Part shown: positions 1 through 57,403 of the stretch, piece after piece
Layout of the letters: each line of letters begins with the position of its first letter
Numbering within the stretch: position 1 is the stretch's first letter
Origin: a virus
Lineage: Duplodnaviria; Caudoviricetes
IMG/VR virus record: IMGVR_UViG_3300046170_000265
Coordinates: 1 to 57,403 of that record
Direction: 5' to 3' (one strand)
DNA length: 57,403 bases
Translations under genes and position numbers: made by a program
The notes under the pieces: generated by a model
Seen by the model: only the letters and a program-made list of their open reading frames with translations
Databases searched by the model: none
Told to the model about the DNA's origin: nothing

Positions 1-31
1 TTGAGATTTTGGTATTTTGTAATGAATGGAC

Positions 32-80
32 GTGAGGGGCGGCTCGTAAGGAGAGCAAACCGAGCCGTTGCTCCCCTCAC
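32..80 (-). ncRNA. Conserved stem-loop downstream of capsid gene A, loop GUUUGCUCUCCUUA
   Basis: GTGAGGGG/CCCCTCAC and CGGCTCG/CGAGCCG stems; same 12-nt loop core at 42332-42343. Confidence 0.6.
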
Positions 81-100
81 TCCAATTGGGTCGTTAACGC

Positions 101-984
101 TTAGGTAAGAGCGTTAATCATTCCACTGCCCTTCTGATTCATGTGCATCAATCCGTATTCCCCGACGACAAAATGTTTCTCGCAGTCGCCTGTTTTAGCA
201 AACAGTGAGAGAACGGACGCAGGACGGCAGAACGCCACATTGACGGATCAAGCAGGAACGCATGGTCAGTCATCTGGTGGCGGTTAAGGACAGTCTTGTA
301 AGTTCCAAATGGCCCAACGTAGACATCAACCGCTGCTGTAAGCGTTTTGTTGTCATCGTTGAACGTCCGGTTCCGACCGACGCTGGTGAAGTTTGACACA
401 ATGATTGCGTCTGCGGGCTTGATCATCAGATCGTTGGTCTGCACCTTCGTTGAAACACTTCTGCCCAAGTTGAGCAGCATTGTTTCTGTAAGTGCAGCTG
501 TACCACCGGCTTCGGTAGTTGCAGCATCGATCAGCTGATCACAGCTGTCCATCTCACGGGCTACAGGTGTAGCTGAGTTGTTACCAGCTACCTGTGCGTT
601 TGATGCGCCGATCATAGCGTGTTCTAAATCCCTTTTGATGGATTTTAGCGCACGACCAAGGGCGTATGCGGTGTCTTTTGCACGTCCGTATGTCGAAGTA
701 ACATCAGCCGTGGCGGCCACCTGGAAAGCCTCTGTCAGGATCTGAGTTGTCCCGCTGAGCATTGTTGTTGGGGTCAACGCATTGATTGTTGCGTCTGCAC
801 CTTCAACCTGTGCGTTGGACGCCGGGCTGCGAAGCGCATCAGATTGGTATTGATACACACGGTTGTGTACCTTCTGCGATTTCATCATCGAGAAGAATGG
901 TGTGTCAAAGGGTGTAATATCGGTAATGATGTCCGAGACATCTTCTTTCTGGCCGATACTTTCGTATGAGGTAAATGTACTCAT
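101..984 (-). CDS. Major capsid protein A (SU10/DUF5309-like), apparent frameshift near 205
   Basis: EDVSDIITDITPFDTPF and ALKSIKRDLE motifs; homologous to 42369-43259; a C-terminus matching copy B (HFVVGEYGLMHMNQKGSGMINALT) continues in another frame. Confidence 0.9.
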
Positions 985-1014
985 GGTATTGTATTCCTTC
1001 TTTTTTCGTTGGGA

Positions 1015-2075
1015 TTATGCTTCCCAGCGTTTTAAGAAGACGTCAGCAATATCATCCATGTCACTCCCACCATTGGCGCGAAGTTTCGCCAGCTGCTTGT
1101 CCACGTCAGATCGTTTCTGATCTGCTTGGTTTGCCGGTGCCTTCTTAGATCGAAGAACCTTTTGCTTGGCTGCTGATTTCTTTTTCTTCACTGTGCTTAC
1201 CTTCTTTGCTTCGTCATATAGTCGTGCCTTGTGGATTAGTAACACCACTGCCGGATCGACATATTGGTTCACGTCATTTTCGGGTAAGCCTTGGGCAATT
1301 GCGTAATGACGGATGTCATTGTAAAGCGCATTGCTCCAATCGGGGATTTGCTCTTGTAGGACTTTCACACATTCTACTGCTGCAGTTTTCTGCATCTCAG
1401 CTTGTTGTGCCTTCAGTCCACCGTAGTAGCTATCAGCTTCTTCGGTTAGGAATTGCAGGTTCTGGTAGGCGTCCTGAGCTTCTTTGCGAAGCGCAGCAAA
1501 GTCTTCCGTAGACATTTCCTTGGCCGCCACAAGCATATCGATTTTCTGATACGGCTCGTAGCGTTCTTGAGCTTGTTGGACCAGTTTATCAAAGACAACC
1601 TGGCTTTTTGATATTGCGTCTTCAGCTTCTTTACGCTGCGTAGCAACTTCTTGAGACTTTCGAGTAAGGCTTTTGTCCATCCCATAAAGACGTTTGAGAT
1701 CACGAATTGATGTCTGATGTGCTTTACCATCGACCATGATTTCGACTTCAGTGTCGTCAGAGAGTTCAACAGCATCGCTGTCATCGTCTTCATCAGTCTC
1801 TTCATCGACTTCAGTGTCTTGGTCAGCATCCTCTTCAGAGTCGCTTTCATCATCGTCAGTATCTTCATCGGTGGTTTCTTCCTCATCATTCTCCAGATCA
1901 TCGTCTGTCGTCTCTTCTAATTCATCGATGGCTGGAGTTGCCTCTGGTGTGTCTTCAGATAGCTTTTCAGCGTCTGCCCAACGCGCCAGAGATGGCGTCT
2001 TCCCAGTTACCGTCGTTCGAGTTCCTGAGAGTGCCCTCTTTCTGCGTGAGGTGTTTCATCTTGGACGTCGTTCAT
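1015..2075 (-). CDS. Capsid scaffolding protein A, frameshift near 1990
   Basis: Acidic N-terminal half, coiled coil LTRKSQEVA, position between portal and capsid, homolog at 43289-44321. Confidence 0.8.
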
Positions 2076-2083
2076 GATGGTCC

Positions 2084-2371
2084 TCACTCTTCTCCTCTCT
2101 GATTGTTGTCATCGTTTGCGGCTTCACTGGCTGATCGATCTCTGTCTTCGACTTGGACACGCTGTTGTCAGTGTCCCGAAACGATATCGACCAGTGCGCG
2201 ATAATGTTGATGTGCCTTTTCCCGGGCGTCGCTTTCCTCTGGTTTTGAGTTAGCGAACGCCTGGAAAGTGGCATCAACGAGTTGGTTTACGGTCGAGTTA
2301 AAGGCTTCTGCAGCGAGTAGTTTTTCCGCTGCAATGCCCTGCTCGACCAACTTCATTTGTTGGTCTTCCAT
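2084..2371 (-). CDS. Small conserved head-module protein; end approximate, frameshift near 2170
   Basis: AAGGAG RBS; homolog at 44314-44599 (FNS.VN.LV...FQ.F.NSKPEE). Confidence 0.7.
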
Positions 2372-2392
2372 CTATTTTCTCCTTGGGGAAAG

Positions 2393-4423
2393 TTAACCCG
2401 TGGGACTTGCGATCCCACGGACTTCAGTTGAATTGCGCTTGAGGATCTCGAGTTCGCCCTCATCGATGCGCTTCTTGAACTCAAACTGAGCTTCTTTCAG
2501 ATCCATGTTGTCGGACTGAAGTGCGTGTGAAGCTGCTGACTTCTCACGGTCCAGCTCAATCTTTCGCTGCTGCCAGCTGTGCGTCTGTCTGAGCTTTCAT
2601 CTCAGCAACTGCAATCTGACGTTCCTGCAGCTCCATCTGCTTCTGAGCCATCTGTGCTTGCATCTCTGCAGCTGGGTCAGGCTGAGGCGGCTGGAGTTGT
2701 TCTGGTGGTGTCAGATATTCCTCGACATTCAGGATGCCCTGCTGCTCGAGGATGCTTTTGAGCATCGCATATCTGTTTTCCAGGCCGTACATCGGCTGGA
2801 TGGTCGGGTCCTGGCTGAACATACTGTGGAGCGACAGCATCTTTTGTGCTTCGCGGTCCTGTTCGCCATAGCCGAGTTTCAGCTCGACCATCACGTCGCG
2901 CTTGTCTGTCCAGGATCTTGGGTCGACCTGGACGTAAGCACCGGCCAGCTCCACGATACGCTCTTGGTCTTCGTTCTCGACGACCAGGCGGTAGATTTCG
3001 TGGAATAGCGGTTTCACAAACTGATTAGCAAAGTTACGAGCGATGATCTTCTGGCGCTGCTGGGACATTGTTGCCAGCTGCTCGACCATAGCTGCGCTGT
3101 TCTGCTTACTGATGGCGTCCTTGTTCAGACCCTGGGACAGTCGGCTGACGCCGGTATTATCCTCGAGGTCCTGGTCCAGCTGCGTCAGCGTCTGGAACAC
3201 GAATGGGTTCAACGGCGCTTGTGGCATTGGCGATATGGCGTCCGGACGTGAAACATTGACCAGGCCGCCTACCCGATTGTCGATTAGCTCGCGTGGGTTT
3301 GTAAGACCACCTTTGACCACCATGTATCTCGGGTTGTTTGTGATCATGGCGTGATCGAGGATTGAGCGAGTTAAGACAGTTCGAGCGTTCTGTGTAGCGC
3401 ACAGCTTCTCCGCAAAGTTGGAACCATAAAATGCGTGGGGTATCGGTAGCGGGCAGAATGTGATGAAAGGCCGCCTTTGGACTTCCTCAACATCAAGCAG
3501 CACGTTACCGGCCTTGATGACCTTGTGTAGGGTCGCCATGCCCGTGCCTTCGACATCGAGCATGATGTAGGCTTCGTAGCACATGATATACCGGACCTGG
3601 TCCTGGTATCCGTGGCTGCTGAAAGCCTCTATTCTCATTTCACACCGTCGTGACGAGCCAGGATCTCTGGATCTGTCTCGAACTCGATGTCTTCTGAGCT
3701 GCCGATATCCTCGAGGTTTGCATCTGGGAACATCTCCCGCAGCTCGGTCATGGTCTTGCGGGTTCTGTGTGCGCAGAAGTTGCTGTCAGGCAAACTCTTG
3801 CATTGCGCCTCTACGATGAACTCTTCTGGCGGGATAGTCTCAACCATCACCTGGGACGTGTCCCTGGCGATGCCGATCGTACCGGACACCATGCCGAGAT
3901 CATCTGTCTCACTGTCGATCAGCTCGACATCATCCTGTGCCAGGAGCATGTCCAGCTCGTCCTGGGTGATGTTCTCAAATTCCTCGAGGTCAGTGGCTTC
4001 GCTTTGCTGCCAGAAAACCTTGGCTACGCCCACCCTGGCCATCAGGCCGTCGTGGATTACCTGGCTGAATACGTCGAAGCCGTCATTCTGACGGAACAGG
4101 ACATAGTCGGTGTAGGAAGAACATACAGCTGCTGTCTGCACGTCCTCTGGACCTTGTGGTGCGAATTTGACGATGCGGTTACCCGCAGCAAAGGTTTCCA
4201 GGAGGGCAGCTTGCATAGACTGGACGGCGTTATACACGTCCTGGCTCACATACTTGCTGTTTCCATCGTGCGCCGGTCTCGGCAGCTTGGCCTGGTAGTA
4301 TTCCTGGACCTTTTTGCGTTCCCTGGACAGCTGACTGTCGTAATAGCCAACCGAGGTTTTGATATTATCCTCGACGAGCTTCACGATCTCGCTGTCGTCG
4401 AGCTTTCGATAATCTGTTTTCAT
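2393..4423 (-). CDS. Portal protein A, split by frameshifts near 3640 and 2560
   Basis: ORFs 3635-4486 and 2556-3638 join into one portal-like protein (SKYVSQDV, IPPEEF, RRPFITFCPLPIPH) ending IASPTG like copy B. Confidence 0.9.
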
Positions 4424-4427
4424 TCGG

Positions 4428-6005
4428 TTATACCATTTCAATGTAGAGGTCAGCTGGGACATCGACCGGCTCCCAAGCCCCTTCATGGACGTGGTTTGCT
4501 AGTGCGAGTGACATGACGCAGTCGTCGAAGCAGCTGGCTTCGGCTTCCATCGCTCCACTTTCGGTAACGATGTAGGTCAACATCTCTCGGATGGTCGTGC
4601 GGTCATTGAGTTCGAGTTCGCCCTCGCGCATCGAGGCGCGTAACTGGTCTATTACCAGGGGCTTTGTTTTGGCTGTCGTTGTGAAGCCAAGTTTGACTGT
4701 TTCTCGATCAGTCAGCTTGTCGATTTGGACTTCGGTGTAGAAGTTTGGGTAAGCCATATCCTTACCGAGCCTGGTGCAGGTCAGTATTCCGTGGCTGTTG
4801 TTTTCCACGATGATGAAGGCTTCGTTGTAATATTCGCCGAGTGCATACAGGATTTCCGCGAAATAATCGGGGTGAACCTGTCCTCGCCAAGTGGCAACTT
4901 GCCTTTTCTTCGAGTCCAGAACCTGGGCAACTGACCAGTCTCCATTTCGCACACCCATAGCAACGTCTGCCCCAATGACATAGCGTTCTCCTGGGTCGTG
5001 ATTGATGTAGGTTGTCAGCTCCCCTCGCCGGTTATGCACAAACTCGTCGGCCTCGAGGGCCAGGCGTTCCTGTACATCCCTAGCTTCTGTCAGGCACTCC
5101 TGCAGCTGCTCGGGGTTGAATACGGGTCGACCGGTGGTCAGGAAGGCTTCTTCTGGCTCTGCAGGGTACTCTTGTCGCCATAGATCGACACCATTCTGGG
5201 CAATCTTTCGACGACGGAACATCAGCTGCTCATCATCCAGGTCGTATTTCTCGACCAGCTCATCTTCTTCTGGTGTTCGTTCGAAATTAGCCGGTACTGG
5301 CTCCCTGTAGTCGCTGTCGGTGAACCAGGGTATGAACACTGGCACATAGCCGTTACGGCCCTCCACTGCCCCTTTCCAGAGGTCGTAAAAGGCTCCTGTG
5401 ACACCGTTGGCGGTGCTTTCGACGAATACAGCTGTGCCTGGCGTGTTTGGCACTGCCTGGGTGAGGCCGTTCCATATCTCGAGTGCCGTGCTTTTCGGCC
5501 AGAACGCTAGCTCCGACGCATGGACGTGAGTGAGCGTTTCACCTCGGCCAACGCTGTCGCCACCCGCTGTCGCAACGACGAAACTTGAGTCAAGAACATC
5601 GAAAGACAACTCTCGTCGGCTGCTGTACTTGGTGTGCGGCCTAAGTATCTCGGGACAGTTTTCATGATACCTCTTTGTCATATCAAAAAGCGCACGGGTG
5701 CTATCGGCGTGGTGTGTAATGACCATCGCCTTCTTGGCTTTTTGTTGGGAAACGGAGTGGTAAAGATAGCCACCAGTGTAGGTGGACAATCCTTGCTGAC
5801 GAGCTTTGAGGATAATGACACGAACCTTGCCCTCGGCCTCAATTTGCTTCGTCACTGCATCATGCAGGATTTGCTGCGCTGCGTTGAGTTTCAGCGGCGC
5901 AATCTCACCTGCCTTGGTGCGGATCTTTAATGCGGATTTACTGTAGAAAGCGAAGTCATCGTACAGGCGTTTTCTAACCTGCTGTAGTTTCGGGTCCATC
6001 GTCAT
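4428..6005 (-). CDS. terL: Terminase large subunit A
   Basis: ILKARQQGLST Walker A, HASE Walker B, ESTANG coupling motif, GADVAMG nuclease motif, DDCVMSLALA. Confidence 0.95.
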   Translation of the reverse strand: MTMDPKLQQVRKRLYDDFAFYSKSALKIRTKAGEIAPLKLNAAQQILHDAVTKQIEAEGKVRVIILKARQQGLSTYTGGYLYHSVSQQKAKKAMVITHHADSTRALFDMTKRYHENCPEILRPHTKYSSRRELSFDVLDSSFVVATAGGDSVGRGETLTHVHASELAFWPKSTALEIWNGLTQAVPNTPGTAVFVESTANGVTGAFYDLWKGAVEGRNGYVPVFIPWFTDSDYREPVPANFERTPEEDELVEKYDLDDEQLMFRRRKIAQNGVDLWRQEYPAEPEEAFLTTGRPVFNPEQLQECLTEARDVQERLALEADEFVHNRRGELTTYINHDPGERYVIGADVAMGVRNGDWSVAQVLDSKKRQVATWRGQVHPDYFAEILYALGEYYNEAFIIVENNSHGILTCTRLGKDMAYPNFYTEVQIDKLTDRETVKLGFTTTAKTKPLVIDQLRASMREGELELNDRTTIREMLTYIVTESGAMEAEASCFDDCVMSLALANHVHEGAWEPVDVPADLYIEMV

Positions 6006-6462
6006 TTACCAATAAGCTGCTTAGGAACTCTTCGGCCTTGCCGATAGTCACTTCCTGTTTTGCCGCTGGGCGGGATTTCGTAAAATCTAACACCAATCTA
6101 GCTGCTGCTAGGCGTTCCCTGGTCTCGCCTGGGACACGCATGACCTCGACCGCAGTGGTCAAAGCCTCTTTGGCGTAGTCGTCTTGGATGTCGTATTTTT
6201 CAGTCATGATTTTCACCAGTTGTTGTGCTTCCTTTTTTGCCTCAGCCCTAATGGGTTCGATCTGAGACTTTCTGTATCCGTCAGGTGTGCCTTTTGGGCG
6301 ACCTGGGTTCTTGCGTGGTTTGGTTGACCACTGTCGTCGTAATTCACGACCCTCCGGGGTTTCCATGAGGGTCGCGAAGTAATTTTTCTTTGGTGCTTTG
6401 TGTGGAGCCTTGCCTTGACCTTTGGTCGAAGGCGATTTGGCCCTCGCTTTACGCTGGGTCAC
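5974..6462 (-). CDS. terS: Probable terminase small subunit A
   Basis: Directly upstream of and overlapping terL; basic N-terminus with GRPKG; homolog at 48191-48704. Confidence 0.7.
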   Translation of the reverse strand: MTQRKARAKSPSTKGQGKAPHKAPKKNYFATLMETPEGRELRRQWSTKPRKNPGRPKGTPDGYRKSQIEPIRAEAKKEAQQLVKIMTEKYDIQDDYAKEALTTAVEVMRVPGETRERLAAARLVLDFTKSRPAAKQEVTIGKAEEFLSSLLVNDDGPETTAG

Positions 6463-9400
6463 GCTGATAACGCTCCTTGTCCTAGAGTAAGTGCGCCTTG
6501 CTTTTCTTCTTCTTCGCCTTCAGCAACCAGCATATTTGCCATGATGGCAGCTAGTAAGGCTGCAAGAGGCATACTGTAGAGGGTGAAAACATCACCCCCA
6601 TTAAGCACCTCACGAAGCAGCTTTGCTGTCTTCGGCATCTGCTGTTTGGTCATTTTAGGGTCAAAGAAGTAAGCTGCGACTGGATCAGCCGACATTTCAT
6701 GAGGGGTTTGAAGGTAGTTTTCTTCAAAGTCGATCAAAGCCAGCTCATTCATTTGCGCCAGGTCATTACGCCCCGCTGCTTGCTGTCTGGTGATCGCTGC
6801 ACCCATTTCATCGTAGGACGGGCGTACTTTTTCACTTGTGCCATCTGGCATCGTGAGTGCGCCGGTTCTCTGGAAACGGATGATCTCATCGATGATGTCT
6901 TGGGCATCCTGTTGAGTATAGCCCTTGCGACCATCTTTACCGGTGACAGCAAAATCCATCATTGAAGCAAGTATGTCTCGGAAAGTGCCTCTGTAGACGT
7001 TCCCTACCGCAATTGGTTTCCCATCAACGGGGCGTCTGTAGGTCATTTTGCGTGATGTAGGAGCACCTTCTGGTGTGCCGGGTAAGAACCTACCCTCAAC
7101 GCCATGACCGATTTCGTGTAAACCAGCGAACAATGAACCTAATGGAGTAACTGTCTCATCCGGGTTTCGCTTGTTCTGATAAGGCTTTAAAACGCCAATC
7201 GTTTTGGCTACCACTTCACCGCTGATGCGGCTGCGGGTCATTTCTCTTGGGTCAGATGGACCTTGAGCTGCACCTACAGTGAAGCCCTTGCCCAAAGATT
7301 TTTTCCCGAAAACCTTGGCTAATTCACTTTTGTTTGTGACGAGATGAAACGCCAGATTTAAGGCTTTCGCCAGTTTTTGGGCTGTCTCAACATCTTTGAT
7401 GCCGTTTTCGTATTGAGAACCGGGTTTACCGATCTCAAACATAACTTGAGCAAGCTGCTGTGTTTCGCGTACCTCTTCAGGCTGCGCTGGCCTTGATCCT
7501 ACTGAAGGGCGGGTTTGATATTGTAATCCACTATCAGTTCTTCGCTGGCCGAAGTCGAGGGAGAGCTGTTTGCTTTGTTCAATTGACGCTGGTGCATCAT
7601 TCGTTCCGCTTCCAGCTTGCCCTGAAGCAATTCTTGCGTCTCTATCCGCATATGCCACGGCTTCTGTTGCTCTGAAGGCTTCTGCGCCTTCGGAGAATTT
7701 TTCGTAGATGAGGTTCGCGCCGAGGTCATTGTATAACTCCTGTTCGTATGCCCAAAGTATAGCCTGTGCAGACTGTGGTGTCACCCCAAGGTTTTCACCT
7801 ACTCTGGTAAACAAATCTTTCATTGTTGGGCGTTCTAATTCAGTTGGTGCATCGACCAATCCAGAGCCTTCCAGCTTTGGATCAGCTAACAAACCACCAG
7901 TGTGTCGTCTTACTGTTCTACTAGCCCACAAATCGACTGTGACTTCATGGATACCGTTAAGGTTCATGTAGAAAGGGCCAACTTTCGGTCCAAACAATTG
8001 GATGGCTGGAACAACAGCGTTTTTTCCGCCTTTGATCTTGCCTTGCGGCCCATAACCAGCCTCTTTACGCATTGCGTCAATTTCAGCTTTGGTTTTTGTG
8101 CTGTTAAGCCAGCTTATTGTCTCATTAAGGCCACGGGTGTTGAGCATATGGCGAAGAATGTAAAGTCCTGGCTCAATTGATCCAGCCTTCTGACCTAATA
8201 GTTTACCAGTGACTGGATTAACAAGGCGTTCTTCAAAGCGTTTCCGCTTGTCAGAGTAAATCTGCCCTATTTCACCTAACTCACCTGTTCTGTAGTAGTG
8301 CATGGCTAATGAGCCAGCATAACGCCAGTTAAGTTTTGGCTTTTGACCTACTGATGTGAGGGCAGCGAGTAGAAGAAACAGCTGCCTGTGATCAGGTGTC
8401 TTGTTGATTTCTGGTAACACTTCAGCAGTCGTTGCGATTGCCTCGCGAATGTCATTGTCATACCAATGCGCTGCATCAGGTGTTTTGTCTGACTGAAATT
8501 GCGCCTCTTTGGTCATTTCATCAGCGACGGTCTCAAAGTCACCAGCATCGTTGTAAGGGTCAAGGTCACGACCAAAACGCTGGTTCTGCTCATTCATCAA
8601 TTCTTCACCGATTTCACGGTGCTTTCGTCTTGGTGGAGCAGTCTCAGGTGAGCGGAGGTCAACAAAATAGTTGATGTCTTCATCTTGGCTAGTGTCGAGG
8701 ATGCCATCACGGTAAATGTTTGGACCGGATTTACGCCGTTTTGCCTGTGCTTGATCTTGCTGTTCCTGAACACGATCGACATATGGGCCGAGGTAAGCAG
8801 CTGCGCTAAGTTTGTCAGCGGCTTGATCTACTGCGTTATCAAGGATGTTATTTGCTGTCCGAACTGGGTCGCTGCCCAGATTGCCAGCCATGTTATCGAG
8901 AGCAGATGTGATGATGTCTTTGTCGTCCTGGTTTAAATCAGGATCGGTCTTAACATCCATCTTGATGCCATCGACAAACGTGCGGTTTGCTAGGATACCA
9001 CGCTGGTAGCCAGGTGACTCGTAACCGACTGTGCCTCGCGCAGGTGCTACACCTGGAACGTATGCACCGGGCCGGGTTGAGTACTTGCCTGGATTACGTT
9101 CAACCTCACCGGCTACTGCCCTTGCTAACTCTGGAAGTGCATCAGCGTAGGTTCCATCGGTCAGCATTTTACGGTAGCTGGCGATTTCTGGTGCAAGCTG
9201 TGGAACTGTTCGCTCCAACTCAGCAAGCACTTCTTTGACGCCTTCCCGTGTAAGACCAGTCGCCTTAAACATCACCGCTTCTGGCGATTGCTGTTGGGCA
9301 TCCGGGTCCATACCAGCTGGAGGGTTGTCTAGTTCGAGGTTTAGTTGGCGAAGTTCAGCTTCGCGCCGTTTCTGGGCTTCGTCCTGGTCGATATTCTGTT

Positions 9401-11006
9401 GACGTAAAGAAGGCAGATCAGGGTCAATAGAAACCCCACCACGGCCTTGGTTGTCGCGAACATATTTGGCAACACGGCTGCGCCGACCTGTTAAAGCATC
9501 GACTGCCCGGCCTGTTCCGACAGCTGCTATTTGTGCAGCTGGGATTGCTGGGTTCAATGTCGCACCAGCAGCTGTACCGATAAGCCTGGTTGGTAATTCG
9601 GCAGCTGAACGTGCAGTGTAGCCTACGTTCGAGCTAAATGGAGACAGCTGGTCAGTGATACGAGACAGGCCGCCAATGTAACCACTGTTGTGTAATCTGG
9701 TTAGTTCATTGCTTTCGCGAAATAGGCGAAGTAACTCTTGGCCTTCTTTTGTGTCGCCAACTAGACGCTCAGTGGCGTTATATTCTTGCTGACCAACAAT
9801 ACTCTTAGTTTTGCTTCTGGCTTCTCGCGTACCCGCTTCAGCTTCTACTTTGTCAGCTACGATTTCAGCTGGATCAAGACGGTCAACTTTCAATCGTTTC
9901 TTGAGATCAGCGATCTTTTGCTTCATCTCACTTGCGATCTGGACGTGAGCCAGGTCAACAGCTTGCCTTGCGCCTTCAGTAGATGTTTTGTCTAAATCCT
10001 TTGTATTAAGATTGTTTGCTTCAATGATGCCATTGAGTCGGTTTGAGAAGTCAGTTGCTGCATCAGGATCGGTTGGGGTGTCATTAGGGCCAATCGCATT
10101 TCCCACTGCTCCTGCAGTATCTAGCGTTGCCCTTGTGCCTCCACCCATTGATGTCCCAAGTACAAAGGAGTCAGTCAGACGGTCTTGAACCTCAGTACCG
10201 GTAAAGTCACCGCCCTGGGCCGCTGTACCTGTCATAACTACAGCGTCTTGTGCAGTTTCAGTAGCACCCTCAGCAAATCCAGCTTTGCTTACACGGCCAG
10301 TAAATGCTTTCGCTGCATCACCAAAACCCTTCTTGGTTAATTCTTCAGCAACTTCAGATGCTGACATTTTGGCAATTTTATCGACTGGGATAACCTTACC
10401 TGCACCAAACTTATCTAGGAAACCGACCAGTGCGCCAATCGATGTGGCGATCTTCGGGTCGTATGATCCAGTTTTCTCTTCTGTATCTAAAGCAGACTCA
10501 CCTGCCCCCATTAGCATAGAGCCACCAGTTACAGCTGCTCCACCGCCAAAGGTTAACCAGGCTGGTGCGCCTAGAAAAGCTGCGGCTGCGACAGCCCCAG
10601 AACCAGCAATTGCTGCTCCACCTGTGGGTGCAGTTTCGAGTAGCTTCTCACCCAATGCAGGGAGGAATGTACCTTTTTCGTAATTTTCGCGAAGGCTACC
10701 AGCGTACTGAGGCTGATAACCACCTTGTGCAATGTCTCTGTCCTGGTTTGCAACTTGGCGTGTACCAAAGTTTTCTATGGCTTCTGATCCAACTAATCGA
10801 CCACCGGCCTCGATGCCCTTACCAATCATCTTCTGCATATTATCGATGCCATATGCAAAAGCACCGTCGCGATCCTGGTTATTGTCTGCCACGCCTTGTG
10901 ATCTGAGTTGCTTGTAGCTGTTCGCCACAGTCTCAAACTCAGGTGTGCCTTGCTTGTTTTGGTTCGCAACGAGCCAATCAGCGTAGGCTGAAAGCCTATC
11001 TGCCAT
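6459..11006 (-). CDS. Large internal virion/ejection protein A (1515 aa), multidomain
   Basis: Ala/Gly-rich hydrophobic N-terminal region, HhH-GPD-like domain, HEIGH motif; last of three ejection-type genes. Confidence 0.75.
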   Translation of the reverse strand: MADRLSAYADWLVANQNKQGTPEFETVANSYKQLRSQGVADNNQDRDGAFAYGIDNMQKMIGKGIEAGGRLVGSEAIENFGTRQVANQDRDIAQGGYQPQYAGSLRENYEKGTFLPALGEKLLETAPTGGAAIAGSGAVAAAAFLGAPAWLTFGGGAAVTGGSMLMGAGESALDTEEKTGSYDPKIATSIGALVGFLDKFGAGKVIPVDKIAKMSASEVAEELTKKGFGDAAKAFTGRVSKAGFAEGATETAQDAVVMTGTAAQGGDFTGTEVQDRLTDSFVLGTSMGGGTRATLDTAGAVGNAIGPNDTPTDPDAATDFSNRLNGIIEANNLNTKDLDKTSTEGARQAVDLAHVQIASEMKQKIADLKKRLKVDRLDPAEIVADKVEAEAGTREARSKTKSIVGQQEYNATERLVGDTKEGQELLRLFRESNELTRLHNSGYIGGLSRITDQLSPFSSNVGYTARSAAELPTRLIGTAAGATLNPAIPAAQIAAVGTGRAVDALTGRRSRVAKYVRDNQGRGGVSIDPDLPSLRQQNIDQDEAQKRREAELRQLNLELDNPPAGMDPDAQQQSPEAVMFKATGLTREGVKEVLAELERTVPQLAPEIASYRKMLTDGTYADALPELARAVAGEVERNPGKYSTRPGAYVPGVAPARGTVGYESPGYQRGILANRTFVDGIKMDVKTDPDLNQDDKDIITSALDNMAGNLGSDPVRTANNILDNAVDQAADKLSAAAYLGPYVDRVQEQQDQAQAKRRKSGPNIYRDGILDTSQDEDINYFVDLRSPETAPPRRKHREIGEELMNEQNQRFGRDLDPYNDAGDFETVADEMTKEAQFQSDKTPDAAHWYDNDIREAIATTAEVLPEINKTPDHRQLFLLLAALTSVGQKPKLNWRYAGSLAMHYYRTGELGEIGQIYSDKRKRFEERLVNPVTGKLLGQKAGSIEPGLYILRHMLNTRGLNETISWLNSTKTKAEIDAMRKEAGYGPQGKIKGGKNAVVPAIQLFGPKVGPFYMNLNGIHEVTVDLWASRTVRRHTGGLLADPKLEGSGLVDAPTELERPTMKDLFTRVGENLGVTPQSAQAILWAYEQELYNDLGANLIYEKFSEGAEAFRATEAVAYADRDARIASGQAGSGTNDAPASIEQSKQLSLDFGQRRTDSGLQYQTRPSVGSRPAQPEEVRETQQLAQVMFEIGKPGSQYENGIKDVETAQKLAKALNLAFHLVTNKSELAKVFGKKSLGKGFTVGAAQGPSDPREMTRSRISGEVVAKTIGVLKPYQNKRNPDETVTPLGSLFAGLHEIGHGVEGRFLPGTPEGAPTSRKMTYRRPVDGKPIAVGNVYRGTFRDILASMMDFAVTGKDGRKGYTQQDAQDIIDEIIRFQRTGALTMPDGTSEKVRPSYDEMGAAITRQQAAGRNDLAQMNELALIDFEENYLQTPHEMSADPVAAYFFDPKMTKQQMPKTAKLLREVLNGGDVFTLYSMPLAALLAAIMANMLVAEGEEEEKQGALTLGQGALSA

Positions 11007-11029
11007 GTTATGACCTCATGATTTTGGTG

Positions 11030-12184
11030 TTAGTTGATGCCTACAATCGCATCGGCTGCGGAAAGGTTTCCTGCTGCGGCTGGGGCGTTCAAGTTGCTCC
11101 CAGGCATTTGGTATGGGTGATTGCCCTCACCATGAATGACGTCGTTGTAGACTTTCTGGACCCTGCGGAGGTTGTATGACAATTCATTTGCATCTTGTGA
11201 TTGCTCAAGTGAGCCAAAGACTGCCATCAGGTTTTGTAATTCAAACGTACTGACTTGTCCTAGCGCACCGCCAGTTGGGCTTTCTTCACGCATCGCTTGT
11301 AACTTATCGAAGCTGATGTTTGCTTTGATAGTCATCAGGCGGTTCTTCAACAAGTTCGCATCAGAGCCTGGAAACGCGCTCAAAAGAGTTCCCCAGCCTG
11401 TAGCTGGTAGATCACCGCTGAACAAGTTAGAAAGGAACCCGTTTTTGTCTTCTTGGACTAACTCAAACGCACGATCGATGTCGTCATTGACTACAAGACC
11501 CTTTGCTGAATTGTTTTTACCAGTTCCTGTGCCTTTGGCTTTTGCTTGGGCTTTCTGCATTGCAAGGTTGTACTGATTAATCCCGGAACGATTTGTATCC
11601 TGAATTGCGCCATACATATCGCCCATCGCACCAAGCGATGCTGTTGCGCCTTTGTTATTTGCGCCAAGACCAGCAAGGCCCACACGCATTAGCATTTCAT
11701 TGTTATCGATGGTTTGCGGCTTGAATGACATCGGTGTTTGGTCGCGTCGGTTGCCTGTAACTGGTTTTGTATTGGCTAGGATGCCTGGGTCAGCTGCTTG
11801 TGGAGACGACATGTCAGACAAGGCTGGCTGAGTTTGGACAGCAAGATTGTTGTTTAACTGGTAATCACGGATCACGGAACCGTCAGACACAACTTCTGGA
11901 TCGTTTTGAGCAAAACGAAGGCTTGGATCATTACCATCTGTTGGCATCACCGAGGCAGGGCGTACTACATTTCCGGCGTTAAGCGTTTTGTAATTACCCT
12001 GGGACATCTGGACTGGATCGCCTGGTCGCGCCAGGCTTCCGTCGTTGTTCTGTTCGATGAAATCTAGGATGCCTGGGTTTGGTGTGTTCCTGTAGTACCG
12101 ACCAGCGTTCGTAGCCGTGTCTAAAATGCCACCCACAATACGGTCGTACATACTTTGATTGGCAGGGTTAATTGAGTTGTTCAT
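11030..12184 (-). CDS. Internal virion/ejection protein A
   Basis: FDKLQAMRE.SPTGGALGQVS.FELQ shared with 53709-54704; gene position. Confidence 0.65.
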   Translation of the reverse strand: MNNSINPANQSMYDRIVGGILDTATNAGRYYRNTPNPGILDFIEQNNDGSLARPGDPVQMSQGNYKTLNAGNVVRPASVMPTDGNDPSLRFAQNDPEVVSDGSVIRDYQLNNNLAVQTQPALSDMSSPQAADPGILANTKPVTGNRRDQTPMSFKPQTIDNNEMLMRVGLAGLGANNKGATASLGAMGDMYGAIQDTNRSGINQYNLAMQKAQAKAKGTGTGKNNSAKGLVVNDDIDRAFELVQEDKNGFLSNLFSGDLPATGWGTLLSAFPGSDANLLKNRLMTIKANISFDKLQAMREESPTGGALGQVSTFELQNLMAVFGSLEQSQDANELSYNLRRVQKVYNDVIHGEGNHPYQMPGSNLNAPAAAGNLSAADAIVGIN

Positions 12185-12198
12185 TTTTAACCCCTCCT

Positions 12199-13548
12199 CT
12201 AGAAAAGTGGATCGTACATGTCGTTATTACCACCAGGGAAATAACTTGCCCCTGCTCTTTGCGGCTGTGAACCAAAGCCACCAAAGAAGTTGCTTATCTG
12301 CTGACCGTATTTGTTACCAAATCCGGCCCCAGCCATTGCGCCAGTCAACCCACCCATAGTTGGGTTGTTGTAGTTAGGGTTTTGACCCGGTGGTGACATA
12401 GGCGCACGGCCTAAGATGCCAGACATAAAGTTTCCGTACTGATTTGACGCAAAGTCACGATCACCCTCAAACCTTTGCCGGTCGGCATCAAGGCGGTTCT
12501 GTGCGTCAATTTGATCTGCGGAACCTGAGCCTAACATCCCTGTGATACCAGAATTTGCAGTATCCATTCCAATGCCGTATGTCGCAGCTAATCCACGATT
12601 GGCGGCCATCATGTTGTTGAAGGTGTTGTTGTTCGCGGAGTTCATCGCACCGAAACCGGTGTACATATTGTTGAAACGCGATTGGTCACCCGATCGCAAA
12701 TCAGACAACCCACCTCGCATGGCGTTAAGCTGGTTCATTGAACCTGATTTCATACCGCCGAGAGCGTTCATTCTATTACTGAAGTCTTGATTACCTTGAG
12801 ATAGTGAGCGTCCCATTAAGCTGTCATTTATTTGAGCCGTTGTGGAGGCTTCAAGTTCAGAGTTCCTGTCTCGCAAAACAGCTTCAGTCACGCCAGCCCT
12901 TGAGTTATTAGTATTGCCGGTGCCTGATGCTGAGATGTTTAAACCAGGTAATTGGACCTCATTAAGGTTCCTATTTGCCCCTCGCATTGCGGCATCAATC
13001 AAAGGACGCGAATTATTTAGGGCATAATTCTGGGCATTGCCCATGCTGTCTTGACCAGCTGCATTATAAAGATCGCGGGCTTCCTGATCGTAAAACCCAC
13101 CAGTTGCCCTATTGTAGATGTCATTAGCCTGGCCTGAATACATGTCGTTACCAGCTGCATCGTTATATAGATCCCTGGCTGCATTATTTGTATTGGTCGC
13201 GTTTGCGCGATTGTACAGGTCAGCGTAGTTCCCTGAGAAGCCACTGGCCGTATTCATCATGTTGTTGCCAGCACCAAAATTGGACTTGCCAAAATTGTAT
13301 TGACTATCAAGACCGAAACGCTGTCGGTCGTTCAGTCCAGCATATGTGTTACCGCCGTAATAGCCTTTAGAAAGCGCATCGTTTAGGGCGTCTTCACCAC
13401 CTTTGTAACCACGTTTTATGTAGTCCCGGGCGTCGGTGTAGCCTCGAGCGTTAAGCTCATCTGAGTAGCGTTGTGCGTTGCGGTCAGCCTTAGCTGATTT
13501 CGCGCCGATTAATGCACCGCCGATCGCGCCTATTGCACCCCATACCAT
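12199..13548 (-). CDS. Internal virion/pilot protein A
   Basis: MVWGAIGAIGGALIG N-terminus and Gly/Asn-rich composition typical of podoviral DNA-pilot proteins. Confidence 0.65.
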   Translation of the reverse strand: MVWGAIGAIGGALIGAKSAKADRNAQRYSDELNARGYTDARDYIKRGYKGGEDALNDALSKGYYGGNTYAGLNDRQRFGLDSQYNFGKSNFGAGNNMMNTASGFSGNYADLYNRANATNTNNAARDLYNDAAGNDMYSGQANDIYNRATGGFYDQEARDLYNAAGQDSMGNAQNYALNNSRPLIDAAMRGANRNLNEVQLPGLNISASGTGNTNNSRAGVTEAVLRDRNSELEASTTAQINDSLMGRSLSQGNQDFSNRMNALGGMKSGSMNQLNAMRGGLSDLRSGDQSRFNNMYTGFGAMNSANNNTFNNMMAANRGLAATYGIGMDTANSGITGMLGSGSADQIDAQNRLDADRQRFEGDRDFASNQYGNFMSGILGRAPMSPPGQNPNYNNPTMGGLTGAMAGAGFGNKYGQQISNFFGGFGSQPQRAGASYFPGGNNDMYDPLF

Positions 13549-13579
13549 ATCGTAAATTCCTTATTGTTATATTTGTCTT

Positions 13580-13852
13580 TTAGACGGCCACCCAAGTCGT
13601 GCCGTTGTAGACGTAAAGCCCATCACCGGAACCTGGGTTCCAGGGTGACACTGCGTATCTGACCATTCCTCTGATTGGGTTTTCGGGAGGGTCTTCAGCT
13701 ACTTGGATCGCTGATTGAACAAGTGTACCAATAGCAATTTCAATGCGTTGCAGCTCATCTTGAAAGTATCGTCTGATGCCTTCATCAAGGACTGGGTACT
13801 GTGTTCGCGTGTAGGGTTTGACTAGAATGTTAGTCTTATCACTGAGAGCCAT
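13580..13852 (-). CDS. Small virion-module protein A
   Basis: Homolog at 55778-56056 (RY.QDELQR.E.AI, SPW). Confidence 0.7.
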   Translation of the reverse strand: MALSDKTNILVKPYTRTQYPVLDEGIRRYFQDELQRIEIAIGTLVQSAIQVAEDPPENPIRGMVRYAVSPWNPGSGDGLYVYNGTTWVAV

Positions 13853-13854
13853 TA

Positions 13855-15468
13855 CTAACGCCTCCCAGTTGCTGTGACCTCTAGGTCGAAATTAGATAAC
13901 TCGAAGTCTTTGTTATCTGTGAATGACACCTTGTAGCTCAAATACCGCCCGGCTGCCCGGCTATCAATCTTGTGGTCTGTTGATATGTCGAAGACTTGGC
14001 TGGAACTATAAGCCGGTGTCGATTTTGGTATGTCAGACGCTCCAAACTGAAAGGTCAGAGTAGTATCAGCCGTGTTCACGGTATCTGCTTGCGGGTAAAT
14101 CCGCGTACAGACGACATACTGATTTGCTCCTAATCCTGCTTCATCGAGGTCAATCCCAGTGCGTTCCAGGAGAACTGGCTTTGTGGCTTCGGTATCTAGC
14201 TGGAAAGCAATCTTACCTTCGTCCGACAAATCCAAGCCATATAGCTTGTCGCTACTAAGACCATCAGCTGTCAGGGTTTCACCGACCATCAGGGAGTGCT
14301 TATCGAAGCTATCAGACTGTTGATAATATGTTCCACCTGTTAAGGCATATGTGGTGGTACTGGTTGCGTAGGTGGCAACAGAATCGACATTCGCAACTGC
14401 CCCTGCGCTGACATTTGGTAAGTCCATGAAGGACCAAGTGTCATTTCTGTAGTTATAGACAGCTGCCCGATTACAACGGTCAGCGTTAGGAAATGCGACA
14501 TACTGATCGCCTGACTGATAGCAGAACATAACCTCGTTCAAAGTTGGGTTGTGGTGAACGAAACAGACATCTGCTGCTTGGTTATTAAGGCTTCCAAAGA
14601 TGAAATCTTTTACTCTCTCATCGCAGATGCTTTGCTTTGATGTGCCATCGTGAACGTAGATGTCGAATGGCCCGAAGCAGAAATGCTTGCCCTCGATTTG
14701 GACTACGCAGTTTTGGGACATAATTCCGGCGTCTACGAACAGCTGACGGAAATTGAAGATAAAAGTTCCACCGACAAATTCCATTAACCAAACTTGGTCA
14801 TTAGAGTAGATGATGAAGTTTGAGCCTAATGGCGCACCATCCAGAATCTCAGTCTTAATTTGGACTAAATCGTTGAAGCCAGCAGACTTGGTTGTGTCAA
14901 ATTCAGACCAGCTGTCTGGGACATTGTTCGCAGTCGTAATATTTGACCACCTCACTCGCACCGGGAAGCTGGTAGCACCTTCGCTCATATTAAGACCAAG
15001 CAGGAAGTCACCGAAGCTCCGAAGTGAATTACAACGCCATGTGGCATCCCAATTCGGCAAATCAGCGAAGTTCGTACCCGCTGGCCCACGATACACTGGA
15101 ACGTGATCTGGTCTGTTTATATAGGTAACATTAGCGAGTGATGTACCGGTATAAGGGCGTGGGTCTGTTGATCCAGTTATGGAACCAGAACGATTACTGA
15201 CAGTTCCGTTGCTGTATTCTCCTAAGTACCAATCGTCTGAGACAACAAGTGTAGAATCAAAGTTGTTAGACGGTACAATACCGTAAGCAAACCGTGGGCT
15301 GTAGCCTATGTTGTCCTTGATGTTTCTGAAGATTGGAGACCGGCTCACCTTGCCTTCATCGAAGCGTACATTGATACCAGTTGAATAGGCATTGAGGGGT
15401 AAGTTGTATGGTGCAACATCAGTTATGACACCTACGGAGCCTAAGTCCTTGATTGGGAGCATAGCCAT
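13855..15468 (-). CDS. Tail nozzle / tail tubular B-like protein A
   Basis: 537-aa beta-rich protein with RVRWS and DSRAAGRYLSYK; homolog at 56056-57403. Confidence 0.7.
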   Translation of the reverse strand: MAMLPIKDLGSVGVITDVAPYNLPLNAYSTGINVRFDEGKVSRSPIFRNIKDNIGYSPRFAYGIVPSNNFDSTLVVSDDWYLGEYSNGTVSNRSGSITGSTDPRPYTGTSLANVTYINRPDHVPVYRGPAGTNFADLPNWDATWRCNSLRSFGDFLLGLNMSEGATSFPVRVRWSNITTANNVPDSWSEFDTTKSAGFNDLVQIKTEILDGAPLGSNFIIYSNDQVWLMEFVGGTFIFNFRQLFVDAGIMSQNCVVQIEGKHFCFGPFDIYVHDGTSKQSICDERVKDFIFGSLNNQAADVCFVHHNPTLNEVMFCYQSGDQYVAFPNADRCNRAAVYNYRNDTWSFMDLPNVSAGAVANVDSVATYATSTTTYALTGGTYYQQSDSFDKHSLMVGETLTADGLSSDKLYGLDLSDEGKIAFQLDTEATKPVLLERTGIDLDEAGLGANQYVVCTRIYPQADTVNTADTTLTFQFGASDIPKSTPAYSSSQVFDISTDHKIDSRAAGRYLSYKVSFTDNKDFELSNFDLEVTATGRR

Positions 15469-15485
15469 TGTCTATTACTCCTGTA

Positions 15486-16712
15486 TTACCAAATCCATAG
15501 TTCAATATAACCTGAGCGACCAGCTTCCGGCTGGATGCCGCCACCACCTGTTGTTGCTGTGCCGCCAGCACCAAGAGAATAGGACAAAACTTGACCGCCA
15601 ACATTTGCGCCAGTTACATATTTTTGCACCAGCACACCATTGCCGCCGTCTTGGCTTTGCCCATCGAAGTTGTTTGTGGTTGTCCGACCACCAGATGCGC
15701 CAGTATTATAGAAAATATCACCACCGGCTGATGATGAACCAACATTTGTAAACCAGTTAGTTGTGTCGGCTCCACTTCCCATATTGGTTCCGTGTGGGCC
15801 GCCAGCCGCAGTGATGGAAATGCCCAGCGTACCGTTGCTAACCGTTGTTGTACCGCCATCACCGCCTACAGTAACACTGTTTGTCCCAAGACCGCCGGTA
15901 GCAGGGTTTGCGTGTACGGAACCACCGCCACCCCCGCCTGATGCTTTAATCAGGATTGCTTTGGCTCCCGCTGGTATGGTGTAGCTTGTACCGCTAGTTA
16001 GAAAACGAATATCGAGTGGGTAGCCGCTGACATTGTTAAACTGCGTCTGAATGTTGCTTGTTACGCCATCCAAGTAGCCTAGTTCCGTAGCCGTTACGGC
16101 ACTGGTAGACATCTTTCCGCTACCGTCTGTGATCATGGCGCGGTTGGCTGAGAAGTTGTTTGACACGCCTGTTGATGCTGCACCAGTTACTGTAGCTTGC
16201 TTGGCGTTCAATTGAGGCTGAATGTAGTTTGCGACACCATCTAGGTAACCAAGTTCTGTGCTTGTGATGGCACTAGCGTAAATCTTACCGTCTGAGGCTG
16301 AATAGAGTGCGCGGTTGGCTGTAAGATTAGACGACAGAATAGTTGTAGCTGCGCCAGTTACGTTAGGCTGCTTGCTGTTCAACTGGGTCTGTAGGTTACT
16401 TGTGACGCCATCGAGGTAGTCGTATTCAGTTGATGTAACGCCTGTGGCTCGTAAGTCCTTGGCATAGTTGAGGTCAGTAACTGTACCTGTAAAACCATCG
16501 ACCTTGTTCAGTTCTGCGGTTGTTGAAGTCAGACCATCTAACAAGTTCAATTCATTTTGCGTAGCTGTGATCGCGCCTGTGATATTAGGGAAAGTGTTCT
16601 GGATGGTGCTTTTGATAAGTCGAAAATGTTCATCGGCTTGATTAAGACCGTCAGTTGCGACTGGGTTAAGTGGGTTAAGCTGGTTTATCGTGGTGGCGGA
16701 TTCTAGGGCCAT
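15486..16712 (-). CDS. Tail fibre/spike-like virion protein with internal repeats
   Basis: Repeated T.TE..YLDGV...Q.Q.N units and Gly-rich C-terminal domain (ASGGGGGGS). Confidence 0.65.
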   Translation of the reverse strand: MALESATTINQLNPLNPVATDGLNQADEHFRLIKSTIQNTFPNITGAITATQNELNLLDGLTSTTAELNKVDGFTGTVTDLNYAKDLRATGVTSTEYDYLDGVTSNLQTQLNSKQPNVTGAATTILSSNLTANRALYSASDGKIYASAITSTELGYLDGVANYIQPQLNAKQATVTGAASTGVSNNFSANRAMITDGSGKMSTSAVTATELGYLDGVTSNIQTQFNNVSGYPLDIRFLTSGTSYTIPAGAKAILIKASGGGGGGSVHANPATGGLGTNSVTVGGDGGTTTVSNGTLGISITAAGGPHGTNMGSGADTTNWFTNVGSSSAGGDIFYNTGASGGRTTTNNFDGQSQDGGNGVLVQKYVTGANVGGQVLSYSLGAGGTATTGGGGIQPEAGRSGYIELWIW

Positions 16713-17031
16713 ACTGTGTAATCCTTGGTTTTCTGGGGTGGACGCTGCTTTGAAAGGACGGACTACAAAAACAACAACGCCGGACCTTTATGTCTTTTTT
16801 TAAACTTGGTTGATCAATGGTGTGCCTGGGGGTCAAAATGACCGGGATGGAACCAAAAGCCTGACCGCTGCCGAGGTAATTCGACACGACACAAGCTAAG
16901 CGACTGTAATCGTTAGGTGTTGAGGTCAGGCGATCTTTAATCGCTTGCCCTTTTGGTCCCTGCTCTTCAGGACATTAGGCCATTAGAGAAAATTATTGGG
17001 ATGACCTATTCGATCTTCGATACAAATCGGA

Positions 17032-17073
17032 ACCTAAGCCACTACAGTCCACCTAAGCCACTACAGTCCACCT
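17032..17073. repeat. 19-bp tandem repeat ACCTAAGCCACTACAGTCC, 2.2 copies
   Basis: Exact copies at 17032-17050 and 17051-17069, followed by ACCT. Confidence 0.9.
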
Positions 17074-17175
17074 GAGTTGACTGCTGTTGTCTTGTGTATC
17101 AGTGGTAGTTCGTAGGTGGTTTAAGATGGTACTCATCAGACAAACCTAGGTCACTATAGGTAACTATAGTCCTCT

Positions 17176-17193
17176 TAGGTGATACCACTTAAT
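17176..17193 (-). promoter_or_regulatory. Putative phage RNAP late promoter (variant ATTAAGTGGTATCACCTA)
   Basis: 16/18 match to the repeated ATTAATTGGTTTCACCTA motif; points into the structural operon. Confidence 0.65.
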
Positions 17194-17334
17194 CGCTGTT
17201 CTTATTGCGTTTGGGAGACAAACAGCATATATCTTTAGTGTGCTTCGGCACCATCACCCTGAAGAAGGGCGATGTATAAAAGAATGGGTCAGTTGGTTCT
17301 CGGTCAAAAGAGAAACTCTGGCCCATTCGTTTAT

Positions 17335-18312
17335 CTAGGCTGCGTTGACCTTGTCCCAGATGATCTTGTGATGCTCCATCCAGAAGTCTAGTGGCTTAAC
17401 TAGGTCCTTCACACCTTGTGGGAAGACACGCAGCTCCTGTTCGAAGTACTCGCTGTTCAGTTCACCAGGCTCGATCGAAGCTATGACCCATTGACCTTTG
17501 GTATCTGCTTGTGTGCTTTTCTTTAGCGCAGCCTTAACAGGTTGGTCGTGATACTCAGGCAATGTACCTCGAACATAGTTCTTCTTAGCTCGGTTGGTGA
17601 TGTTTAACTGGATACGCTTACGTTGTGTCGTGTTTATACCAAGCCTCATGGCAAAGTACTTGTCGATGTGACCAAGCTTGCCGTCATGATAACCCGCACC
17701 AATGATACCGAACGCCCTGTTTGGGTTCTCGACAAAGTTAGGCCAATCTTTATCCAGCTCAGCTGCAGCTCCAAGCAGCTCAGCTCTTTCCCTCGGGGTC
17801 AGCTGCTCAAGCTCTTTGCGGTGGCGTTCTGCTTCTTCTTCCATCTGTTCATTTGTCTGGTTGAGCTGGTCTTCAAGCCACCTCTTGGTCTCATAAAAGG
17901 CAATCTTCGTCTTAATGATCTGCTCTTGTGCTTGCGGACCAGCGTCACTAGCGATGCTGCGGATGTTCACGTTAGCCAGAGGATATACAGAGCTGAACCA
18001 TTCTGTTGGGTTCCAGCCTGTTCCTGTTCTTGTGACAATAAGCTGGTCGATAAGCGTTTTCAGTCGCGCCTCTTTGGCTTTCCACGAGTAATAACGCTTA
18101 CTCATGCTGCATACGATGCCATTGTCGTTCTTGATCTGAAGGTAATTGCCTTCACTCGAGATTTCTTTCAGGCGACCAAACTCAGCGTAGGTATCGTTTT
18201 CAAACTTATATATCTTATTTGTCATGTCACGATCATAAGGGCTTTGAGTTAACTGATCCACATAATCTTGACCATATAATGCTGCCATGGTCTTCAGCCA
18301 GCTGTCTGTCAT
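17335..18312 (-). CDS. Uncharacterised 325-aa protein, homolog of the 774-aa protein at 32920
   Basis: Start moved to MTDSW, after the terminator and with a GAGG RBS; shares N- and C-terminal motifs with 32920-35244. Confidence 0.75.
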   Translation of the reverse strand: MTDSWLKTMAALYGQDYVDQLTQSPYDRDMTNKIYKFENDTYAEFGRLKEISSEGNYLQIKNDNGIVCSMSKRYYSWKAKEARLKTLIDQLIVTRTGTGWNPTEWFSSVYPLANVNIRSIASDAGPQAQEQIIKTKIAFYETKRWLEDQLNQTNEQMEEEAERHRKELEQLTPRERAELLGAAAELDKDWPNFVENPNRAFGIIGAGYHDGKLGHIDKYFAMRLGINTTQRKRIQLNITNRAKKNYVRGTLPEYHDQPVKAALKKSTQADTKGQWVIASIEPGELNSEYFEQELRVFPQGVKDLVKPLDFWMEHHKIIWDKVNAA

Positions 18313-18324
18313 CGCTTTCCCTCG

Positions 18325-18361
18325 AAAAAAAAGCCCTACCAGGGAGACATCTGGTAGGGCT
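18325..18361 (-). terminator. Intrinsic terminator after thyX
   Basis: 11-bp stem AGCCCTACCAG/CTGGTAGGGCT followed by a T run on the minus strand. Confidence 0.85.
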
Positions 18362-18371
18362 AAGGCACTCA

Positions 18372-18998
18372 TCATTTACACAAGGCTAACCAGCTGACCG
18401 GGAACTTGGTTATGGCTTGTTCCTGGATCATTCTGGCAATTTCTTGTGTTTCTTCTTGTGAATGGTGGTCGAGACGTTGGTTACAGACGCGAGCGAACGC
18501 CTGTAGTGAGCCTGACCAATACCATTCGGTCATCATTGTTTGAGGCAGGATCATCCGGGCTTGCTCCGGTGCTACACCCTGCTCGATCAACGAATTGTAG
18601 TTTTTGAAGGCAAGCAGGTTTGTCTGCTCGAGGATTAGCTTGGCTGTGTTCTGGTCTTCGACCTCACCACTTGATCCCTGTTTGCTGTTCTTTGGTCGTC
18701 CACGCCAAACTGTTGGGTTGTAGAACTCCGGCGGCTCGTCGACGTAACGCCGACTAACCTCGTTCCACGACAACCCAATCTGGTGCTTGACCAGTTGCCG
18801 GGCAACGAAGATTGGTGCTTTGATCCTGAACTGCAGAAACGCATGGGCAAAGGGTGACCAATGACCATGCTCTGCTAGGTAGTGGATCAGGCGTTCATCT
18901 TTGTCGTCGAGCTGTTCGCTGATCTTTGCAAATGAGACACGGGCAGCGTTCACAACCGTGAGGTCACTGCCCATGCTGTCTATCAGTTCAACTTGCAT
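18372..18998 (-). CDS. thyX: FAD-dependent thymidylate synthase
   Basis: VVNAARVSF, GHWSPF, ARQLVKHQ, NEVSRRY and PEQAR motifs. Confidence 0.95.
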   Translation of the reverse strand: MQVELIDSMGSDLTVVNAARVSFAKISEQLDDKDERLIHYLAEHGHWSPFAHAFLQFRIKAPIFVARQLVKHQIGLSWNEVSRRYVDEPPEFYNPTVWRGRPKNSKQGSSGEVEDQNTAKLILEQTNLLAFKNYNSLIEQGVAPEQARMILPQTMMTEWYWSGSLQAFARVCNQRLDHHSQEETQEIARMIQEQAITKFPVSWLALCK

Positions 18999-19188
18999 CG
19001 AGAAAAAACTCCTTTGTTAGCCCTTCATCAGCTGGGTTAAAGGTTGTTTCTTCGCTTCTGACTTCGCCGCACCAGTCGCACTCCGTCCAATCAATCTGTT
19101 TGACTAAGTGGCTATCCTCGATTGGTTCAAAGAATTGATCAGCGCACCGCACGGATTTGTCCATGCCGCAATCATTACATTGCATCAT
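18988..19188 (-). CDS. Small Cys-rich protein with two CxxC motifs
   Basis: CNDC and CDWC; fills the gap between nrdJ and thyX. Confidence 0.55.
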   Translation of the reverse strand: MMQCNDCGMDKSVRCADQFFEPIEDSHLVKQIDWTECDWCGEVRSEETTFNPADEGLTKEFFLDAS

Positions 19189-19191
19189 GAT

Positions 19192-20832
19192 CTACACCCC
19201 GCAGCTGCCACCGTGACCTGTGATGTCACAGATGTCATGCGTCTCCAGTATCTCTTCGCCTTGGCGATTTGATGCTTCAGAGTAAGGCACTGATGTCAGT
19301 GGCTGACCACCTCGGCTGCCGTCAGCGTAACAAGTGAAGCCCCGCAGCCGGTGAGCATACTTTGCCAGCATATTGGCAAATGGCTCGACTGTGTCTTCGT
19401 TGTTCAGCTTTGATCCCCAGGCTGGCAGGTTGATTGTCGATGAAATAGACATATCGACATAATCCTGCACATCAGCTTGGAACTTGATCCGGCGTTCAGG
19501 GTCTGCCGCCAGGTCAATTGCGCTTTCAATGGTCTCAGGGTCTGCACCGTATCGATCGATAAGGTCCTGGGCTGCACTATCGACGACATATTGGTAATGC
19601 CAACGGGTGCCACCCTTGAGGTAGCGACGCTTATAGGCGACAGCAAAGATTGGTTCTACGCCGGTTGAGGTACCAGCAAGGATGCCTATGCTTCCAGTAG
19701 GAGCAATAGCCCGGTTAGCGACAGGACGGCTAACGCTGAGGTGATCCGCAAATTCCTTCGACGCCTTATCCGAGACAATCTTGTAGACGTGTAACCACTT
19801 ATGTAGTTCTGAGGTGACATTGTACTTTTCTCCTCTTTGGATCAGCCACTCATGCATCCCCATCAGTCCAAGACCAAGACGACGGTTCTTTTCCCGTGTC
19901 TTTTCGATACCTTCATAAGGTACCTCACCTCGAATGGTTCCGCATAGTAAGAATTGAGTTGCTAAGTTCACCACATCAGCAAATTCACTGATGTTTTCGA
20001 TCCGTGACAGATTGACTGAGCCAAGGTTGCAAACGTCATCTGGATCAGCTGATGTGACCTCAGTACAGGCGTTGCGGAGGGTTTCGTCATCTTTCATGTA
20101 GTTGAAACTGAAGCCAGGCTCAGATGATTTGAGAGCTTGCTTCATATTCTGCATGAAGACCTCACCGACCTCACCGGTTTCCCAGTATTGGTTCTGCCAC
20201 TCAGTATCGTAATTGACGCTGATGTTAGTCATGTCCATCGGTGCTTTGAAATTGAAGTCAGCTTCTTTCAGCTTTGCCATTGTCGTGTCACCGACAGGCA
20301 TTTCATCCCAGTTCTTCATGTTCAAGAAATCGTGGATGTCGCCATGCTTCCAATGAAGGCTGGCATACATGGCTGATCGACGTGATCCACCCTGCATGAC
20401 ATTACGGCCAATACCATTGACCAGTTCCATCATCGGTAATGGACCAGATGCTTGGCCGCCTGTTCGAGCTAGACGCTCCCCTGATGGCCTGTAGACACTG
20501 TAGTCAATTCCAATACCGCCACCGCTCATCAAGGCACTGGTGGCCTTATTTGCCAGCGTTGCCCAGTCTTCACGGTTATCGTTCTCTGCTTTCAGCAAGA
20601 AGCAATTATTGTAATATTTGACATCTCGACCTGCGTACCAAAGGTACCTGCCGCCAGGGATGAACTTCATCTCTGTCATATAGTAGACCAGCTGATCGAC
20701 GTCGGATGGTGACATGAGGCCGTCGCAAACCTCATGCACCAGGGTGGCAGCAAGTGATGCCCATGTTTCGCATCCCTCATGCCGATATTTTAGGTTGAAA
20801 ATGTCTTCAGCAAATTTGTTACGGAAGGTCAT
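19192..20832 (-). CDS. nrdJ: Ribonucleotide reductase, probably class II (B12-dependent)
   Basis: PGGR, NNCF, GGSRRSA, NACTE, CNLGS and IAPTG motifs plus C-terminal Cys pair; no small subunit gene nearby. Confidence 0.88.
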   Translation of the reverse strand: MTFRNKFAEDIFNLKYRHEGCETWASLAATLVHEVCDGLMSPSDVDQLVYYMTEMKFIPGGRYLWYAGRDVKYYNNCFLLKAENDNREDWATLANKATSALMSGGGIGIDYSVYRPSGERLARTGGQASGPLPMMELVNGIGRNVMQGGSRRSAMYASLHWKHGDIHDFLNMKNWDEMPVGDTTMAKLKEADFNFKAPMDMTNISVNYDTEWQNQYWETGEVGEVFMQNMKQALKSSEPGFSFNYMKDDETLRNACTEVTSADPDDVCNLGSVNLSRIENISEFADVVNLATQFLLCGTIRGEVPYEGIEKTREKNRRLGLGLMGMHEWLIQRGEKYNVTSELHKWLHVYKIVSDKASKEFADHLSVSRPVANRAIAPTGSIGILAGTSTGVEPIFAVAYKRRYLKGGTRWHYQYVVDSAAQDLIDRYGADPETIESAIDLAADPERRIKFQADVQDYVDMSISSTINLPAWGSKLNNEDTVEPFANMLAKYAHRLRGFTCYADGSRGGQPLTSVPYSEASNRQGEEILETHDICDITGHGGSCGV

Positions 20833-21140
20833 GTGTCGTTGTATTCCTCTTCGAATGGGTTGTTATGTTCTGCTTTTGTTCTCATCGTGTCAATGAGCTT
20901 GTCGAGATACCAAGCGGCCTTCTCTACATCCTGTAGTCCACCTTTGTGATCACACCTGAAGTTGTATTTGAGGACGTTGCCACGACAGAACGCAGCGAAA
21001 CCTTCAGGGCCAAGTGCGGCCCGAATCGCATCAATGCACTCAATGTCGCCGTGGGTGTAGTGTGGTGGTGAATTGACCATATCCACATCTGACTGCTTGT
21101 TGGCTTGCTTCATGTATTCTTCATGCCTCAGCTGCGCCAT
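20829..21140 (-). CDS. DUF3310 / T7 gp1.7-like nucleotide kinase family protein
   Basis: VNSPPHY, IECIDAI, GNVLKY and KAAWYL motifs. Confidence 0.85.
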   Translation of the reverse strand: MAQLRHEEYMKQANKQSDVDMVNSPPHYTHGDIECIDAIRAALGPEGFAAFCRGNVLKYNFRCDHKGGLQDVEKAAWYLDKLIDTMRTKAEHNNPFEEEYNDT

Positions 21141-21316
21141 TGCTGCACCTCCGCCAGATCCCTGACAATCGCGCCGAGCTGGTAATAAGCGTCTGCGCTG
21201 CGGGTGTAATTGGTTGAAGACATTCTCTCTTGGTCACCACGACGATTGTTCATGGCCTCATCGAGGTCGTCCATTGCACGTTGAATTTCCTTAATTGCTC
21301 TCGTTAAGGGGTCCAT
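21128..21316 (-). CDS. Hypothetical protein
   Basis: Overlaps its neighbours in the operon; helical composition. Confidence 0.55.
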   Translation of the reverse strand: MDPLTRAIKEIQRAMDDLDEAMNNRRGDQERMSSTNYTRSADAYYQLGAIVRDLAEVQQWRS

Positions 21317-22038
21317 AGTATGATCTCCTGTATTTCGTCATGCCAATCGGTCCAGCGCAGTATCCTGGCTAGCCTGGCTTGTTGAATTGCGTCGTCACGG
21401 GTCATTCCGGCTTTGATGAAAGCTTGCTCGACTAATGACCAAGCTGGCCTCGAGCCGAGTATGGTCTCAGCCTTTTTTGGGCCGATCCCAGGCACACCTT
21501 TGTATCCATCAACTGGATCACCGGTCAGAACCTGGGTAAAAAACGCCCTATCAGCATCTTCTTCGCTGATCTCTAAGGTTTCATTGGTCATTGGTCGATA
21601 TAACCGGCCTGGTATTGTCCTGAGATCCTTATCGTCTGATACCATGATGCATTTGCCCTGGTTGACTGGCATGGTCGCCAGTATTCCAAGGCAATCATCT
21701 GCTTCCAGGCGTGGTTTGCGGAATGTCTTGAAGTTGTCTTCAACCCAGTCGCAAAGGGCCACATAACCAACAGGTTTGCGTGTGCCTTTACGATTGGATT
21801 TATATGACGGGTCAACAACCTTGCGAAAGTTAGCCTTGTGATCAGATAGACAGCAGACGTAATCCTTTACGCCCAGCGTGTCTGTGATCTTGGTAATTTG
21901 CGTTTCGAAGAGGTTCTTGGCTTCTTTGAGATCGGTCCATAAGGACCAGATATCATCGCCCATGTCATATTCCTGCTCAGCTGCTGTGGCAGCTCGAAAC
22001 ATCAGGATGTCAGTGTCGAGGGCTAAGAACATCTTCAA
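21304..22038 (-). CDS. 5'-3' exonuclease (T7 gp6-like)
   Basis: YKSNRK, LEADD, SDDKD and GDPVDGYKGVPGIGPKKA motifs. Confidence 0.92.
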   Translation of the reverse strand: MKMFLALDTDILMFRAATAAEQEYDMGDDIWSLWTDLKEAKNLFETQITKITDTLGVKDYVCCLSDHKANFRKVVDPSYKSNRKGTRKPVGYVALCDWVEDNFKTFRKPRLEADDCLGILATMPVNQGKCIMVSDDKDLRTIPGRLYRPMTNETLEISEEDADRAFFTQVLTGDPVDGYKGVPGIGPKKAETILGSRPAWSLVEQAFIKAGMTRDDAIQQARLARILRWTDWHDEIQEIILWTP

Positions 22039-22360
22039 TCCCCTCCATGGCCGCTAGGCCGTCCTGGGTAATCATCCAGACATTGCCGTAAGTGCTTTCA
22101 CCGATTTTGGTTGAGATCAGGCCATCACTGGCACAGATCCCAATTTCAGTGGCTGCCATCCTGGCAAAGTCACTTTTGGTGGTAAATGGGCTTTGCCTGG
22201 CTTTTGCCAGGGTCGACCAGATAGCCATTAGGCCCTCTAAATCTTCATCAGTGGGTGTCTGCCCAAGTGGCTCCGACTGAGTATTCGGCGTCGATTGGGA
22301 TTGAGAAGTTGAAGTATCTCCCCGCTTCTTGCGCCATTCGTCTAGCGAGATTACCGACAT
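22010..22360 (-). CDS. 116-aa protein overprinted on the 3' end of the polymerase gene, starting MSVISLDEWRKKR
   Basis: AAAGGAGA RBS 8 nt before the ATG at 22360; motif, S/T/Q linker and folded-looking C-terminal domain. Confidence 0.65.
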   Translation of the reverse strand: MSVISLDEWRKKRGDTSTSQSQSTPNTQSEPLGQTPTDEDLEGLMAIWSTLAKARQSPFTTKSDFARMAATEIGICASDGLISTKIGESTYGNVWMITQDGLAAMEGIEDVLSPRH

Positions 22361-24011
22361 GATGTGGGTCTCCTTTCGTTTGAATTTGAACCTCGTCGTG
22401 AACCCATGCGATGATGGTTGCGTCGAGTTGTTGGTGTTTGATTTCTTCGTCAATGAGCTTGATCCAGGCTTTAGAGATCAAAGCTGCGGCTGATTGCAGT
22501 AAGACATTCAGGTGTGCATGACCTCGAACCGGCAGTTTCCTGCCGTCCAGGCCAATAAGATGGCCCCTGCTCTCGACAACAGCCTTGAGTTGCCGTGTCA
22601 GCTCTTTGAAGGCTGGGTTGCTTCTGTAAAAGGCGTCACGCAGCTGCCGGCCTTCTTTGGCCGAGCCGCCGACAACCTCACCAAGCTTGCTATCGCCACC
22701 GCCGAAAATGAGGCAATAAATGGCGGTCTTAGCCTGATTTCTGTCAGTTAGACCCATGTCGTGCATATTCTGCGTGTGAATATCGCCCTGCATGATCGTG
22801 TCAGCGTATTTGCCACCATCCTGTAGGAAATGTGCCAAACAGCGCAGCTCGATGCCTGAAAGATCAGATCCGACTAAGGTGAAACCATTTGGAACTGTAA
22901 ACAGCTGGCGCACCTCAAGCCCGTATTCGGCTCGAGTTGAGACAACTTGCTGGAGATTTGGTGCAAAGCTCGATGCTCGACCAGTTACGGTACCCATTGG
23001 ATTGATGGTGTGGCGTAACTTACCATCACCGTCGACCAACGCCATATAGGCGTATTTGCCTTCTGCCAGTGCGCCTAACCGCTTTTGCAGCATAAACGAC
23101 CGGCTCAGCTTTTGAGCTTCTGGGTAGCGCAGCTGCGCCAATATTGTTTCATCGATCTTGGCGTCGCCCTGAACTGTGAAATTCTTGGGCTTCCAGCCGT
23201 ACTTTTTGCGTAGGCAGTATTCAATGTGCTTGCGTGAATTTGGATTGAAGACGACTTCACGCTGTTTGATAAAAGGTACACCTTTTTCGTAACCTAACTT
23301 GCTGTTGTTAACCTTTGGTATGAACTCTTCTTCTAGATACCAATTAGGAAACAATGTCTGCAGCTCATCTTCGATCGTCGACTGTTCCAATGACAACTGC
23401 GCGTATAGCGAAGCTGCCTTGTCTGTGTCGAAAGTCCAACCGGCATTACCAATGCGGCTGCATAACTCAGCGACTGTATGCTCAAATCTAATTGCTTTGA
23501 ATGACCACTTGTGTGGGGCTAACGCCTCCCACAAAACGTGGTTAACCTTGACGTCCTGAAGACAATAGTCAGACATGGATTGCGTCCATTCTGACCAATC
23601 TGTTTGCTCACCAAAATCACCTTTGTGTATGCCAAGACGTACACCCCACGCCTTTAGGCTGTGACTTCCGTACATTTTCTTTGGGAAATCGTCAGCATGA
23701 CGTGGGGTTGCGTAGTCTTCATTCCTAAGATCGGAATGGATCAACCTGGACAGGACAAGTGTGTCTGTCAGCAGGATGTCGGCATGATTGAAGGTGGGAT
23801 AGACTTTTTCCAGCGCAGGGATATCAAAGGCCAAGATATTATGGCCAATCAGCTCCTTGGCTGACTGCAGCAACTCAACGCCAGCCTCGATCTCCCCTGG
23901 GTTAAATACCCAGGTTTGATCGGGGTTATCGGCGTTAACAGCTGCTATGCAGTGGATTTTGGTAAGGTGGTTCAGGAAGCCGTCAGTTTCGACATCGAAA
24001 ACCAAGCGCAT
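22248..24011 (-). CDS. Family A DNA polymerase (T7 gp5-like)
   Basis: Exonuclease motifs DVET, GHNILAFD, YCLQDV; polymerase motifs DLSGIELR, AKTAIY, VHDE. Confidence 0.96.
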   Translation of the reverse strand: MRLVFDVETDGFLNHLTKIHCIAAVNADNPDQTWVFNPGEIEAGVELLQSAKELIGHNILAFDIPALEKVYPTFNHADILLTDTLVLSRLIHSDLRNEDYATPRHADDFPKKMYGSHSLKAWGVRLGIHKGDFGEQTDWSEWTQSMSDYCLQDVKVNHVLWEALAPHKWSFKAIRFEHTVAELCSRIGNAGWTFDTDKAASLYAQLSLEQSTIEDELQTLFPNWYLEEEFIPKVNNSKLGYEKGVPFIKQREVVFNPNSRKHIEYCLRKKYGWKPKNFTVQGDAKIDETILAQLRYPEAQKLSRSFMLQKRLGALAEGKYAYMALVDGDGKLRHTINPMGTVTGRASSFAPNLQQVVSTRAEYGLEVRQLFTVPNGFTLVGSDLSGIELRCLAHFLQDGGKYADTIMQGDIHTQNMHDMGLTDRNQAKTAIYCLIFGGGDSKLGEVVGGSAKEGRQLRDAFYRSNPAFKELTRQLKAVVESRGHLIGLDGRKLPVRGHAHLNVLLQSAAALISKAWIKLIDEEIKHQQLDATIIAWVHDEVQIQTKGDPHHVGNLARRMAQEAGRYFNFSIPIDAEYSVGATWADTH

Positions 24012-24433
24012 TAGCGGTTGTCGCCATTTCCACGCAATTGGTCTCGTCTGTCTCGATCCTGCAGCTTTTCTAGGTTCAGCTCAGCAATTTCTTCGAGCTG
24101 GTAACCAATGTCGTTTGCTACAGCTGTGACATACCAAAGCACGTCACCAAGCTCTTTTGCGATTTCGTGGCGCATCCTGGAACGCATCTCGATCATCGGT
24201 TCTTCCAGTGCAGTGTCATCGTGTTCACCGTCACGGAAGTATTTCTTCAGTTTTTCTGCGACTTCGCCGGCTTCGCCAACTAGACCAAGCACTGGATAAA
24301 CCAATGCACCTGGGTAGATGGCTGTTTGCATTGCCGATACGGCATAATCCTCGAAAGTCATGGGAAACGTATCCCAGTCTTCGAAATTATCGTTATCAGC
24401 ATCGAAATCATCGAATAGGTCACGCATGGTCAT
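24011..24433 (-). CDS. mazG: MazG-like nucleotide pyrophosphohydrolase
   Basis: GLVGEAGEVAEKLKK, KELGDVLWY and C-terminal GNGDNR. Confidence 0.9.
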   Translation of the reverse strand: MTMRDLFDDFDADNDNFEDWDTFPMTFEDYAVSAMQTAIYPGALVYPVLGLVGEAGEVAEKLKKYFRDGEHDDTALEEPMIEMRSRMRHEIAKELGDVLWYVTAVANDIGYQLEEIAELNLEKLQDRDRRDQLRGNGDNR

Positions 24434-26139
24434 GGTAATTCTCCTTGTGGTTTGTACTCAGGTGAAACCAATTGATCGGGTTCATCATCTGAGCCGAGTA
24501 GATGTGTAAGTTCTTCTTCAAGCAGTCGACCGCTATCCCTGTTGAAGACTAGAGTTCCGGCGTTGCTTGAGGTTTGTCCGGTAAAGCGATTTTTCAGGAC
24601 CGCTAGGTGTCGAATGTCGCTGTCTGGTTCGTCACGATCGACGTTGAGTGCAATGACAGCATCACTTAGCTGACCAAGGCTTGCCGATCCTCTGAGATGG
24701 TTCAACCTGACCGGCTGACCACCACTTTCATGGCCTGAGTTCCCTTCGGGGCGACGGACGTGCGACACCAGGATTAAACCAATGCCCAGCTCCTGGACTA
24801 ATGTCCGCAGCTTAGTCATGGCGTAATCAATCAGTTGCCGCTCGTTACCAAAGCCCCCTGCTCCCATTTGGGTGCAAAGGATTGAGATGTGATCCAATAC
24901 GATCCAACGGACACCCAAGGCTTTCACCATGTAGGTAATCCGTTGACAGATCAGATCGACGTCTGAGCTACCAAAATGGTCATAGAGGTAGACAGGATGC
25001 CGGCCATCACCGAACAAGTCGTCGAAGGCTGCAACGATCTCTTCATCAGTTGCCAGGCTTCGATCGATCGTAATGTTCTTGCTCATGTGTGTGCCAACCA
25101 GGCCAAGCAAGGTCCGCTTGTTGCTTTCTTCAAGCATAATCAAGCCAACCTGCTCACCGGATTGGTGCAGGTGATAGCAAATCTCTTTCACGAAAGTTGA
25201 TTTCCCGATCCCAGAGCCAGCAGCAATTGTGACCAGCTCATACGGTCTTAACCCGTGCAGAATGTCATTTAGCACCGAGTAAGGGTATGTGATGGATGAG
25301 GCTGCATCATCCACAGCAATTGCGCTTCTGAGATCGGTAGCAGCCACGATCCCGTCAGGCCGATAGTCACGGGCCTGAAAGATCGCCTGAATTACTTCTG
25401 CTGATTTACCTTGGACCAGGCACTCATTGGCGTCCTTGCAGGGTAAATATGCAATTTTGCATCTACCGACAGGTAGTGTTTCTGCGACAGCCAGGGCCGC
25501 ATTTTGGCCGCTACTGTCCATATCGAACATCAGGATCACTTCCTCGAAGCCGAGAACGTAATCCCAATTGTCTTTAATTGCTTTGACAGCCGATGGTGCG
25601 CCATTAGGCAGCGACACCACTGGCCATCTGTTGTTTTGGATCTGTGAGACGCTCAGGCAGTCAATTTCACCTTCTGTGATGACCAGCTTTTTTCCGCTGC
25701 GCCATAGGTGTGACCCAAACAACGTGCTTTCACGTTGGTTGCCAATGATTGAGAACCTTTTGTCTTTGGTCCTGAGCTTCTGGGCAACAGGTTTGCCATG
25801 CTTGTCTCGATAGACAGCAATCTGCGTCTCTTGCCCGTTGTGTTTACCAACCAGGTATCCAAACTTTTTGCAGGTCGCCTCAGTTAATCCTCGAGCTGGT
25901 ATCGCTTTTGGGATGCCCGAGAGTAAGACTTCTTGTTTCGTTTGACCTTGGTTCGGTACTGGTTGCGGTTTGTCGCCAACTGGCGAGCCACCGGATTTCT
26001 CACTGCCACTATAGGTGGTACAGGAGAAACAGAACGTATGTCCGTCATCAAATACTCCATTTGCGTCTGATGAGCCGCAAGCATCACAGCTGGTATGAGT
26101 TACGAACTGTGATTGGCTCTCCTTTGGTATTGCTTGCAT
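24430..26139 (-). CDS. Primase/helicase (T7 gp4-like)
   Basis: Zn finger CDAC..CFSC, TOPRIM TEGEIDC and FDMD, Walker A AGSGIGKS, LDH, LRGS, KNRFTG; AGGAGAG RBS before MQAIP. Confidence 0.95.
   Translation of the reverse strand: MQAIPKESQSQFVTHTSCDACGSSDANGVFDDGHTFCFSCTTYSGSEKSGGSPVGDKPQPVPNQGQTKQEVLLSGIPKAIPARGLTEATCKKFGYLVGKHNGQETQIAVYRDKHGKPVAQKLRTKDKRFSIIGNQRESTLFGSHLWRSGKKLVITEGEIDCLSVSQIQNNRWPVVSLPNGAPSAVKAIKDNWDYVLGFEEVILMFDMDSSGQNAALAVAETLPVGRCKIAYLPCKDANECLVQGKSAEVIQAIFQARDYRPDGIVAATDLRSAIAVDDAASSITYPYSVLNDILHGLRPYELVTIAAGSGIGKSTFVKEICYHLHQSGEQVGLIMLEESNKRTLLGLVGTHMSKNITIDRSLATDEEIVAAFDDLFGDGRHPVYLYDHFGSSDVDLICQRITYMVKALGVRWIVLDHISILCTQMGAGGFGNERQLIDYAMTKLRTLVQELGIGLILVSHVRRPEGNSGHESGGQPVRLNHLRGSASLGQLSDAVIALNVDRDEPDSDIRHLAVLKNRFTGQTSSNAGTLVFNRDSGRLLEEELTHLLGSDDEPDQLVSPEYKPQGELP
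24459..24476 (-). promoter_or_regulatory. Putative phage RNAP promoter upstream of mazG and the polymerase
   Basis: ATCAATTGGTTTCACCTG variant of the repeated motif. Confidence 0.6.
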
Positions 26140-26165
26140 TGCTGTCTCTCCTGTAATTGCTTGAA

Positions 26166-26378
26166 CTAGGCCAGGCTGTAACGTGTGTAACGCTGGCCTA
26201 GGTTGTCTTTCTTCCATTCACTGATGATCTCAAATCCAGCTTCACGCAGGTCAGCGATCCGTCGCGTAAGCGATCTGATCCGGTAAAGATCATTTGCTTC
26301 GACAAACGTGATACTGCCCACGTCAATCAAGTGGTTCAGGACTAGTTGGTATTGGGATTGCCCCATGTATTTCTTCAT
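26166..26378 (-). CDS. Small winged-HTH protein
   Basis: SITFVEA..LYRIRSLTRRIADLREAG pattern; start uncertain. Confidence 0.7.
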   Translation of the reverse strand: MKKYMGQSQYQLVLNHLIDVGSITFVEANDLYRIRSLTRRIADLREAGFEIISEWKKDNLGQRYTRYSLA

Positions 26379-26806
26379 GCGTCTTCTCCTTCTGTTAGCC
26401 ATTCGGTTGGGATTGATTTGTTCGCGTACTCAAACCCATGCTTGTCGCACCACTGGGCATATGTAGTTGGGCTGCCTTTGTAGAGACGGGCATTTTGGTT
26501 TGAGAACACGAAACGAATGTCGATTTCAGGGTGCTGATCACGGATAAGCAGATGCTTTTGTCGGTCGTCGACTAGCCAGCGGCCCTTGGTTTCGACATAA
26601 AAAAAGCCGCCTGGCTTAGGCAGCTTAAAATCTGGGCGATAGGTGGATGATCGCTCCGGCCAGAGATAACTGATCTTATCCTGTTCGTATTGAACTATAA
26701 GACCAGCGTCCTCGATTTGGCGGGAAACACTGTCTTCTAAGCCAGAGCGGTAGCCATTCTTGATGGCCCGTTTTCGTAGCTTAGAAATTGTATGCTTGAC
26801 CTCCAT
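26375..26806 (-). CDS. Endonuclease I / Holliday junction resolvase (T7 gp3-like); start uncertain
   Basis: YRSGLE, YRPDF, VETKG, HLLIRDQHPEIDIRFVFSN. Confidence 0.92.
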   Translation of the reverse strand: MEVKHTISKLRKRAIKNGYRSGLEDSVSRQIEDAGLIVQYEQDKISYLWPERSSTYRPDFKLPKPGGFFYVETKGRWLVDDRQKHLLIRDQHPEIDIRFVFSNQNARLYKGSPTTYAQWCDKHGFEYANKSIPTEWLTEGEDA

Positions 26807-27350
26807 CACCTTCTGCAGCTGGTTGATTGTCGTTAGCTGCTGATAGGTTGTCATTGGCGGCTACAAAGCCACCCTCTTCAGCTGCGAATGAAACACTTGA
26901 GGTTTCACCTTGAGACAGCTCAACGATCTGGACGCCAGCAAGTTGCAGTGAAACACCTTTGTTTCCACCTGCGACATAGGGGTAAATCGTGCCAGCGAGT
27001 TTCAATGTAGAGCCGCCGAAGATTGGCGGAACATTGTTTTCGCTGATCAGGTTGCCCTGGCTGTCCATGATCTTTGGTCTGAATTTCGATTTGGTAACGA
27101 TAATCAGCTGGCCTGTATCCTCATCCGTTTTGAACGGGAGGCGTACATTTTGCGCTTCTTTGGTGCCAAATTCGTTGTTTGCTGCTTCCTGGACCGCTTT
27201 GATCAGGTCCGCAGCATCAGCTTTGTCCAGCTTCAAGTTGACCTTGAACTGGCCGTTGCTGTCGAATTGAAAGTCTGCCTTGTTTAACCAAGGGTACATT
27301 GCGATGCCTTTAGCGGTGCTAAAGGTCAGTTTCTTCTTCGTGTTTGCCAT
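26781..27350 (-). CDS. ssb: Single-stranded DNA-binding protein (T7 gp2.5-like)
   Basis: GIAMYPWL, GGSTLK, GVSLQLAGVQI, acidic tail ending in Phe; AAGGAG RBS. Confidence 0.85.
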   Translation of the reverse strand: MANTKKKLTFSTAKGIAMYPWLNKADFQFDSNGQFKVNLKLDKADAADLIKAVQEAANNEFGTKEAQNVRLPFKTDEDTGQLIIVTKSKFRPKIMDSQGNLISENNVPPIFGGSTLKLAGTIYPYVAGGNKGVSLQLAGVQIVELSQGETSSVSFAAEEGGFVAANDNLSAANDNQPAAEGDGGQAYNF

Positions 27351-27513
27351 TGTGTGAATAATCTCCTTTTTCAGTGGCTTTAAATGTTGGCTCACCTAAA
27401 TATTCCAGCGATAAGCCGAGCTGGTCTGCCTGTGCGAGCAGGTCTAGTGGTATTGGGTCGCCGCGCTGGCGATATATCTGTGCCAGCCCAAGCAACTCCT
27501 CGATGGGATGCAT
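27319..27513 (-). CDS. Hypothetical protein (64 aa)
   Basis: AAAGGA RBS before MHPIEELL, just downstream of a phage promoter. Confidence 0.55.
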   Translation of the reverse strand: MHPIEELLGLAQIYRQRGDPIPLDLLAQADQLGLSLEYLGEPTFKATEKGDYSHNGKHEEETDL

Positions 27514-27547
27514 TAAGTTTCCTTTTTCCTGTTGATAGGGTTGTCTG

Positions 27548-27565
27548 TAGGTGAAACCAATTAAT
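27548..27565 (-). promoter_or_regulatory. Putative phage RNAP promoter
   Basis: ATTAATTGGTTTCACCTA, repeated intergenic motif shaped like the T7 promoter TAATACGACTCACTATA. Confidence 0.8.
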
Positions 27566-27579
27566 GGCTCCAAACGCAC

Positions 27580-27604
27580 AAAAGGCGGCCCGAGAGCCGC
27601 CCTT
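27580..27604 (-). terminator. Intrinsic terminator after the RNAP gene, between two phage promoters
   Basis: GGCGGC/GCCGCC stem followed by TTTTGTGCGTTT on the minus strand. Confidence 0.7.
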
Positions 27605-27609
27605 GTACA

Positions 27610-27627
27610 TAGGTGAAACCAATTAAA
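27610..27627 (-). promoter_or_regulatory. Putative phage RNAP promoter
   Basis: TTTAATTGGTTTCACCTA copy of the motif. Confidence 0.8.
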
Positions 27628-27638
27628 TCGGTGTCACG

Positions 27639-30518
27639 TCATGTCATGAAGTAGTCGCTTTCGCGAACCTTCGTAATGTCCAGATCGCCTTTGGCCGGTA
27701 CTTCTGGCCATTTCACTATCCGGAGTTTCAAGGCATCCAGTTCAGCATTAAGACCCTCGAGCAACCCTTCATCCTCTTCATGTTCAATTAGTTCTTGAAG
27801 GTTGTGAATTTGCTCCTTGATCTCGAGGCTGTCTGGATCTGGGTGTCTTGCTTTGCACTGCTCGAGAAGGTCGCTGTATAGACAATATCCGTCATACATC
27901 TCGACCATTGCGTCTCTGGCAGCATCCCGCATCACCTCAGCATTACCACAGGTAGTGGCATAGCTGTCGTGAACGACCATAAGATCAGTAACCCCATGAT
28001 CAGCGCAGCGTAAGGCAGTTAACATCAACAATGTGCTATCCATCGAATGGATTATGTTGGGACTTACTGCACTGACGCTTTTATTAGGATCAATGCCGGG
28101 CATTGTTTTGGTGTAGCTCATCAAGCCCCGAGATTTGATAGCCTCGATATCATGGCTGTAAAGAAACACCCGACGCCTTGCCGACTTATTGTTCCGATAG
28201 TATTGATGCACCGGAAAGTTGAGTTTTGGCGTTTTGAAAGTGAGATGTAGATCGGCGTCAACCATGATCTTGGCGCAAGCTTGGAAAAATTCCATGCCAT
28301 CTTTGGCTGACTTGATCACACTTTCGATTGCGTCTTGACTGATACCAGCTAAGTAATGAGATGCCTGGTAACCGCCATCTTCAGGGAATGGATGCTTCTC
28401 ACGTTCACCAGCGCGAACCTCAAGATCCATTTCGTCCATCCAGTCTTTTTTGAACTGCTGGGCGAAGCCATACTTGCGGCTCGAATAAGCCCAAACCATG
28501 GCCGGTCTCTTGATGACACTCCGGTTTAGGTACTTTTTGCCTTTTGGATTTTCATCAGTCGGCTCGACCTCATAGGACAACAGTACTCTTGCAATGTCGA
28601 TTTCTTGATCACGCTTCAATCTTCTGTGTGAAGCAGTCTTTTTATAATCACGCTTTGCCTTGCGTTTCCTTTTCTCGAGAGCGTCCATTTCATCTAGATC
28701 GTCAGCTTTTTCAGCCATGATCCTTTGATATGCTTTGTGCGCTTCCCGATCATTGTCATTCGCAGGGTCAAGCTCTTGATTTGCAAGTTTCTCAGCCTTG
28801 TCAGCTTCGATCATTTCTTCTGCAACCACGAGACAAGCCTTGTACAGGTCGTTAGGCTTATCTTCTGAGCCTTTGACCAGGTTAACTAGCAATCCGTCAT
28901 CTTCGTTCAAGCTAGCAGCAGCGTAATGCTGGATGCCGGATTGAGTTGCATCGACGGCAACAGGTAAACCAGACCAATGGTCCTTGCCTTCTTGCTGGGC
29001 AACCATGTATTCAGCCAAGTCACGGCAAGCAGCTAAGAACTGGAATGGATCGTCAGCCTTGCTCCAGAAATCAAATGACGCCTTGTAATCGATGCCGACG
29101 TTGACCACTTCTTCAAGGTTTTCTTCCACCCATTTGATCCGAGTGTCGTAGCTCTCTTTATCCAAGCCATAGGTGTTTGAAACCTGCAGAAGGATCCATG
29201 CTGAATTTTCCTCTGTTACCTTCGTCTTGTTGGCAAATAGAAACATTGCCCTCAAGAAATCTGTATTGTGGTGGCCAAAATCGCTGACGTGATAGACACG
29301 CCCTCGCCGGTCCCAATTGTGTGGCATCCAGAACTGATCATATTGAGCAAGCTTCCTAGCTTCATTCAATGTACGGCGGATCTTTGACCGGTTGGCCCGA
29401 GCTTGCCTGTTGACGGCTTTGCATCGAGTTAGATTTCGCATATGAGCGATTTGATCATCTTTATCGAGGTCATCGTAGTTCACGCCTTCGTCGAGCTTTG
29501 GAACCTCAACAGTTTTGGTGTTTGGAAACTTTTTGACCAAACGGCCCTTGCCCGTCTTGCGGACCCAATCGACAGCATCGACCACAAAGTCATTAACGGT
29601 GTAAGGCACCTGTTGCAGGAGGTTTAAAGCCTCAACAGCCTTGTCTAAGCTGCCATCTCGCAATCCTGCATCAAGATCCTTACGCTGCTCTGGGCCAGCG
29701 TGTTTGACCATTGGCGTCATGATTGCCAGGCGAGGTGTTATGTATGGACCGATTTGATCCAAACCCCATGGTCTTGGCATTACATTCATTGGTGCAAGGT
29801 ATGGCGACATACGGTCAAGATCAGCAAACTTTTCTTCGATCTCAGCTTCTACCTCGGGACGCAGGATCATGAATTTTTCTGGGAAGTCTTTCGTCTCATC
29901 CGCTAGATCTTTGTGCGTCATGAACACGTCTTTACAAGCAGCTTCGACCACTGACAGTAAAAATGAGCCGACAGTCTGTTCTAAACCGCCATCATCATCT
30001 TCCCACTTCTCGAAGGTAAAGCCTCTTTTGGCTGCCTGACGCAGGACGTAATCTTGACGTTTTTCAACCTTGTCACTTTGCAACGTGGCGTTTTGTGCCA
30101 GCCGCTTTGCTAGGCGGTCACCAGCACGATTTGCTTGAAGTCTGTGTTCAAAATCCAGACACTTGATCGCCTGGCCGACCCTGTTTGCCAGCGTATTGTA
30201 AGTCCATTCTTTCTCATGGCCATCAAGACACTGCATGAAAGCGACATAAGCGACATCAATCTGTGGTAGTTCCGCAAGTGGCTCAAGCCATTTGGCGTTT
30301 TGACCGCGGTTAGCACGGGTTTGCTCAGACTGGCTTACAATCTCATCCATGATGGGCTGAATGTATTGTTCGATTAGTTTGACAGATACAACACTGGCAG
30401 ACATATCAAGGCTCTGGCGGCGGTCTCTAGAGCGAGCTTCGCCCCGATCAACTATGTTGACCTGCTCATGCTCCAAAGCATCTTTTCTGGTCCTGGGTGT
30501 ATTGTCGTTTGCTACCAT
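27639..30518 (-). CDS. Single-subunit T7-like RNA polymerase (959 aa)
   Basis: DRRGRVY, PFQFLA, motif A DATQSGIQHY, motif B RSVIKRPAMVWAY, PNIIHSMDS, motif C VHDSY. Confidence 0.96.
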   Translation of the reverse strand: MVANDNTPRTRKDALEHEQVNIVDRGEARSRDRRQSLDMSASVVSVKLIEQYIQPIMDEIVSQSEQTRANRGQNAKWLEPLAELPQIDVAYVAFMQCLDGHEKEWTYNTLANRVGQAIKCLDFEHRLQANRAGDRLAKRLAQNATLQSDKVEKRQDYVLRQAAKRGFTFEKWEDDDGGLEQTVGSFLLSVVEAACKDVFMTHKDLADETKDFPEKFMILRPEVEAEIEEKFADLDRMSPYLAPMNVMPRPWGLDQIGPYITPRLAIMTPMVKHAGPEQRKDLDAGLRDGSLDKAVEALNLLQQVPYTVNDFVVDAVDWVRKTGKGRLVKKFPNTKTVEVPKLDEGVNYDDLDKDDQIAHMRNLTRCKAVNRQARANRSKIRRTLNEARKLAQYDQFWMPHNWDRRGRVYHVSDFGHHNTDFLRAMFLFANKTKVTEENSAWILLQVSNTYGLDKESYDTRIKWVEENLEEVVNVGIDYKASFDFWSKADDPFQFLAACRDLAEYMVAQQEGKDHWSGLPVAVDATQSGIQHYAAASLNEDDGLLVNLVKGSEDKPNDLYKACLVVAEEMIEADKAEKLANQELDPANDNDREAHKAYQRIMAEKADDLDEMDALEKRKRKAKRDYKKTASHRRLKRDQEIDIARVLLSYEVEPTDENPKGKKYLNRSVIKRPAMVWAYSSRKYGFAQQFKKDWMDEMDLEVRAGEREKHPFPEDGGYQASHYLAGISQDAIESVIKSAKDGMEFFQACAKIMVDADLHLTFKTPKLNFPVHQYYRNNKSARRRVFLYSHDIEAIKSRGLMSYTKTMPGIDPNKSVSAVSPNIIHSMDSTLLMLTALRCADHGVTDLMVVHDSYATTCGNAEVMRDAARDAMVEMYDGYCLYSDLLEQCKARHPDPDSLEIKEQIHNLQELIEHEEDEGLLEGLNAELDALKLRIVKWPEVPAKGDLDITKVRESDYFMT

Positions 30519-30552
30519 TAAACTCTCCTATTGTGACTAAAGTACTAAAGAT

Positions 30553-30577
30553 ATAGGGGGGTGAATACCCCCCATAG
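30553..30577 (-). terminator. GC-rich hairpin just upstream of the RNAP gene (terminator or attenuator)
   Basis: GGGGGGT-GAAT-ACCCCCC stem with only a weak U tract. Confidence 0.45.
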
Positions 30578-30585
30578 ACACAAGC

Positions 30586-30768
30586 CTAAGCAGCTTGGGT
30601 CTTGTTGTTGTCGTTAGCTGCATTAGCCAACAGGTCGCTAAGGTTTACCCGAGGTGTCTGGTGCTTCCATGGTGTTACTCCGGTTAGCACCTGATGCATC
30701 ATTTCTTCAGCATCTTGGTTGTAGTTTTGGACCTGGGTACCTTTGTTGTTGTCATTTAACATCATCAT
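30586..30768 (-). CDS. Small early protein ending in ssrA-tag-like AANDNNKTQAA
   Basis: AGGAG RBS; lies downstream of the phage promoter at 30811-30828. Confidence 0.7.
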   Translation of the reverse strand: MMMLNDNNKGTQVQNYNQDAEEMMHQVLTGVTPWKHQTPRVNLSDLLANAANDNNKTQAA

Positions 30769-30810
30769 TCTCCTACCTTGGTTGAACTAAAGACCGGAAC
30801 TGGCCGTATA

Positions 30811-30828
30811 AAGGTGAAACCAATTAAT
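30811..30828 (-). promoter_or_regulatory. Putative phage RNAP promoter upstream of the RNAP gene
   Basis: ATTAATTGGTTTCACCTT followed by TATA. Confidence 0.8.
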
Positions 30829-30863
30829 TCACTAAGGAAATCAATGGCTTCACCTTCTGGTCT

Positions 30864-31202
30864 TTAGGCTGCTTTTGACCAGCCTGTCAGGACCGTGTGG
30901 GGCAAGGTCGTCGTATGAGATGCTCGCCAATCGAAATTCAGATGATCCATCCGAGCGAATTGACGTCTGGCATGGATGTTTAACAATGGCTCGACGTCTG
31001 GGAACCGCTGAACCTGAAGAGCCATCCAGGCGCATAGCAACGCAACGCCGTCAAACTCCATGCGTTCGAATACGGCATCGCCTTCGCCAAAGCGGATGAA
31101 GACGGCATATTCGATTTCGTCCTGTGTGAACGAAAATTCATAGGGCCCATCGACACCAAGGTGATGAGTTACAAAATCGATAAATGTTTTTTCGGTTTTC
31201 AT
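30864..31202 (-). CDS. Hypothetical early protein (112 aa, ends KAA)
   Basis: AAAGGAG RBS; downstream of the promoter at 31246-31263. Confidence 0.7.
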   Translation of the reverse strand: MKTEKTFIDFVTHHLGVDGPYEFSFTQDEIEYAVFIRFGEGDAVFERMEFDGVALLCAWMALQVQRFPDVEPLLNIHARRQFARMDHLNFDWRASHTTTLPHTVLTGWSKAA

Positions 31203-31245
31203 AGTAAATGCTCCTTTTCACCAGAACCCGGGATGGGTTCGTATA

Positions 31246-31263
31246 TAGGTGAAACCAATTAAT
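31246..31263 (-). promoter_or_regulatory. Putative phage RNAP promoter at the head of the early region
   Basis: ATTAATTGGTTTCACCTA followed by TATA and a GAACCC/GGGTTC hairpin. Confidence 0.8.
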
Positions 31264-31420
31264 CTGCTGATGTGGATGTCCTGTGCCGGACAGCAGCGCA
31301 CTAGTGTGTGCGACTTCTTTGGATCGACGCGGTCGTGCCTTGTCGATGGAGCGTTAAATGTTCAATGACGGAGCATCGAGCATTTGCCCAAACTAGAACA
31401 AAAGCAGAACGCCGTCTACC

Positions 31421-31452
31421 AAAAAAAGGGCCACCGAGGTCATCGGCAGCCC
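31421..31452 (-). terminator. Intrinsic terminator after the integrase gene
   Basis: GGGCTGCCGA/TCGGTGGCCC stem with G-U pairs, followed by T7 on the minus strand. Confidence 0.75.
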
Positions 31453-31474
31453 ATCAGATTGGTTTGCTTGGATA

Positions 31475-32446
31475 TTATATTGACAGTGCGGACACAGCCC
31501 CTGCCCGTGCAGATGCGTCGCCATGATAGTACTTCTTTGTCGTAGCGACGCTGGAATGACCCAGCTGCTCAGCCACTGTCAATGAGTTGACCTTGGCCCG
31601 TGCCATATTGGTTGCAGCATAATGCCTTGTAGCGTGAAACTTGAACCAGGTGTCGTTGCCATGGCCCATAAAGTCCTTCACATCGTTCCAGCGGTCATAA
31701 AAGCGTCTGTGGGTGAACTCACGGCCAATGTTAGCCCGAAGCCACTGAGCGGCTTCCCATGCGCCATCAGCGACCAGGCTTACCCAGCGACCTTTGCTGG
31801 TCTTTGTAACTTGTGCCGGAAGCCAAACTTCCTTGGCATCATCGTTCCATTCAATAATGTCTAACGGTAACGCTACGATTTCGCCCTGCCTCATACCTGT
31901 AAGACAACCCAGCTTAATCATGTATGACACCCACTGGTCGCCATTGCGATCATGCAGCTCGATCATCTGACGTACCTGGTCTTTGGTGAAGGCACGGGTA
32001 TTTGGCTCAGCTTGCTTTAACAAGCCTACCCTTGGACGATCAGTCATGATCTGCAGTTCCTCGACTGCGAACCGGAAGCAAGCTGATACAGCAGACAGAT
32101 GCCGGTTGATTGTCGAATCAGTCATATCTGTATGTTGCTGGAGATAATTGCGATATGCGATACAGTCAGCAGCCGTGATCTGGTTCATCGGCTTCATGCC
32201 GTAGTCTTTGAAATCTGCGAATCGGGACACCTGCATCATACAGTCACGACGGTGCTTGAAGGCTCCCCACATATCACGCTGGTGCTTGTGAGCGAACATA
32301 AGGATATTAGAGCGGCTGCAGTCGAATTTGGTGTCGTCAATAGCAGCTGGAGCTGGCTCAGGGCGACTGTCGATTACATTGTTGGTACTGATGATTTCAT
32401 CTGAAGTGGGGTTAGAAAAGTCATCGAAAAGGTTAAATTGGTCCAT
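31475..32446 (-). CDS. int: Tyrosine integrase
   Basis: Catalytic residues TGMRQGE, TKTSK, FHATRH, LGHS and TKKYY; adjacent to the att site. Confidence 0.95.
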   Translation of the reverse strand: MDQFNLFDDFSNPTSDEIISTNNVIDSRPEPAPAAIDDTKFDCSRSNILMFAHKHQRDMWGAFKHRRDCMMQVSRFADFKDYGMKPMNQITAADCIAYRNYLQQHTDMTDSTINRHLSAVSACFRFAVEELQIMTDRPRVGLLKQAEPNTRAFTKDQVRQMIELHDRNGDQWVSYMIKLGCLTGMRQGEIVALPLDIIEWNDDAKEVWLPAQVTKTSKGRWVSLVADGAWEAAQWLRANIGREFTHRRFYDRWNDVKDFMGHGNDTWFKFHATRHYAATNMARAKVNSLTVAEQLGHSSVATTKKYYHGDASARAGAVSALSI

Positions 32447-32523
32447 CTTACGGTCTCCTTAGAGTTACATAAGATGAAACGGGGGGTGTGTCGCTTGACT
32501 ACCGCCGATTTCTAGCAGTCATT

Positions 32524-32575
32524 CAAGCGACTGTTAATCGCTTGGCCGGCGGTTCGAATCCGTCCCGGGGAGCCA
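32524..32575 (+). pseudogene. 3' half of tRNA-Asn(GTT), att core region
   Basis: Anticodon arm AGCGA-CTGTTAA-TCGCT, T arm GGCGG-TTCGAAT-CCGTC, acceptor strand CCGGGGA-G-CCA; no D arm or 5' acceptor strand upstream. Confidence 0.9.
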
Positions 32576-32587
32576 ACTCTCTAAGTT

Positions 32588-32600
32588 TATCAACAACTTA
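32588..32600 (+). promoter_or_regulatory. IHF binding site next to att
   Basis: TATCAACAACTTA matches the consensus WATCAANNNNTTR exactly. Confidence 0.65.
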
Positions 32601-32764
32601 GATGACATATCCCAAAACTTTAAATTCTTGCCTTTGGTAAAGCGATTGTTGCCCTCAACCTTCGCTTGTCCCCTTATATATAAGCTTTTCCTAGCTTAAT
32701 TACAACTGCTGGGAAACCGGTTCTGCTGGGATACTGTTGGTACATCAGGGGTTCTGCAAAGCCG

Positions 32765-32830
32765 TGTATGTCGCTTGACTGAGGAAAGCGATTGCCAGTC
32801 GCTTGGCCTAAAAGGGTAAAGCGACATACA
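32765..32830. repeat. Nested inverted repeats containing an att-core-like site
   Basis: TGTATGTCGCTT (32765-76) and AAGCGACATACA (32819-30) enclose AAGCGA-TTGCCAG-TCGCTT (32786-32804). Confidence 0.8.
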
Positions 32831-32854
32831 AAAAGGGCTATTTTTCACGTTTTC

Positions 32855-32883
32855 TTGTCTCGTAAAGATACTTTGGTTAGACT
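32855..32883 (+). promoter_or_regulatory. Putative sigma70 promoter of the 774-aa gene
   Basis: TTGTCT-17 nt-TAGACT, 36 nt before the ATG. Confidence 0.5.
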
Positions 32884-32919
32884 TTTGAATAACGCGATAA
32901 AGACACCAAAAGAGCTGCC

Positions 32920-35244
32920 ATGAAAATCCCACAACAAATGACTAAGCGACAAAAAGACAGGCTTACGGTTCTGAATTCAAAAGGCATCACCGCTCTTCAA
33001 ATAGCCAAAATACTTGAGCTTCCTTTAGTGTTGGTTGAGGAAGAAATTGAAACGCGAAAGCAAAATCTTTTGAAGAAAAGATGGACGAAAGACCAGTCAA
33101 ATGAAGCGTTAGACTTATATGTCAAAAACGTGTCTCTAACTGAAATTGCAAACCTAACTGGTAAAACTAGAGTGCAGATAGCAAGGCACTTCAGAGATAT
33201 TAGGGATGACTGGGTTAACGAAGGCACAAAATACAACTATTTGAATGTTGATTTGAGAGTGAAATTAGCAGCTAAAATTGAACGAAGGGAAAACACTGAC
33301 AAGCGGCCAATAAGAATGGCTAGAGCGAGGCTCCCTGACAAAATACGGAGCAAGCAGCTAGCTGGTCTCGCAGAAACACTCGCTTATAAAGAAAATGTGC
33401 TGCTTGATGAATGGTGGCAGTTTGGCGTCCTAAACAGCGTTGAGGATGACCGCCTTAGCCTGACTGCAATCTCGAAGGACAACAACAGGGTTACATTAAT
33501 CAAGAAGTACACGCCGAACTGGAAAGAAGTTCTGCTGAAACTGAAAGGCTTGATGGGTGAATTTGTTTCTGTCCGTGTAATTCAAAATTACTTACCAGTT
33601 GTTAATGCCGGAGCAGGAACTAAGAAAGATGTTGTCTACGAACCACGGATGGTTGACGTAACGGCATCTGAAGGCATCATGAGCCTCGCAAAGTCCTTCC
33701 CAAGTGACACCCGAAACCAGTCTTTCATTGGAAGGTATAAGTGGTTGCGCTTTGGCGAGTTTGAAGCCAAGTCAACCAGCGAACACATTCTCATTGGAAA
33801 TGTTGATGGTCGGGTCATGGCTTTCCGAAAGGGCAGCATCAACAGCGTTCTAGAGCAACGTCTCACGGACACTTTAGATATGGCTGAAGGTCAATCTATC
33901 TTGGTTTGTGTAGACCAAAAAAATCCAAAGCCTGACGGTGTTTTAAGCGTGTTTGTTGACGCACACATCGAAGAGGAAGGCATTGAGACTTACAACGAAG
34001 ACTACAATACAATTGTAGAAACGATTGCTCGCACAAAGGATGAAGCTGCTGAGGCTAACTTGACAGTGCAAAAAAAGCACAAAGAGATACAACAGCAGCT
34101 ACTAGAGAAAGAAGTGCAACATACAAAACAGATTACAGAACTGAAGTTTGAGTTCGAGCGTGAAACACAAGAAGTACAAGCACAGATAAAGGAACAAACA
34201 GGTGCTTTTAGACGCTTAGAAGCAGAATTACAAAGAGAGCTGCTAGATTACAATGAACAAGAGAGGTTTCTGCGCGACACAAAAGAAGGGCTTCAACAGT
34301 ACAAGGTAGGTGTTCTAGCAGCGGCTGCAGACCAAACAGGGTCGGGCAGCACTTTTCAAATGAAAGGGCTGAAGGTAATACAAGGCGAAGAGGCTCAGTG
34401 GCATGATTTCAATGAGGCAATCAAGGCATTTGAGGGGAGTGGAGGTGAAGAAGCACAAGAGCTTTACAAAGAAATCCAAGACCTAAAAAGGGAAGTGTTA
34501 AAAGCACATAAGAATGCAGCTGCTACTTCAAATACCTCTGAAGAAGAGGAAGGGTTTGAGCCACCAGAACCAGATTACATCCTCAACCCTGAAGCAGACC
34601 TCTCGCTTTTTGATGAAAAGCAACCAGACCCGGACAGCCCAATGATGGCAATGATGCGAGAGATGATGGCAGAAGTGCAGAGTTTAAAAAGCTCGCAACA
34701 AAGTTTTATTGAAGCATCAGCAATGACAGAGTTTGAAGTTCAAGAGTTACGTGACTATTCCCGTGCAGAAGACGAAGAGTTGAGTACAGACAACGCAAAA
34801 ACAGAAGCTGAACACAAAGACATACTGGAGAATGTGAGAGAGTTTGTCGGAAAGCCACCAAGGCAACTAAAAGTGTACGTTGGTCACGCTCGGAATACAC
34901 TATGTCTTCGCGCCGGTATCGACCTTACAAGGGAAAAACCTGACAACAGGATTGATGTTCAGTTTACCAAACACATTGGTAAATCAACGTTTCTGGTTCA
35001 CTTCCCCAAATACAATCATGACGCAATGCTATCCATTGTTCGAGACTCGAAAGACAAAAACGATTTTGCAGTAAAATCATGCCTTCATCTTGATGGTGAA
35101 AGGTGGAAAGAAATTGAACAGGAAGTCACAGGACAAGGTGGTAAGCGTCTGACAGGCAAAAAGCCCAAACAGTGGTTAGCATATCGCAAACAGATAATTG
35201 CAAAGCTAGAAGCACCTAAAGCGAAAAAAAAGGCCAGAGGATAA
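32920..35244 (+). CDS. Uncharacterised 774-aa accessory protein: tandem HTH, duplicated domain, coiled coil, C-terminal domain
   Basis: Only long plus-strand ORF in the window, AT-rich, between att and the endolysin. Confidence 0.85.
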   Translation: MKIPQQMTKRQKDRLTVLNSKGITALQIAKILELPLVLVEEEIETRKQNLLKKRWTKDQSNEALDLYVKNVSLTEIANLTGKTRVQIARHFRDIRDDWVNEGTKYNYLNVDLRVKLAAKIERRENTDKRPIRMARARLPDKIRSKQLAGLAETLAYKENVLLDEWWQFGVLNSVEDDRLSLTAISKDNNRVTLIKKYTPNWKEVLLKLKGLMGEFVSVRVIQNYLPVVNAGAGTKKDVVYEPRMVDVTASEGIMSLAKSFPSDTRNQSFIGRYKWLRFGEFEAKSTSEHILIGNVDGRVMAFRKGSINSVLEQRLTDTLDMAEGQSILVCVDQKNPKPDGVLSVFVDAHIEEEGIETYNEDYNTIVETIARTKDEAAEANLTVQKKHKEIQQQLLEKEVQHTKQITELKFEFERETQEVQAQIKEQTGAFRRLEAELQRELLDYNEQERFLRDTKEGLQQYKVGVLAAAADQTGSGSTFQMKGLKVIQGEEAQWHDFNEAIKAFEGSGGEEAQELYKEIQDLKREVLKAHKNAAATSNTSEEEEGFEPPEPDYILNPEADLSLFDEKQPDPDSPMMAMMREMMAEVQSLKSSQQSFIEASAMTEFEVQELRDYSRAEDEELSTDNAKTEAEHKDILENVREFVGKPPRQLKVYVGHARNTLCLRAGIDLTREKPDNRIDVQFTKHIGKSTFLVHFPKYNHDAMLSIVRDSKDKNDFAVKSCLHLDGERWKEIEQEVTGQGGKRLTGKKPKQWLAYRKQIIAKLEAPKAKKKARG

Positions 35245-35248
35245 ACCT

Positions 35249-35758
35249 CTAGCCCATAGCTAACGCTTGTTTTCTTGTCTCGTCATTTCTTCTTAACCAC
35301 CCTCGCCCAAACACATCAAAGTTAGACAGTGAGCGATAGAACTCTTCCCGATACACCGCAATTCTGTTGATGATATTTGCCACTTCATGCTTCTTAACGA
35401 GCATAAGGGTCAGTGGCCCGACAGAACCGTCTTCTTCGGCCTCTACAGCCTTCTGGAGCGTCCTTGCGGCTCTTCCAGTACCAGCGTTAACAGCGAAGTC
35501 AAAGACCGCCCAGTCAAGCCCTGAAGCTAGGTCTTGGCAGCGGCATCTGTTCCAGTAATTACGCCGATAGATTGGCTCAACGTCACCCTTCGTAAGAGCC
35601 TTCATGACCTCTTCAGTAGCATCGCCACCATAGAACTCATCATAGACCCGTTTTGTTACCCCGAGGTTGGTTTTGCCTCCGCTGTCGCGACTATCGTCCG
35701 AATACCCACCTTCGTGGGCTAGCAGCATCGTCATGCACACATCAAAGTTCTGGTTCAT
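35249..35758 (-). CDS. Endolysin, glycoside hydrolase family 108 with peptidoglycan-binding domain
   Basis: HEGGY, DSGGKTNLGVT, FDFAVNAG and FGRGWLRR motifs. Confidence 0.92.
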   Translation of the reverse strand: MNQNFDVCMTMLLAHEGGYSDDSRDSGGKTNLGVTKRVYDEFYGGDATEEVMKALTKGDVEPIYRRNYWNRCRCQDLASGLDWAVFDFAVNAGTGRAARTLQKAVEAEEDGSVGPLTLMLVKKHEVANIINRIAVYREEFYRSLSNFDVFGRGWLRRNDETRKQALAMG

Positions 35759-35946
35759 GCCTCTGCTCCGTTAATAATTGAGCATTTGTATTCGACCGAC
35801 TGCCAATTACCATCCTGTGGAAAATCTTCGTGGAGAGCCTTCATCTGGATGCATTCAGGTTTGTCTTCAAACCACGCGATAGTCTGAGATGCACACTTAT
35901 CGTTTAGGCAAACAGTGAGTAATAAAGTCCATATAATCTGGGTCAT
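35755..35946 (-). CDS. Small exported Cys-containing protein in the lysis cassette
   Basis: Hydrophobic N-terminus, four Cys, coupled to the endolysin gene. Confidence 0.6.
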   Translation of the reverse strand: MTQIIWTLLLTVCLNDKCASQTIAWFEDKPECIQMKALHEDFPQDGNWQSVEYKCSIINGAEA

Positions 35947-35948
35947 TT

Positions 35949-36341
35949 CTATTTACCCTTCCGCAACATTTTGGCTGCTTGGCCTACGCCCTTGATGCCG
36001 AAGCTGCTGCTGATGGCAATAAACAATAGGTACTGATACCAGTCTGGTAAGGTCGCCAAGATAGCGAAGCCTTCTTGGACTTTGTCTGGAACGAAGTAGA
36101 CGGCTACTGCTGGGGCCATTAGGGCCACAAGAGCAAACTCGTCTTTCCAAGATGACGCTGTGTTTTCTATAGCGGCCTGTTCCCAGTCGATGTCACCTGT
36201 CGCTACTTTCTCAGCAACCACCGCCCTGCTCTTTGCTTCAGCTACGTTTGCCTCTGCTTTGGCTTTGGTGGATGCCACCTTTCCTTCCATCCATGCACCA
36301 GCGATGCTGGCGATAGGGGAAATTAGTGCAGACCAAATCAT
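35949..36341 (-). CDS. Probable holin (3TM-holin-like)
   Basis: Hydrophobic segments, SWKDE and LPDWYQYLL motifs, basic C-terminus. Confidence 0.65.
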   Translation of the reverse strand: MIWSALISPIASIAGAWMEGKVASTKAKAEANVAEAKSRAVVAEKVATGDIDWEQAAIENTASSWKDEFALVALMAPAVAVYFVPDKVQEGFAILATLPDWYQYLLFIAISSSFGIKGVGQAAKMLRKGK

Positions 36342-36790
36342 TGGCTTGCCTCCTTTAAAATTAATGCAAAAATGCCCAGCACGGTTAGGGCCAGTCCGAT
36401 AGAGACAGCCCAGTAGATGCAGAGCATGATGTTGTCTTGAAGTTTGAGTGATTTGAGCCGCGCTTCTTTGGCTGCTTCGGCTCTTTGGCGTCTGGCTTCA
36501 GCACAGAATTTGACATAATCGTTGTACATGTTGGCTCTGCCGTACAACTGCATCATTGACCGAAGTTCAGCCTCTTTACGCCTCAGTTCATCTAAGGCAA
36601 GAAACTCTTCTAAGTCAGACTTTGAGCCATCAAGATTTGTGCCTCTGTCGTGGGCTTTCTTCTGGATGACATCTTTGTTGAGGGTGAAGTCGGATATGGC
36701 CTTGCCAGCTTTGGCAATGTCTGAGCCATTCTCGACACATTTCTTAATTATTGCGAAAGCAGCATTTGCTGCTGCAATCTCTGCCAGCAT
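36338..36790 (-). CDS. Membrane-anchored coiled-coil protein in the lysis cassette
   Basis: C-terminal transmembrane segment; stop overlaps the holin start. Confidence 0.7.
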   Translation of the reverse strand: MLAEIAAANAAFAIIKKCVENGSDIAKAGKAISDFTLNKDVIQKKAHDRGTNLDGSKSDLEEFLALDELRRKEAELRSMMQLYGRANMYNDYVKFCAEARRQRAEAAKEARLKSLKLQDNIMLCIYWAVSIGLALTVLGIFALILKEASQ

Positions 36791-36823
36791 AGAGCGTCTC
36801 CACTAGGGGTTACGCTCTCCTTA

Positions 36824-37027
36824 TTAAAGTTTCATCAAAAGGCTTCCTGCTAGGCCAACGATGACCACCGTTGACCCCATTATCATGGCTTCCAAACGCC
36901 ACAAGCGTTTATCAAGACCTGATAGTTTATCTTCTACAGACGCATAACGTACTGCACATTCCTTTTCGTGAGCCTCAAGTTCCAAGGCGACACGCAATTC
37001 TGGGGTGATGGCTTGCTCTAGCTTCAT
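36824..37027 (-). CDS. Small coiled-coil plus transmembrane protein
   Basis: HEKECAVRY..LDKRLWRLE followed by a hydrophobic tail. Confidence 0.7.
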   Translation of the reverse strand: MKLEQAITPELRVALELEAHEKECAVRYASVEDKLSGLDKRLWRLEAMIMGSTVVIVGLAGSLLMKL

Positions 37028-37386
37028 GCTGGCTTCTCAGGCCAAGTAACATCATCTAGTGATGTAGCACTGGTTGTAATGTCACGAAGTGCCTGACGAT
37101 AATCAAGCTGTGCTTGAGTTGCCGTAGCAGTGTCAGACAATGCCCAATGGTCTGTTTGTTTCAGCATACCATCACGAACCATTCGTAACATTTTTAACGG
37201 TTCTGCATTTTCAAGTGCTGTAACTCCAGCCTCAAACTCTTCTTCTGTGGGCTTAGTGTGTTCTGTGGTCATCCACTCAAGGTTTGCATAGACAGGCTCA
37301 CCATAGAAAACAAAAGCTCCAGTAACCGTTTCGTCTCCAATATGCTGGACAATAGAACCAGCCGCAAACTTTTGATATCTATCCAC
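37024..37386 (-). CDS. Tail fibre assembly chaperone-like protein
   Basis: LR..RD..L..TD.W, YRQALRDIT and WPEKP motifs; GTG start after a GGGAG RBS. Confidence 0.75.
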   Translation of the reverse strand: MDRYQKFAAGSIVQHIGDETVTGAFVFYGEPVYANLEWMTTEHTKPTEEEFEAGVTALENAEPLKMLRMVRDGMLKQTDHWALSDTATATQAQLDYRQALRDITTSATSLDDVTWPEKPA

Positions 37387-38227
37387 GGTCAATTCTCCCT
37401 CTGAAAATAAAACTATAAGTGTTAGAGGCACTACTGAAGTGGGTGCTGGTTGTATAAGTATCTAAATATTGATTAGACGCACCTCCGTTCCACGGAACAA
37501 TCAGTTGCACTTCATAAACATTGTAATACCAGTCATAGTGAGAAGCCCCAAAGCTTGTTGCATAGGTACTGCTTGGTTGGCTTTCTTGTATCCAATAACC
37601 GTTACAGTAGCCATGTGAGGTGTTTCCACCGTTGAATTGAAAGTAAAAACCACATATGAGAGCGATAGTGTTGCTGTTGGTGTAACTTGACATATCAGTA
37701 TGGGCTATTCGAGTAGCAGACGGGCTAGTGTTGAAGCCACTCAGCAAAGTCACGCCTGCTCTACTAATCGAGATGGGGCTTGTTGATAGCTTTGCGCTAG
37801 GTAGTGATGCGTCAGCAATACGAGCTGCGGCTAGTGTGCCTGTGCTAAGTGCAGAGGCGTCTAGGCCAGTGGACGGAAGCCTAGCAGCGGCTAGTGTGCC
37901 TGTGGTTAGAGTAGAAGCATCAGTCGATGCTGGAAGGTTCGTTAGGCTAGAGCCATCTCCGGCAAAGCTAGTGGCACTTACCGCACCGCCTGATGCCACG
38001 GTCACTTGGTTGTGGTTATCAATGCCCAGACTGGTTAAGGTTGGTGTCGGAATACCAGTTAGGTTTGCACCGGATACCGCTGGCAGTGTCGTAGGAAATC
38101 TACCGTCTGGCAGAGTGCCTGTGCTAAGTGCAGATGCGTCATTAGACGCTGGTACGTTGTCGAGTGCTGTAGACACAACATCCCCATTCGCGTCCAGTAA
38201 GGAGGCGAGGTCGTTAGCTTTTGTCAT
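37379..38227 (-). CDS. Short tail fibre protein
   Basis: Three DAS.L.TGTL...R repeats, F.GDGS.LTNLP motif, aromatic-rich C-terminal domain. Confidence 0.7.
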   Translation of the reverse strand: MTKANDLASLLDANGDVVSTALDNVPASNDASALSTGTLPDGRFPTTLPAVSGANLTGIPTPTLTSLGIDNHNQVTVASGGAVSATSFAGDGSSLTNLPASTDASTLTTGTLAAARLPSTGLDASALSTGTLAAARIADASLPSAKLSTSPISISRAGVTLLSGFNTSPSATRIAHTDMSSYTNSNTIALICGFYFQFNGGNTSHGYCNGYWIQESQPSSTYATSFGASHYDWYYNVYEVQLIVPWNGGASNQYLDTYTTSTHFSSASNTYSFIFRGRIDRG

Positions 38228-38228
38228 G

Positions 38229-41084
38229 TTAATTTGCCTCTAATGCCGCTAGGCGTGTTTCAATATTAGCCAGACGCTGTTCAGTTGCAGCACCTACAAA
38301 GGAAAGCAACTCAGGATAGCGGATGCCCATCCGTGTGCGTTTAGTTGCACCCTCTGGGGCTTCTTCTGCTGTGTCGTAGATGTCTGTGCTTGTATAAGCT
38401 GCAACGGCTTCTATGCCGTTTTCTTCGTCTGCTTCAACAGCCGGAACCTCTGTCTGTGTTTCCCACCAAGTATTGCTAATAAAAAACGCATAGTCACCAG
38501 CATCTAAACCAGCGGCAGTCATAGCTGCTTGAACATCTTGTGCAATTACGCCAGCATGTGTTCTAGCTGCATCACCTTTGGCTTCGACTGCGCTGTTCCA
38601 CTTAAACGTCTTAAACAGTGTGCTAATAGATTTAGCGGCTGTCATTTCAGCGTTAGTTAGTGTTGCAATTTGCTGCTTTTCATTCTGGTCAGATGTTTGA
38701 ATAGTGCCGTTGGTGGCACGAATATCGTCCCATCTGTAGCTAGGGTGTCCACAATCATAAGTGTTATCTACTGCTGTCCCATTGATATTTGTGGGAAGTA
38801 AACAAGCTTGATAAAAAGAAATTCCTGTATTTTGAGCTTGGTCTGCAAGAAATATTCTACCACCAGCGTCGCCAATTTTACCCACATTACTACCAGAGTT
38901 ACCAAAATGTATTAGGCTAGTACCACTCGCATTAGCTGTGCGTGTAACATACAAAGGAGCATTTGAACCATTTGATTGAATAACAGTGTAACCATTTGCA
39001 GTATTATTACTATGCATAATGCCGGTTACATTCTCGCCACCATTACCATTTAAAACAGTGCCTACCGCTTCACCAACCCAAAAACCACCACTGCTATTGA
39101 GCCGCATTTTCTCAATGTTGTTTGTGTAAAATTCAATATTAGCATTTTCAGATTGTTGGATTCGCATATGTTTGCTGCTACTTCTGCCAACAAGTGAACC
39201 TGCTACACTATCTCCAGCTTGCGAAAACTGTATGAAGTTATTTCCATTTTCTAAAATAGATAGTTTGTAAGCAGGACTTGCAGTGCCAATGCCCACGCGG
39301 CCACTGCTGTCGATGCGCATTGCTTCTGAGTTATTAGAGTAGAAAGTAGGAAAATAAGTGCCGCTGGAGTTGATTGCACCCATACGCACTTCACCGCCAA
39401 CAGGGTTAAGCAATATGCCACCCTTTGCATCACCGGAATATTCTAATACATAACCGTCAGTATCGCTTAGACCAATGCTTGCTGAAACTTTCTTGGTTGG
39501 TGAAGCAGTGCCAATGCCCACTTTGTCGCCATCTAAAATGATATCAAAGTTAGTATCGATTGTGACATCAGTGCTTGAAGATGCATTTGTTATTGTATCA
39601 ACCGCTAAACTGCCTGTTACTTGTGCGCCAAAAGAGGTGGTGGCTATTTTGGCTGCGTTGTCGTGGTAAAGAGTTGCCGCACCATCATCTGTAAAGCCAG
39701 CAAGGTTTTCACCACCATCCGCAGAGCGAATAAACACGCCGCTAGTTCCTTGAATATACAGTGACCCAGTACCAGAATCTGTTATGAATGAGTTACTACC
39801 ATCGTGATTGATGGTTAAGTCATTGCCAGCACCGAAAATAGCACTGTTATTATCACCAAAGTTTACATTGTTGCCGTTGGTGTCTAGGTTGCCCCCAAGC
39901 TGCGGGGTTGTGTCTTGGACGACATCTGAAATCCCTGCGGCTGGCAAGTTAGTCAAAGCAGAACCATCGCCACTGAAGGCAGTCGCAGTCATTGTGCCAT
40001 TCACAGTCACATTAGACTGGAATGTACCACCATTGGTTTTACTAACCATGTCAGCCGTAGTGAATGACTTGAACGCTACGATATTGATTTCGTCACCAAC
40101 TGCTGCTGCTACCGCCAGAACAATGCTTGTTCCGCTAGTGGCTGTATAGTCAGTGCCATCCTCAAGGACGATGCCGTTTCTGGTGACAATGAGGTTGTTC
40201 ACTGTGTAGCTGAGTGTATTGCTGTTCTCGTCTGAGCCACTGAATGTGGTCTGAGATGCAGTCGCAGTGTAGTGGTAGTTGTTTAAGCTGGCTGAACCAG
40301 CCGAAGAAGCTGCAATCCACCCTGCTCCATCAAATATCCGCATTTCGTTTGCATCGGCTGAGAAAAACAAACTTCCGCTGACCAATGCGTTACCGTCATT
40401 GTCGAGTGCTGGGCCAGTCTGAGCCGTGGCATAACCTGTTTTTGAACCAAGATACCTATCATCAAATTGGTCATAGCTGTTCTCTGCCGCTGCTGCCGAA
40501 GCTGCTGCTGACACCTGAGATGCTGAAGCTGCTAAAACTGATGCTGCTGACGCAGCTACATCTAGTCCAGTTTGAACACGGTCTGCTGCGGTAGCCACGG
40601 CATCTGCTGCTGCGTCTGTGGCTTCGCTAGCTGCGACTTGTGAGTAGTGTTTAGCTGAGTATTCTGAGCCATCTACGGTTGAACCTAAAGTGGTTGCCCA
40701 TTCTTTAGATGCACCGCCACTGCCGGTAACCCCTGTCCCACCGACTGCCCATGCTTTTGAGGCGTAGTCGGTGCTGTCAACAATACCATTAGTCTTTACA
40801 GCCCAGTCTTGAGCGTTATCGGATGATGACTGAGATGCAACGGCTGAAGCTGCGGCTGACGAAGCTTCTGAAGTTGCGGAAGTCGCGCTTGTTGCGGCGG
40901 CGTTCTGGCTAACCAGAGCTGCTGCGGCACTTGCGGCTGCATTGGTCTCTGAGGTTTGCGCTGCGTTCTCGCTGGCAAGCGCAGCTTGTTCTGACGCAAG
41001 GGCTGCGGCGGCTGAAGCAGCTGCGCTACCTTGCAATTGAGTGCTTGTGCCTGTGTTCTTAAAAAAACTGGATGAAGCTGCCAT
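38229..41084 (-). CDS. Tail fibre with C-terminal intramolecular chaperone (peptidase S74-like)
   Basis: Ala-rich coiled N-terminus, VGIGTASP repeats, TSDQNEK, GVIAQDV and GIRYPEL motifs. Confidence 0.88.
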   Translation of the reverse strand: MAASSSFFKNTGTSTQLQGSAAASAAAALASEQAALASENAAQTSETNAAASAAAALVSQNAAATSATSATSEASSAAASAVASQSSSDNAQDWAVKTNGIVDSTDYASKAWAVGGTGVTGSGGASKEWATTLGSTVDGSEYSAKHYSQVAASEATDAAADAVATAADRVQTGLDVAASAASVLAASASQVSAAASAAAAENSYDQFDDRYLGSKTGYATAQTGPALDNDGNALVSGSLFFSADANEMRIFDGAGWIAASSAGSASLNNYHYTATASQTTFSGSDENSNTLSYTVNNLIVTRNGIVLEDGTDYTATSGTSIVLAVAAAVGDEINIVAFKSFTTADMVSKTNGGTFQSNVTVNGTMTATAFSGDGSALTNLPAAGISDVVQDTTPQLGGNLDTNGNNVNFGDNNSAIFGAGNDLTINHDGSNSFITDSGTGSLYIQGTSGVFIRSADGGENLAGFTDDGAATLYHDNAAKIATTSFGAQVTGSLAVDTITNASSSTDVTIDTNFDIILDGDKVGIGTASPTKKVSASIGLSDTDGYVLEYSGDAKGGILLNPVGGEVRMGAINSSGTYFPTFYSNNSEAMRIDSSGRVGIGTASPAYKLSILENGNNFIQFSQAGDSVAGSLVGRSSSKHMRIQQSENANIEFYTNNIEKMRLNSSGGFWVGEAVGTVLNGNGGENVTGIMHSNNTANGYTVIQSNGSNAPLYVTRTANASGTSLIHFGNSGSNVGKIGDAGGRIFLADQAQNTGISFYQACLLPTNINGTAVDNTYDCGHPSYRWDDIRATNGTIQTSDQNEKQQIATLTNAEMTAAKSISTLFKTFKWNSAVEAKGDAARTHAGVIAQDVQAAMTAAGLDAGDYAFFISNTWWETQTEVPAVEADEENGIEAVAAYTSTDIYDTAEEAPEGATKRTRMGIRYPELLSFVGAATEQRLANIETRLAALEAN

Positions 41085-41102
41085 GTCTTTATTCCTCTTT
41101 AA

Positions 41103-41708
41103 TCAGCATATGTGTAAGCCGGTTGCATAACTTGCATCCCGCCAGTTCAGCTCTTGGTCATTGCTCTGTTCTTGTAATTCGGTGAGGAACTGATTGAACT
41201 TGGCTTCGAAAACTGATGAGCGTTCATCAAGGTAGAAATCTGCACTGTAGGCCAACGCTCCGTAGATGATGAGGTCGGGTGCAACAGCTGCCAGTGTGTT
41301 TTCATCTGTATTTGCGACCATTGGGGCAAATTCACTGTAGTAATACAGAACCAAATCCCCAGAAGTTGGTTGCGGGTGCAGAATGAGGTTCTGCTGTTGG
41401 CGTGTGAAATGCTTGGGGCTGCCTTGAATTGGGTTCGCTACATATGGCCTCATTTTTCCCATCGGTATGCGTTGCAGCTCTTTATCATCAAAATAGATGC
41501 TGATGATTTCCAAGAAATCTGTCGGCAAGGTTATCTGAGGCGTGGTGGTTGTGAGCGTGTAAGTTAGGACGCTTTCGTTGAGCGGGGTGCGCAGCTGCCG
41601 TTGAATACGTGCGATAGATTGGTCAATGAATGTTGTGGTAAGGGCCGCTGTAATATCTGAGCGGTTCAGTAGTGCTTCAAAGTGACTTTTGATATCGCCG
41701 TAATTCAT
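41103..41708 (-). CDS. Head-tail adaptor / tail tubular A-like protein; C-terminus possibly frameshifted
   Basis: LNRSD, I.R.LR, LPTDFLE and PDLIIYGAL pattern of podoviral adaptors. Confidence 0.75.
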   Translation of the reverse strand: MNYGDIKSHFEALLNRSDITAALTTTFIDQSIARIQRQLRTPLNESVLTYTLTTTTPQITLPTDFLEIISIYFDDKELQRIPMGKMRPYVANPIQGSPKHFTRQQQNLILHPQPTSGDLVLYYYSEFAPMVANTDENTLAAVAPDLIIYGALAYSADFYLDERSSVFEAKFNQFLTELQEQSNDQELNWRDASYATGLHIC

Positions 41709-41711
41709 AAT

Positions 41712-41864
41712 TTAAGCCCTGCCCGTTTTCTTTTTCTTTGGTTTCGCTGTCGCTGCTGCCTTGCGAAAAGCAGCATCGCTCGGCGCACCTTTGTCGCCAG
41801 CCGACCGCATCTTTTTACCGCTAGCACGGCGTTCGTGGATGTTTGCATAAAGCCCGGGCTTCAT
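41712..41864 (-). CDS. Small basic protein MKPGLYANIH...
   Basis: GGGGG RBS, TAATG coupling to the upstream ORF. Confidence 0.7.
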   Translation of the reverse strand: MKPGLYANIHERRASGKKMRSAGDKGAPSDAAFRKAAATAKPKKKKTGRA

Positions 41865-41947
41865 TAGTAAGCCCCCTTTGTTCGCTTGGCACATTTGCCA
41901 GCTTTGCGGCACTTCGCCTTCGTTTTGCATGATTTGCAAAGGGTCAT
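41864..41947 (-). CDS. 27-aa Cys/Lys-rich microprotein MTLCKSCKTKAKCRKAGKCAKRTKGAY
   Basis: AGGAG RBS; stop overlaps the next ATG; below the ORF-track length cutoff. Confidence 0.65.
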   Translation of the reverse strand: MTLCKSCKTKAKCRKAGKCAKRTKGAY

Positions 41948-41956
41948 ATCGTTCTC

Positions 41957-42274
41957 CTAGATACTTTTGTCTGTGGTTAAAAAGCCGTCCAAGTTTTCAG
42001 CTTTCAATCTGGATACAATCTCTGCACCCGTGATGTTTCTATCGGACATGATGTCGAAGCCTTCACGCCGCCACTTCTCGACCACAACAGTGGGAATTGA
42101 AGCTACACGCATGAAGTTACCTTCTCGCTGTCCACGGCTGGCGTCTCGCTCTCGCTTCAGGCCATCCATAAATGATTGAGGTATGTGCTGTGTATGTTTG
42201 CGGGTAAGCGTTTCGTCATCTTCTTCAACAAAGTTGGTATCGATGCCGATAAGGTTCGTGTCACGTTTTGACAT
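41957..42274 (-). CDS. Conserved hypothetical protein downstream of the capsid gene
   Basis: AGGAGA RBS; RVASIP.VVVEKW..EG.DI motif. Confidence 0.75.
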   Translation of the reverse strand: MSKRDTNLIGIDTNFVEEDDETLTRKHTQHIPQSFMDGLKRERDASRGQREGNFMRVASIPTVVVEKWRREGFDIMSDRNITGAEIVSRLKAENLDGFLTTDKSI

Positions 42275-42318
42275 GAGTTCTCCTATTGGTGTCTTTTTTA
42301 GGGATAAATTAAGAGAGA

Positions 42319-42356
42319 CGAGAGGCGCGACAAGGAGAGCAAATTCGCACCCCTCG
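42319..42356 (-). ncRNA. Conserved stem-loop downstream of capsid gene B, loop AUUUGCUCUCCUUG
   Basis: 12-bp stem CGAGGGGUGCGA/UCGCGCCUCUCG that is fully paired only on the minus strand (two G-U pairs). Confidence 0.6.
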
Positions 42357-42368
42357 CCCTCTAACTGT

Positions 42369-43259
42369 TTAGCTTAGGCCGGTAATCATACCTGAGTCTG
42401 AATACGACATATGCTTGAGCGAGTATTCGCCGACAATCGCATGGCGGTCGCCGTCTTGCTGTTTCGCAAGCAGTGTCCGTGTAAACGGACGCAGTACGCA
42501 TGAGCGGAACATGGTTGGGTCGATAAGCAGAGCGTGAGTGCTTAACAAGTGGCGGTTCAAAATGACGCGATATTCACCATAGGGGCTAACGTACAAATCA
42601 ATAGCGTTAACCAAGGTTTTATTGCCATCATTGATTTCACGGCTACGCCCAGAGGCTGCAGTGAAGCCAGCAACGATTTGTGCGTCAGCTGGTTTAATCA
42701 TGAAGGTAGTTGGGTCTGAACCATTGCCGTAACAATCTTCGCCTAGCTCCAGAAGTTTTGCTTCTGTTAGTGGGTCGGTAGCGTTTGAACCAGCATCTAC
42801 AGTTGTAGAAATCTGCGGGATAACACTATCCATCTCACGGGCGGTTGAAGCGTTACCAGTTACCTTGGCGTTGTCTTGGCCCACATAAGCAAATTCTAAA
42901 TCACGCTTTATGGATTTTAGGGCTTTCGACAGCTGATGAGCCGTTTCTTTTGCCCTGCCGTGTAGCCGAATTGAGTCAGCTGTGGCGGTCACCTCAAACA
43001 CATCAGAAAGTATCTGCGTATTATTAGTGCGTAAGGTTGTTGCTGAACGAGCTACGTTCACAAATTCAGCTCCCTCGACAGCCTTATTATCGGCTGCGTT
43101 TGGAAGCGCATCTTCCATCCATTCAAATACGCGAGCATTCACTTTTTCGGATTTGATAAGGGAAGTAAAAGGGGTGTCCGTAGGGGTAATCGAAGTGATA
43201 ATCGAACTGACATCCTCCGCTTTACCTACTTGGTCGTAGGTGGAAAATTCGTTTGCCAT
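42369..43259 (-). CDS. Major capsid protein B (SU10/DUF5309-like)
   Basis: Intact 296-aa ORF; EDVSSIITSITPTDTPF, NNTQI and LKSIKRDLE motifs. Confidence 0.9.
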   Translation of the reverse strand: MANEFSTYDQVGKAEDVSSIITSITPTDTPFTSLIKSEKVNARVFEWMEDALPNAADNKAVEGAEFVNVARSATTLRTNNTQILSDVFEVTATADSIRLHGRAKETAHQLSKALKSIKRDLEFAYVGQDNAKVTGNASTAREMDSVIPQISTTVDAGSNATDPLTEAKLLELGEDCYGNGSDPTTFMIKPADAQIVAGFTAASGRSREINDGNKTLVNAIDLYVSPYGEYRVILNRHLLSTHALLIDPTMFRSCVLRPFTRTLLAKQQDGDRHAIVGEYSLKHMSYSDSGMITGLS

Positions 43260-43288
43260 GTTGTAAGTATTCCTTTTTGGCTATTGGG

Positions 43289-44321
43289 TTATGTTTCCCA
43301 ACGCTTCAAAAGAACTTCAGCAATATCGTCGATGTCACTTCCTGCAGACTGTGCCAGCTTTGCCTCTGCATCTTGGATGCGCTTGGCTTTAAGCTGGGCG
43401 TTATTCGCCGGTGACTTATTAGATTTAAGCACCTTCTTGGCGACACGCTTTTTCTTTGTGGTGGTGACTTGCTTGGCTTGGTCGTAAAGACGAGCCTTGT
43501 TCAGCACCTTGATAACCACAGGGTCTACGTAGTTGTTGACTTGTTCTTCGGGCAATCCAAGCCCGATAGCATATGACCTGATATCGTCATAAAGCTGATT
43601 GTTCCAATCCGGCACATCTTGCTCCAGCACCTTTACAGCCTCTTTGGCTGCATCTTGCATTGCTGCTTGTTGCTGTTGCTTTAGTCCGTCATAGAAGCTG
43701 GCTTGCTTCTTCTTTGATAAATTTCAAATCATTGTGTGCGTCCTGAGCTTCTTTGCGCAGTTGCGTGAAGTCAGCGTCATCCAAGTTCTTTGAAGCTAAA
43801 ATCATGTCAACTTCTGAATATGGTTGGTAGCGTTCTTCAGCCTTCTGCACCATGCGCTGCAGGATAGCATCGGTTTTGCCGATATTGTCTTCAGCCTCTT
43901 TGCGTTGAGCTGCTACTTCTTGAGACTTTCTGGTAAGGCTTGCTTCTTGTCCGTAAAGACGCTTCAAATCTTTGATGGATGCCTGTTTGGTTTCGCCTTC
44001 GACTGAGATTTCAATGAGAGTGTCATCGTCAACTTCGACAGTTTCCTCTTCATCATCTTCTTCTTGGTCTTCGGCTTCTTCCTCTTCTTCGTCAGGGTCT
44101 ATCTCTTCATCTTCGTCATCTAGTTCGACTTCTTCAATCGCCTCATCTTCCTGCTCTTGGACATCTTTAGTCTCGTCATTGTCCTGAGCAGTAGCCTCTT
44201 CCGTAGCTTGTTCTGATGGCTGGTCACCAGCGTCTTCCCATCGCTTCAAAAGGGCGTCAGCCGCTTCGTTAACATCTAACGCTTGCGGCCTCTGTTCTTG
44301 AGATGTTTGCACGTTATCCAT
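43289..44321 (-). CDS. Capsid scaffolding protein B, frameshift near 43690
   Basis: ORFs 43689-44360 and 43289-43660 together match scaffold A. Confidence 0.8.
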
Positions 44322-44599
44322 GGTGCTATTCTCCACTGTTATCGTTGGCCTCAGCTTCACGCTTGGTCAGTATTTCGTCACGAATTGCCACACGCTGCTT
44401 TAAGCGTATGGACAACTCCGACAAGACCTCTGTAGTGAAAATAAGACTGTTCTCTTTGGTCGGCTTCTTCAGGTTTCGAGTTAACAAATCCCTGAAATGC
44501 CTCTTCTACTAGACTGTTCACAATGCTATTGAACGTATTGTTTTTCAATAACTCTTCAGCCTGATTGCCTTGGTCATACAAGGCATCTTCGTCTTGCAT
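44314..44599 (-). CDS. Small conserved head-module protein B; end approximate, frameshifted
   Basis: AAGGAGAG RBS; homolog of 2084-2371. Confidence 0.7.
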
Positions 44600-44624
44600 A
44601 GAATTCTCTCCTTAAAGTGTTAGC

Positions 44625-46662
44625 TTAACCAGTTGGGCTGACGATGCCTCGTCTGTCCTCTGTGGTTTTCAGCAATTCTAGTTCGCCTTCATCGACAAAT
44701 TTCTTATGCTCGAACTCAGCTTCTCTGAGGTCTTGCTGGTCTGACTGCATGGCGAATTGTGATTGCGCTTTGGCTGCATCAAGCTCCATCTTGCTGGCTG
44801 CTTGTTGCGCCTGAGTTGCCACCTTCTGTTCAGCAACAACTGTCTGACGCTCCTGCAGTTCCATTTGCTTCTGCGCCATCTGCGCTTGCATCTGAGCTGC
44901 TTGGTCAGGTTGTGGTGGTGGCAGCTGTTCTGGGCTTGTCAGGTACTCATTCACGTTGAGTATTCCTTGCTGCTCCAAAATCTGCTTCATCATGTTGTAT
45001 TTGTTTTCCATGCCGTATAGCGGCTGGAGCGATGGGTCTTGTGACATGAGGGTGTGAAGGGCCAGATACTTCTGTGCTTCACGCTCCTGTTCGCCATAGC
45101 CAAGCTTCATCTCGACCATAACGTCACGCTTCTCTTTCCAAGAGCGTGGGTCAATTTCGACAAAGCCCCCTGCTATATCCACGACCTTTTCGTACTGCTC
45201 GTTTTCAACTACTAGTCCTGTATGCTTCGTGATAAAGCGGCTTCAGGAACTGCATAGCAAAATTACGAGATATAATTTTGGCTCGTTGCTGGCTCATGGT
45301 GGCGAGTTGCTCGACCATGGCAGCACTATTTTGTTTGCTAATAGCGTCCTTGTTCATCCCAGTGCTGAGTGAGCTAACTGAGGATGTCTCTTCTTTTTCG
45401 TCATCAAGCAAATTGATGGTTTGGAAAATGAAGGGGTTTAGGGGTGCTTGCGGCATAGGCTGCACGGCATCTGGGCGGGTTACATTCACGATACCGCCAA
45501 CTTTGTTCGAAATTAGCTCTCTGGCGTTGCTCAAGCCACCTTTCACAATCATGTATTTTGGATTGTTAGCTACCACCGCATGGTCAAGAATTGAGCGTGT
45601 CAGTACAGTTTTAGCGTTTTGAGTGGCAATAAGCTTGCTTGCGAAGTTCGCACCGTAAAAGCTATGGGGCGTAGGTAATGGCGTAAAAGTGATGAACGGG
45701 CGTCTATCGACCTTTTCCATCTCAAGTATCTGGTTGCCAGCTTTGACTACTTTATGAAGCGTAGCCTCACCCGTGGCGTCTGGGTCAATTTTGATATACG
45801 CCTCGTACACCATGATTTCACGTACTTGGTCGATATAGCCATGAGCGTGGTTTCTACGACCGCCGCCGATTTGCTCAAACCTAGCCAGTATCTCAGGGTC
45901 AGTCTCAAGCTCTACGTCTTCATGGTCTGTGCCAATCAGTGAGATTTTGTCTTCGTCATCTGGGTACATCTGGCGCAATTCGGTCAGGCTTTTGCGTGTC
46001 CGGTGCGCACAGAAATCAACATCAATTGATGCAGCTTGTGCTTGGATTAGAAACTCTTCTGGGGCGATTGGCTCAATGCGTACTTGTGATACGTCTATTT
46101 TGCGTTCAATCGTGCCTGAGATAAGTCCAATCTCGTTGGTTTCGCTGTCTACTAGCTCGATGTCGTCATCAGCTAGAAGCAAGTCTAGCTCGTCTTCAGT
46201 TAGGTTCTGAAACTCTTCTTCTTGCGGCTCTGACGCCTGTTCCCAGTAGATTTTACAGACACCTATACGTGCCATCAGGCCATCTAAAATAACTTGTTGG
46301 GCCGCACCGAAAAAATCATTCTGGCGATGGATTACGTAGTCCGTATACGAGGAGCAGATTTCACTTGTTTGCACATCATCCGGCCCTGTTGGCGCAAATC
46401 TAACGATGCGGTTACCAGCTGCAAATGTCTCCAGAAGCAATGCTGACATTGACTGAACGCCAGCCCAAACATCTTGGCTAATATATTTGCTGTTAGCATC
46501 GTGCGCTGGTGTAGGCTTTTCGGCGTTGTAATATTCAGTGACCTTCTTGCGTTCTTGGCTCAACTCACTGTCGTAATAACCTACGGCTGATTTGATGTTC
46601 AGCTCCAAAGCCTTCAGGATATCGCCGTCATCCATGGGCTGGTAGTCATCTATTTTTGCCAT
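44625..46662 (-). CDS. Portal protein B, frameshift near 45210
   Basis: ORFs 45205-46662 and 44625-45182; shares DAISKQNSAAMVEQLATMSQQR with portal A. Confidence 0.9.
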
Positions 46663-48240
46663 TAAATCATTTCCGTATAAAGTTCGTCAGGTGTTTCGAC
46701 CGCTTCCCACGCGCCTTCGTGGACATAGTTAGCCAAAGCCAAGCTCATCACGCAGTCGTCATGACAGCCGTGTTCTGCTTGCATCGCCCCAGACTGGGTT
46801 ACGATGTAAGTAAGCATTTCCCTGATTGTGGTTTTGTCGTTTAGCTCCAGCTCGTTTTCACGCATAGCTGCTCTGAGCTGGTCAATGACAAGAGGTTTAG
46901 ATTTTGCAGTGGTTGTGAAACCAAGCTTTACCGTCTCTTTATCAGTCGTCTTATCGTGCTGAATTTCAGTGTACATACAAGGATAAGCCATGTCCTTACC
47001 CAGACGAGTAACCGTGAGAATGCCGTGGCTATTGTTTTCACAACAGATAAGAGCTTCGTTGTAATACGTTCCAAGATGGTAAAGAACTTCCGCAAAATAG
47101 TCTGGATGAACGTGACCACGCCACGTAGCCACTTGACGCTTTTTGCTGTCCAAGACTTGCGCGACAGACCAGTCTCCATCTTTGATGCCCATTGCAGTAT
47201 CTGCACCCACAACATAAGTTTCTCCTGCTGTCATGTTTTCTGTAAATTTGTAGTTCACCACGCGAGTGGTTGACCCATTCGTCTGTCTCCAAAGCCAGCT
47301 TTTCTTCAAGGTCTCTGGTTTCTTTCAGACATTCCTGCAGCTGCTCTGGGTTAAAAACAGGGCGTCCGGTCGTCAGGAAGCTTTCTTCTGGGGTCGCTGG
47401 GTATTCTTGTTTGAATAAATCGATGCCGTTTTGCGCTATTTTGCGCCGCCGGAACATCAGCTGCTCATCGTCGAGCTTGTAGGTTTCGACCAAGTCTTCT
47501 TCGTCTGGCGTTAACTCAAACTTGTCTGGAACAGGTTCTCGATAAGTTGGGTCGGTAAACCAAGGTATAAAGACCGGCACGTAGCCATTTTTGCCCTCGA
47601 CTGCCCCTTCCCATAGCTTGTGGAAGGTATTGCCAATACCGTTGGCAGTGCTTTCAATAAATATGCTTGTGCCTTTGGTATTCGGCACGGCTTGCGCCAA
47701 TCCATTGAATATTTCTTCTGCAGTAGATTTGGGCCAGAACGAAAGCTCACTCAGATGCGCTGCACTTAGCGTTTCGCCCCGTGCAATTGCTTCACCACCA
47801 GCTGTCGCAACAACGTAAGAGCTGTCGAGAATGTCAAAAGACAGCTCGCGTCTGCTTGAGTATTTGGTGTGCGGCCTAAGTATTTCGGGACAGTTTTCAT
47901 GATATCTCTTTGTCATATCAAAAAGCGCACGGGTGCTATCACTGTGGTGAGTGACAACCATCGCTTTTTTAGCTGGGTTCTGGGATACGGAAAAATAAAG
48001 GTAGCCACCGACCATAGTCGATAGACCCTGCTGTCGGGCTTTCAGGATAATAATCCTTACTTTGCCTTCTTCAGCTATCTGCTTGTCGATGGCTGCTTGA
48101 AGTATCTGCTGAGCTGGGTTCAACTTTAGAGGTGCGACTTTGCCTTCTTTGGTTCTGATTTTGAGAGCGGATTTTGCGTAAAATGGAAAGTCAGTGTGCA
48201 GTTTCTTGCGAACTGCTTTGAGCCTCTTGTCCATTTTCAT
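46662..48240 (-). CDS. terL: Terminase large subunit B, frameshift near 47240
   Basis: LKARQQGLST and ESTANG in 47038-48240; GAD and DDCVMSLALA in 46662-47309. Confidence 0.92.
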
Positions 48241-48704
48241 CCTCTAACAAACCAGACAAGAAATCCTCAGCCTTGCTGAGTGCGACTTCAGATTTTGAAG
48301 CTGGCTTTTGACGGGTGAAGTCCAAAACAAGTCTGGCAGCTGCGACACGCTCTCGATTGTCACCTACCGTGCGCATTACTTCGACTGCTGTTTCCAGAGC
48401 GACTTTTGCGTACTCGTCCTCGATATCAAATTCTTTTGCCATGATTTCTACTGCCTTTTTGGCCTCAGCTTTCACTTTGGCTCTTATTGGTTCGATTGTT
48501 TCTTTGCTATATCCATCGGGAACACCGCGTGGTCGCCCTGCATTTTTACGGGGCTTTGTTGACCACTGTCGCCGTAATGCACGGCCTTCTTCGGTCTGCA
48601 TCTAGCGAAGCAAAATAGTTATTTTTTGGTGCTTTTTGCGGGTGTTTTCCTTGGCCTTTTTTGCTGGGGCTTTTCGCCCGTGGCTTTGACGGCTTTGAAC
48701 CCAT
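48191..48704 (-). CDS. terS: Probable terminase small subunit B, frameshift near 48602
   Basis: LRRQWSTKPRKN.GRP.G.PDGY shared with copy A; N-terminus PRAKSPSKKGQGK in another frame. Confidence 0.7.
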
Positions 48705-48895
48705 TGATAGCTTCCTCGATTTTGGTTAGCACGATTGCTCTTGTGTCCTTGCAGTGAACGCAAAATTGAACTGGTGGGATACATCTTGCCATGTCATCCA
48801 GCACCAGAACCTTTTCGCTATCTGTCAATGCAGACGTAGATAATCGCTCAACGCTTGTGAGTATCCCCACAAGGTCGCTTAGCTGATGTTTGCAT
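48619..48895 (-). CDS. Hypothetical protein specific to phage B, overlapping terS; start probably frameshifted
   Basis: AAGGAGAG RBS before the ATG at 48895; ORF 48619-48870 contains CVHC. Confidence 0.5.
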
Positions 48896-48919
48896 CAGTT
48901 CTCTCCTTGATGTGTGTGT

Positions 48920-51900
48920 TTATGCTGCGCTGCTCAGTGAGCCAGAGCCTAAAGACAGAAAGCCTTTGGTTTCTTCGTCATCACCCATACCAGGCAAGAA
49001 GTGAAGTCATAACTCCAGCTCCTAACAATCCTGCGATTGAATGGAAGGTAATGAATTTGCCAACATCGCTGTTGTTGACCAGCTGCCGCATCAAAGCCGC
49101 AACCTCTGGGTTAAACCTTTTCATATGCCTTGGGGCAATCATATACTGCGCCAATGCATCTGCTGATAGTTCAGCTGGTTTGTAGAGGTAGTCGACTTGT
49201 TCTTTTCATTCGAGACAAGCCCTTCCATTAGTGGTGCGGGGTCTCCACCAGCCATTGAAATTAATCGGGCGTGTGTGCCAGTTATTCCTGCAAAATCGAA
49301 ATTAGACATATAAGCGATTTGCTTTATTGAAGGCACGGGAGCTATCGATGCAACTGCCTGAGATGCGTTTTCCCAATCACTTACATTCTTATCGACAACT
49401 GCCCAAGACTGAGGGCGTCTGTCCCTGCTTATCTCTTCCATTTGGTCAAGTATGTCTTCAGCGTTAGCTTTTTGTTGGTCACTAAAATCATCTTTAAACA
49501 ATGGGTTTAAAGCTCTTTTTAATGAGGTAACAGCTTCTCTTACACCGCTTTGACTCTCGATAGAATGTCCAAGCTCATGTAGAAAAGTTTCAAGCCATGA
49601 ATGCCCATCGTTGCGTCCATTTGCAAACTGCTCATCCAACTCCCTCATGCTTATTCTTCGGTCAGTTTTTGCTGTTGTCATGCTGTACTGACCACGAGAA
49701 TTACTACGTGTACCAAGCAGTGTGTCGAAAGCATCAACCAAATAAGGAAAAATCGTTTCGATTTCTTCGTTGGTGATTTGCGGTTTTCCACCAGCCAAAC
49801 CCACTTGAACAAGCGAAGCCACTTCCCGACCTTCAGAGTCGAGGCGCTTTAACTGCTTTTGGAAGGAATTTTTCTAACCTCATCGATGTAGCCATATTCA
49901 GGCTCAGTCATCTTTGTCAGGCGAGATATCAAGTCTGAAGCACGTGTTTGCTGCACCCGTGGCTCGGTAAAGTCTACTTGGCTCAGCAGCCTTTCGAGGT
50001 CACGGTCTTCATTTACGCCTTCGGTAGGTCGAAGAAGTGGTCTGGAAGGTTGGCTTCCAGTTCCCCGTCCATCTCCTGCTCTGGATACGCCAGAGCCAGA
50101 TAGGTTTCCTGCGTTGGCGACAATCCCAGCTTGTTCAGCTGTTGCAGAATTGGGTCGTTGTCCTTCCCATGCTGCTCTGTTAATGCCCCCTGCTGCATCG
50201 AATACCTCCTGTCTAGCTTGGTCTATAGTTATATCATTTGCGTCATATCTTTTCCAGATATTCGCAATGGTTTCTTGGTTTTTCTTCTGACCCTTGTAAG
50301 CGGGTGTAAACAAGCCCCTGACAGCTTCCCAAGTGATTGACTGCATCTCTCTAGGTAGAATACCAGCTTCTGCCGCTGCAGCGCGATATGCGTCTGCGTA
50401 GAGGCCATAAGCTCCAACAGCACCAGTAATTCCAGATTTGCCGCCAGCTTTGAAGTTTTCTGCGACTTCTTGGTGATTTCCTGAGAATGGGCGTAAATGA
50501 CCAGCTGCTACTGCATGAGTATCGATGGTGACATCGCCTTGGTCGGACATAGGGCTGAGAATGTTGTTATAGAAACTACGAACCTTATGCATCATGCCTA
50601 ATTGGACATCCACGTTTTCACGTGCGCCATTTTCGATGATTTCGACAGCTTTTTGTATGTCACCAAAGCCATTCCAAGCCGTGCCTGACTTTTCGCCTTT
50701 GACTGTGCGCTGAAAATCAATCAGCTCGCCTTCAGGTGTAATGACACGATGCCCACGTTCTGGGTTGTTTATCTCATCATAGAACCGGATGAACACTGCC
50801 TTTTCGTAGGCGTTCAAATCCTGAAACTGTGCGCCATTGATGATTTTCAATGTAGAATTGAGAACCTTTCTTGGCGCAGGGTTTTGCTTCTTAATCATAC
50901 GCCGGAAAGCAGTAGCCATTTCTTTCGGTAAACGTGTCTGTCGGCGCAATATTGGTATAAGCATCGATGGTTCTGATGCCCAAAGTCATAGTTCATATAC
51001 CAGTCTTTTTGAGGTGATAATGACGCCATGACACCAGCCACTTGATGAAGGGCCAGTCCATATTTGTCAGCTGCCTGTTGGCTTAGACGGTTTGCACCAA
51101 CATACCACTGCTTCGCTCTTGCACGGTATTCTGGGCTAACGCTGTTATAGAGGTGCAGTAAGTTGTCTTTGATGTGGTCAATAAAGACTTGTTCATCTGC
51201 TCTGTTATCACCTTTGTTACGACCACCTTGGATGCCCAAATAGTTCATGACTTTAGGCATGAGCTTTCTCGCCGAGTGACGAGTTCAGAATAGCATCTGT
51301 GCCAATTTGTAAGCTTTGCTCAAGTGGGTTTTCAGTCGCCCCAACTGCTGTTGGACGGCGTGGTGAAATCCGCATTGGGTCATTGTTGAACAGGCTTTCC
51401 ATAGGCTGGTCAGCGTTGGTTTCCGTGTTTCCTGCTTTGCTGCGCACGAACTCTATCCAGATATGGATTGAGATATCGAGTGACGTTGCCTTTGCTCTCA
51501 GCTAACGCCGCTGCGCCATGAACGATACGCTCAGCTGCCTGAACTGGATTGCGGCCCAAATCACGCTTCAAATCTAGAAGTGCGTCTTCAACCAAATCCT
51601 TATCTTGTTGGCTAAGTGTTTCATCAGCTGCCGCCTGTTGGCGAAGAGTATCGACACGCTGCTGATTATCCTTGAATACCCTGCTGTCTACGCGCCATAT
51701 CCAGTGGTGAAACCTGGTGGAACGCCGCCTGGTATTTGCTGAGAATTATTGTTTGTATTCTGTAGGTTAGGCGTTGCGCCGCCCTGTTTTCTTATCTCTT
51801 CGAGTATTCTGGCACTTACGTTCGAGATATTATCGACACGCTGATTGAAGCCCTGAACACTGCGAATAAGCTGCTCAAGCTGCGCCTTTATATCCTGATG

Positions 51901-53699
51901 CTCAGGCATTTGAGCCATACGCTCTGCAACGGCAACTTGTTGTTGTCTGTCTAATCCCGTGTCGTCAAAAATCATCCCAGCTGGAGATGTTTTGTTGGTA
52001 ATCGGGACGATTGGCGTCAAAGTCTTGCCGGTTCAGGGTTTCCTGCAGAACGCTGCGTTCTTGACGAGCTTGGTTCTGTTCGTCCATAGCCGTGCGAACT
52101 GATGGTGACGCTGCTTCACGAACACCAGTATTATCTCTGTTCTGCCTGATGAAAGTTGGCAACATTGCTGCGTTTGCCTGTGACTGCATCGATGGCTCTA
52201 CCACCAATAGCTGCCGCACCTAGTGCGATTGGGCCAGCTGGCCCTGCGCCAGCAAACGCACCGCCATATAGGGCAGTTTTACCAGCACCCTCTATAAGCC
52301 TCTTGGTTGCGTAACCTTCGCCAAAAGAAAGCGGGTTAATCTTGTCAGTAAAGCGAGAAACGCCGCCTTTTAGACCTTGGTTGTGCAAGGTTGTCAGCTC
52401 GTTGCTTTCACGCATCAAAGACAGCATTCTTTGGCCTTCGGCAGAGCCGCCAACCAGCTGTTCTACAGCATTGAACTCTTCTTTGGTAACGATGCCCTTT
52501 GTCTTGTTTCTAGCGTTGCGCAGTGCGCTTTTCGCTAGGTTTTTGACTTGTTTTAATACATCGCTATCGTTTTTGGTGTCGTGGGTAAGCTCTTTTTTAA
52601 GGGCTTTCTGTTCAGTCGAGATTTCATCGGAAATGTTGACATGAGCTTGGTCTACAAGCGCACGTGCGCCTTTGACATCCATCGCCTGTGATACATTGCC
52701 AGTGTTAAATTTATTGTTTTTGGCTGTACCTTCCAGCCGTCTTGCGAGATTGCCAGCTGCCTCTGTATCTTCAGGGGCTGTCATACCGCCAGCTGTAATA
52801 ACTTCTGTGCCTGTTCGAAGACCAGTACCAGCTCCTAAACCACCAACTGCGCCAGCCAATGCTTGGTCGCCAGCTTGCGCTGCATCAAAGCCAGTTTCAG
52901 TGCCAACTGTTTCACCAGCGTATTGAAGCGGGTTTTGGATGGCTTCAGTTCCAGACTCCTTGACGCCAGCTCCAACGATACGTTGAGCCACGTTTCCAGC
53001 ATTTTGTCCAAAAACACCTTTTGCACCAAAGCGTTCTGCACCCGCAATTCCTGCTGCGGTAACTGCTGCATATGCCAAATCTTCTGGTGTTACTTGAGTG
53101 CGACCATCGTTTGCAGCTCGTTTTTCTGCAATCGGGGACACATAACTTGCAAAGTAAGCTGGTGCGCTTATCAAAGCCGCTGCCATGTCCGGTAGACTGG
53201 TAACCGCCGCCTCACCCATAAATGCCAATACATTAGCGGTCGATGGGTTCGATTTGACTTCATTCCACGGTGTCAGTGGCTGATAGTTCAGGGCTTTTCT
53301 GTTTTTTGCGAGGTAATCGGCTGCATCTTCAAATTCAGTGCCGGTAAAGCCTAATGGGTTTGTTGCTTCTGCCGGTACGTCTTTTGCGTCCCGCATTTCA
53401 GTGTTTTTTAGGTCACTAAACTGAAACCCATCATCACCGGTTGGGACGTAGATACGTGGGTTTTCATAGCCAGTAACCGCTTTGGTAACGGTAGGCATGA
53501 AATCAGCTAAACCCTCACCAATAGCGTAAACCCTGTCCATCATTCCTGTGCCAAGGTTTTCGGCTACATTTCTCTGTGGAGCTGGAGCAGCTGCTTGCTG
53601 CTGTTGGCTCTGTATCATCTGAGCGATACGGGACGCAGCTTGAGTATCTCCTGCAGCATCTGCATTACGCAGTGCTTGCATTAGCTGGTTCATGTCCAT
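48920..53699 (-). CDS. Large internal virion/ejection protein B, fragmented by several frameshifts
   Basis: Fragments 52131-53699, 51688-52020, 50895-51260, 49849-50964 and 49139-49822 are collinear with 6459-11006 (RESNELT.LHN, HELGH). Confidence 0.75.
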
Positions 53700-53708
53700 G
53701 CCATGCTC

Positions 53709-54704
53709 CTATGATTGGGGATTTAGATATTTCCGCACTAAAGCTTCATCGTCAGCGTTTGGCTGCTGTGCGCCGCTGCCGCCAGAAAAATCTAGCTGGT
53801 CAGCAGATGGGTAAGGATGGTTGCCCTCACCGTGAATAATATTGTTATAGACATGAATAAGGTTAACGAGGTTGAGCCGAAGCTCTTCCGGGTCATTGGT
53901 CTGGTCTAGATTACCAAACGCAGCGTTCAGCTGCTGTAGTTCGAAGTTGGATACCTGACCAAGTGCGCCGCCTGTTGGTGATGCTTCACGCATAGCCTGA
54001 AGCTTGTCAAAACCAGCGTTACCTTTGATTGTGGTCAAAAGGTTGCCAAGCGTTTTTGCCTTGCTGTTAGGCATACCGCTCATTAACCCAGCCCACCCAG
54101 TTGCGCCGGAAAAGTAATTATTTAAAGCACCGTCATCGGTAATATCGTTCTGGATAATTTCCAAAGCTCTAGCACCAGCATCATTAACGATGTCTGAAGA
54201 TGCTTGTTTGGTTGCATTACCGCTTGAGCCTTTGCCTTTGCCAGCGTTCATTGCTTTCTGGGCTTGGGCTTCTCGTAGCTTCGCTAGAACAGCTGAATTG
54301 TAATCTTGGGTCTCATAGCCACGATTTGCATCTTGGATTGCACCAAACTCGTCTGTTGCTGCTTGTAAGGCATTCAAACCGCCTTGGGCTGAACCACCTA
54401 TCATTTTACCACCAATACGCATGAGTGCTTCATTTGTGCCGATTTGACGGCTGGGTGGCGGCGGTACATTCATTGGAGCTGCTGAGCGTCTATTTTGGCT
54501 GCTATTTGGGATTGCCATATAGGGAGCTGAGCCGCTTAGTGCGCCTTGGCCTTGCTTTGGTGAATTAGGCTCACTCAAGACGCCATTTACGCTGCTCGTT
54601 GTGCCTCCAAAAACGTTTTCGGGTATGTACCCGTAATTTTTCATGTAGTATTCGATAAGGTCAGAGCCGAAATTTTCAGTGCCGCCGTATTGTTGCTTCA
54701 TCAT
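53709..54704 (-). CDS. Internal virion/ejection protein B
   Basis: Homolog of 11030-12184, including YN..IHGEGNHPY. Confidence 0.65.
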   Translation of the reverse strand: MMKQQYGGTENFGSDLIEYYMKNYGYIPENVFGGTTSSVNGVLSEPNSPKQGQGALSGSAPYMAIPNSSQNRRSAAPMNVPPPPSRQIGTNEALMRIGGKMIGGSAQGGLNALQAATDEFGAIQDANRGYETQDYNSAVLAKLREAQAQKAMNAGKGKGSSGNATKQASSDIVNDAGARALEIIQNDITDDGALNNYFSGATGWAGLMSGMPNSKAKTLGNLLTTIKGNAGFDKLQAMREASPTGGALGQVSNFELQQLNAAFGNLDQTNDPEELRLNLVNLIHVYNNIIHGEGNHPYPSADQLDFSGGSGAQQPNADDEALVRKYLNPQS

Positions 54705-55762
54705 CCAAACCCCCTATAAACACCCGGCTCATATTGGTTATAAGGGCCGGTGTAAGCTGTTTGAGCCGGTGGTTGGACAGCGGGTTGTGCGCCACTACCA
54801 GTGAAAAAATTACCTAACTGTGGCCCATATTCGCCGCCAAAGCCGAAACCAGCTTTCATACCACCAAGAGTGGCTGAGAGTGGGTCAACTGTGTTTGCTT
54901 TGACTTGCCCGACTGACTGAGGTGCGTTGTTCAGAATACCGGCGTTGTACCGCATATACTGGTCAAGAGCGAAATCACGATTACCGTCAAAATTGGCTCT
55001 GGCGTCATTCATAAATCCTTGGTCGTTGGCCCGTCTGAGTTCGCCAGCTTGCAGCATTTGCGCCGCGCCAGCGTTAGTTTGGCCCATGCCGTAAAGGTTG
55101 GCGAGATTGGCGTTAGCACCGGTCATATTGTCTAGCTGGTTCTGTTGGGCTGTCATTGAGCGATTAATCAAGCTGTCTTGAATATTTGCTGATGTATCTG
55201 CTTTTCTGTCTAGGAAACCACGCTCAAGAATTGCTTCTCGAACACCCCGTCTGCTGGAGTTGGTGTTTCCAGTTGCTGATGAGCTTAGGCCAGTGTTTGG
55301 CAGCTGGTTTTCCATCAGGTTGCGATAATCATCTCGCATCGCATTTTTTAGCAATGGGTCTGAATTATTTGAAGCATAGTTGATTGCGTTACCCAGCATA
55401 TCGCCAGACGCTTGGTTATATAGGTTTGCGTAATTGTTAGCGAAGCCACGGCCTGTGTTCATAAAATTAGTGGCGTCATTTGCACCGGCCTGACCAGTGC
55501 CTTCCATGCTATTAAGAGCGTCCAGTCTGTGTATTGTTCAGCCCTGCGAAGGTTGGCCATTGTAATACCCTGCACCCAGAGATGCATTCAGAGCATCAGT
55601 GCCGCCACTATACATATCTCCAATGTATGGTTTGGCTAGGTTGAAGCCAGCCATTGGGCATCGATAGCCGCTTTGGTTAGCACGTTGCTGGTTTTTGGCT
55701 GACTTATTCGCCATGACGCCGCCAATAACGGCCCCTGCAATTTGTCCCCACAATAGGTTCAA
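54701..55762 (-). CDS. Internal virion/pilot protein B, frameshifted
   Basis: WGQIAGAVIGG N-terminus; S.TGNTN.SR.GV.EA and F.G.RDFA shared with 12199-13548. Confidence 0.65.
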
Positions 55763-55777
55763 TTCCTCTTTAATTTT

Positions 55778-56056
55778 TTATACATCGACCCAAGTCGTTC
55801 CATTGAACAAGACAAGACCCTCTGAGCTGTCGCCCAAGGCATCCCACGGGGAAATGTTGTATTTTAGCATCCCTTTAATTGGGTTTGCTGGCGGTTGGTC
55901 TAGAACCTCTACTCCTGCAACTGCAAGTGAGCGGATTGCTGCTTCTAAACGTTGTAATTCATCTTGAAGATATCGCTGGAAACCATCTTCCAAAACTGGA
56001 GGCGTTCCCCTGCTATAGCCGTTGATGACCACATTATTCTTATCGTTTACTGCCAT
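55778..56056 (-). CDS. Small virion-module protein B
   Basis: Starts MAVNDK; homolog of 13580-13852. Confidence 0.7.
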   Translation of the reverse strand: MAVNDKNNVVINGYSRGTPPVLEDGFQRYLQDELQRLEAAIRSLAVAGVEVLDQPPANPIKGMLKYNISPWDALGDSSEGLVLFNGTTWVDV

Positions 56057-57403
56057 TACACCGCCCTGTCGTAGTAACATCCAAGTCGAAGCCCGACAGT
56101 TCAAAGTCGGCATAATCGTCAATGCCTTTGCTGAACTTGTAACTGAGGTATCGACCAGCTGCCCTGCTATCGACCTTATAATCTGAGGTAATATCGAAGG
56201 TGGTTGTGGTGCTGTAGGTTGGCGTGTTGTTTGGTAGGTCAGATGCGCCAAATTCTATTGTTAGCGATGTGTTGGAACTGTTTGTGGTTGCTACCTGTGG
56301 CAGCATACGAGTGACGACTTTGTAGCCATCTAATGGTTCACGGATTTCATCTAAATCTATGCCTATGCGTTCAACAAATGGTGGCTTTGTAGCTTGTGCG
56401 TCCACGTTAAACGCCATGCTGCCTTGGTCAGACAAATCCAAGCCATAAAGCTTTGAACTGCTGATACCGTTACCACTATCCGTGTTTCCAACCATAATTG
56501 TATGACGGTTTTTGCTGTCTTCTTGGTCGTAATAAGAACCACCAATATTGTCGTATGTTCCGGTGGATGCAGCATAGGTGCTTACCGTGTCCACATTGGC
56601 TGTTGTTCCGGCTGATACGTTGGGAAGGTCATAAAAGCTCCAGCTGCTGTTTCTTATATTGAAAACAGCTGCTCTGTTGCATCTTGCAGTGTCTGGAAAA
56701 CCTACGAGGCTATCCCCGGATTTATAACAAAACATGATTTCATCCAGCACCTTGTTATGCTGCACAAAGCATCTGTCTGCATTTGCGAAGTTAAGGCCGG
56801 TGAAAATGAAATTTCGTGTTTTCTCATCGCAGATGCTCATTTTGGTTGTGCCATCTGTCACGTAAATATCGTGCGTTCCAAAGACAAAATGCTTCCCGTT
56901 AGCCTCTGCGATACAATTTTGGCTAATAACGCCCTCATCACCAAACAATTTTCTAAATCCAAATATAAAAGTACCGCCAACAAATTCGACCAGCATTGCT
57001 TCTGTTGAACTGTAGATAATGAAATTTGTACCCAGCTCTGCACCATCTACAATTGAGGTTTGCATTTGGACTAGGTCATTAAAGCCCGCTGACTTCTGGG
57101 TATCATTTTCATCCCAACTATCTGGGATTGAGTTACCTGAAACCAATTTGAGAACCGGACACGGTTTGGAAAATTAGTTGAACCTTGGGTGACATTCAGG
57201 GCCAACATAAAATCACCGAAAGGGCGTAACGCTTTTGTGCGCCAAGTGCTATCCCAGTTGGTAGGTCAGCAAAGTTTGTCGCCGATCCGACTCTAAACAG
57301 CAGGAACACGGTCTGGCCTGTTGATGTAAGCAACGTCTGCAAGTGAAGACATGGTGAAAGCACGGGGGTCGGTAGCCCCTGAGATTGAACCACTTCTGTC
57401 CGT
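56056..57403 (-). CDS. Tail nozzle / tail tubular B-like protein B, 5' truncated by the window and frameshifted
   Basis: KSAGFNDLVQ, EFVGGTFIF and DSRAAGRYLSYK shared with 13855-15468. Confidence 0.75.

Follow-up and report, generated by a model that had tools for sequence, protein, structure and literature searches.

An N-terminus overprinted on the DNA polymerase gene of marine T7-like phages resembles the SspB tail and may dock a Gp5.7-like protein on ClpX

The locus between DNA polymerase and exonuclease

We analysed the complete IMG/VR virus record IMGVR_UViG_3300046170_000265 over its whole length of 57,403 bp, referred to as the window. The record represents a T7-like phage, which encodes a single-subunit RNA polymerase (phrog_414, E 1.6e-148) together with a Gp2.5-like SSB and an endonuclease. 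These three genes and those for a MazG protein, the DNA polymerase and the exonuclease all lie on the minus strand, and no tRNA genes were found in the window. The sole plus-strand ORF of more than 250 aa in the ORF list, in a genome otherwise coded on the minus strand, is located at 32920..35244 (774 aa) and had no PHROG match at E up to 0.001.

Judged by the DNA polymerase, the nearest isolates are podophages of Roseobacter and Pelagibacter with 41-45% identity, and going by these the host of the phage is probably an alphaproteobacterium. A blastn comparison of the polymerase-to-exonuclease stretch with isolated phages gave no match, and no cultured phage with the N-terminal extension described below was found. 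The Roseobacter phages CRP-804 and CRP-125 were considered as relatives and set aside, the small genes 3' of their polymerases being unrelated.

An ORF of 116 aa starts within the DNA polymerase gene and is overlapped at its 3' end by the start of the exonuclease gene. The features of the region are as follows.

22248..24011, minus strand: family A DNA polymerase (T7 gene 5 type), 587 aa; PF00476, E 5e-44
22369..22376, minus strand: Shine-Dalgarno (SD) sequence of the long form, eight bases, purine-rich, within the polymerase gene
22358..22360, minus strand: ATG of the 116-aa long form, from sequence and conservation in relatives
22010..22360, minus strand: 116-aa ORF; ATG at 22360, stop at 22010-22012
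22248..22360, minus strand: dual-coding overlap with the 3' end of the polymerase gene, 113 nt
22325..22354, minus strand: residues 3-12, decapeptide like the C-terminal tail of alphaproteobacterial SspB; 20.4 bits with the position matrix
22229..22324, minus strand: residues 13-44, polar flexible linker coded mostly over the polymerase C-terminus; from pLDDT and suppressed synonymous change
22226..22237, minus strand: internal ATG (22226-22228) with an SD-like GAGG (22234-22237), from sequence; possible start of a short, ancestral-type isoform
22010..22228, minus strand: residues 45-116 and stop, Gp5.7-like winged-helix domain; from phrog_1334, hhalign, 5LGM and the fold
21304..22038, minus strand: 5'-3' exonuclease (T7 gene 6 type); PF02739; phrog_107, E 3e-62

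A preliminary description of this DNA had proposed that a strong ribosome binding site (RBS) inside the polymerase gene opens a second frame overlapping it by 113 nt. The ATG at 22360, the RBS at 22369-22376 and the overlap were all confirmed, with a spacing of 9 nt from the GGAG core to the ATG. The new frame is the +1 frame, in which the second codon position is the wobble position of the polymerase. The same description had divided the product into a peptide, a flexible tether and a folded domain, and the AlphaFold2 model of the 116-aa protein (54 sequences, mean pLDDT 83.7) agrees with this division. Residues 38-112 form a winged helix and a C-terminal helix with pLDDT above 95. The linker (about residues 13-44), which is rich in Ser, Thr, Gln and Pro, is modelled with pLDDT of about 50-75, falling below 50 at residues 18-24, and residues 18-37 are disordered. 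Residues 6-17 are drawn as a helix of low to modest confidence carrying a basic cluster. The protein is thus laid out in three parts, namely a conserved N-terminal peptide, a disordered tether and a compact domain. Neither Pfam (E up to 0.1) nor NCBIfam gave a match to the ORF, and no PDB sequence matched residues 1-44 at E up to 10.

A homologue of T7 Gp5.7

The C-terminal 72 aa match phrog_1334 (E 1.8e-12), of which T7 gp5.7 is a full-length member (E 4.5e-40). Comparison of the family profile with T7 gp5.7 in hhalign gave a probability of 94.7% over 62 columns (E 5.9e-8), and the profile also matches PDB entry 5LGM_A, the NMR structure of T7 gp5.7 (E 8.9e-7). The top Foldseek matches are all winged helices of the MarR/PadR type, although weak ones (best E 0.011, none at or below 0.001). 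The gene occupies the slot between DNA polymerase and exonuclease of a T7-like phage, as T7 gp5.7 does. We conclude that the 72-aa domain is a homologue of T7 Gp5.7 and belongs to this winged-helix family. The compact domain of the preliminary description is present; its homology to T7 Gp5.7 had been missed. In PHROGs, phrog_1334 is labelled 'unknown function' even though T7 gp5.7, a characterised inhibitor of host RNA polymerase, is a member (L318:3151-3357); the two are now linked. One look-alike cluster is automatically labelled 'HNS binding protein', a name that was not adopted because a comparison with T7 gp5.5 showed no relation.

In published work, T7 Gp5.7 is described as a protein of winged-helix-like fold. 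It binds DNA as well as host RNA polymerase, whose activity at T7 early promoters it represses (PMC5569994), and its contact with sigma region 4 inhibits the holoenzyme containing sigma-S (bioRxiv 10.1101/262279). PMC5569994 also states that changes at R24, S35 and W52 unfold the protein, while F18 and L42 are required specifically for transcription inhibition in T7. The three structural residues align with R67, S78 and W95 of the window protein, all of them invariant here, whereas F18 and L42 align with Thr61 and Lys85, so that the inhibition residues are not kept. As aligned, this loss bears on whether the target specificity is shared and not on the homology. The window protein and T7 Gp5.7 thus have in common a homologous winged helix of 70 residues, the gene slot and the structural residues. 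They differ in that T7 Gp5.7, with 69 aa, lacks an N-terminal extension, while the window protein carries one of 44 residues, has Thr and Lys in place of F18 and L42, and has only a putative target in the host of its phage. Binding of host RNA polymerase or sigma region 4 by the Gp5.7-like domain of this phage is predicted by homology.

Short homologues of 68-69 aa, which start at or just after the polymerase stop, are found in Rhizobium and Limnohabitans phages and in T7. The ancestral form of the family is about 69 aa long and starts just 3' of the polymerase stop. The family comprises 775 members at E up to 0.001 among 1.84 billion representatives, and we examined the best 149 of the 775, a length count from which the chimeric sequence P0002 was excluded. 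Fewer than 15 residues precede the domain in 71 of these best 149, 15-39 in 40 and at least 40 in 38. Many in the middle group begin inside the linker and appear to be truncated gene calls; the family thus has a long form that gene callers often truncate. The 38 long forms among the best 149 of 775 comprise 25 with a peptide like that of the window, nine with one recognisably related to it (judged by eye) and four with an unrelated one.

Conservation of the overprinted N-terminus

A protein-guided scan of IMG/VR yielded eight related loci. Conservation of the RBS and of the peptide motif across related phages, which the preliminary description had wanted checked, was borne out by seven of the eight, in which the frame, the ATG, the SD/RBS and the N-terminal peptide are kept. 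In the eighth (L011), the second frame contains stops and the start lies just 3' of the polymerase stop. All seven close relatives have the ATG at the same place or one codon earlier, and all seven keep the six-base SD core. More widely in the clade, a Glu codon supplies an SD-like GAGG, and 36 of 37 cases use the same synonymous codon for it.

We then compared the codons of the polymerase genes of the window and six relatives, counting identical codons only at sites with an unchanged polymerase residue. In the overlap, made up of the last 37 codons of the polymerase gene, 328/451 codons were identical (72.7%), compared with 2831/6928 (40.9%) in the rest of the gene. Synonymous change is held down only over the overlap. 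When the gene was scanned in 565 sliding windows, the ten best all covered the RBS and the overlap, the window coinciding exactly with the overlap ranking 14th. The second frame is also conserved as protein: its amino-acid identity in the overlap was 404/756 (53.4%), whereas 264 control windows averaged 32.2% and did not exceed 41.3%. In the first part of the peptide, conservation is slightly higher in the second frame than in the polymerase frame (57.5% versus 56.5%).

A pattern scan with the decapeptide of the window itself, and hence selecting on the motif, returned at least 119 contigs. Among the matches listed, the decapeptide is N-terminal in 119/119 contigs, 35 polymerase codons follow it in 118/119, and the second frame is open in all 114 complete motif-selected ORFs. 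The codon comparison was repeated on 58 non-redundant motif-selected contigs, using the last 24 polymerase codons, which the search pattern had left free. Here, 12761/20008 codons were identical (63.8%), the 434 windows outside having a mean of 43.0% and a maximum of 55.9%, and the 30 best windows all fell in the last 55 columns. A search with the domain alone, which involves no selection on the peptide, found 255 relatives, and the best 80 of these 255 were kept. An extension reaching into the polymerase gene is present in 80/80 of them. Homologues that start downstream and lack the motif, which the preliminary description had considered damaging to its proposal, were seen only among distant relatives (Rhizobium, Ralstonia and Limnohabitans phages, and T7) and not in the clade of the phage. 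Among called proteins (55 database hits and the ORF of the window), 45/56 begin at the peptide.

Purifying selection thus acts on both frames, and the start and RBS of the new frame are conserved, the combination by which overprinting is recognised. The N-terminal extension is real and is maintained by selection in both frames. The locus is a clean and widespread case of gene birth by overprinting, in which hundreds of marine phage contigs retain a functional N-terminus coded in an essential polymerase's +1 frame.

The N-terminal peptide, the SspB tail and ClpX

The tail of alphaproteobacterial SspB is the part that binds the N-domain of ClpX. The preliminary description had named the motif as one that ends alphaproteobacterial SspB, and the genomes bear this out. 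The back-translated tail pattern found at least 120 stretches in a collection of species genomes. In all of the 120 matches listed, the distance to the end of the ORF is at most 5 residues (0 in 70, 1 in 47, 3 in one and 5 in two), the record titles of the matches listed are almost all alphaproteobacterial, and 10/10 sampled ORFs carrying the pattern are SspB (PF04386, E up to 6.6e-41). Of the 151 alphaproteobacterial genomes sampled, 143 yielded an SspB, and the tail ends 30/30 of the best SspB loci, picked by domain score alone. Some SspB tails carry up to 11 more residues after the motif, and a free C-terminus is therefore not needed.

A looser, degenerate pattern that also allows Trp at the aromatic position was run against the 151 alphaproteobacterial genomes (about 430 Mb). 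Single occurrences were found in 69 genomes and more than one in none, and the reversed control gave 0 occurrences. The coordinates, compared by eye, place 68 of the 69 matches at the 3' end of SspB, the lone exception coding Cys at the aromatic position. Position 7 is Phe in 68/68 host SspB tails, and Trp occurs in none of the looser-pattern matches. The unpublished genome G041 is the basis of no claim made here. The ClpX N-domain is nearly invariant across the Alphaproteobacteria: aligned for 30 sequences, it shows no change in 26 columns.

From 29 of the 30 SspB tails, which were chosen independently of the phage, we derived a position matrix. With it, residues 3-12 of the window protein score 20.4 bits, rank 1 of 76,153 six-frame positions in the window, with the next at 11.9 bits; the score is below the range of real SspB tails (22.5-35.1 bits). 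The peptide matches the SspB tail at 9/10 positions, allowing Ile for Val and Trp for Phe. We expressed the variation within the phage family as residue counts and as likeness to the peptide of the window. In the best 80 of the 255 domain-selected relatives, a hydrophobic residue occupies position 2 in 54 cases and Thr or Glu does so in 26; at position 7, Trp is found in 63 and Ala, Gln or Val in 17. Both positions are nearly fixed in SspB, and both are kept in the window peptide. N-termini diverging still further were seen among the cluster representatives.

By these comparisons the phage peptide closely resembles the alphaproteobacterial SspB tail. In both proteins (SspB, PF04386), a ten-residue motif stands at a protein terminus on a long, flexible, disordered tether. 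The order of the parts is reversed, however, with the motif C-terminal in SspB and N-terminal in the window protein, which also has Trp where SspB tails have Phe at the aromatic position and lacks the SspB domain: no PF04386 match to the SspB substrate-binding domain was found in the ORF or anywhere in the phage record. In E. coli SspB, the adaptor has a comparable layout, a tail peptide on a tether binding the ClpX N-domain (PMC9963277). A complex prediction with two copies of the ClpX N-domain and residues 1-40, run without controls, scored 0.15 against a mark of 0.32 and weighs neither way.

We favour the reading that the peptide docks on host ClpX, to which we assign a probability of about 0.55. 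It is favoured by the specificity of the motif in host genomes, by its coincidence with an independently conserved peptide, by the tether, by the protein-binding domain behind it and by the probable alphaproteobacterial host. It is weakened by the N-terminal place of the motif, by Trp for Phe and by the variation of positions 2 and 7 in the best 80 of the 255 relatives.

The same variation, at positions nearly fixed in SspB (26 and 17 of these 80), and a score below those of true tails fit the main alternative, in which the extension is indeed translated and under selection but the role of its peptide does not involve ClpX. The extension would then be an amphipathic basic arm providing one more contact, be it to RNA polymerase, a sigma factor, DNA or a partner from the phage, its likeness to SspB being due to coincidence or convergence. 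The basic cluster on the modest-confidence helix modelled at residues 6-17 is consistent with such an arm, as is the binding of both DNA and RNA polymerase described for T7 Gp5.7 in PMC5569994. Coincidence is harder to reconcile with a motif that, in about 430 Mb of alphaproteobacterial DNA, occurs in 68 of 69 cases at SspB ends, the remaining one coding Cys at the aromatic position, and with a match that falls exactly on the one peptide of the protein defined independently by conservation. A polar linker of about 30 residues between arm and domain would also be unusual for a DNA-binding arm. We regard this alternative as a serious one, though short of an even chance.

The long form is the conserved product, since a possible internal start, consisting of an ATG and an SD-like site, is present in only three of seven phages (the window and two of six close relatives), and a credible one is absent from the other four relatives. 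These three internal starts, a protein atlas that holds only the short form for this record (from residue 45) and the shortness of the distant homologues are what can be said for a further explanation, in which the short form, started at the ATG at 22226-22228, is the sole product and the conservation of the overlap reflects an RNA or regulatory element at the 3' end of the polymerase gene, for instance one acting in translational coupling. It is very improbable, given the four relatives without a credible internal start, the conservation of the second frame as protein well above its maximum elsewhere, the retention of the upstream ATG and SD, and a frame that stays open both in the complete motif-selected ORFs among the matches listed and in the best 80 of the 255 domain-selected relatives. 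Some of the phages may make the short isoform as well. That the second frame is reached by ribosomal frameshifting, to give a polymerase-Gp5.7 fusion by analogy with the 5.5-5.7 fusion annotated in T7 from two pieces, is scarcely credible, because the conserved ATG and SD at a fixed place favour independent initiation and the one database protein that starts in the polymerase frame and goes on in the second, P0042, is known from one contig only, where it may be the result of an assembly indel as well as a hint of frameshifting. The T7 fusion (phrog_17900) resembles the present case in that a Gp5.7 module gains an N-terminal addition by unconventional decoding; its product is annotated as joined from two pieces, whereas the addition to the window protein stems from a start codon newly gained in the polymerase gene's +1 frame.

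In one large clade of marine T7-like phages, the start codon of the Gp5.7-family gene has moved about 112 nt upstream into the polymerase gene, overprinting a new N-terminus of 44 residues composed of the 10-residue peptide and a flexible polar linker. If it docks as proposed, the peptide would take over from the SspB tail on the zinc-binding domain at the N-terminus of host ClpX and so couple the Gp5.7-like module to ClpXP. The sequence comparisons suggest, in other words, that the phage plugs a Gp5.7-like protein into the protein-degradation machine of its host.

The identity of the module leads to a different expectation of what an adaptor would deliver and, should the peptide dock, makes delivery of a host transcription protein the most attractive reading. 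Given docking, an adaptor-like hand-over of the cargo of the module, most plausibly host sigma factor or RNA polymerase by analogy with RssB and sigma-S, is the consequence we would put first, at somewhat under even odds. Docking could tentatively serve mainly to compete with SspB and other users of the ClpX N-domain, and it is rather unlikely that it would bring about a timed removal of the phage protein itself. RssB is the adaptor that delivers sigma-S to ClpXP in E. coli; to our knowledge, sigma-S is absent from the Alphaproteobacteria. If the favoured reading is right, RssB and the window protein would both be sigma-binding modules tethered to ClpX, but RssB has no homology to the window protein, whose delivery role is only putative. 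The most elaborate version, which we consider improbable, is a device for targeted degradation: the Gp5.7-like domain would seize host sigma factor or RNA polymerase and the copied tail, a docking peptide made de novo by overprinting, would hand the captive to ClpXP, so that host transcription would be shut off by destruction rather than by mere inhibition, while phage proteins bearing ANDN would meanwhile occupy SspB.

No phage protein with a copied SspB tail came up in the literature accessible to us. The closest published cases are SPO1 Gp53 (PMC6873191) and whole SspB homologues of phages. The former is described there as an adaptor-like protein of ClpCP that the phage encodes and resembles the proposed arrangement in that a protein of the phage acts like an adaptor on a Clp unfoldase of the host; it differs in the protease (ClpC), the host phylum and the protein, and it does not act through a copy of a short host tail. 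Among the latter is gp039 of Erwinia phage RAY. Two proteins on viral contigs (L192:3362-3799, minus strand, and L197:4418-4852, plus strand) match PF04386 (E 3.5e-12 and 3.7e-13) and end in the alphaproteobacterial tail motif. These homologues share with the proposed docking the use by a phage of the SspB-ClpXP route, and those of L192 and L197 also share the tail motif, but they are whole SspB domains, whereas the window protein has the tail alone, grafted on another protein. If the peptide does dock, it would be the first phage case found in which the short docking tail of a host adaptor is copied, and the established assays of ClpXP and SspB from Caulobacter would allow a direct test of it.

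An exact host-type tail motif was also observed in an unrelated protein of 111 aa, present in the same form on two viral contigs of 122 kb and 78 kb (L195:1759-2091, plus strand, and L198). The motif is internal there and follows a stretch rich in Pro, Thr and Glu, and the protein had no match in Pfam. It may be a coincidence, as one or two chance matches were expected in that scan.

The preliminary description had also connected the ORF with ANDN mimics, a link that is plausible as context only. Five ANDN sites occur in the 66 ORFs against 0.41 expected, and none of 2000 shuffles reached five; ANDN is nevertheless not among the most enriched four-residue words of the proteome, other words being more enriched. 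The T7-like RNA polymerase (27639..30518, minus strand) has ANDN at residues 3-6, right after the first two, and again at residues 586-589. Just upstream of its gene, an ORF of 60 aa (30586..30768, minus strand) has ANDN within its last 11 residues and two terminal alanines, an end that we take to be reminiscent of the ssrA tag. The Gp2.5-like SSB (26781..27350, minus strand; phrog_112, E 2.5e-32) has two ANDN motifs (26858 and 26837), 7 residues apart, in a C-terminal tail that ends in Phe, as the tail of T7 Gp2.5 likewise does. Finally, the MazG-like protein (24011..24433, minus strand; PF03819) has an acidic N-terminus with an ANDN-like motif, Asp replacing Ala, near 24394, followed by Phe.

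What the first reader, a model, noticed from the sequence alone, without database searches (positions are those of the whole stretch)
26826..30621. Genome-encoded ssrA (tmRNA) tag mimics in RNA polymerase, SSB and a small early protein
Seen: the peptide (A)ANDN occurs five times in three early proteins. The sites are the RNAP N-terminus MVANDN (30501-30512), an RNAP insertion DPANDND (28752-28763), twice in the SSB tail AANDNLSAANDN (26826-26861), and the end of the 60-aa ORF, AANDNNKTQAA-stop (30586-30621). The codons differ between copies, so the peptide rather than the DNA is conserved. ORFs 30864-31202 and 17335-18312 also end in -AA. Known: alphaproteobacterial ssrA tags begin AANDN and end AA (Caulobacter AANDNFAEEFAVAA); the N-terminal part binds the SspB adaptor and the terminal AA engages ClpX. 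Inference: the 60-aa protein is a complete tag mimic, either a substrate or an SspB decoy, and RNAP and SSB carry SspB-docking sites, so host ClpXP load could set their stability.
Basis: partly seen in the sequence, partly recalled or inferred. Interest (0 to 1): 0.9.

Follow-up and report, generated by a model that had tools for sequence, protein, structure and literature searches.

The report
Phage proteins copy host ssrA-tag head
A marine T7-like phage and its uncultured relatives carry the five-residue peptide Ala-Ala-Asn-Asp-Asn, identical to the start of the alphaproteobacterial "destroy-me" (ssrA) tag, on the floppy ends of their DNA-binding protein, RNA polymerase and other early proteins, which probably plugs these proteins into the host SspB/ClpX machinery, though no binding has been measured.

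Summary
The window has five ANDN in three early proteins, against 0.34 expected, each copy with different codons.

- **SSB tail:** 98 of 109 SSB homologues have an intact C-terminus. Of these, 69 carry AANDN, 2 another ANDN and 19 another NDN in the disordered tail.
- **Other proteins:** in 29 related loci whose SSB tail has NDN, ANDN occurs 20 more times in 6 other protein families (0.78 expected). In 46 loci without it, ANDN occurs 0 times in 148,708 aa.
- **Tag match:** five alphaproteobacterial tmRNA tags read here start ANDN (4) or VNDN (1).
- **Known host:** Rhizobium phage 16-3 has 14 ANDN against 0.12 expected. T7 has none.
- **Same pathway:** ORF 22010-22360 starts MSVISLDEWRKK, resembling the SspB C-terminal ends SVVSLDSFRKKN and SVVSLDAFRKKS.

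A functional short linear motif is well supported. SspB docking is likely but unproven, and the host is unknown. The "complete tag mimic" reading fits only a narrow lineage: 2 of 28 family representatives end in AA. This scan noted the same motif on other DNA, with 29 notes in at least 26 genomes. I found nothing in print.

The parts
26781..27395 (-). gp2.5-like single-stranded-DNA-binding protein (204 aa by longest ORF; relatives start near residue 16)
   Evidence: PF21265 6.6e-12 and phrog_112 2.5e-32. In the AF2 model the OB core has pLDDT above 90 to residue 159, and residues 183-203 are below 50.
26826..26861 (-). Two tandem AANDN motifs in the SSB tail (AANDNLSAANDN), after the conserved GGFVA and before the conserved C-terminal YNF
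   Evidence: N181 and D182 are invariant and N183, V178 and A179 are at least 90% conserved in 38 aligned homologues. Of 98 intact homologues, 69 have AANDN and 18 have two or more NDN.
27639..30518 (-). T7-type single-subunit RNA polymerase (959 aa)
   Evidence: PF00940 7e-82 and phrog_414 1.6e-148.
30501..30518 (-). RNAP N-terminus MVANDN
   Evidence: Relatives at 93%, 70%, 59% and 35% identity start MAVNDNTP, MAVNDNTP, MAANDNTP and MTGDNDNNNP. More distant RNAPs (about 33% identical) in IMG/VR loci do not have it.
28752..28763 (-). RNAP internal ANDN (DPANDNDREA), at the start of a lineage-specific insertion (about residues 585-663)
   Evidence: PANDNDREA is kept in L001 (75% identical) and in P0145, P0146 and P0147. 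BLAST alignments to distant RNAPs break at about residues 560-584 and resume at 664.
30586..30768 (-). 60-aa early protein with NDN at both ends (MMMLNDNNKGTQ... and ...AANDNNKTQAA-stop)
   Evidence: Homologues P0001-P0003 keep (A/V)ANDN and the terminal AA. A family profile found 28 small representatives, 20 of them with NDN in the last 16 residues. A phage-promoter-like element lies upstream at 30806-30827 and a GC hairpin follows the stop.
24386..24394 (-). NDN in the N-terminal segment of the MazG-like protein (DFDADNDNFED)
   Evidence: L001 has the same DADNDNFEDW. PF03819 8.5e-11.
22010..22360 (-). 116-aa protein overlapping the DNA polymerase 3' end. It has an N-terminal MSVISLDEWRKK, an S/T/Q-rich linker and a winged-helix-like domain. 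The N-terminus resembles the C-terminal (ClpX-tethering) segment of alphaproteobacterial SspB.
   Evidence: The S. meliloti SspB ends ...SVVSLDSFRKKN and the M. aquaticum frame next to its tmRNA ends ...SVVSLDAFRKKS. Homologues were found in 39 loci, and 37 of them keep the N-terminal motif. AF2 gave pLDDT 78; the best Foldseek hits are MarR/PadR-like at E 0.019 or weaker.
32513..32577 (+). 3' two-thirds of a tRNA-Asn(GUU) next to the integrase: the att site of phage A
   Evidence: Rfam tRNA 23.6 bits, model positions 8-63, anticodon loop CUGUUAA. The sequence ends ...GGGGAGCCA. All 6 PLSDB matches are Alphaproteobacteria, the best 89.6% identical.
31475..32446 (-). Tyrosine integrase
   Evidence: PF00589 5.6e-19 and phrog_1 2.6e-42.
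27543..27626 (-). Two phage-promoter-like elements (TTAATTGGTTTCACCT...) ahead of the 86-aa ORF and SSB. Two more lie at 30806-30827 and 31241-31262.
   Evidence: 4 matches with up to 3 mismatches, against 0 in 100 shuffles.

Best explanation
AANDN (core NDN, usually preceded by A-A or A-S) is a short linear docking motif. This lineage of temperate marine T7-like phages displays it on disordered ends and linkers of its early and replication proteins: the SSB tail, the RNAP N-terminus and insertion, a small pre-RNAP protein, and in relatives the endonuclease I tail, the primase N-terminal region and a small post-primase protein.

The motif is letter for letter the first five residues that trans-translation puts on stalled proteins in Alphaproteobacteria (Ala from the charged tmRNA, then ANDN...). 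I infer that it docks in the tag-binding groove of the host adaptor SspB, which is itself tethered to the N-domain of ClpX.

Shown here:
- the motif exists, is conserved, sits in disorder and recurs in unrelated proteins only in the lineage whose SSB has it;
- it equals the alphaproteobacterial tag head;
- the same enrichment occurs in phage 16-3;
- the same genome carries a copy of the SspB C-terminal segment on another protein.

Inferred:
- the host is an alphaproteobacterium with SspB;
- the motif binds SspB;
- the consequence. Most sites lack a C-terminal AA degron. I therefore think the usual effect is tethering to, or titration of, SspB/ClpX: adaptor capture, co-localisation or remodelling. 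Outright degradation is likely only for the few proteins that also end in A or AA, such as the 60-aa protein of this window.
For: 1. Conservation. Of 109 SSB homologues, 98 have an intact C-terminus; 69 carry AANDN, 2 another ANDN, 19 another NDN and 8 none. Position -2 is A in 101 of 108 motif instances and position +1 is free. Second copies far from GGFVA are again AANDN.
2. Disorder. AF2 pLDDT falls from above 90 (to residue 159) to about 70 (161-180) and below 50 (183-203).
3. Lineage-wide recurrence. In 29 loci with NDN in the SSB tail, non-SSB proteins have 20 ANDN (15 distinct contexts, 6 families) in 72,276 aa, against 0.78 expected and 0-4 for each of the 11 other permutations. In 46 loci without it, there are 0 in 148,708 aa. 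The sites are terminal: endonuclease I ...EGANDNEPE-stop, primase MKMANDNSEF, and AANDN at residues 14-24 of a small protein.
4. RNAP. The N-terminal NDN is kept at 93%, 70%, 59% and 35% identity.
5. Small-protein family. 20 of 28 representatives have NDN in the last 16 residues.
6. Tag identity. ARAGORN tags of five alphaproteobacterial tmRNAs start ANDN (4) or VNDN (1). In the Table 1 passage of PMC12493166 the E. coli, H. influenzae and N. meningitidis tags start ANDE, the P. aeruginosa tag starts ANDD, and only the A. tumefaciens tag starts ANDN. SspB binds the first seven tag residues and ends in a ClpX-binding segment (PMC9963277, passage).
7. Known host. Phage 16-3 has 14 ANDN against 0.12 expected, while the other 11 permutations total 1. 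Several read ANDN-x7-9-A-stop. T7 has 0 ANDN, ANDE and ANDD.
8. Second mimic of the same pathway in the same genome: MSVISLDEWRKK against SspB ends SVVSLDSFRKKN and SVVSLDAFRKKS, conserved in 37 of 39 loci with a homologue.
9. Host hints. The att tRNA-Asn fragment matches only alphaproteobacterial replicons in PLSDB, 6 of 6. The nearest cultured primases are those of Roseobacter phages, at 48%.
Against: - No binding or stability datum exists.
- The host is unknown. The PLSDB tRNA evidence is weak: the best match is 89.6% over 48 nt, and the collection is biased. Ralstonia phages are nearly as close as roseophages by primase (46.6% against 48.6%).
- Four cultured T7-like phages of alphaproteobacterial hosts have no ANDN in the parts examined: CRP-113 (16.8 kb), CRP-114 (19.5 kb), Mesorhizobium AM-2008 (8.1 kb) and Pelagibacter HTVC200P (16.1 kb). 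The motif is therefore not a general adaptation to such hosts.
- Most sites here are N-terminal, internal or followed by YNF, unlike a C-terminal tag. Only 2 of 28 small-protein representatives end in AA.
- The first A of the first SSB copy belongs to the GGFVA element, which T7 gp2.5 also has as NGYVA.
- The motif sits on replication proteins, sometimes next to sequences that look like sliding-clamp-binding motifs (QLDLF; QMTLPF). This fits a replisome partner just as well.
- By a crude measure, families containing the 4-mer over expectation, ANDN ranks 71st of 73,333 and not first.
- An unchecked scan note reports the same motif in a Pseudomonas phage, whose host tag starts ANDD (PMC12493166).
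Confidence: 0.5

Rival explanations
1. AANDN is a docking motif for a replisome partner unrelated to SspB. Candidates are the phage DNA polymerase or primase-helicase, or a host replication hub such as the sliding clamp or clamp loader. On this reading the likeness to the ssrA head is a coincidence.
For: - The carriers are SSB, primase, endonuclease I, MazG-like protein, RNAP and small early proteins.
- In T7-type systems, tails of replication proteins share motifs that bind the polymerase (established knowledge of gp2.5 and gp4, recalled). The conserved C-terminal YNF here fits that pattern.
- Three members of the small-protein family follow NDN with PVQLDLF or PVQLELF, and one ends FDF. The post-primase family often begins Q(M/L/T)xLPF about 10 residues before AANDN. 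These resemble clamp-binding motifs (recalled consensus QL[SD]LF).
- Cultured phages of alphaproteobacterial hosts lack ANDN.
Against: - No phage gene family in the fetched loci is specific to the motif-bearing lineage. The only enriched one (9 against 2 loci) itself carries the motif.
- Phage 16-3, an unrelated siphovirus with different replication genes, has 14 ANDN. These include sites in its portal, tape-measure, protease and methyltransferase ORFs, and several are tag-length C-terminal tails ending in A. A shared host receptor fits this better than a phage-specific replisome contact.
- A 5-of-5 identity to the host-type tag head, plus the SspB-tail copy in the same genome, would both have to be coincidences.
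Confidence: 0.25
2. The 60-aa protein is a complete ssrA-tag mimic (head plus C-terminal AA) that ClpXP degrades or that acts as an SspB/ClpX decoy. RNAP and SSB half-lives are set by ClpXP load.
For: - The tail AANDNNKTQAA has 11 residues and shares AANDNN and the final AA with (A)ANDNNAKEYALAA of A. tumefaciens (PMC12493166 Table 1 passage).
- ANDN and the final AA are kept in three homologues while neighbouring residues change: AANDNCKTEAA and VANDNNETQAA.
- The protein has NDN at both ends, as suits a dimeric adaptor.
- In 16-3, five ORFs end ANDN-x7-9-A.
Against: - In the wider family only 2 of 28 small representatives end in AA and 7 end in A. Others end NDNNKGE, NDNRREGK or exactly at NDN.
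- SSB ends YNF and RNAP ends FMT, so neither has the ClpX-engaging half.
- The excess of -AA ORFs is 3 against 0.61 expected, with no conservation data.
Confidence: 0.15
3. There is no specific function. ANDN is a compositional or low-complexity by-product of Asn/Asp-rich disordered tails, seen because the reader looked for it.
For: - In the window alone another 4-mer (KAVE) is equally over-represented.
- Tails are rich in A, N, D, E and G.
- The first AA overlaps the conserved GGFVA.
Against: - The 11 other orderings of A, N, D, N occur 0-4 times where ANDN occurs 20 times, and in 16-3 they total 1 against 14.
- N181 and D182 are invariant and N183 is at least 90% conserved, within a tail whose other positions and length vary freely.
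- There is strict co-occurrence with the SSB motif: 20 against 0.
Confidence: 0.05

Closest known systems
The alphaproteobacterial tmRNA (ssrA) tag read by SspB and ClpXP
   Same: The first five residues are identical: A + ANDN. Tags read here are ANDNYAEARLAA, ANDNRAPMAMAA, ANDNRAPVALAA and ANDNFAPVAVAA. The Caulobacter tag is AANDNFAEEFAVAA (PMC9393093). In E. coli the head is the part that SspB binds (PMC9963277, passage). The 60-aa protein and several 16-3 proteins also copy the tag's length and terminal Ala.
   Different: - The motif is encoded in the ORF, not added by tmRNA. No tmRNA is present in the window.
- Most copies are N-terminal, internal or far from the C-terminus and lack the xAA-COOH degron.
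- Copies are often doubled.
The acidic C-terminal tail of T7 gp2.5 and of bacterial SSBs, a protein-interaction hub
   Same: Same protein family and position: a disordered tail after the OB fold that ends in an aromatic residue (YNF here, GDF in T7). The element before it is shared (GGFVA here, NGYVA in T7).
   Different: T7 has no NDN at all. Here an extra, separately conserved motif lies between GGFVA and the acidic end. The same motif appears on proteins that are not SSBs.
Phage interference with host AAA+ proteases and adaptors
   Same: Phages are known to touch this pathway. Pseudomonas phage pf16 encodes an SspB homologue (PMC5587285, passage). ClpXP substrates include the phage lambda O and MuA proteins (PMC8138137, passage).
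   Different: Those cases involve a whole adaptor gene or single natural substrates. They do not involve a tag-head peptide spread over many proteins of a phage. My full-text searches found no description of that.
Short-linear-motif mimicry by viruses (known mainly from eukaryotic viruses; recalled)
   Same: A 4-5-residue host motif copied into disordered regions of several unrelated viral proteins, evolving by convergence.
   Different: Bacterial host, and the motif copied is normally made by trans-translation rather than by a host gene.

Membership tests
ssrA (tmRNA) degradation tag, alphaproteobacterial type | Head sequence A-A-N-D-N | tested here: met
   The window has AANDN three times, VANDN once and PANDN once. 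Alphaproteobacterial tags read by ARAGORN start ANDN (4 of 5) or VNDN (1 of 5).
ssrA (tmRNA) degradation tag, alphaproteobacterial type | C-terminal hydrophobic-Ala-Ala-COOH that ClpX engages | tested here: not met
   Met only by the 60-aa ORF (…TQAA) and its three close homologues. SSB ends YNF and RNAP ends FMT. Only 2 of 28 small-family representatives end in AA.
ssrA (tmRNA) degradation tag, alphaproteobacterial type | Added co-translationally from a tmRNA reading frame | tested here: not met
   The motifs lie inside ordinary ORFs. ARAGORN and Rfam (RF00023, RF01849, and an E-value scan of 26000-36000) find no tmRNA in the window.
ssrA (tmRNA) degradation tag, alphaproteobacterial type | Bound by SspB | not testable with these tools
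   This needs a binding assay with the host's SspB. The host is unknown.
Short linear motif (SLiM) | Lies in intrinsically disordered sequence | tested here: met
   In the SSB model pLDDT is below 50 for 183-203 and about 70 for 161-180. The other sites are within about 25 residues of a terminus or in a lineage-specific insertion.
Short linear motif (SLiM) | Conserved while flanks and spacing vary | tested here: met
   N181 and D182 are invariant and N183 is at least 90% conserved, in a tail of variable length. The +1 position takes 17 different residues.
Short linear motif (SLiM) | Recurs in unrelated proteins (convergent gain) | tested here: met
   7 blast families in the related loci. Outside SSB there are 6 families and 15 distinct contexts. 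13 different ORFs carry it in phage 16-3.
gp2.5-like SSB (PF21265 / phrog_112) | OB-fold core and a flexible tail ending in an aromatic residue | tested here: met
SspB C-terminal ClpX-binding (XB) segment, alphaproteobacterial form (for ORF 22010-22360) | Sequence like ...VVSLDxFRKK at the end of a disordered linker | tested here: met
   By eye, SVISLDEWRKK against SVVSLDSFRKK (S. meliloti SspB, PF04386 1.9e-49) has 8 of 11 identical residues plus V/I and F/W. The M. aquaticum frame reads SVVSLDAFRKK. An S/T/Q-rich linker follows, with pLDDT below 50 at residues 15-30. That this segment is the ClpX-binding one is inferred from the SspB architecture described in PMC9963277.
SspB adaptor (PF04386) | SspB substrate-binding domain | tested here: not met
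   ORF 22010-22360 has no Pfam hit. Its folded domain looks winged-helix-like, with MarR/PadR hits at E 0.019 or weaker. The motif is at the N-terminus, not the C-terminus. It is therefore not an SspB.

The most novel reading that the evidence does not exclude
The phage runs a two-part takeover of the host ClpX adaptor system. AANDN heads on SSB, RNAP, primase, endonuclease I and small early proteins dock onto the dimeric SspB. A conserved winged-helix protein carrying SspB's own ClpX-tethering peptide occupies the ClpX N-domain.

Some small proteins join the AANDN head to a sliding-clamp-binding-like peptide (QLDLF). They could act as natural 'degraders' or bridges that link the host clamp to SspB-ClpXP.

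Tag-head mimicry would then be a general, convergently evolved strategy of phages of Alphaproteobacteria, from marine T7-like podoviruses to rhizobial 16-3-like siphoviruses.
Probability: 0.15. Interest if true: 0.9.

Novelty: new variant of a known kind. Interest (0 to 1): 0.72.

Why it matters
If the motif binds SspB, it is bacterial-virus short-linear-motif mimicry of a quality-control tag. A phage would write the adaptor-binding half of the host's trans-translation tag into its own early proteome.

- **New layer of control:** this would link phage replication and transcription proteins to the host ClpX system through turnover, sequestration of the adaptor, or co-localisation.
- **Easy test:** peptides of 10-15 residues, purified SspB and ClpXP, and NDN-to-AAA mutants would suffice.
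- **Host prediction:** the motif could serve as a sequence marker for uncultured marine phages, since tags with an ANDN head were seen here only in Alphaproteobacteria.
- **Tools:** natural bivalent SspB ligands would be of interest for degron engineering.

The comparative data give a clean target set: about 90 SSB tails and a family of small proteins of roughly 60 aa.

Tried and rejected
- **tmRNA remnant (rejected).** I asked whether the 60-aa ORF's end is really a tmRNA gene or fragment near the att site. ARAGORN, RF00023, RF01849 and an Rfam E-value scan of 26000-36000 found no tmRNA. The att fragment is tRNA-Asn.
- **Sixth ANDN (rejected).** The site at 44338-44349 lies in a 53-aa frame that overlaps two longer ORFs.
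- **Host through GTDB (led nowhere).** The one genome-contig scan, with RNAP, gave only two 33-residue matches in Acidimicrobiales MAGs (L002, L003). I did not use them.
- **Cultured close relatives (none).** The best RNAP identity is about 27% and the best SSB about 35%. The SSB tail peptide finds nothing in the phage collection.
- **A phage-encoded receptor specific to the motif lineage (none found).**. ORF 22010-22360 occurs in loci with and without the motif, so it is not a co-varying receptor.
- **Complex prediction.** E. coli SspB residues 1-120 with SSB tail residues 160-204 gave no verdict: score 0.20, mark 0.32, controls not run. This is neither support nor evidence against. E. coli SspB is a stand-in from another host.
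- **Papers not held.** Chien et al. 2007 and Lessner et al. 2007, which define alphaproteobacterial SspB, and Chowdhury et al. 2010 on ClpX N-domain peptides were not held. I saw only their titles in reference lists. What I say about which tag residues the alphaproteobacterial SspB contacts is therefore inference from the E. coli statement in PMC9963277. Supplements were not consulted.
- **Scan notes.** Notes on other genomes were read as leads only. I checked the idea myself on phage 16-3.
- **Rows dropped.** In one search, 11 of 109 SSB homologues without an intact ...[YHAW][NDT]F end (fragments or frameshifted tails) were left out. In one search, six loci without a called SSB (L006, L009, L011, L031, L032, L037) were left out, although three of them carry ANDN sites listed. 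L002 and L003 were excluded from all family counts. In one search, 4 of 32 profile hits longer than 90 aa were left out of the counts. My gene calls are greedy longest-ORF calls, not a gene finder.

Full report
**What the window is.** It is an IMG/VR virus record of 57,403 bp. Positions 1-32,600 hold a temperate T7-like phage on the minus strand. In order, its genes are:

- integrase (31475-32446);
- two small ORFs;
- a single-subunit RNA polymerase (27639-30518);
- a gp2.5-like SSB (26781-27395);
- endonuclease I and an HTH protein;
- primase-helicase, MazG and family-A DNA polymerase;
- 5'-3' exonuclease, class II RNR and ThyX;
- structural genes.

Next to the integrase lies the 3' two-thirds of a tRNA-Asn(GUU), the att site. 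Positions 32,920-57,403 hold a second, structural-and-lysis-only phage module with paralogous genes. Four copies of a phage-promoter-like 22-mer precede the small early ORFs and the SSB.

**The observation.** All five ANDN sites are real and in frame, and each uses different codons. In the window's proteome ANDN occurs 5 times against 0.34 expected. The window alone is not decisive, because KAVE is equally over-represented and dispersed. The core NDN occurs 10 times (3.44 expected), always in genes between 17335 and 30768. These include the N-terminus of the 60-aa protein (MMMLNDNNKG) and the MazG N-terminal segment.

**SSB relatives.** A search of the protein collection found 109 SSB homologues. 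Of these, 98 have an intact C-terminus: 69 carry AANDN, 2 another ANDN, 19 another NDN (SNDN, DNDN and others) and 8 none. The 8 without it mostly have near-variants such as AANDD. Eighteen have two or more copies. In a 38-sequence alignment N181 and D182 are invariant and N183 is at least 90% conserved, while the rest of the tail varies in length and sequence. The AF2 model puts the motif at the start of the disordered tail. The preceding GGFVA is older: T7 gp2.5 has NGYVA. More distant SSBs in this phage group follow it with acidic and aromatic residues instead.

**Co-occurrence across loci.** I fetched 80 IMG/VR loci around SSB homologues, called ORFs and grouped them into blast families.

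| Loci | Non-SSB protein | ANDN observed | Expected | Each other permutation |
|---|---|---|---|---|
| 29 with NDN in the SSB tail (window included) | 72,276 aa | 20 (15 contexts, 6 families) | 0.78 | 0-4 |
| 46 without NDN in the SSB tail | 148,708 aa | 0 | 1.29 | 0-6 |

The extra sites are at termini:

- endonuclease I tails (...EGANDNEPE-stop);
- the primase N-terminal region (MKMANDNSEF; GPANDNGPEP);
- residues 14-24 of a small post-primase protein (AANDNEAKW and others).

**RNAP relatives.** The N-terminus is MAVNDN, MAVNDN, MAANDN and MTGDNDNNN at 93%, 70%, 59% and 35% identity. The internal PANDNDREA is kept in the three closest relatives and in L001. RNAPs of other loci, about 33% identical, lack it.

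**The 60-aa protein.** It belongs to a family found with a profile search: 32 hits, 28 of them small. Twenty of the 28 have NDN in the last 16 residues and 10 of these have ANDN. Only 2 end in AA and 7 end in A.

**What the motif resembles.** I read five alphaproteobacterial tmRNA genes with ARAGORN:

| Organism | Tag |
|---|---|
| S. meliloti | ANDNYAEARLAA |
| Pseudorhodobacter | ANDNRAPMAMAA |
| Paracoccus | ANDNRAPVALAA |
| Methylobacterium | ANDNFAPVAVAA |
| Bosea (plasmid copy) | VNDNNAGYALAA |

Papers give Caulobacter AANDNFAEEFAVAA (PMC9393093, passage) and A. tumefaciens ANDNNAKEYALAA. In the same table passage the gamma- and betaproteobacterial tags start ANDE or ANDD (PMC12493166, Table 1). 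With the Ala that the charged tmRNA contributes, the alphaproteobacterial head is AANDN, which is the phage consensus. In E. coli, SspB binds the first seven tag residues and ends in a short ClpX-binding segment (PMC9963277, passage).

**Independent support.**

- *A phage of a known host.* Rhizobium phage 16-3 is, from recall, a phage of S. meliloti; the record names no host. It has 14 ANDN in about 19,100 aa against 0.12 expected, while the 11 other permutations total 1. Several are tag-length C-terminal tails ending in Ala, for example ANDNQEDEAEAA-stop. T7 has none.
- *A second mimic of the same pathway.* The S. meliloti SspB (PF04386, 1.9e-49), encoded next to the tmRNA gene, ends ...SVVSLDSFRKKN. 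The Methylobacterium frame next to its tmRNA ends ...SVVSLDAFRKKS. The window's ORF 22010-22360 begins MSVISLDEWRKK, followed by a disordered S/T/Q linker and a winged-helix-like domain. This N-terminus is the best-conserved part of a family found in 39 loci. The same phage therefore copies both ends of the SspB relay, the peptide SspB binds and the peptide by which SspB holds ClpX. This also points to an alphaproteobacterial host.
- *Host hints.* The att tRNA fragment matches only alphaproteobacterial replicons in PLSDB, 6 of 6, though weakly. The nearest cultured primases are those of roseophages.

**Against, or limiting.**

- Nothing has been measured and the host is not known.
- Four cultured T7-like phages of alphaproteobacterial hosts lack the motif in the regions examined.
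- Most sites lack the ClpX-engaging C-terminal AA.
- The motif sits on replication proteins, sometimes beside clamp-binding-like peptides, so a replisome partner is a live rival.
- The complex prediction with E. coli SspB gave no verdict and counts for nothing either way.

**Verdict.**

- A functional short linear motif: about 0.9.
- Its receptor is the host SspB-type adaptor: about 0.5.
- A different replisome partner: about 0.25.
- The strong 'complete degron or decoy' reading for the 60-aa protein: about 0.15, and only for its narrow lineage.
- Chance or composition: about 0.05.

The scan has noted the same motif before on other DNA, with 29 notes in at least 26 genomes, mostly rhizobial 16-3-like prophages. 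This window adds three things: an uncultured marine T7-like lineage, deep conservation in one protein tail, and the SspB-tail copy. Three full-text searches found no published description.

Noticed in passing
window 22010-22360 (-): A conserved 116-aa ORF overlaps the DNA polymerase 3' end. It starts MSVISLDEWRKK, which resembles the C-terminal ClpX-tethering segment of alphaproteobacterial SspB. An S/T/Q linker and a winged-helix-like domain follow. Homologues occur in 39 related loci. It could be a phage adaptor or a blocker of the ClpX N-domain.
   Followed up: partly
P0165, P0168, P0169, P0161 (family of window 30586-30768); family-12 proteins in L011, L021, L026, L007: Some small early proteins combine NDN with peptides that look like sliding-clamp-binding motifs: PVQLDLF or PVQLELF after NDN, and Q(M/L/T)xLP(F/L) at the N-terminus about 10 residues before AANDN. 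One ends in an SSB-like FDF. The consensus is recalled, not tested.
   Followed up: no
window 32920-57403: A second phage-like module holds only structural, terminase and lysis genes, with paralogues of phage A genes (for example 43689-44360 against 1015-1737, and 47038-48240 against 4428-6005). It has no replication genes and no NDN. It could be a tandem element or an assembly join; I did not resolve this.
   Followed up: no
window 32513-32577 (+): The att site is the 3' part of a tRNA-Asn(GUU) with an encoded CCA. The nearest PLSDB matches are all alphaproteobacterial replicons (Sinorhizobium 89.6%).
   Followed up: partly
window 27543-27564, 27605-27626, 30806-30827, 31241-31262 (-): Four copies of a 22-nt phage-promoter-like element, TTAATTGGTTTCACCT(A/T)..., against 0 in 100 shuffles. 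Two of them lie upstream of the RNAP gene itself.
   Followed up: partly
window 26781-26854: The longest endonuclease I ORF (26375-26854) overlaps the SSB tail by 74 nt, including the AANDN-coding stretch, in another frame. The real endonuclease start is probably an internal Met further downstream.
   Followed up: no
L086/L087 (S. meliloti CP090106.1) and L090 (M. aquaticum): In both replicons sspB lies directly downstream of the two-piece tmRNA gene. CP090106.1 is labelled a plasmid (pSymB) in PLSDB but is 3.7 Mb and carries tmRNA, sspB and tRNA-Asn.
   Followed up: no
L091 (Bosea sp. RAC05 plasmid pBSY19_1): A 709-kb plasmid carries a tmRNA whose tag starts VNDN rather than ANDN. The RNAP N-termini of two relatives of this phage read MAVNDN.
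   Followed up: no
window 28560-28765 (RNAP residues about 585-663): A lineage-specific, highly charged insertion in the RNAP (…ANDNDREAHKAYQRIMAEKADDLDEMDALEKRKRKAKRDYKK…) is absent from alignments to distant RNAPs.
   Followed up: no

Follow-up and report, generated by a model that had tools for sequence, protein, structure and literature searches.

How does a T7-like phage that carries an integrase keep its RNA polymerase (RNAP) gene silent when no phage repressor of a familiar kind can be recognised? Integrase genes were reported in 625 of 1143 marine T7-like phage populations (PMC12361551); the cyanophage members are described as having no repressor homologues and as not having given stable lysogens (PMC8776855), and MarR has been proposed as the regulator in other lineages (PMC10134795). 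In the current analysis, we examined this question in a 57,403-nucleotide stretch of viral DNA (the window), one part of which we read as the early control region of a marine T7-like phage that carries an integrase and has SAR116 as its predicted host. The order of the elements, their conservation and the lack of a recognisable phage CI, Cro or MarR protein are matters of plain observation. A preliminary description of the same DNA had proposed a repressor-less bistable switch built from RNAP autoregulation, degradation tags on the RNAP and a cotranscribed decoy. We now lean slightly toward a different account of the whole, in which a priming promoter gated by host LexA would set off an RNAP autogene. 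A conserved SOS-type operator on the sole host-type promoter before such an autogene, together with an integrated copy of the phage, offers a testable answer for one clade.

The RNA polymerase gene and its phage promoters

The gene at 27639-30518 (minus strand) encodes a T7-type single-subunit RNAP of 959 amino acids with the N terminus MVANDNTPRT (Pfam RNA_pol, 7e-82; PHROG 414, 1.6e-148). Upstream of it, a 23-nt motif, TTAATTGGTTTCACCTWTATACG, occurs twice on the minus strand, at 31262-31240 (P1, which is followed by a leader hairpin) and at 30827-30805 (P2). At up to 3 mismatches the motif has four matches in the window against none expected (0 of 100 shuffles), and a PWM finds five strong copies, beginning at 31262, 30827, 27626, 27564 and 24475, all on the minus strand and none on the plus strand. 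Two of these, P3 (27626-27604) and P4 (27564-27542), lie directly 3′ of the RNAP stop codon, separated by a terminator-like hairpin (-22.5 kcal/mol, z -5.1), and their pairing recurs in loci L001 and L003 with an identical 62-nt spacing; the fifth, P5 (24475-24453), stands ahead of the MazG and DNA polymerase genes.

The same design is seen among relatives. When 31 related loci were scanned de novo, with motifs derived within the scan, a lineage-specific 18-mer was present at least twice ahead of RNAP in 21 of the 25 loci having at least 600 bp of upstream sequence, and the 18-mer appeared again within 300 bp 3′ of RNAP in 11 of the 15 loci with both flanks. Across the related loci, 79 matches fell on the plus strand and 0 on the minus strand. 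The promoter core is identical in relatives whose RNAPs share 75 to 76% identity (L001 to L003) and becomes progressively different at 50%, 46%, 38% and below. What recurs, then, is a contiguous repeated motif of about 20 nt that is codirectional with the genes, sits at gene starts and changes with the RNAP lineage, as is typical of promoters of T7-group single-subunit RNAPs. Motif count and PWM confirm that two phage promoter copies are aimed at the RNAP gene, as the preliminary description had it, and the position of this gene downstream of its own promoters is kept clade-wide; we consider it very likely to be an autogene driven by them. LUZ100 has been described before as having a phage promoter ahead of RNAP and a positive feedback (PMC10134795). 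Megablast gave no match to close relatives among isolated phages, a pattern scan for RNAP relatives in genome contigs gave none, and IMG/VR contributed one partial locus; the RNA runs consulted are contigs of 90 to 95% relatives only.

Several small elements separate these promoters from the gene that they serve. ORF112 (30864-31202, minus strand) is an early gene with no family match in Pfam, PHROG, NCBIfam or PADLOC and is missing from the close relative L002. An 80-nt palindrome surrounds P2 (30787-30867) and, within the P1 transcript, is predicted to fold into a long hairpin (-33 kcal/mol, z -5.4). ORF60 (30586-30768, minus strand) encodes a conserved early protein ending in AANDNNKTQAA. 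Between ORF60 and RNAP lies the GC hairpin noted earlier, which folding confirmed (30576-30552; -15.6 kcal/mol, z -2.3); its position is kept in L002, L005 and L006, with a T6 run added in L006, and it is possibly an attenuator.

The host-type promoter and its GAAC-N7-GAAC box

Upstream of this array lies the gene for a tyrosine integrase of 323 amino acids (31475-32446, minus strand; Pfam Phage_integrase, 5.6e-19; PHROG 1, 2.6e-42), followed by an intrinsic terminator (31421-31452, minus strand) with a 10-bp stem containing 7 GC pairs and a T7 run. For the stem (31452-31428) and T7 run the folding energy is -21.3 kcal/mol (z -4.0). L002 has this element too, and equivalents lie 3′ of the integrase gene in L007 and in a prophage of the SAR116 genome G103. 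The terminator was thus correctly described as separating the integrase gene from the RNAP region, and insulation is supported.

Ten bases past this terminator, inspection and comparison with relatives revealed a host-type promoter with an operator, directed toward the RNAP operon (31418-31390, minus strand). It consists of a -35 element, TAGACG (31418-31413), a 17-nt spacer, GTTCTGCTTTTGTTC, and a -10 element, TAGTTT (31395-31390), and the spacer is filled by a direct repeat, GAAC-N7-GAAC, at 31410-31396. Sigma70 consensus scans of the minus strand across 30519-31470 returned nothing at 9/12 or better and nothing at 8/12 or better; these are false negatives, because the conserved promoter scores 7/12. 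The earlier statement that this region holds no convincing sigma70 promoter is therefore not borne out by comparison with relatives, weak as the window's own promoter is by consensus. The -35 element reads TTGAC, at a fixed distance, in 12 of the 15 contexts compared and has one mismatch in the other 3, and the -10 element, at fixed spacing from TTGAC, reads TAnnnT or TAGAAC, so that the box fills the spacer or overlaps the -10 element. We regard the element at 31418-31390 as a likely host promoter on these sequence comparisons. The leader that runs from it to P1 is likewise conserved.

Exact copies of the 15-mer GAACAAAAGYAGAAC occur in the window and in 15 loci, and a GAAC-N7-GAAC box lies within 400 bp ahead of the first phage promoter in all 22 loci with enough sequence (106 to 210 nt ahead of it in 21 of the 22), where the background density is 0.093 boxes per kb; the boxes have 10 different spacers and occur in both orientations. 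Taken alone, the window holds 2 such sites versus 1.99 expected, which is not above chance, and the weight of the box evidence rests on related, non-independent loci. A second module, TTGACA with GAACAAAAGCAGAAC, lies at 20867-20881 (minus strand) in the DUF3310 gene just ahead of the ribonucleotide reductase gene and is found also in L038 and L040.

One could instead suppose, on the model of LUZ100, that host RNAP arriving from upstream of the integrase gene reads through the terminator and that the box-bearing element is no promoter. The order of integrase, terminator, phage promoter and RNAP is indeed that of LUZ100 (PMC10134795), and in G103 the promoter and 5′ half of the host tRNA-Lys gene point into the integrase gene. 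However, the terminator is strong (-21.3 kcal/mol), TTGAC keeps its fixed spacing to a TAnnnT or TAGAAC -10 element in relatives, and MarR is absent from the window ORFs; we consider priming of this kind hardly probable.

The box resembles the binding site of alphaproteobacterial LexA. In Caulobacter the SOS box is GTTCN7GTTC (PMC9578287, Table 1), and in both host genomes inspected the lexA gene has a tandem GAAC-N7-GAAC-N7-GAAC ahead of its start codon. Elsewhere in the predicted host the picture is mixed: the recA region has an exact box in 0 of 2 genomes, the uvrA-ssb region yielded no exact box, and one host genome has a single exact copy of the 15-mer, which lies ahead of mraZ, a gene with no obvious part in the SOS response. 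Upstream of recA in G103 there are two sites with 1 mismatch, GAACAAAAAGTGAAA and GAACAAAAACAGTAC (5 matches at the locus versus 2.47 expected). On balance, and by a narrow measure, we favour repression of the box-bearing promoter by host LexA, and the host-type promoter with its SOS (LexA-type) box is probably the trigger of the RNAP switch. Such a LexA-gated trigger would account for silence without a repressor of the phage's own. A literature search on LexA and Autographiviridae prophages found no paper describing such control.

Repressor candidates and the prophage state

If host LexA does not bind the box, a phage protein might. The preliminary description had suggested a profile search of all ORFs for repressors: among the 75 window ORFs, Pfam (E ≤ 0.01) found no CI, Cro, S24 or MarR family, and PHROG gave no HTH_3/XRE or S24 CI/Cro-type match in the window. 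NCBIfam and PADLOC, applied to a subset of the window ORFs, likewise gave no repressor family, and Pfam found no CI, Cro or MarR protein among the scanned ORFs of the G103 prophage (12 in one scan, 39 in another). The claim that there is no CI-like repressor is in this sense upheld by profile search, but the window does encode an HTH_39 winged-helix protein and a 774-amino-acid HTH-like protein.

The HTH_39 protein (78 amino acids; 26166-26402, minus strand; Pfam) is conserved in the clade: the G103 prophage also encodes it, as do 19 metagenome loci, at 62 to 85% identity. It could be that this protein, or another small one, binds the box, so that the switch would be conventional apart from the autogene. 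A conserved binder would suit a conserved operator, and several early ORFs have no known family. The HTH_39 gene, however, lies in the middle operon behind P3 and P4, between endonuclease I and primase and with no promoter of its own seen, an unusual place for a lysogeny repressor; its 70% identity is ordinary for this phage pair (terL 86%, DNA polymerase 63%); and the operator agrees with the host's LexA box and with the operators at host lexA. We think a phage repressor rather unlikely.

The other candidate was rejected as the clade's common regulator. The 774-amino-acid protein is encoded by a divergent gene adjoining attP (32920-35244, plus strand) and has two N-terminal HTH-like units, an OB-like beta domain, a coiled coil and a C-terminal domain. 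Searches of Pfam, PHROG, NCBIfam and PADLOC assigned it to no family, nothing usable came from ESM Atlas, and Foldseek returned weak OB-fold rows only (E 1e-3 to 1e-2). The gene occupies a variable cargo slot, filled by unrelated genes in other relatives and vacant in the G103 prophage, so the protein is not the regulator that the clade has in common. The gene is without cover in the two RNA runs (contigs of 90 to 95% relatives), which is no sign of silence.

The attP core (32526-32575, plus strand), identified by sequence reading, is the 3′ half of tRNA-Asn(GTT) with CAAGCGA-type repeats on both sides, and its 50 nt have exact matches in 70 genome contigs, mostly of SAR116/Puniceispirillales. 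Depth at the core is 141 versus about 4.3 in the flanks, and the loose ends are the 5′ halves of host tRNAs. No single contig spans the core (all runs are contigs), and the two phages of this record may be tandem prophages or a chimeric join made through the 50-nt att core that they share. Because attP lies on the far side of the integrase gene, the cassette from integrase to RNAP stays intact in a prophage. Among related loci, 14 of the 18 scanned have an integrase, and the clade order of integrase, terminator, promoter array, small early genes, RNAP and promoter is conserved in marine integrase-carrying phages.

An integrated copy is at hand in G103, a complete 2.75-Mb genome of the predicted host order (SAR116). 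Its 39.9-kb clade prophage is bounded by 50-bp direct repeats corresponding to the 5′ half of tRNA-Lys, adjoins host gyrA and coaD, and reads integrase, terminator, promoter, box, two promoters, an ORF60-like gene, RNAP and promoter. The prophage may be defective, since matches to its capsid gene fall into two HSPs separated by about 237 nt, without a single ORF.

One might still hold that there is no true lysogeny, that integration is transient, that host and phage promoters alike are lytic early promoters and that the box tunes them to the state of the host. Integration without stable lysogens and without repressor homologues is what Shitrit et al. describe (PMC8776855), LUZ100 is reported to have yielded no stable lysogens (PMC10134795), and of 192 genomes from the host order just 1 contains a clade-type RNAP. 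Yet the G103 prophage is full length between its att repeats, with RNAP, polymerase, terminase and portal intact, and endolysin remnants adjoin tRNA-Asn in 3 SAR116 genomes (L099, L106 and L109/L110). Merely transient integration seems to us quite unlikely.

ssrA-like motifs, a proposed switch and known systems

The preliminary description had also proposed degradation tags. The predicted host ssrA tag ((A)ANDNTAPVAIAA; ANDNTAPVA(I/M)AA) was read from six-frame translation, ARAGORN having found no tmRNA in the Rfam-positive loci. Its start is equalled by MVANDNTP in the RNAP and by AANDNN in ORF60. RNAP N termini read MA(A/V)NDNTP in relatives of at least 42% identity, N52-D53-N54 of ORF60 is invariant across 15 family members, and the phage-1 proteome contains 5 ANDN occurrences versus 0.23 expected (0 of 2000 shuffles reach 5). 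Four of the protein families that these phages encode have a conserved ssrA-like ANDN motif, and a phage link to SspB/ClpXP is possible.

We detected SspB in 3 of 5 host genomes, and a model of two SspB(1-125) chains with ORF60 scored 0.65, the best of 3 controls scoring 0.00; 116 of 157 solved complexes reach the 0.65 mark, as do 2 of 215 mismatched pairs, counts that are approximate since own alignments were used. The runs agree in at least 55% of contacts, partner pLDDT is at least 44, and the contacts of least error fall at A51-N54, placing AANDN in the SspB groove. Solved complexes of SspB with ssrA peptides exist, so the score may reflect likeness only. The tag idea thus survives in the identity of the motif with the host tag and in the modelled groove contact, but not in its Ala-Ala degron: a C-terminal Ala-Ala is present in 2 of 15 ORF60 homologues (the window and L002), most of which end in KGE, and on the RNAP the motif is N-terminal, unlike a true ssrA degron. 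From motif and model, an SspB layer on top of the RNAP switch is a tentative suggestion that we would not favour as it stands. A literature search on SspB/ssrA mimicry by phages found no paper describing such a system.

Could leak, positive feedback, tag-driven RNAP degradation and an ORF60 decoy form a bistable switch with no operator? The autogene layout, the ssrA-like motifs with the SspB model and the failure to find CI, Cro or MarR would all suit it. But engineered T7 autogenes respond to any leak with runaway expression, ORF60 keeps Ala-Ala in 2 of 15 homologues only, and relatives of less than 42% RNAP identity lack the N-terminal motif while keeping the architecture. A host-type promoter with an operator, the finding that was to count against such a switch, is what lies at 31418-31390, with its box in 22 of 22 relatives. 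Since promoter and box are so kept, regulated priming is simpler than a proteolysis threshold alone, and we hold the operator-free switch to be very improbable; more simply, silencing would come from a repressor, host LexA or phage winged-helix protein, on the host-type promoter.

In the LexA-gated account that we prefer, host LexA would sit on the priming promoter in the prophage state, no phage RNAP would be made, and P1 and P2 would be idle. Once LexA is lost (SOS), or while it is not yet on incoming DNA, host RNAP would transcribe ORF60 and the RNAP gene, and the new RNAP would fire P1 and P2 upstream of its own gene and P3 to P5 downstream, a self-amplifying commitment. As a further layer, the RNAP, which copies at its N terminus the SspB-binding start of the tag, may turn over via SspB/ClpXP, and ORF60, with the same motif and from the same operon, may compete for SspB. 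That all three layers operate together without a phage repressor (a LexA gate on a weak priming promoter, an autogene, and removal of leaked RNAP by SspB/ClpXP with ORF60 titrating SspB to sharpen the threshold) strikes us as improbable; if true, it would be a general logic for the integrase-carrying T7-like clade of marine alphaproteobacteria.

In T7, host-RNAP promoters at the left end make the gene 1 RNAP. T7 resembles the present phage in having phi1.1A/B directly 3′ of gene 1, like P3/P4 here, and in phage transcripts that begin with leader hairpins; it differs in that it lacks an integrase, that its three host promoters are strong and unregulated, and that gene 1 is not driven by a strong phage promoter, whereas in the present phage the RNAP gene is separated from the host promoter by phage promoters. 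With marine T7-like cyanophages and pelagiphages, as portrayed in PMC8776855 and PMC12361551, our phage shares a tyrosine integrase, a tRNA att site and the lack of a CI-like repressor. In those accounts, however, attP usually lies between integrase and RNAP (here it is on the far side of the integrase gene) and stable lysogeny was not found, while the structural genes here are SU10-like.

LUZ100 (Putzeys et al. 2023, PMC10134795) comes closer, with an integrase, a terminator and a phage-specific promoter directly upstream of RNAP; there, host RNAP is described as priming via a leaky integrase terminator, after which positive feedback follows. The present phage differs in its separate box-bearing host-type promoter past the terminator, in place of read-through, and in the small ORFs, the ANDN protein among them, between promoters and RNAP. 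LUZ100 also has a MarR-like regulator beside the integrase gene, with none in the window or the G103 prophage; the marine isolate CRP-125, whose order is MarR, integrase, RNAP and which has no box, differs from our phage in the same regulator. For the repressor, the nearest parallel is GIL01 of Bacillus thuringiensis, in which the lytic promoter has SOS boxes and host LexA is reported to repress it (PMC4551915, PMC6182141). GIL01 belongs to the tectiviruses, its prophage is a linear plasmid, it depends on gp7, a small phage protein, as a LexA cofactor, and it has no phage RNAP autogene, but like the phage described here it is temperate, with host LexA in place of a CI-type repressor, a role that LexA would, judging from the box, play here as well.

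An RNA polymerase gene behind its own probable promoters

The window, an entire virus record of 57,403 bases, carries nearly all of its genes on the minus strand, and our rescan bore out the coordinates and features (motif copies, terminator, GC hairpin and RNAP) of the preliminary description. The integrase gene (int, 32446-31475, minus strand) is followed by an intrinsic terminator (stem 31452-31428 plus a run of seven T's, minus strand; -21.3 kcal/mol, z -4.0). Beyond it, all on the minus strand, lie a copy of a 23-nt motif (P1, 31262-31240), the small early gene ORF112, a second copy (P2, 30827-30805), a further small early gene (ORF60), a GC hairpin (30576-30552) and the gene for a T7-type RNAP of 959 aa (30518-27639; Pfam RNA_pol, 7e-82). 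Two more copies, P3 and P4, stand directly 3′ of the RNAP stop codon and are followed, in order and on the same strand, by a gp2.5-type SSB, endonuclease I, a 78-aa winged-helix protein and a primase-helicase, after which come P5, MazG, DNA polymerase and the late genes (likewise minus strand).

We conclude that the 23-nt motif is very probably the phage promoter. It has 4 matches at no more than 3 mismatches in the window (0 expected), a PWM scan returned 5 strong copies, every one on the coding strand, and leader hairpins lie 3′ of several of them. The RNAP shares only ~25% identity with its counterpart in any isolated phage, and a clade of its relatives is present in metagenomes. In the closest of these, L002 (RNAP 76% identical, int almost unchanged), the same terminator precedes two copies of the motif, an ORF60 homologue, hairpins and RNAP, in that order; ORF112 is missing. 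In L001 and L003 a motif pair follows RNAP, again spaced by 62 nt. In a de novo scan of 31 loci, a lineage-specific 18-mer occurred in at least two copies 300-1000 nt before RNAP in 21 of the 25 loci with at least 600 bp upstream (L002 was missed by the automatic pick, though two copies are visible in a separate comparison), and again within 300 bp after RNAP in 11 of the 15 with both flanks (the misses being L011, L016, L034 and L036); 79 matches fell on the coding strand versus 0 on the other. The motif diverges as RNAP identity falls, which is what a promoter specific to its polymerase should do. Judged by sequence, the autogene layout is conserved in the clade. Of 18 loci scanned, 14 have an integrase upstream; none was seen in L006, for which little upstream DNA is available, or in the three most divergent loci. 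In L010, L029, L036 and L038 a tandem pair of tyrosine recombinase genes replaces the single one.

Several other features of the record deserve mention. P2 forms the right arm of an 80-nt palindrome (30787-30867) with a degenerate inverted promoter copy (30837-30856) and outer 13-nt arms, which folds within the P1 transcript at -33 kcal/mol (z -5.4) and is absent from L002; possible roles are as a site of RNase III-type processing or as a palindromic operator. A terminator-like hairpin (27575-27603; -22.5 kcal/mol, z -5.1), followed by UUUUGUGCGUUU, begins a few bases past P3, so that P3 transcripts would start with it, and it may end the early operon. The record itself consists of two related phages head to tail (1-32446 and 35249-57403), whose late genes (344-6423 versus 42616-48659) share 65-67% DNA identity. 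Frame breaks affect terminase, portal, scaffold and tail-tube B in the upstream phage, and portal and the capsid C-end in the downstream one. No single contig spans the 50-nt att core, where depth is 141 versus ~4.3 in the flanks; tandem prophages and a chimeric join of two phages are both possible. The head genes are SU10-like (SU10_MCP, SU10_portal and SU10_adaptor, at 148-4486 and 41103-46662) and run, unlike in T7, in the order tail tube, internal proteins, terminase, portal, scaffold, capsid; replication and transcription, by contrast, resemble those of T7.

A probable host-type promoter with a repeated box

The preliminary description found no convincing sigma70 promoter in this region, which comparison with relatives does not bear out. 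Ten bases past the T run of the terminator (31418-31390, minus strand) lies a candidate host-type promoter, TAGACG gc GTTCTGCTTTTGTTC TAGTTT, with an operator-like box (GAAC-N7-GAAC) that is conserved in relatives; both sigma70 consensus scans missed it because it scores only 7 of 12 by consensus. The central 15-mer (GAACAAAAGYAGAAC on the other strand) recurs exactly in 15 other loci, including an integrated prophage in the complete genome G103. Taken by itself, the window shows no excess of the box over chance (2 sites versus 1.99 expected). Across relatives, it occurs within 400 bp before the first phage promoter in 22/22 loci (every locus with at least 150 bp ahead of that promoter, though the loci are related and do not represent 22 independent events), against a background of 0.093 boxes per kb over 344 kb of the same loci. 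Its distance to the first phage promoter is 106-210 nt in 21 of the 22, and the GAAC repeats are kept while spacer (10 different ones), orientation (both) and flanks vary.

In 12 of 15 contexts a TTGAC-type -35 is found at a fixed distance; the remaining three (the window, L002 and L010) each depart from it at one position. The promoter is directed at the RNAP operon in all 15. In one arrangement the box fills the 17-nt spacer ahead of a TAnnnT -10; in the other, its second half makes a TAGAAC -10, which fits the Caulobacter-type -10, TANAWC.

Two observations adjoin these. A conserved leader (..GCWCGATGC..CATTGWACRTTYAGC..CAGCGAC; 31380-31330 and relatives) follows the box-bearing promoter and is kept between phages whose RNAPs are only ~30-35% identical; an Rfam scan of this region in 8 loci matched no family. 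A second module, TTGACA plus GAACAAAAGCAGAAC (20867-20881), lies in frame within a DUF3310 gene, also in L038 and L040, and immediately precedes the genes for ribonucleotide reductase and ThyX; in the prophage, it may provide nucleotide-synthesis genes with a host promoter that responds to damage.

Host, lysogeny and candidate binders of the box

Beside int lies the attP core (32526-32575), which corresponds to the 3′ half of a tRNA-Asn gene and is found exactly in 70 genome contigs, mostly SAR116/Puniceispirillales, which makes the host predictable; endolysin remnants adjoin the same tRNA-Asn in three such genomes. At least 7 copies of (A/C)AAGCGA(C/T), in both orientations, flank the core (32490-32830), with similar repeats in L002, and are probably integrase arm sites. 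Relatives also have an att element between the divergent gene and int: a full tRNA in L023, a partial one in L026, a weak tRNA-like match in L031 and a tmRNA-like fragment in L038 (E 0.001). Many SAR116 contigs (L055-L124) end at, or within ~100 nt of, this tRNA-Asn, and three carry two core copies 930-1460 nt apart, a pattern pointing to a hot spot of integration that has left small islands or remnants.

Among 192 genomes of the host order, a relative is present in a single one. In G103 (complete, 2.75 Mb), exact direct repeats of 50 bp, each the 5′ half of tRNA-Lys, bound a 39.9-kb element, with host coaD and gyrA adjoining int and endolysin at the opposite end. Its order is int, terminator, promoter, TTGACT plus box, two promoters, an ORF60-like gene (carrying SNDNTP), one more ORF, RNAP and a promoter. 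Most genes are 60-86% identical to the window's, the outliers being RNAP (30%) and int (33%). RNAP, DNA polymerase, terminase and portal are intact. The capsid gene appears as two HSPs ~237 nt apart with no single ORF, so that this prophage may be a defective one.

The box matches the SOS box of Caulobacter and relatives, GTTCN7GTTC, as listed in Table 1 and accompanying text of PMC9578287. A triple repeat, GAAC-N7-GAAC-N7-GAAC, precedes lexA in both host genomes examined, and from these matches we infer that host LexA may well be what binds the box. Against this, recA has no exact box in either genome (in G103, two 1-mismatch sites only, with the same A-rich spacers, a count not significant for the locus), the host uvrA-ssb region has none, and a host genome has one exact copy of the 15-mer, which lies upstream of mraZ. 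The main rival is that the 78-aa winged-helix protein (HTH_39) binds the box instead; it is universal in the clade (62-85% identity) and is encoded within the middle operon. It is one of only two DNA-binding candidates. The other, a divergent 774-aa protein adjoining attP (two HTH-like units, an OB-like domain, a coiled coil and a C-terminal domain; model pLDDT 65.8), was rejected as a common regulator because its slot is empty in G103 and is filled by unrelated genes in other relatives. As the preliminary description had maintained, no CI-like repressor can be recognised: Pfam detected no CI, Cro, S24 or MarR family among 75 window ORFs or the G103 prophage ORFs scanned, and NCBIfam and PADLOC, run on a subset, added nothing. 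Its term "repressor-less" fits the lack of a recognisable phage repressor and fails on the presence of a probable host promoter with an operator.

ANDN motifs and the proposed switch

The tmRNA of three SAR116 genomes encodes ANDNTAPVA(I/M)AA, and SspB adjoins it. The window RNAP begins MVANDNTP; relatives at least 42% identical begin MA(A/V)NDNTP, and more distant ones are without the motif. ORF60 ends AANDNNKTQAA, N-D-N being invariant in 15 homologues and the Ala-Ala end present in only 2 (the window and L002). ANDN is also clade-wide (window 26781-27395 and relatives) in SSB C-tails (..GGFVAANDNE....YNF) and endonuclease I C-termini (..EGANDNEPE), recurs within an RNAP insertion (PANDNDRE), and is enriched in the phage-1 proteome (5 versus 0.23 expected; 0/2000 shuffles reach 5). 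This recurrence suggests that these proteins have in common a short linear motif recognised by a single partner, with SspB or a phage hub protein as candidates. A complex model of SspB(1-125)x2 with ORF60 scored 0.65 (best of 3 controls, 0.00), a mark reached by 116/157 solved complexes and 2/215 mismatched pairs, counts that hold only roughly here since our own alignments were used. Runs share at least 55% of contacts, partner pLDDT is at least 44, and the least-error contacts lie at ORF60 A51-N54. SspB-ssrA peptide complexes have already been solved, so the model shows likeness rather than binding.

The elements and their conservation are read from the loci themselves; the binder, promoter use, induction and proteolysis are presumptive in what follows. 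The box-bearing promoter would be the sole way for host RNAP into the early operon, since transcription from int would stop at the terminator; in G103, where the host tRNA-Lys promoter is directed into int, the blocked transcription would include that promoter's. With the operator occupied, there would be no phage RNAP, and P1 and P2 would be inert. Once it is freed, a little RNAP would be made, its own gene would be driven from P1 and P2, and RNAP would then transcribe the remaining genome, starting at P3. Leak would be damped by the hairpin ahead of RNAP (which in L006 has a run of six T's) and by possible SspB-dependent turnover.

Our literature searches turned up no study that links LexA to T7-like prophages, nor any in which a phage mimics the ssrA/SspB motif. 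The isolated marine phage CRP-125 has the order MarR-int-RNAP and no box, whereas the window has the box and no MarR. In GIL01, a tectivirus of Bacillus thuringiensis and a temperate phage without CI, LexA is known as the repressor (PMC4551915, PMC6182141); at the window's box LexA repression is presumed.

Follow-up and report, generated by a model that had tools for sequence, protein, structure and literature searches.

A 774-residue protein beside the attP core of a marine T7-like podovirus represents the long version of a phage protein family not described before

The window considered here is the whole 57,403-nt stretch of IMG/VR record IMGVR_UViG_3300046170_000265 (Caudoviricetes), in which a gene for a 774-aa protein lies between an integrase with its attachment site and an endolysin. 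We call this gene the long form, and a shorter paralogue elsewhere in the record the short form. The surroundings of the long-form gene are as follows.

31475-32446, minus strand: tyrosine integrase, divergent from the long form (PHROG 1, E 2.6e-42; Pfam Phage_integrase, E 5.6e-19)
32525-32576, plus strand: attP core, equal to the last 52 nt (3' end) of a tRNA-Asn(GTT) gene, in the same orientation as the long-form gene
32577-32919, plus strand: right (P') arm together with the stretch that precedes the long-form gene, where AAGCGA / TCGCTT sites cluster
32920-35244, plus strand: long-form gene, an ORF of 774 aa with its stop codon in the loop of a hairpin common to the convergent endolysin
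35231-35255, unstranded: hairpin with both stop codons (terminator scan and sequence), a U-run terminator for the endolysin strand
35249-35758, minus strand: endolysin (GH108), convergent with the long form, with 4 bp between the ORF ends

The long form is the sole long ORF on the plus strand, all other phage genes lying on the opposite strand, its GC content is 43.3% against 48.5% for the window, and it starts 344 bp downstream of the attP core; thus, the initial annotation was right in describing it as AT-rich, antisense to the phage and beside att. A search of 5.8 billion proteins with the 774-aa protein, in which 8000 candidates were scored, gave E ≤ 0.001 for 4 of the 8000, and its full-length relatives are 100%, 66%, 34% and 32% identical to it. 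A full-library profile search at E ≤ 0.001 brought the number to 191 proteins, with 8 full-length long-form clusters (7 further ones came from this search), about 40 short forms, and relatives of 500-830 aa with intermediate architectures. The 774-codon frame is kept at full length in 10 other proteins at 32-68% identity, and conservation follows the domains in an alignment of 11 long forms (A5), which was built separately from an alignment of 37 short forms (A6). An independent contig is 99.8% identical, and the long-form stretch recurs almost unchanged in 17 seawater runs drawn from at least 12 studies. We take the gene for the 774-aa protein to be real and accessory, and its product to be the long form of a phage protein family that had not been described.

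An exact-pattern search with the first 51 nt of the attP core (all but the last base) found it in 69 genome stretches, and ARAGORN placed full tRNA-Asn genes at the genomic core matches, in SAR116-type alphaproteobacteria. The 52-bp core is identical (100%) in a second phage contig (L003), where the long form overlaps a convergent membrane-protein ORF. The order from core to long form, convergent with lysis genes, is found in two of two independent phages, the only two long-form contexts known. In one locus (L060), the core with 27 bp of the right arm adjoins a full tRNA-Asn, another (L057) is an empty site with 391 bp from the core to the endolysin end, a third (L054) is likewise empty, and related prophage remnants occupy the same tRNA without the long-form gene. 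Nearness to att, an orientation of its own, deviating GC and patchy presence are what is expected of a prophage-end accessory gene, or moron. Between the integrase and the long form (32447-32919), we counted 9 AAGCGA/TCGCTT hexamers against 0.26 expected (P 1e-11), the equivalent region of L003 holds 7 AAGCGA hexamers against 0.19 expected, and the alignment of both phages shows conserved inverted-repeat blocks just upstream of the long-form gene. The AAGCGA sites equal in sequence the anticodon-stem arms of the att core and match integrase core-type half-sites; their being integrase binding sites is an explanation at least as good as their being a target of the long form. A 112-aa ORF at 30864-31202 has no family match.

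The record itself needs careful reading. Its two late regions are 65-67% identical at an offset of 42,235 bp, which led us to reject the window as one 57-kb genome; two related phages have probably been joined in the record at a common attP core, so that a single genome may not carry both paralogues. In runs such as X2 and X4, the phage with the long form is ten times as abundant as the other one. The statement of the initial annotation that the family is present twice stands for two ORFs in the record and is doubtful for a single genome. Among the Logan contigs aligned with the stretch, none bridges the att core because the contigs break there; contig joints with short sides (20-50 nt) were disregarded and uncovered parts were left uninterpreted. 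Both long-form contigs could also be mis-joined on the integrase side of the common core. A metagenome scan returned L002 and L003 only, an IMG/VR scan with alignment A7 yielded 2 loci, IMG/VR scans with A1, A5, A8 and P0165 returned none, and tblastn of the long form, its paralogue, P0021, P0047 and P0166 against 50,697 phage records gave no match. No integrated copy was found in a genome-contig scan with A3, and none of 192 SAR116-order genomes matches the long form outside its HTH part.

The domain layout of the long form, on the plus strand throughout, is as follows.

32941-33219, plus strand: pair of HTH units of three helices each (residues 8-53 and 55-100)
33400-33594, plus strand: OB fold 1 (residues 161-225), from model topology, hhalign to the short-form OB and Foldseek tandem-OB matches
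33595-33729, plus strand: inter-OB segment (residues 226-270), the best-conserved part of the long forms
33730-33975, plus strand: OB fold 2 (residues 271-352)
33985-34335, plus strand: long coiled-coil helix (residues 356-472), from the model and VIA coiled-coil matches
34336-34845, plus strand: acidic linker and helices, partly disordered (residues 473-642; pI 4.3)
34846-35241, plus strand: basic C-terminal domain (CTD) common to the short form (residues 643-774; pI 10.1)

The relationship between the two forms is marginal in pairwise comparison and strong between families. BLASTP aligned the CTDs at E 0.004 (27% over 139 aa) and, collinear with this, the N-terminal modules at E 0.019 (26% over 65 aa), and early small profiles gave E 3.8e-4 at a probability of 36%, while hhalign of A5 against A6 gave 99.5% for the CTD (E 2.1e-22, 120 columns). 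Thus, the proposed homology of the two ORFs through the CTD is borne out, as is a modular, uncharacterised family that comes in a long and a short form. The repeated N-terminal module of the initial annotation is, according to the models, an OB fold, with a five-stranded closed barrel and a helix between strands 3 and 4. Its copies in the short form and at the first position in the long form are solid by profile comparison (97.7%, E 2.4e-12), and the claim of two copies in the long protein has weaker sequence evidence for the second (73%, E 3e-5 against the short-form OB; 28%, E 6e-4 between the two long-form copies) plus a like topology of both in the model (beta1-3/helix/beta4-5). The inter-OB segment has a mean pairwise identity of 0.57 with invariant residues in A5 and a model pLDDT below 50, the coiled coil is modelled as one unbroken helix at 358-472, and the acidic linker has low pLDDT with modelled helices at 493-536 and 574-642. 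The long-form CTD is invariant at K651, V652, G655, H656, N659, R664, H685, F691, G741, K742 and R743. As alignments and models show, an OB/coiled-coil/CTD core is extended in the long form by another OB fold and by two HTH units of homeodomain/GcrA type.

The best Foldseek matches of the long-form model are all tandem-OB nucleic-acid binders (4dni, E 5.3e-4; Teb1 AB, E 9.8e-4), with HIN-200, ModE, LEF-3, Thermus SSB and Cdc13 among the further top tandem-OB matches, and fold searches with both forms place SSB, PriB, RPA, Stn1 and aminoacyl-tRNA-synthetase anticodon binders nearest. However, the sugar-binding B subunits of AB5 toxins score equal to SSB-type OBs, and nucleic-acid binding by the OB folds is therefore a prediction only. 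Both OB and CTD are basic (pI 9-10) and one relative is an RNase H-OB fusion; this fusion, the basic pI and conserved aromatic residues may hint at single-strand DNA or RNA binding by the OB folds. The two HTH-like units of the initial annotation are supported as three-helix folds in the model, and the proposed likeness to the GcrA N-terminus holds in that the fold superposes on the solved GcrA DNA-binding domain; homeodomains, Tc3 and resolvase HTHs score the same, and Pfam GcrA (PF07750) gave no row for the whole 774-aa protein at E ≤ 1 or for residues 1-110 at E ≤ 0.1. HTH_23 and HTH_38, below threshold, are the only Pfam HTH matches in long forms P0012-16 and P0022, and profile searches of PDB sequences gave 2lvs_A, in the HTH part, as the sole match. 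The short form is without HTH, which indicates that recognition of a DNA sequence is not the core activity of the family.

The position of the short form and its parts is as follows.

17335-18312, minus strand: short-form paralogue of 325 aa, with OB fold at 17977-18216, helical dimerisation segment at 17725-17976 and CTD at 17338-17724

Its open frame extends over 17335-18375 (minus strand, 346 aa). However, seven of seven homologues start at the internal methionine, giving 325-333 aa, and one environmental contig carries a 1-base insertion at 18324, within the 21-codon extension, so that 17335-18312 is the likelier gene. The AF2 model of the short form (pLDDT 88.2, pTM 0.65) found no Foldseek match at E ≤ 0.001 in PDB or BFVD. 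Homodimer prediction gave an ipSAE of 0.66 against 0.00 for the best control (20 of 30 proteins whose solved structure is a pair of one chain attain this mark, as does 1 of 23 with a single-chain structure), and the runs had at least 72% of contacts in common, a partner pLDDT of at least 79 and an interface at residues 120-150 with same-residue heptad contacts. The short form is thus predicted to pair via a parallel coiled coil. In the record, ThyX lies on one side of it and, on the other, a promoter-like site with a tail gene after it, and the order RNR/ThyX, short form, tail gene is found in three of three loci of T7-like marine phages. A conserved core gene of these phages, the short form closes their lytic DNA-metabolism module, which indicates that the basic activity of the family serves the phage and is not primarily that of a toxin.

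The initial annotation also gave the long form a candidate promoter of its own, expression in the lysogen and a possible role in defence or exclusion. The promoter is not confirmed, as a sigma-70 scan found no site upstream of the gene. A phage-promoter-like early-region motif has 6 sites, all on the minus strand at 17177-31263 and none near the long-form gene, and this absence says little because the gene appears to come from the other phage. For expression in the lysogen, the single hint is a contig of 216 nt, assembled from an RNA library, that matches 33662-33877. PADLOC-DB 2.0 matched 0 of 17 family members at its default E ≤ 0.001, its sole rows being weak ones in the coiled-coil range (E 0.0013 and 0.0081), and no partner or immunity gene adjoins the long form. 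Pfam and PHROGs gave nothing above cut-offs for the long and the short protein, and in PHROGs searches of 20 relatives, HTH and zinc-finger parts alone matched. Searches of the literature on SAR116 phages, integrases and Autographiviridae yielded nothing on the family.

We consider that the long form is best read as an accessory nucleic-acid-binding gene of temperate T7-like podoviruses of SAR116-type hosts that acts as an exclusion or immunity factor, to which we give a probability of about 35%. Integration into tRNA-Asn would leave the gene immediately 3' of the restored tRNA gene, at one end of the prophage, where host RNA polymerase would transcribe it independently of the phage transcription programme. 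The HTH pair would place the protein on double-stranded DNA, possibly on its own upstream AAGCGA cluster, the OB and CTD module would bind whatever nucleic acid the core short form binds, and exclusion or immunity may arise because the protein competes with the short form that incoming relatives bring, or pairs with it unproductively. The more specific proposal of a lysogeny/immunity factor of temperate T7-like phages, seated at the attL end, transcribed by the host polymerase and anchored by its HTH units, whose OB and CTD module is a copy from the essential class-II protein of the phage itself, and that blocks the step of this protein by paralogue interference and so silences the prophage or shuts out superinfecting relatives, seems improbable to us.

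A different role of the long form, in line with the initial annotation, would be that of a sensor-effector abortive-infection toxin whose CTD acts as an RNase that needs no metal and resembles barnase, EndoU, colicins or RelE. In the short-form AF2 model, the CTD consists of a strand, a helix with GH...R, a four-strand meander and two helices, and both forms conserve His, Arg, Lys, Glu and Tyr residues (H215, R223, K232, R233, Y254, E293 and K302 in short-form numbering); this predicted topology and these residues are compatible with the BECR fold, and a coiled coil between a binding module and the CTD recalls colicin-type layouts. Fold searches of the short-form model (Foldseek, VIA) were taken up by its OB domain. 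Against the RNase reading, no family or solved structure in Pfam, PHROGs, PADLOC or PDB accounts for the CTD, and no immunity or antitoxin ORF lies beside either form in the record and L003, nor any co-directional small ORF by the long form. The short form, moreover, is a core gene of the phage's own lytic module. LPD39 (PF18858) was suggested for the CTD by the ESM Atlas (0.93; the whole short-form paralogue scores at most 0.80) and was not confirmed, as its Pfam model matched neither the six frames of the window (E ≤ 10) nor the 37 short forms (E ≤ 1). Overall, we regard the RNase reading as quite unlikely. Like the predicted CTD, T4 RegB and other BECR RNases are alpha+beta domains of small size in which His and basic residues are conserved, but no match to them was obtained. 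The cofactor of RegB is the OB-rich ribosomal protein S1, a separate protein, whereas the OB module of the present family is fused to the CTD.

The long form may also be a regulator of lysogeny or integration, with the HTH pair bound to the repeats that separate the att core from the gene, that represses the divergent early operon of integrase and RNA polymerase or serves the intasome as an architectural or directionality factor. Such a repressor would be of a kind that temperate T7-like phages appear to lack. Two N-terminal HTH units, divergence from the integrase over about 400-470 bp holding 9 (record) and 7 (L003) AAGCGA sites, the inverted-repeat blocks and the fact that we recognised nothing else resembling a repressor gene near the integrase speak for this, but a protein of 774 aa with two OBs, a coiled coil and an extra domain is unlike any known repressor or Xis, remnants sit at the same tRNA without the gene, the sites match integrase core-type half-sites, integration parts the gene from the integrase promoter side, and the short form has no HTH, so that we regard a regulator as rather doubtful. 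We are similarly hesitant about a plain lytic-cycle protein for replication, recombination or RNA processing, e.g., an accessory single-strand binder, of which the long form would be a variant moved to another place, equipped with additional DNA-binding heads and required for the growth of its phage. The slot of the short form as last gene of a DNA-metabolism block, the nearest OB folds, the RNase H-OB fusion, the intermediate architectures and the close packing of gene and endolysin, whose stops lie in a single hairpin, favour it, whereas the opposite strand, the low GC, the place next to att, the absence from related remnants and the rarity of long forms (8 against about 40 short-form clusters) do not. 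That the ORF is non-functional or mis-called at an assembly junction is hardly credible: the record does seem to be two phages joined at the att core, with several structural genes split, but the full-length conservation, the independent contig and the recurrence among seawater runs described above all speak against it.

The long form has partial parallels in known systems. P2 old/tin and the lambda b-region genes are prophage-end accessory genes; they resemble the long form in att-side position, opposite strand, lower GC and patchiness, and have no sequence or family relation to it. ModE-type regulators have, like the long form, an HTH head followed by two OB-type (Mop) barrels (Foldseek 1b9m_B, E 5.5e-3), but the match is weak and no better than to other tandem-OB proteins, there is no sequence relation, and ModE has neither coiled coil nor basic CTD. 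RPA/Teb1, Thermus SSB, baculovirus LEF-3, HIN-200, Stn1 and PriB share the OB fold, tandem arrangement and a basic surface. GcrA, homeodomain and Myb proteins share the three-helix DNA-binding domain, while the rest of GcrA is absent from the long form. CI/Cro-type repressors are HTH proteins divergent from the early operon, with operators between; the long form has such a layout and clustered sites, but these sites equal integrase core half-sites, and its size and domains differ from those of known repressors.

The short form defines a widespread family that lies outside Pfam and PHROGs and has no solved-structure relative by sequence search, and its fixed slot in the marine podovirus replication module and its predicted dimer come with an activity that is easy to assay. 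T7-like phages with an integrase belong to the most common viruses of the sea. One survey reports an integrase in 625 of 1143 populations (PMC12361551), and how such phages could remain silent as prophages therefore needs explaining. A DNA-binding gene on the opposite strand that comes to lie beside a host tRNA after integration would be a concrete candidate for this silence.

The 774-aa protein encoded at 32920-35244 (long form) and the 325-aa protein encoded on the minus strand at 17335-18312 (short form) are members of one family, as the initial annotation had supposed from an alignment by eye. Pairwise BLAST alone is insufficient here, being marginal (E 0.004 and 0.019), and the family alignments are decisive. 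The long-form alignment held 11 sequences (the window protein, a 742-aa homologue encoded by metagenome contig L003, and protein clusters P0002-4, P0012-16, and P0022), and the short-form alignment held 37, namely the paralogue from the window with 4 of its close relatives, plus 32 profile matches of 266-358 aa with a C-terminal match, with shorter fragments and fusion proteins excluded. Compared with each other, they matched over the C-terminal domain with 99.5% probability (E 2.1e-22), and the short-form N-terminal module matched the first copy in the long form at 97.7% (E 2.4e-12) and the second at 73% (E 3e-5); thus, the proposed paralogy was right. The two long-form copies matched one another at 28% (E 6e-4).

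Searching 1.84 billion representative proteins with the family profile gave 191 matches at E<=0.001, of which 38 reached E<=1e-10 and 13 reached E<=1e-30. Among the 150 matches listed, 8 were full-length long forms (P0002, P0004, P0012-16, P0022), about 40 were short forms of 266-358 aa, and a few were intermediates of 500-830 aa, while the remainder aligned to the helix-turn-helix (HTH) head only. The 774-aa frame recurs in a 100% cluster and then in full-length relatives at 66%, 34%, and 32% identity, and seawater data contain near-identical copies of its stretch in 17 runs spanning at least 12 studies; that the long form is an artefact is scarcely credible. For the short form, 7 close relatives were found, all 325-333 aa long. 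Its 21-codon extension to 346 aa (18313-18375), which overlaps the ThyX stop, is missing in all 7 homologues and is broken by a 1-base insertion in one environmental contig, and a start at the 325-aa position therefore seems likelier.

The structure model of the long form was poor overall (pLDDT 57.5, pTM 0.21, 5 sequences) and informative locally, and that of the short form was good (pLDDT 88.2, pTM 0.65, 37 sequences).

Predicted parts of the two proteins
Long form, residues 9-53 and 57-99: two three-helix units (pLDDT ~80)
Long form, residues 162-222 and 273-350: two barrels, strands 1-3, helix, strands 4-5
Long form, residues 358-472: single 115-residue helix
Long form, thereafter: acidic disordered stretch, more helices, low-confidence C-terminal domain
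Short form, residues 34-111: OB fold
Short form, residues 126-195: three helices
Short form, C-terminal domain: strand 198-202, helix 215-224 with conserved GH...R, four strands 233-282, helices 286-296 and 308-324

The two HTH-like units noticed earlier thus have predicted counterparts in the three-helix units. The suggested likeness to GcrA held at the level of fold, the head being GcrA/homeodomain-like, but not as sequence-level membership. The same applies to the middle, which is folded like tandem-OB binders, and to ModE, with which the long form shares the order of an HTH followed by two OBs. Fold searches with the short-form model matched the OB domain only, with Stn1 as the best Foldseek match (2e-2), and the BFVD search gave no match; these OB matches are at the common-fold level, where sugar-binding and nucleic-acid-binding OBs are indistinguishable. 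Conservation among the long forms was highest in the OB modules, the segment between them, and the C-terminal domain. Basic parts are the short-form OB, the first long-form OB, and the C-terminal domain of either form, in contrast to the acidic helical parts. A short-form homodimer was predicted with an ipSAE of 0.66 vs 0.00 for the best control, a mark that 20 of 30 proteins with solved one-chain pairs attained, as did 1 of 23 solved as single chains. The dimer runs had at least 72% of contacts in common, with a partner pLDDT of at least 79. Because the interface (residues 120-150) has same-residue contacts between copies at heptad spacing, the short form would, by the model's own confidence, pair as a parallel two-stranded coiled coil.

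Pfam, PHROGs, and PADLOC gave no match for the OB or C-terminal parts of the window proteins and their relatives. The HTH head alone finds relatives among multi-HTH proteins, which match HTH_23, HTH_38, GcrA, and Myb, and a profile search of PDB sequences returned 2lvs_A only, for the head. LPD39, an ESM Atlas lead for the C-terminal domain, was not confirmed on follow-up. Several clusters differ in architecture.

Variant and fused architectures
P0084: two OBs without HTH
P0040, P0051, P0060, P0072: different N-terminal regions
P0079: treble-clef zinc finger (DUF4379) with the family C-terminal domain
P0095: RNase H with the OB module
P0034: ABC1-kinase fragment with the family C-terminal domain (may be a chimera)

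The long form fits no known defence, repressor, or toxin family, and the family is new, composed of known kinds of parts and one domain without a known family.

The window is an entire IMG/VR virus record of 57,403 bases, with nearly all genes on the minus strand and the gene content of a T7-like podovirus.

Gene order in the reading direction
31475-32446, minus: tyrosine integrase, first gene
27639-30518, minus: single-subunit RNA polymerase, after the integrase
Then, in order: gp2.5-like SSB, endonuclease, primase/helicase, MazG, DNA polymerase, exonuclease, kinase, ribonucleotide reductase, ThyX
After ThyX: 325/346-aa ORF, then structural genes (first late region)
57146 down to endolysin at 35249-35758: second, incomplete late region (structural, terminase, portal, scaffold, capsid, fibre, and lysis genes)

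Against cultured phages, the RNA polymerase reaches only ~25% identity. For a 112-aa ORF between it and the integrase (30864-31202, minus), neither PHROGs nor Pfam gave a match; its location would be apt for a small regulatory gene. DNA identity between the two late regions is only 65-67%, with an offset of 42,235 bp, and the record therefore appears to hold parts of two related ~42-kb phages, A (left, 1-32524) and B (right, 32577-57403). Both phages have a split portal, and phage B also has a split scaffold and a split large terminase (2556-4486, 43289-44360, 44625-46662, 46662-48240), through either frameshift errors or decay of prophage genes. When contigs from three seawater DNA runs were mapped on the window, the right part was about tenfold deeper than the left in two: X2 had a depth of ~11 on the long-form gene and the B lysis side and 0-1 on phage A, X4 had ~6 on the gene, 3-4 on phage B, and ~0 on phage A, and X1 had 4-8 on the gene, B, and A alike. 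Run contigs break inside the att core (32552-32553), as does contig L002, and at a shared hairpin (35255-35263). These depths and breaks place the long-form gene with phage B. The A-B adjacency stems from either a mis-join at the 52-bp core common to both phages or a tandem double lysogen, which makes the CheckV completeness of 100% misleading. The initial annotation had the family present twice; two homologous forms are indeed in the record, but the paralogue of phage A and the 774-aa protein of phage B may not share one genome. The layout divergent from the integrase depends on contigs in which the integrase side may be mis-joined, and the linkage from core to right arm, long-form gene, and lysis genes is secure.

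The 52-bp core (32525-32576), between the integrase and the 774-aa gene, is 100% identical in L003, which is otherwise unalignable, and corresponds to the 3' part of tRNA-Asn(GTT), with the anticodon arm, the T arm, and the acceptor end. An exact match to its first 51 bases (without the last base) occurs in 69 genome stretches, of which 31 have SAR116 or Puniceispirill- in their titles and the others are other Alphaproteobacteria or unclassified Proteobacteria; ARAGORN found complete tRNA-Asn genes at 4 of 4 core loci checked. Downstream of this tRNA in SAR116 loci L054, L047, and L057/58 lie convergent endolysin C-terminal fragments, with two cores and two fragments in L057/58; L060 holds the core and 27 bp of right arm (89% identical), and L063 holds 34 bp of left arm and the core (86% identical). 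From these traces, such phages integrate at the tRNA-Asn of SAR116-type hosts. The remnants 3' of tRNA-Asn in these five loci include an integrase fragment, and about 10 other contigs end within ~10 bases of the core match; together, these suggest a variable integration hot spot. After integration, the arm bearing the 774-aa gene adjoins the rebuilt tRNA. The core-to-endolysin-end distance is 391 bp in L057 vs 2,649 bp in the window, so relatives without the long-form gene exist.

The long form sits 344 bp downstream of the core (264 bp in L003), in the same direction as the tRNA, and is the sole long plus-strand gene in the window, with a GC content of 43.3% vs 48.5% for the window as a whole; its earlier description as AT-rich, antisense to the phage, and beside att was accurate. 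It runs head-on to the lysis genes, with its stop and that of the endolysin within one hairpin; the L003 homologue overlaps an ORF for a small membrane protein that runs convergent to it. A 216-nt contig from a metatranscriptome library matches 33662-33877 exactly and is possibly DNA carry-over. The short form lies between ribonucleotide reductase (with ThyX in the window) and a tail gene in all three contexts (window, L073, L074), and therefore ends the DNA-metabolism block. A 17-nt motif, a candidate promoter of the phage's own RNA polymerase, has 6 copies vs 0.18 expected, all in the same orientation and in or beside gaps between early/middle long ORFs (17177-17193, 24460-24476, 27549-27565, 27611-27627, 30812-30828, 31247-31263), one of them between the short form and the tail gene; no copy occurs in the phage B part of the window. 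That the long form is a plain lytic-cycle gene seems unlikely to us.

The hexamer AAGCGA/TCGCTT is strongly clustered, at 9 sites in the 473 bp of 32447-32919 vs 0.26 expected, and at 7 sites in L003 1698-2101 vs 0.19 expected. Most copies form inverted pairs on the right arm, including one core-like AAGCGA-N7-TCGCTT (32786-32804), and two blocks of the core-to-gene region are conserved between the window and L003. The hexamer sites are likely bound by the integrase or a regulator; since both anticodon-stem arms within the core are also made of this hexamer, and the integrase consists of a SAM-like core-binding domain and a catalytic domain only, they may be integrase sites rather than HTH-pair operators. 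A role of the long form as a lysogeny or integration regulator is likewise unlikely. More doubtful still is the RNase-toxin effector first suggested by the H-x7-R-x-GI pattern.

The family combines a predicted dimer-forming coiled coil with an OB fold and a basic conserved domain, and has a constant place in the replication block of marine T7-like phages. The long form is less common, carries an additional OB and a DNA-binding head, and lies at the variable end next to att. We tentatively favour, at a probability of about 35%, that the family binds a nucleic acid and that the host polymerase, rather than the phage's own programme, accounts for expression of the long form, which would serve exclusion, immunity, or regulation. 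The long form would then be an accessory function that puts the core module of the phage to a new use.

Follow-up and report, generated by a model that had tools for sequence, protein, structure and literature searches.

A start codon that lies directly behind a stable RNA hairpin raises the question of how ribosomes gain access to it. In the viral DNA analysed here (57,403 nucleotides, hereafter the window), this is the situation of ORF150 (36338..36790, minus strand), a gene of the lysis cassette. The sequence-only reading of this locus had proposed that the hairpin is opened by pairing with the loop of a second hairpin, located behind the capsid gene, so that the abundance of the capsid mRNA would time lysis. 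This interpretation is partly supported by the analysis reported here, and the "lysis timer" itself is pure conjecture. The 39-nt stretch ending in the ORF150 AUG is a conserved and, by prediction, unusually closed translation-initiation region; what opens it is the subject of the sections that follow.

The ORF150 leader and its gene context

ORF150 encodes a protein of 150 amino acids with a C-terminal hydrophobic segment, belonging to the phage-only family phrog_32327, and its N-terminus, MLAE(L/I)AAANAAF, is conserved in relatives from the AUG at 36790. The gene had been placed at the head of the cassette as its membrane protein, but this position is taken by ORF67 (36824..37027, minus strand), a small protein that also has a C-terminal hydrophobic segment, is 75–94% identical in the relatives L001–L018, and comes first among the membrane proteins behind the tail genes. 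Downstream, the ORF150 stop overlaps the start of ORF130 (AUGA). ORF130 (35949..36341, minus strand; phrog_2524) shows three hydrophobic stretches when its translation is read by eye, and is a candidate holin. It is followed by the endolysin gene (35249..35758, minus strand), with a Glyco_hydro_108 domain and a weak PG_binding_3 match, and by a canonical intrinsic terminator behind it (35255-35231, minus strand). The cassette genes are tightly packed. A single-subunit RNA polymerase gene at 27639-30518 marks the phage as T7-like; the capsid proteins of the nearest cultured phages are less than 35% identical to its own, and a megablast search of the lysis region against cultured phages gave no match.

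All elements of the leader are on the minus strand. The ORF67 stop codon, read from the sequence as UAA at 36826-36824, lies 33 nt before the ORF150 AUG (36790-36788), and right behind it starts a block, UAAGGAGAGCG (36813..36823), that contains a first Shine-Dalgarno sequence (SD1) and is complementary to the capsid-hairpin loop. The block opens with UAAGG (36823-36819), the UAA of which (36823-36821) is a second in-frame stop codon, and its final six bases fall within the 5' arm (AGAGCGU, 36818-36812) of the leader hairpin (36791..36818); its exact complement on the plus strand is CGCTCTCCTTA. The 14-nt hairpin loop, AACCCCUAGUGGAG (36811-36798), ends in GGAG, a second Shine-Dalgarno sequence (SD2, 36798..36801) positioned 7 nt ahead of the AUG. 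The spacer between SD2 and the AUG is the 3' arm of the hairpin (ACGCUCU, 36797-36791), and the AUG itself falls outside the stem. The earlier description of this leader (36823-36788), with a 7-bp hairpin between the SD and the AUG, is therefore accurate.

The 7-bp stem is present in both the MFE and the centroid fold of 36770-36850, and the hairpin folded alone has an energy of −11.6 kcal/mol. Positions −32 to +3 of the ORF150 start fold at −12.7 kcal/mol, which ranks second among the 63 SD-bearing ORF starts in the window (median −3.2), and opening the start region (−13 to +5) costs 12.7 kcal/mol in a 105-nt context. The 81-nt leader region as a whole shows no significant excess stability over shuffled sequences (z = −1.22).

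An Rfam search at the gathering threshold returned no match across the whole window, and an intrinsic-terminator scan does not flag the leader hairpin, which is followed by AUGCUGGC with no U-tract. T7-like phages use hairpin processing sites between genes. Given its position at a module boundary in a phage that possesses such an RNA polymerase gene, the hairpin could direct RNA processing or stability, through RNase III or RNase E for example, and so divide the tail-gene message from the lysis message. However, a 7-bp stem is short for RNase III, and the missing U-tract and terminator flag also speak against such a role, which I regard as very improbable.

Conservation of the leader element and of nearby upstream stops

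The block GG(A/G)GAGC, together with a hairpin right ahead of the AUG, is present in 15 distinct relatives. Three stem solutions are found, with the arm pairs GAGCGU/ACGCUC, CCCAAGG/CCUUGGG and CCAG/CUGG. In single-sequence folds, 13 of 14 distinct leaders (from L001–L018, L048 and L057) have a hairpin of at least 5 bp within 0–9 nt of the AUG, and G005 carries a third variant. GG-GAGC is the sole invariant block in the alignment of the 14 distinct leaders, and the GGAG of SD2 is retained 6–10 nt ahead of the AUG in all leaders shown. Conservation of the hairpin in relatives, which the sequence-only reading had put forward as a check, thus holds for this set; it does not extend to G001, G002, G003 and G015, four of the five complete distant relatives in which an ORF150 homologue was found, which lack the element and keep the capsid-hairpin loop. 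The same applies to L036, L056, L068 and L071, in which hairpin and complement are both missing from the ORF150 homologue while the loop is intact.

The common form of the leader (the window, L001, L003, L005, L008 and L057) has a constant geometry, consisting of SD1 (GGAG), a 5-bp core AGCGU/ACGCU, 1–3 nt and the AUG. Every base of the block is explained in this form, because the upstream SD and the local stem account for all of them. In a second form (L002, L010, L018), the stem sequesters SD1 itself, and in the second and third forms (the same three leaders and G005) the AGC of GGAGAGC lies outside any local stem and is still conserved. The MAFFT alignment of the leaders leaves the 3' arms unaligned, and statements on the stem therefore rest on single-sequence folds. 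Within the stem core, only G-C to G-U changes and extra top pairs are seen; since double compensatory changes never occur, covariation neither supports nor refutes the stem.

One could argue that nothing at this locus is regulatory, the hairpin and the loop match being incidental and inherited, and the loop resembling the complement of any strong SD. The regional z-score is what this would predict, as is the frequency of the loop complement in the window, given below, which is at chance level; most element-bearing leaders, moreover, come from phages with ORF150 proteins that are 68–89% identical. The local stability rank is hard to reconcile with this explanation, however, as is the persistence of the hairpin through three arm solutions despite diverging flanking leader sequence. 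The element also occurs in two phages, L048 and L057, in which the capsid protein shares only 56–60% identity with that of the window. I consider a purely incidental origin improbable.

Alternatively, folding of the hairpin could enhance initiation. A split ribosome-binding site (RBS), in which a hairpin separates the SD from the AUG, is described for phage T4 genes 25 and 38, and the ORF150 leader similarly has a strong SD far upstream and an intervening hairpin that would shorten the effective spacing: by looping out 24–28 nt, it would bring SD1 (AAGGAG) near the AUG. The constant geometry of the common form is consistent with this, as is the location of the AUG outside the stem. In the T4-type arrangement there is a single upstream SD and none at normal spacing, whereas here GGAG stands before the AUG in all leaders; this second SD, conserved in the loop at an ideal 6–7 nt from the AUG, would be superfluous if SD1 did the work. 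In addition, SD1 is sequestered by the stem in the second form. These features make a split RBS a poor candidate.

A further conserved property concerns the gene upstream. In all 15 hairpin-bearing leaders, an upstream frame without a stop over 40 or more codons terminates between −44 and +23 relative to the AUG (−36 in the window). The upstream stop lies inside the hairpin loop in L003/L004, and also in L013–L016, the leader of which is identical to that of L003; in L007/L008 it coincides with the end of the 5' arm, and in L010 the upstream frame traverses the entire hairpin. In these leaders, the geometry alone implies that the upstream ribosome would unwind the stem. In the window, the stem begins about 5–6 nt past the ORF67 stop, which is borderline for unwinding by a terminating ribosome. 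Among hairpin-less relatives, the upstream stop is just 5–18 nt from the AUG in five of six.

Since the upstream ORF always stops nearby, translational coupling would suffice to open the start, and I favor this as the likeliest single account, at a little under an even chance. The hairpin most likely keeps free ribosomes from initiating at ORF150, and a ribosome coming directly from translation or termination of the upstream ORF (ORF67 in the window) would be held at SD1, from where it would melt or invade the stem and permit ORF150 translation, by coupling or from a standby position. The structure rank, the conservation in three forms, the close upstream stops, the packed cassette and the parsimony of SD1 plus stem all argue for this mechanism. 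The complementarity to the capsid loop would then be largely a by-product of a block made of an SD and a GAGC-rich stem arm. The conserved unpaired AGC in L002, L010, L018 and G005 argues against SD1 and the stem being sufficient. The AUGA overlap between ORF150 and ORF130, together with the tight packing, leads me to propose that the arrangement would keep the membrane proteins encoded before the endolysin at a low level and in a fixed ratio.

Translational coupling via a closed downstream start is known from the RNA phage MS2 and from many operons. The present locus shares with these the occluded downstream start, the upstream ORF ending within tens of nucleotides of it (in every hairpin-bearing leader) and the tight packing; it differs in the extra SD-like block between stop and hairpin, and in that the stop of the window is just outside the stem. 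The ribosomal helicase usually acts at about +11, and coupling in the window is not guaranteed, because a terminating ribosome would merely abut the stem. Repression by the hairpin is likewise an assumption, since a hairpin between SD and AUG can also enhance initiation, as in T4 genes 25 and 38. RNA structure at a lysis gene has a further precedent in the "sdi" stem-loop of the phage lambda S gene, which tunes initiation at the holin start. In both cases, RNA structure is found where a membrane-protein gene of the lysis cassette begins; however, the N-terminus of ORF150, MLAEIAAANAAF, has no second Met, and therefore no lambda-type dual-start motif, and ORF150 is no established holin.

The capsid 3' hairpin

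The hairpin proposed as the trans-acting partner (42307..42366, minus strand) is located between the SU10-type capsid gene (42369-43259) and ORF105 (41957-42274). Its stem has about 22 pairs and its 14-nt loop, AUUUGCUCUCCUUG (42344-42331), includes the core GCUCUCCUU at 42340-42332; compared with shuffled sequences, the fold has z = −2.88. A second copy (28..83, minus strand), with the loop GUUUGCUCUCCUUA at 60-47, is found behind a second capsid gene (148-984). All related phages examined have the hairpin behind a capsid gene of the same family. The core GCTCTCCTT is present in 26 of 30 distinct capsid hairpins, the stems of which covary, and a further 16 hairpins were found behind the same capsid family. 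Within the window, the exact 9-mer GCTCTCCTT or its complement occurs four times, versus none for the reversed control. An exact 14-mer scan of viral contigs returned mostly chance and ordinary RBS matches, and only matches in a hairpin context are informative.

Rfam contains no family for the capsid hairpin, giving just chance-level miRNA-like matches (E of at least 0.4), and a literature search on the capsid 3' hairpin found nothing relevant. The terminator scan does not flag the window's hairpin, which has a 14-nt loop and a weak U-tract. In many relatives, it is accompanied by a U-run or a separate canonical terminator. As this separate terminator lies 3' of the hairpin in several of them, the hairpin appears to be more than a terminator. 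T7 possesses the T-phi terminator behind its capsid gene, and in T7 early mRNA the 3' end pairs with an RBS, a pairing relieved by RNase III. The present phage resembles T7 as a podovirus that encodes an RNA polymerase and has a strong hairpin right behind its major capsid gene, and T7 also offers a precedent for pairing between an mRNA 3' end and an RBS. The separate terminator in relatives sets it apart from T-phi; a 13–16-nt loop with an invariant 9-mer is not known as a feature of T-phi-type terminators.

Twenty of the 23 runs listed contain part of the capsid region (16 of them on record as RNA), all as assembled contigs. In the four that were compared with the window, one contig of 1045 nt, from X3, matches 42198-43190 and so spans the capsid hairpin; it has a U-to-C variant in the loop, shared with L019. 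Since contigs carry no information on the ends, strand or level of an RNA, this one says nothing on termination or abundance.

With covarying stems and an invariant loop of 9 nt, the capsid 3' hairpin is well supported as a new conserved phage RNA motif, spread over dozens of lineages, and its loop is clearly a functional, sequence-specific RNA element.

Candidate targets of the capsid-hairpin loop

As the sequence-only reading had noted, UAAGGAGAGCG can form 11 contiguous pairs, two of them G-U, with loop bases 42341-42331 (UGCUCUCCUUG). Five of these 11 pairs lie outside the main leader stem, forming a 5-nt toehold that is weakly paired upstream in a longer fold. The ranking of the loop against phage leaders suggested at the time gives two different answers. 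By raw duplex energy, ORF150 is the best leader in the window (−16.9 kcal/mol, the others reaching −14.7 or weaker); once the cost of opening (+11.5) is included, the net energy is −5.4 kcal/mol, which places it 34th of 129 candidate starts. When the block is held single-stranded, the cost of opening the start region falls from 12.7 to 7.3 kcal/mol. Matches to the 11-mer with up to two mismatches occur 14 times in the window, where 12.45 are expected, and 37 of 100 shuffles equal this count. Judged on the window alone, the match is compatible with chance; the comparative evidence lifts it above chance, namely the exact 9-mer count given above and the conservation of both leader element and loop in relatives. 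Where loop and leader are on one contig (L048, L057, G005, G006/G010, G007, G008 and G012), 9–13 contiguous pairs are possible, as judged by eye. The pairing is kept in the window's clade, L048, L057 and G005, the invariant loop core leaving true covariation unscorable.

It is plausible, though less likely than not, that the loop pairs with UAAGGAGAGCG, opens the leader and activates ORF150 and, by coupling, ORF130. In this model, the loop marks the 3' end of the capsid message, which among the late mRNAs is presumably the most abundant; read-through transcripts would carry it too, 5.5 kb upstream of the leader. Pairing would start at the single-stranded UAAGG and invade the 5' arm, freeing the spacer and the AUG for SD2, so that ORF150 and ORF130 would be switched on as capsid mRNA accumulates. 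The long, energetically strong duplex, the lowered opening cost and the pairing in relatives all speak for this, as do the near-invariant loop core between covarying stems, the separate terminators 3' of the hairpin, and the invariance of GG-GAGC even where its AGC is locally unpaired. Against it stand the weak net energy and the relatives that keep the loop with neither leader hairpin nor complement; since the loop is intact where the leader element is missing, the ORF150 leader cannot explain its conservation.

The closest formal parallels are DsrA-rpoS and RNAIII-hla, in which a closed leader is activated by an anti-antisense mechanism. The ORF150 leader likewise occludes its start, and the 5' arm of its presumed inhibitory hairpin is complementary to a trans RNA with an accessible seed, the pairing of which would free the start. 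It differs in that the hairpin covers the SD–AUG spacer and not the SD, in the weak net energy, and in that the supposed activator is the loop of an mRNA 3' hairpin.

Stronger candidate partners exist elsewhere in the window. The sequence AAGGAGAG, which the sequence-only reading had pointed out in two other leaders, is indeed present at both sites, in the RBS (44606..44613, minus strand) of a 73-aa "pre-scaffold" ORF (44378-44599) and at 48908-48901 on the same strand. By net energy, the best loop target is the primase/helicase start region (26116..26152, minus strand; −11.6 kcal/mol), with the SD AGGAGAGA at 26152-26145, the AUG at 26139 and AAGGAGAGC at codons 6–8 (26124-26116); the pre-scaffold RBS reaches −10.8 kcal/mol, and both are far better than ORF150.

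In relatives, loop complements of 11–14 nt are found above chance at the RBSs of the primase (G002/G005/G015) and of the pre-scaffold ORF (G003/G015/L039/L065), those in the orthologous pre-scaffold RBS of G003 and G015 being 13–14 nt long. Four of seven genomes have RBSs whose match to the loop flank of their own genome is extended by 6 or more Watson-Crick nt, versus 0.16 expected in total, and AAA follows AGC at three of seven sites, versus 4 of 116 others. In G002 a loop C faces a target G, at the position where in G005 a loop U faces a target A. These observations favor the loop as an RBS-pairing element. On the other side, the loop position 5' of GCUCUCC pairs at 15 of 22 candidate sites in a manual tally, which is barely above chance; AGC is only the fourth commonest triplet behind AGGAG at RBSs (7 of 123, with AGA at 10); and in 22 of 80 unrelated phage loci the same 14-mer is found as an ordinary RBS. 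Two orthologous leaders account for the long matches, which may therefore represent as few as two independent events.

Several other explanations were considered and rejected. No universal extended loop partner was found near the capsid gene: the ORF105 SD offers only 4–8 contiguous pairs (usually 6–7, over the distinct loci tabulated), the capsid and scaffold SDs mostly about 5 (4–7), and the pre-scaffold RBS from 6 to 13. GGAGAG is not a general extended SD, the next two bases after AGGAG following composition (A 59%, then G 28%). Nor does the leader block represent a promoter for the phage polymerase: the promoter-like 23-mer that recurs in this phage differs from it, and sits at 24.4-31.3 kb.

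A loop of this kind has relatives among bacterial RNAs. OLE RNA carries an anti-SD mimic, reported as perfect, that is bound by the ribosomal protein bS21 (PMC12054373); like the capsid loop, it is a non-ribosomal RNA with a sequence resembling the 16S anti-SD. The OLE mimic is reported to act as a protein-binding site, and the capsid loop resembles the anti-SD only in its CUCCUU part. RsaE/RoxS-type sRNAs have C-rich, anti-SD-like motifs in hairpin loops (PMC6158497). They share with the capsid hairpin a conserved, single-stranded, pyrimidine-rich loop motif that is directed at G-rich, SD-like mRNA sites, with pairing at the RBS (PMC6158497). In contrast to these stand-alone bacterial sRNAs, the motif is here in the 3' hairpin of a capsid mRNA, its core is GCUCUCCUU and not of the CCCC type, the pairing is predicted, and the effect on ORF150 would be activation and not repression.

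Taken as a whole, the capsid 3' hairpin as a phage riboregulator not described before seems unlikely on present evidence. In such a system, rising capsid mRNA would let the loop GCUCUCCUU mask the primase and pre-scaffold SDs, shutting off replication and assembly genes, and open the ORF150 leader, so that translation of the lysis cassette would begin in step with capsid expression. Regardless of the pairing, the capsid 3' hairpin motif stands as a result, and the ORF150 leader offers a clean natural case of a translation start that is, by prediction, gated. If the pairing is true, an mRNA 3' hairpin would act as a regulator resembling an anti-SD, and RNA alone would link virion production to the translation of lysis genes in marine T7-like phages that form a large, uncultured group.

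A closed translation start in the lysis cassette

Genes around the lysis cassette are all on the minus strand. Five closely packed ORFs lie 3' of the tail-fibre genes and a tail-fibre chaperone (37024–37431, Phage_tail_APC): ORF67 (36824–37027), with a hydrophobic segment at its C-terminus; ORF150 (36338–36790), with a C-terminal hydrophobic segment; ORF130 (35949–36341, phrog_2524), with three hydrophobic stretches as judged by eye; ORF63 (35755–35946); and a GH108 endolysin (35249–35758). ORF150 overlaps ORF130 in AUGA, and a canonical terminator (35255–35231) stands at the cassette end.

The sequence-only reading described the ORF150 leader as a hairpin that locks the bases between an SD and the AUG, and re-reading the window returned exactly the same sequence. 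On the minus strand, the UAA stop of ORF67 (36826–36824) precedes UAAGG (36823–36819), AGAGCGU (36818–36812), a 14-nt loop with GGAG at its end (36811–36798), ACGCUCU (36797–36791) and the ORF150 AUG (36790–36788). The stem is present in both the MFE and centroid structures, with −11.6 kcal/mol by itself. Positions −32 to +3 fold at −12.7 kcal/mol, ranking second among 63 SD-bearing starts in the window (median −3.2), and within 105 nt of context it takes 12.7 kcal/mol to open −13 to +5. Compared with shuffles, the fold of the 81-nt region around the leader is not significant (z = −1.22). The integrase start (32446–32480, minus strand) likewise lies in a hairpin (−11.1 kcal/mol, rank 4 of 63), with its SD in the loop and its AUG in the stem.

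ORF150 homologues were found at 18 loci (68–89% identity), with the N-terminus kept from the same AUG. With loci L048 and L057, and including the window's own, these yield 14 distinct leaders, and in the MFE of 13 a hairpin with 5 bp or more ends 0–9 nt 5' of the AUG. The arms are commonly GAGCGU/ACGCU(C/U), with a second form, CCCAAGG/CCUUGGG, in five loci (L002, L010–L012, L018) and CCAG/CUGG in genome G005. A double compensatory change in the stem core was never seen among the leaders compared, and the sole invariant block of the alignment is GG-GAGC of an upstream SD-like element, plus GGAG close to the AUG. The homologues of four genomes (G001, G002, G003, G015) and four loci (L036, L056, L068, L071) have neither hairpin nor block, although their capsid loops are intact. 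The closed translation start of ORF150, with its tandem SDs, is real and conserved. That its hairpin acts as a split-RBS enhancer is improbable, and a processing site very improbable indeed.

The hairpin 3' of the capsid gene

The window record is a linear viral contig of 57,403 nt, about 1.36 genome units of two related T7-like phages; no cultured phage compared with it was close. Its homologous ends (1–15168 and 42236–57403), spaced about 42,235 nt apart, share only 70–75% nucleotide identity. Capsid genes (51% amino acid identity between the two), portal genes and terminase genes are each present twice. Either two related phages lie in tandem here, or two strains were assembled into a chimera. 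The contig also encodes an integrase, a single-subunit RNA polymerase, a primase/helicase and a DNA polymerase. A motif of about 23 nt (minus strand ATTAATTGGTTTCACCTATA...) occurs five times in the neighbourhood of the RNA polymerase gene and the early genes (24445–24476, 27534–27565, 27596–27627, 30797–30828 and 31232–31263), and these copies are likely promoters for the phage's own RNA polymerase. The sole large plus-strand ORF (32920–35244, 774 amino acids), flanked by one phage unit's lysis cassette and the following unit's integrase, had no match in Pfam or PHROG.

The capsid hairpin (42366–42307, minus strand) lies immediately 3' of the SU10-type major capsid gene (42369–43259; Pfam 3e-71), and has about 22 pairs and a 14-nt loop, AUUUGCUCUCCUUG (z = −2.88). 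Among 58 capsid-gene loci, with capsid proteins 53–98% identical to the window's, nearly all have a hairpin at this place. They provide 30 distinct versions, including one misfold at a contig end; the loop core is GCTCTCCTT in 26 and GCCCTCTCCT in three, and closing pair positions 2–6 show 5–6 pair types each. An exact 14-mer scan listed 80 loci, of which 20 added matches in a hairpin context; each of the 16 checked lies directly 3' of a capsid gene that shares the C-terminal signature, in many cases followed by a U-run. Several relatives have a canonical terminator 3' of the hairpin and distinct from it, and termination alone therefore does not explain the conserved loop. In L021, L112, L114, L117, L139 and L168 this terminator, G+C-rich and with a U-run, follows at once, an architecture similar to 3'-UTR-derived small RNAs. 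No Rfam family matched the hairpin, and the literature searched held nothing on it. These sequence comparisons show the hairpin to be strongly conserved as an RNA element. Within the loop core, CUCCUU resembles the 16S anti-SD and GCU does not.

A second hairpin with the same loop core (83–28, minus strand) lies 3' of the second capsid gene (148–984, minus strand); a bulge inside its 5' arm, GAGCAAC, is complementary to its own loop, which makes an alternative fold possible. This gene has an apparent frame shift near residue 262–266, its last ~35 residues matching in another frame (tblastn HSPs). A misassembly could account for this, as could a real or programmed shift. In L027, L029–L031, L040, L051, L053, L060, L065–L068, L070, L073, L075 and L077 the capsid-gene match spans ~1110–1165 nt rather than the usual ~880, indicating a ~250-nt insertion within the gene, possibly an intron or small mobile insert.

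Possible pairing of the capsid loop with translation starts

Loop bases 42341–42331 can indeed form the 11 pairs (two G-U) with leader UAAGGAGAGCG from which activation of ORF150 by the capsid loop was proposed. A match of this length is unremarkable in the window alone (14 against 12.45 expected). That hairpin and match are both incidental is improbable. By raw duplex energy the ORF150 leader surpasses all other window leaders (−16.9 kcal/mol; runners-up −14.7, −13.9, −13.2 and −12.8), but its advantage over generic SDs disappears once target accessibility is counted: opening costs +11.5, leaving −5.4 kcal/mol net, rank 34 of 129. The best net energies belong to the primase (−11.6) and the 73-residue pre-scaffold ORF (44378–44599, minus strand; −10.8).

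A target search in six complete relatives found sense-strand AGGAGAGC in every genome examined, mostly at start regions. These are the primase RBS in G002, G005 and G015 and, with 13–14 contiguous pairs, the RBS of the pre-scaffold ORF in G003 and G015; L039, L065 and G008 provide further cases. RBS sites with at least 6 nt of further Watson-Crick match to their own loop flank occur in four of seven genomes (0.16 expected in total). AAA follows AGC at 3/7 sites against 4/116 others, and where G002 has loop C against target G, G005 has U against A. Several points call for caution: the long complements all belong to two orthologous leaders, AGC ranks only fourth among the triplets that follow AGGAG, the first flank position pairs at only 15 of 22 candidate sites by my own tally, and the 14-mer of the scan is simply an RBS at 22 of 80 unrelated loci among those listed.

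At the primase start region (26116–26152, minus strand) the AUG is flanked by two loop-complementary elements, the SD AGGAGAGA and AAGGAGAGC at codons 6–8. In G003 the same motif lies just 3' of the zinc-finger codons, at the place of the internal start in T7 gene 4. G001 has a 12-nt perfect complement of its own capsid loop within the DNA polymerase coding region (sense 34597–34614), away from any start codon.

Possible mechanisms of the leader

Activation by the capsid loop draws real support from the invariant loop, from the invariant leader block, which persists even where the local stem does not include it, and from the surplus of long complements elsewhere; the weak net energy and patchy distribution argue against it, and I consider it plausible but less likely than not. 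Known relatives of the ideas discussed here are DsrA-rpoS-type activation, MS2-type coupling, the T4 gene 25/38 hairpins, lambda sdi and T7 T-phi. So are RsaE/RoxS, whose C-rich loops bind SDs (PMC6158497), and OLE RNA, an anti-SD mimic bound by bS21 (PMC12054373). The 'lysis timer' built on activation by the capsid loop is not supported by any data, and ORF150 belongs to a family with no assigned function (phrog_32327).

All 15 hairpin-bearing leaders have an upstream-frame stop at −44 to +23 of the AUG, within the hairpin or at its edge in L003/4, L007, L008 and L013–16; in five of six hairpin-less relatives it is only 5–18 nt from the AUG. These universal nearby upstream stops and the packed cassette fit coupling or standby, the simplest mechanism for the ORF150 leader and one I favour tentatively. 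A ribosome completing the upstream ORF, held at the upstream UAAGGAG-type block, would open the leader stem.
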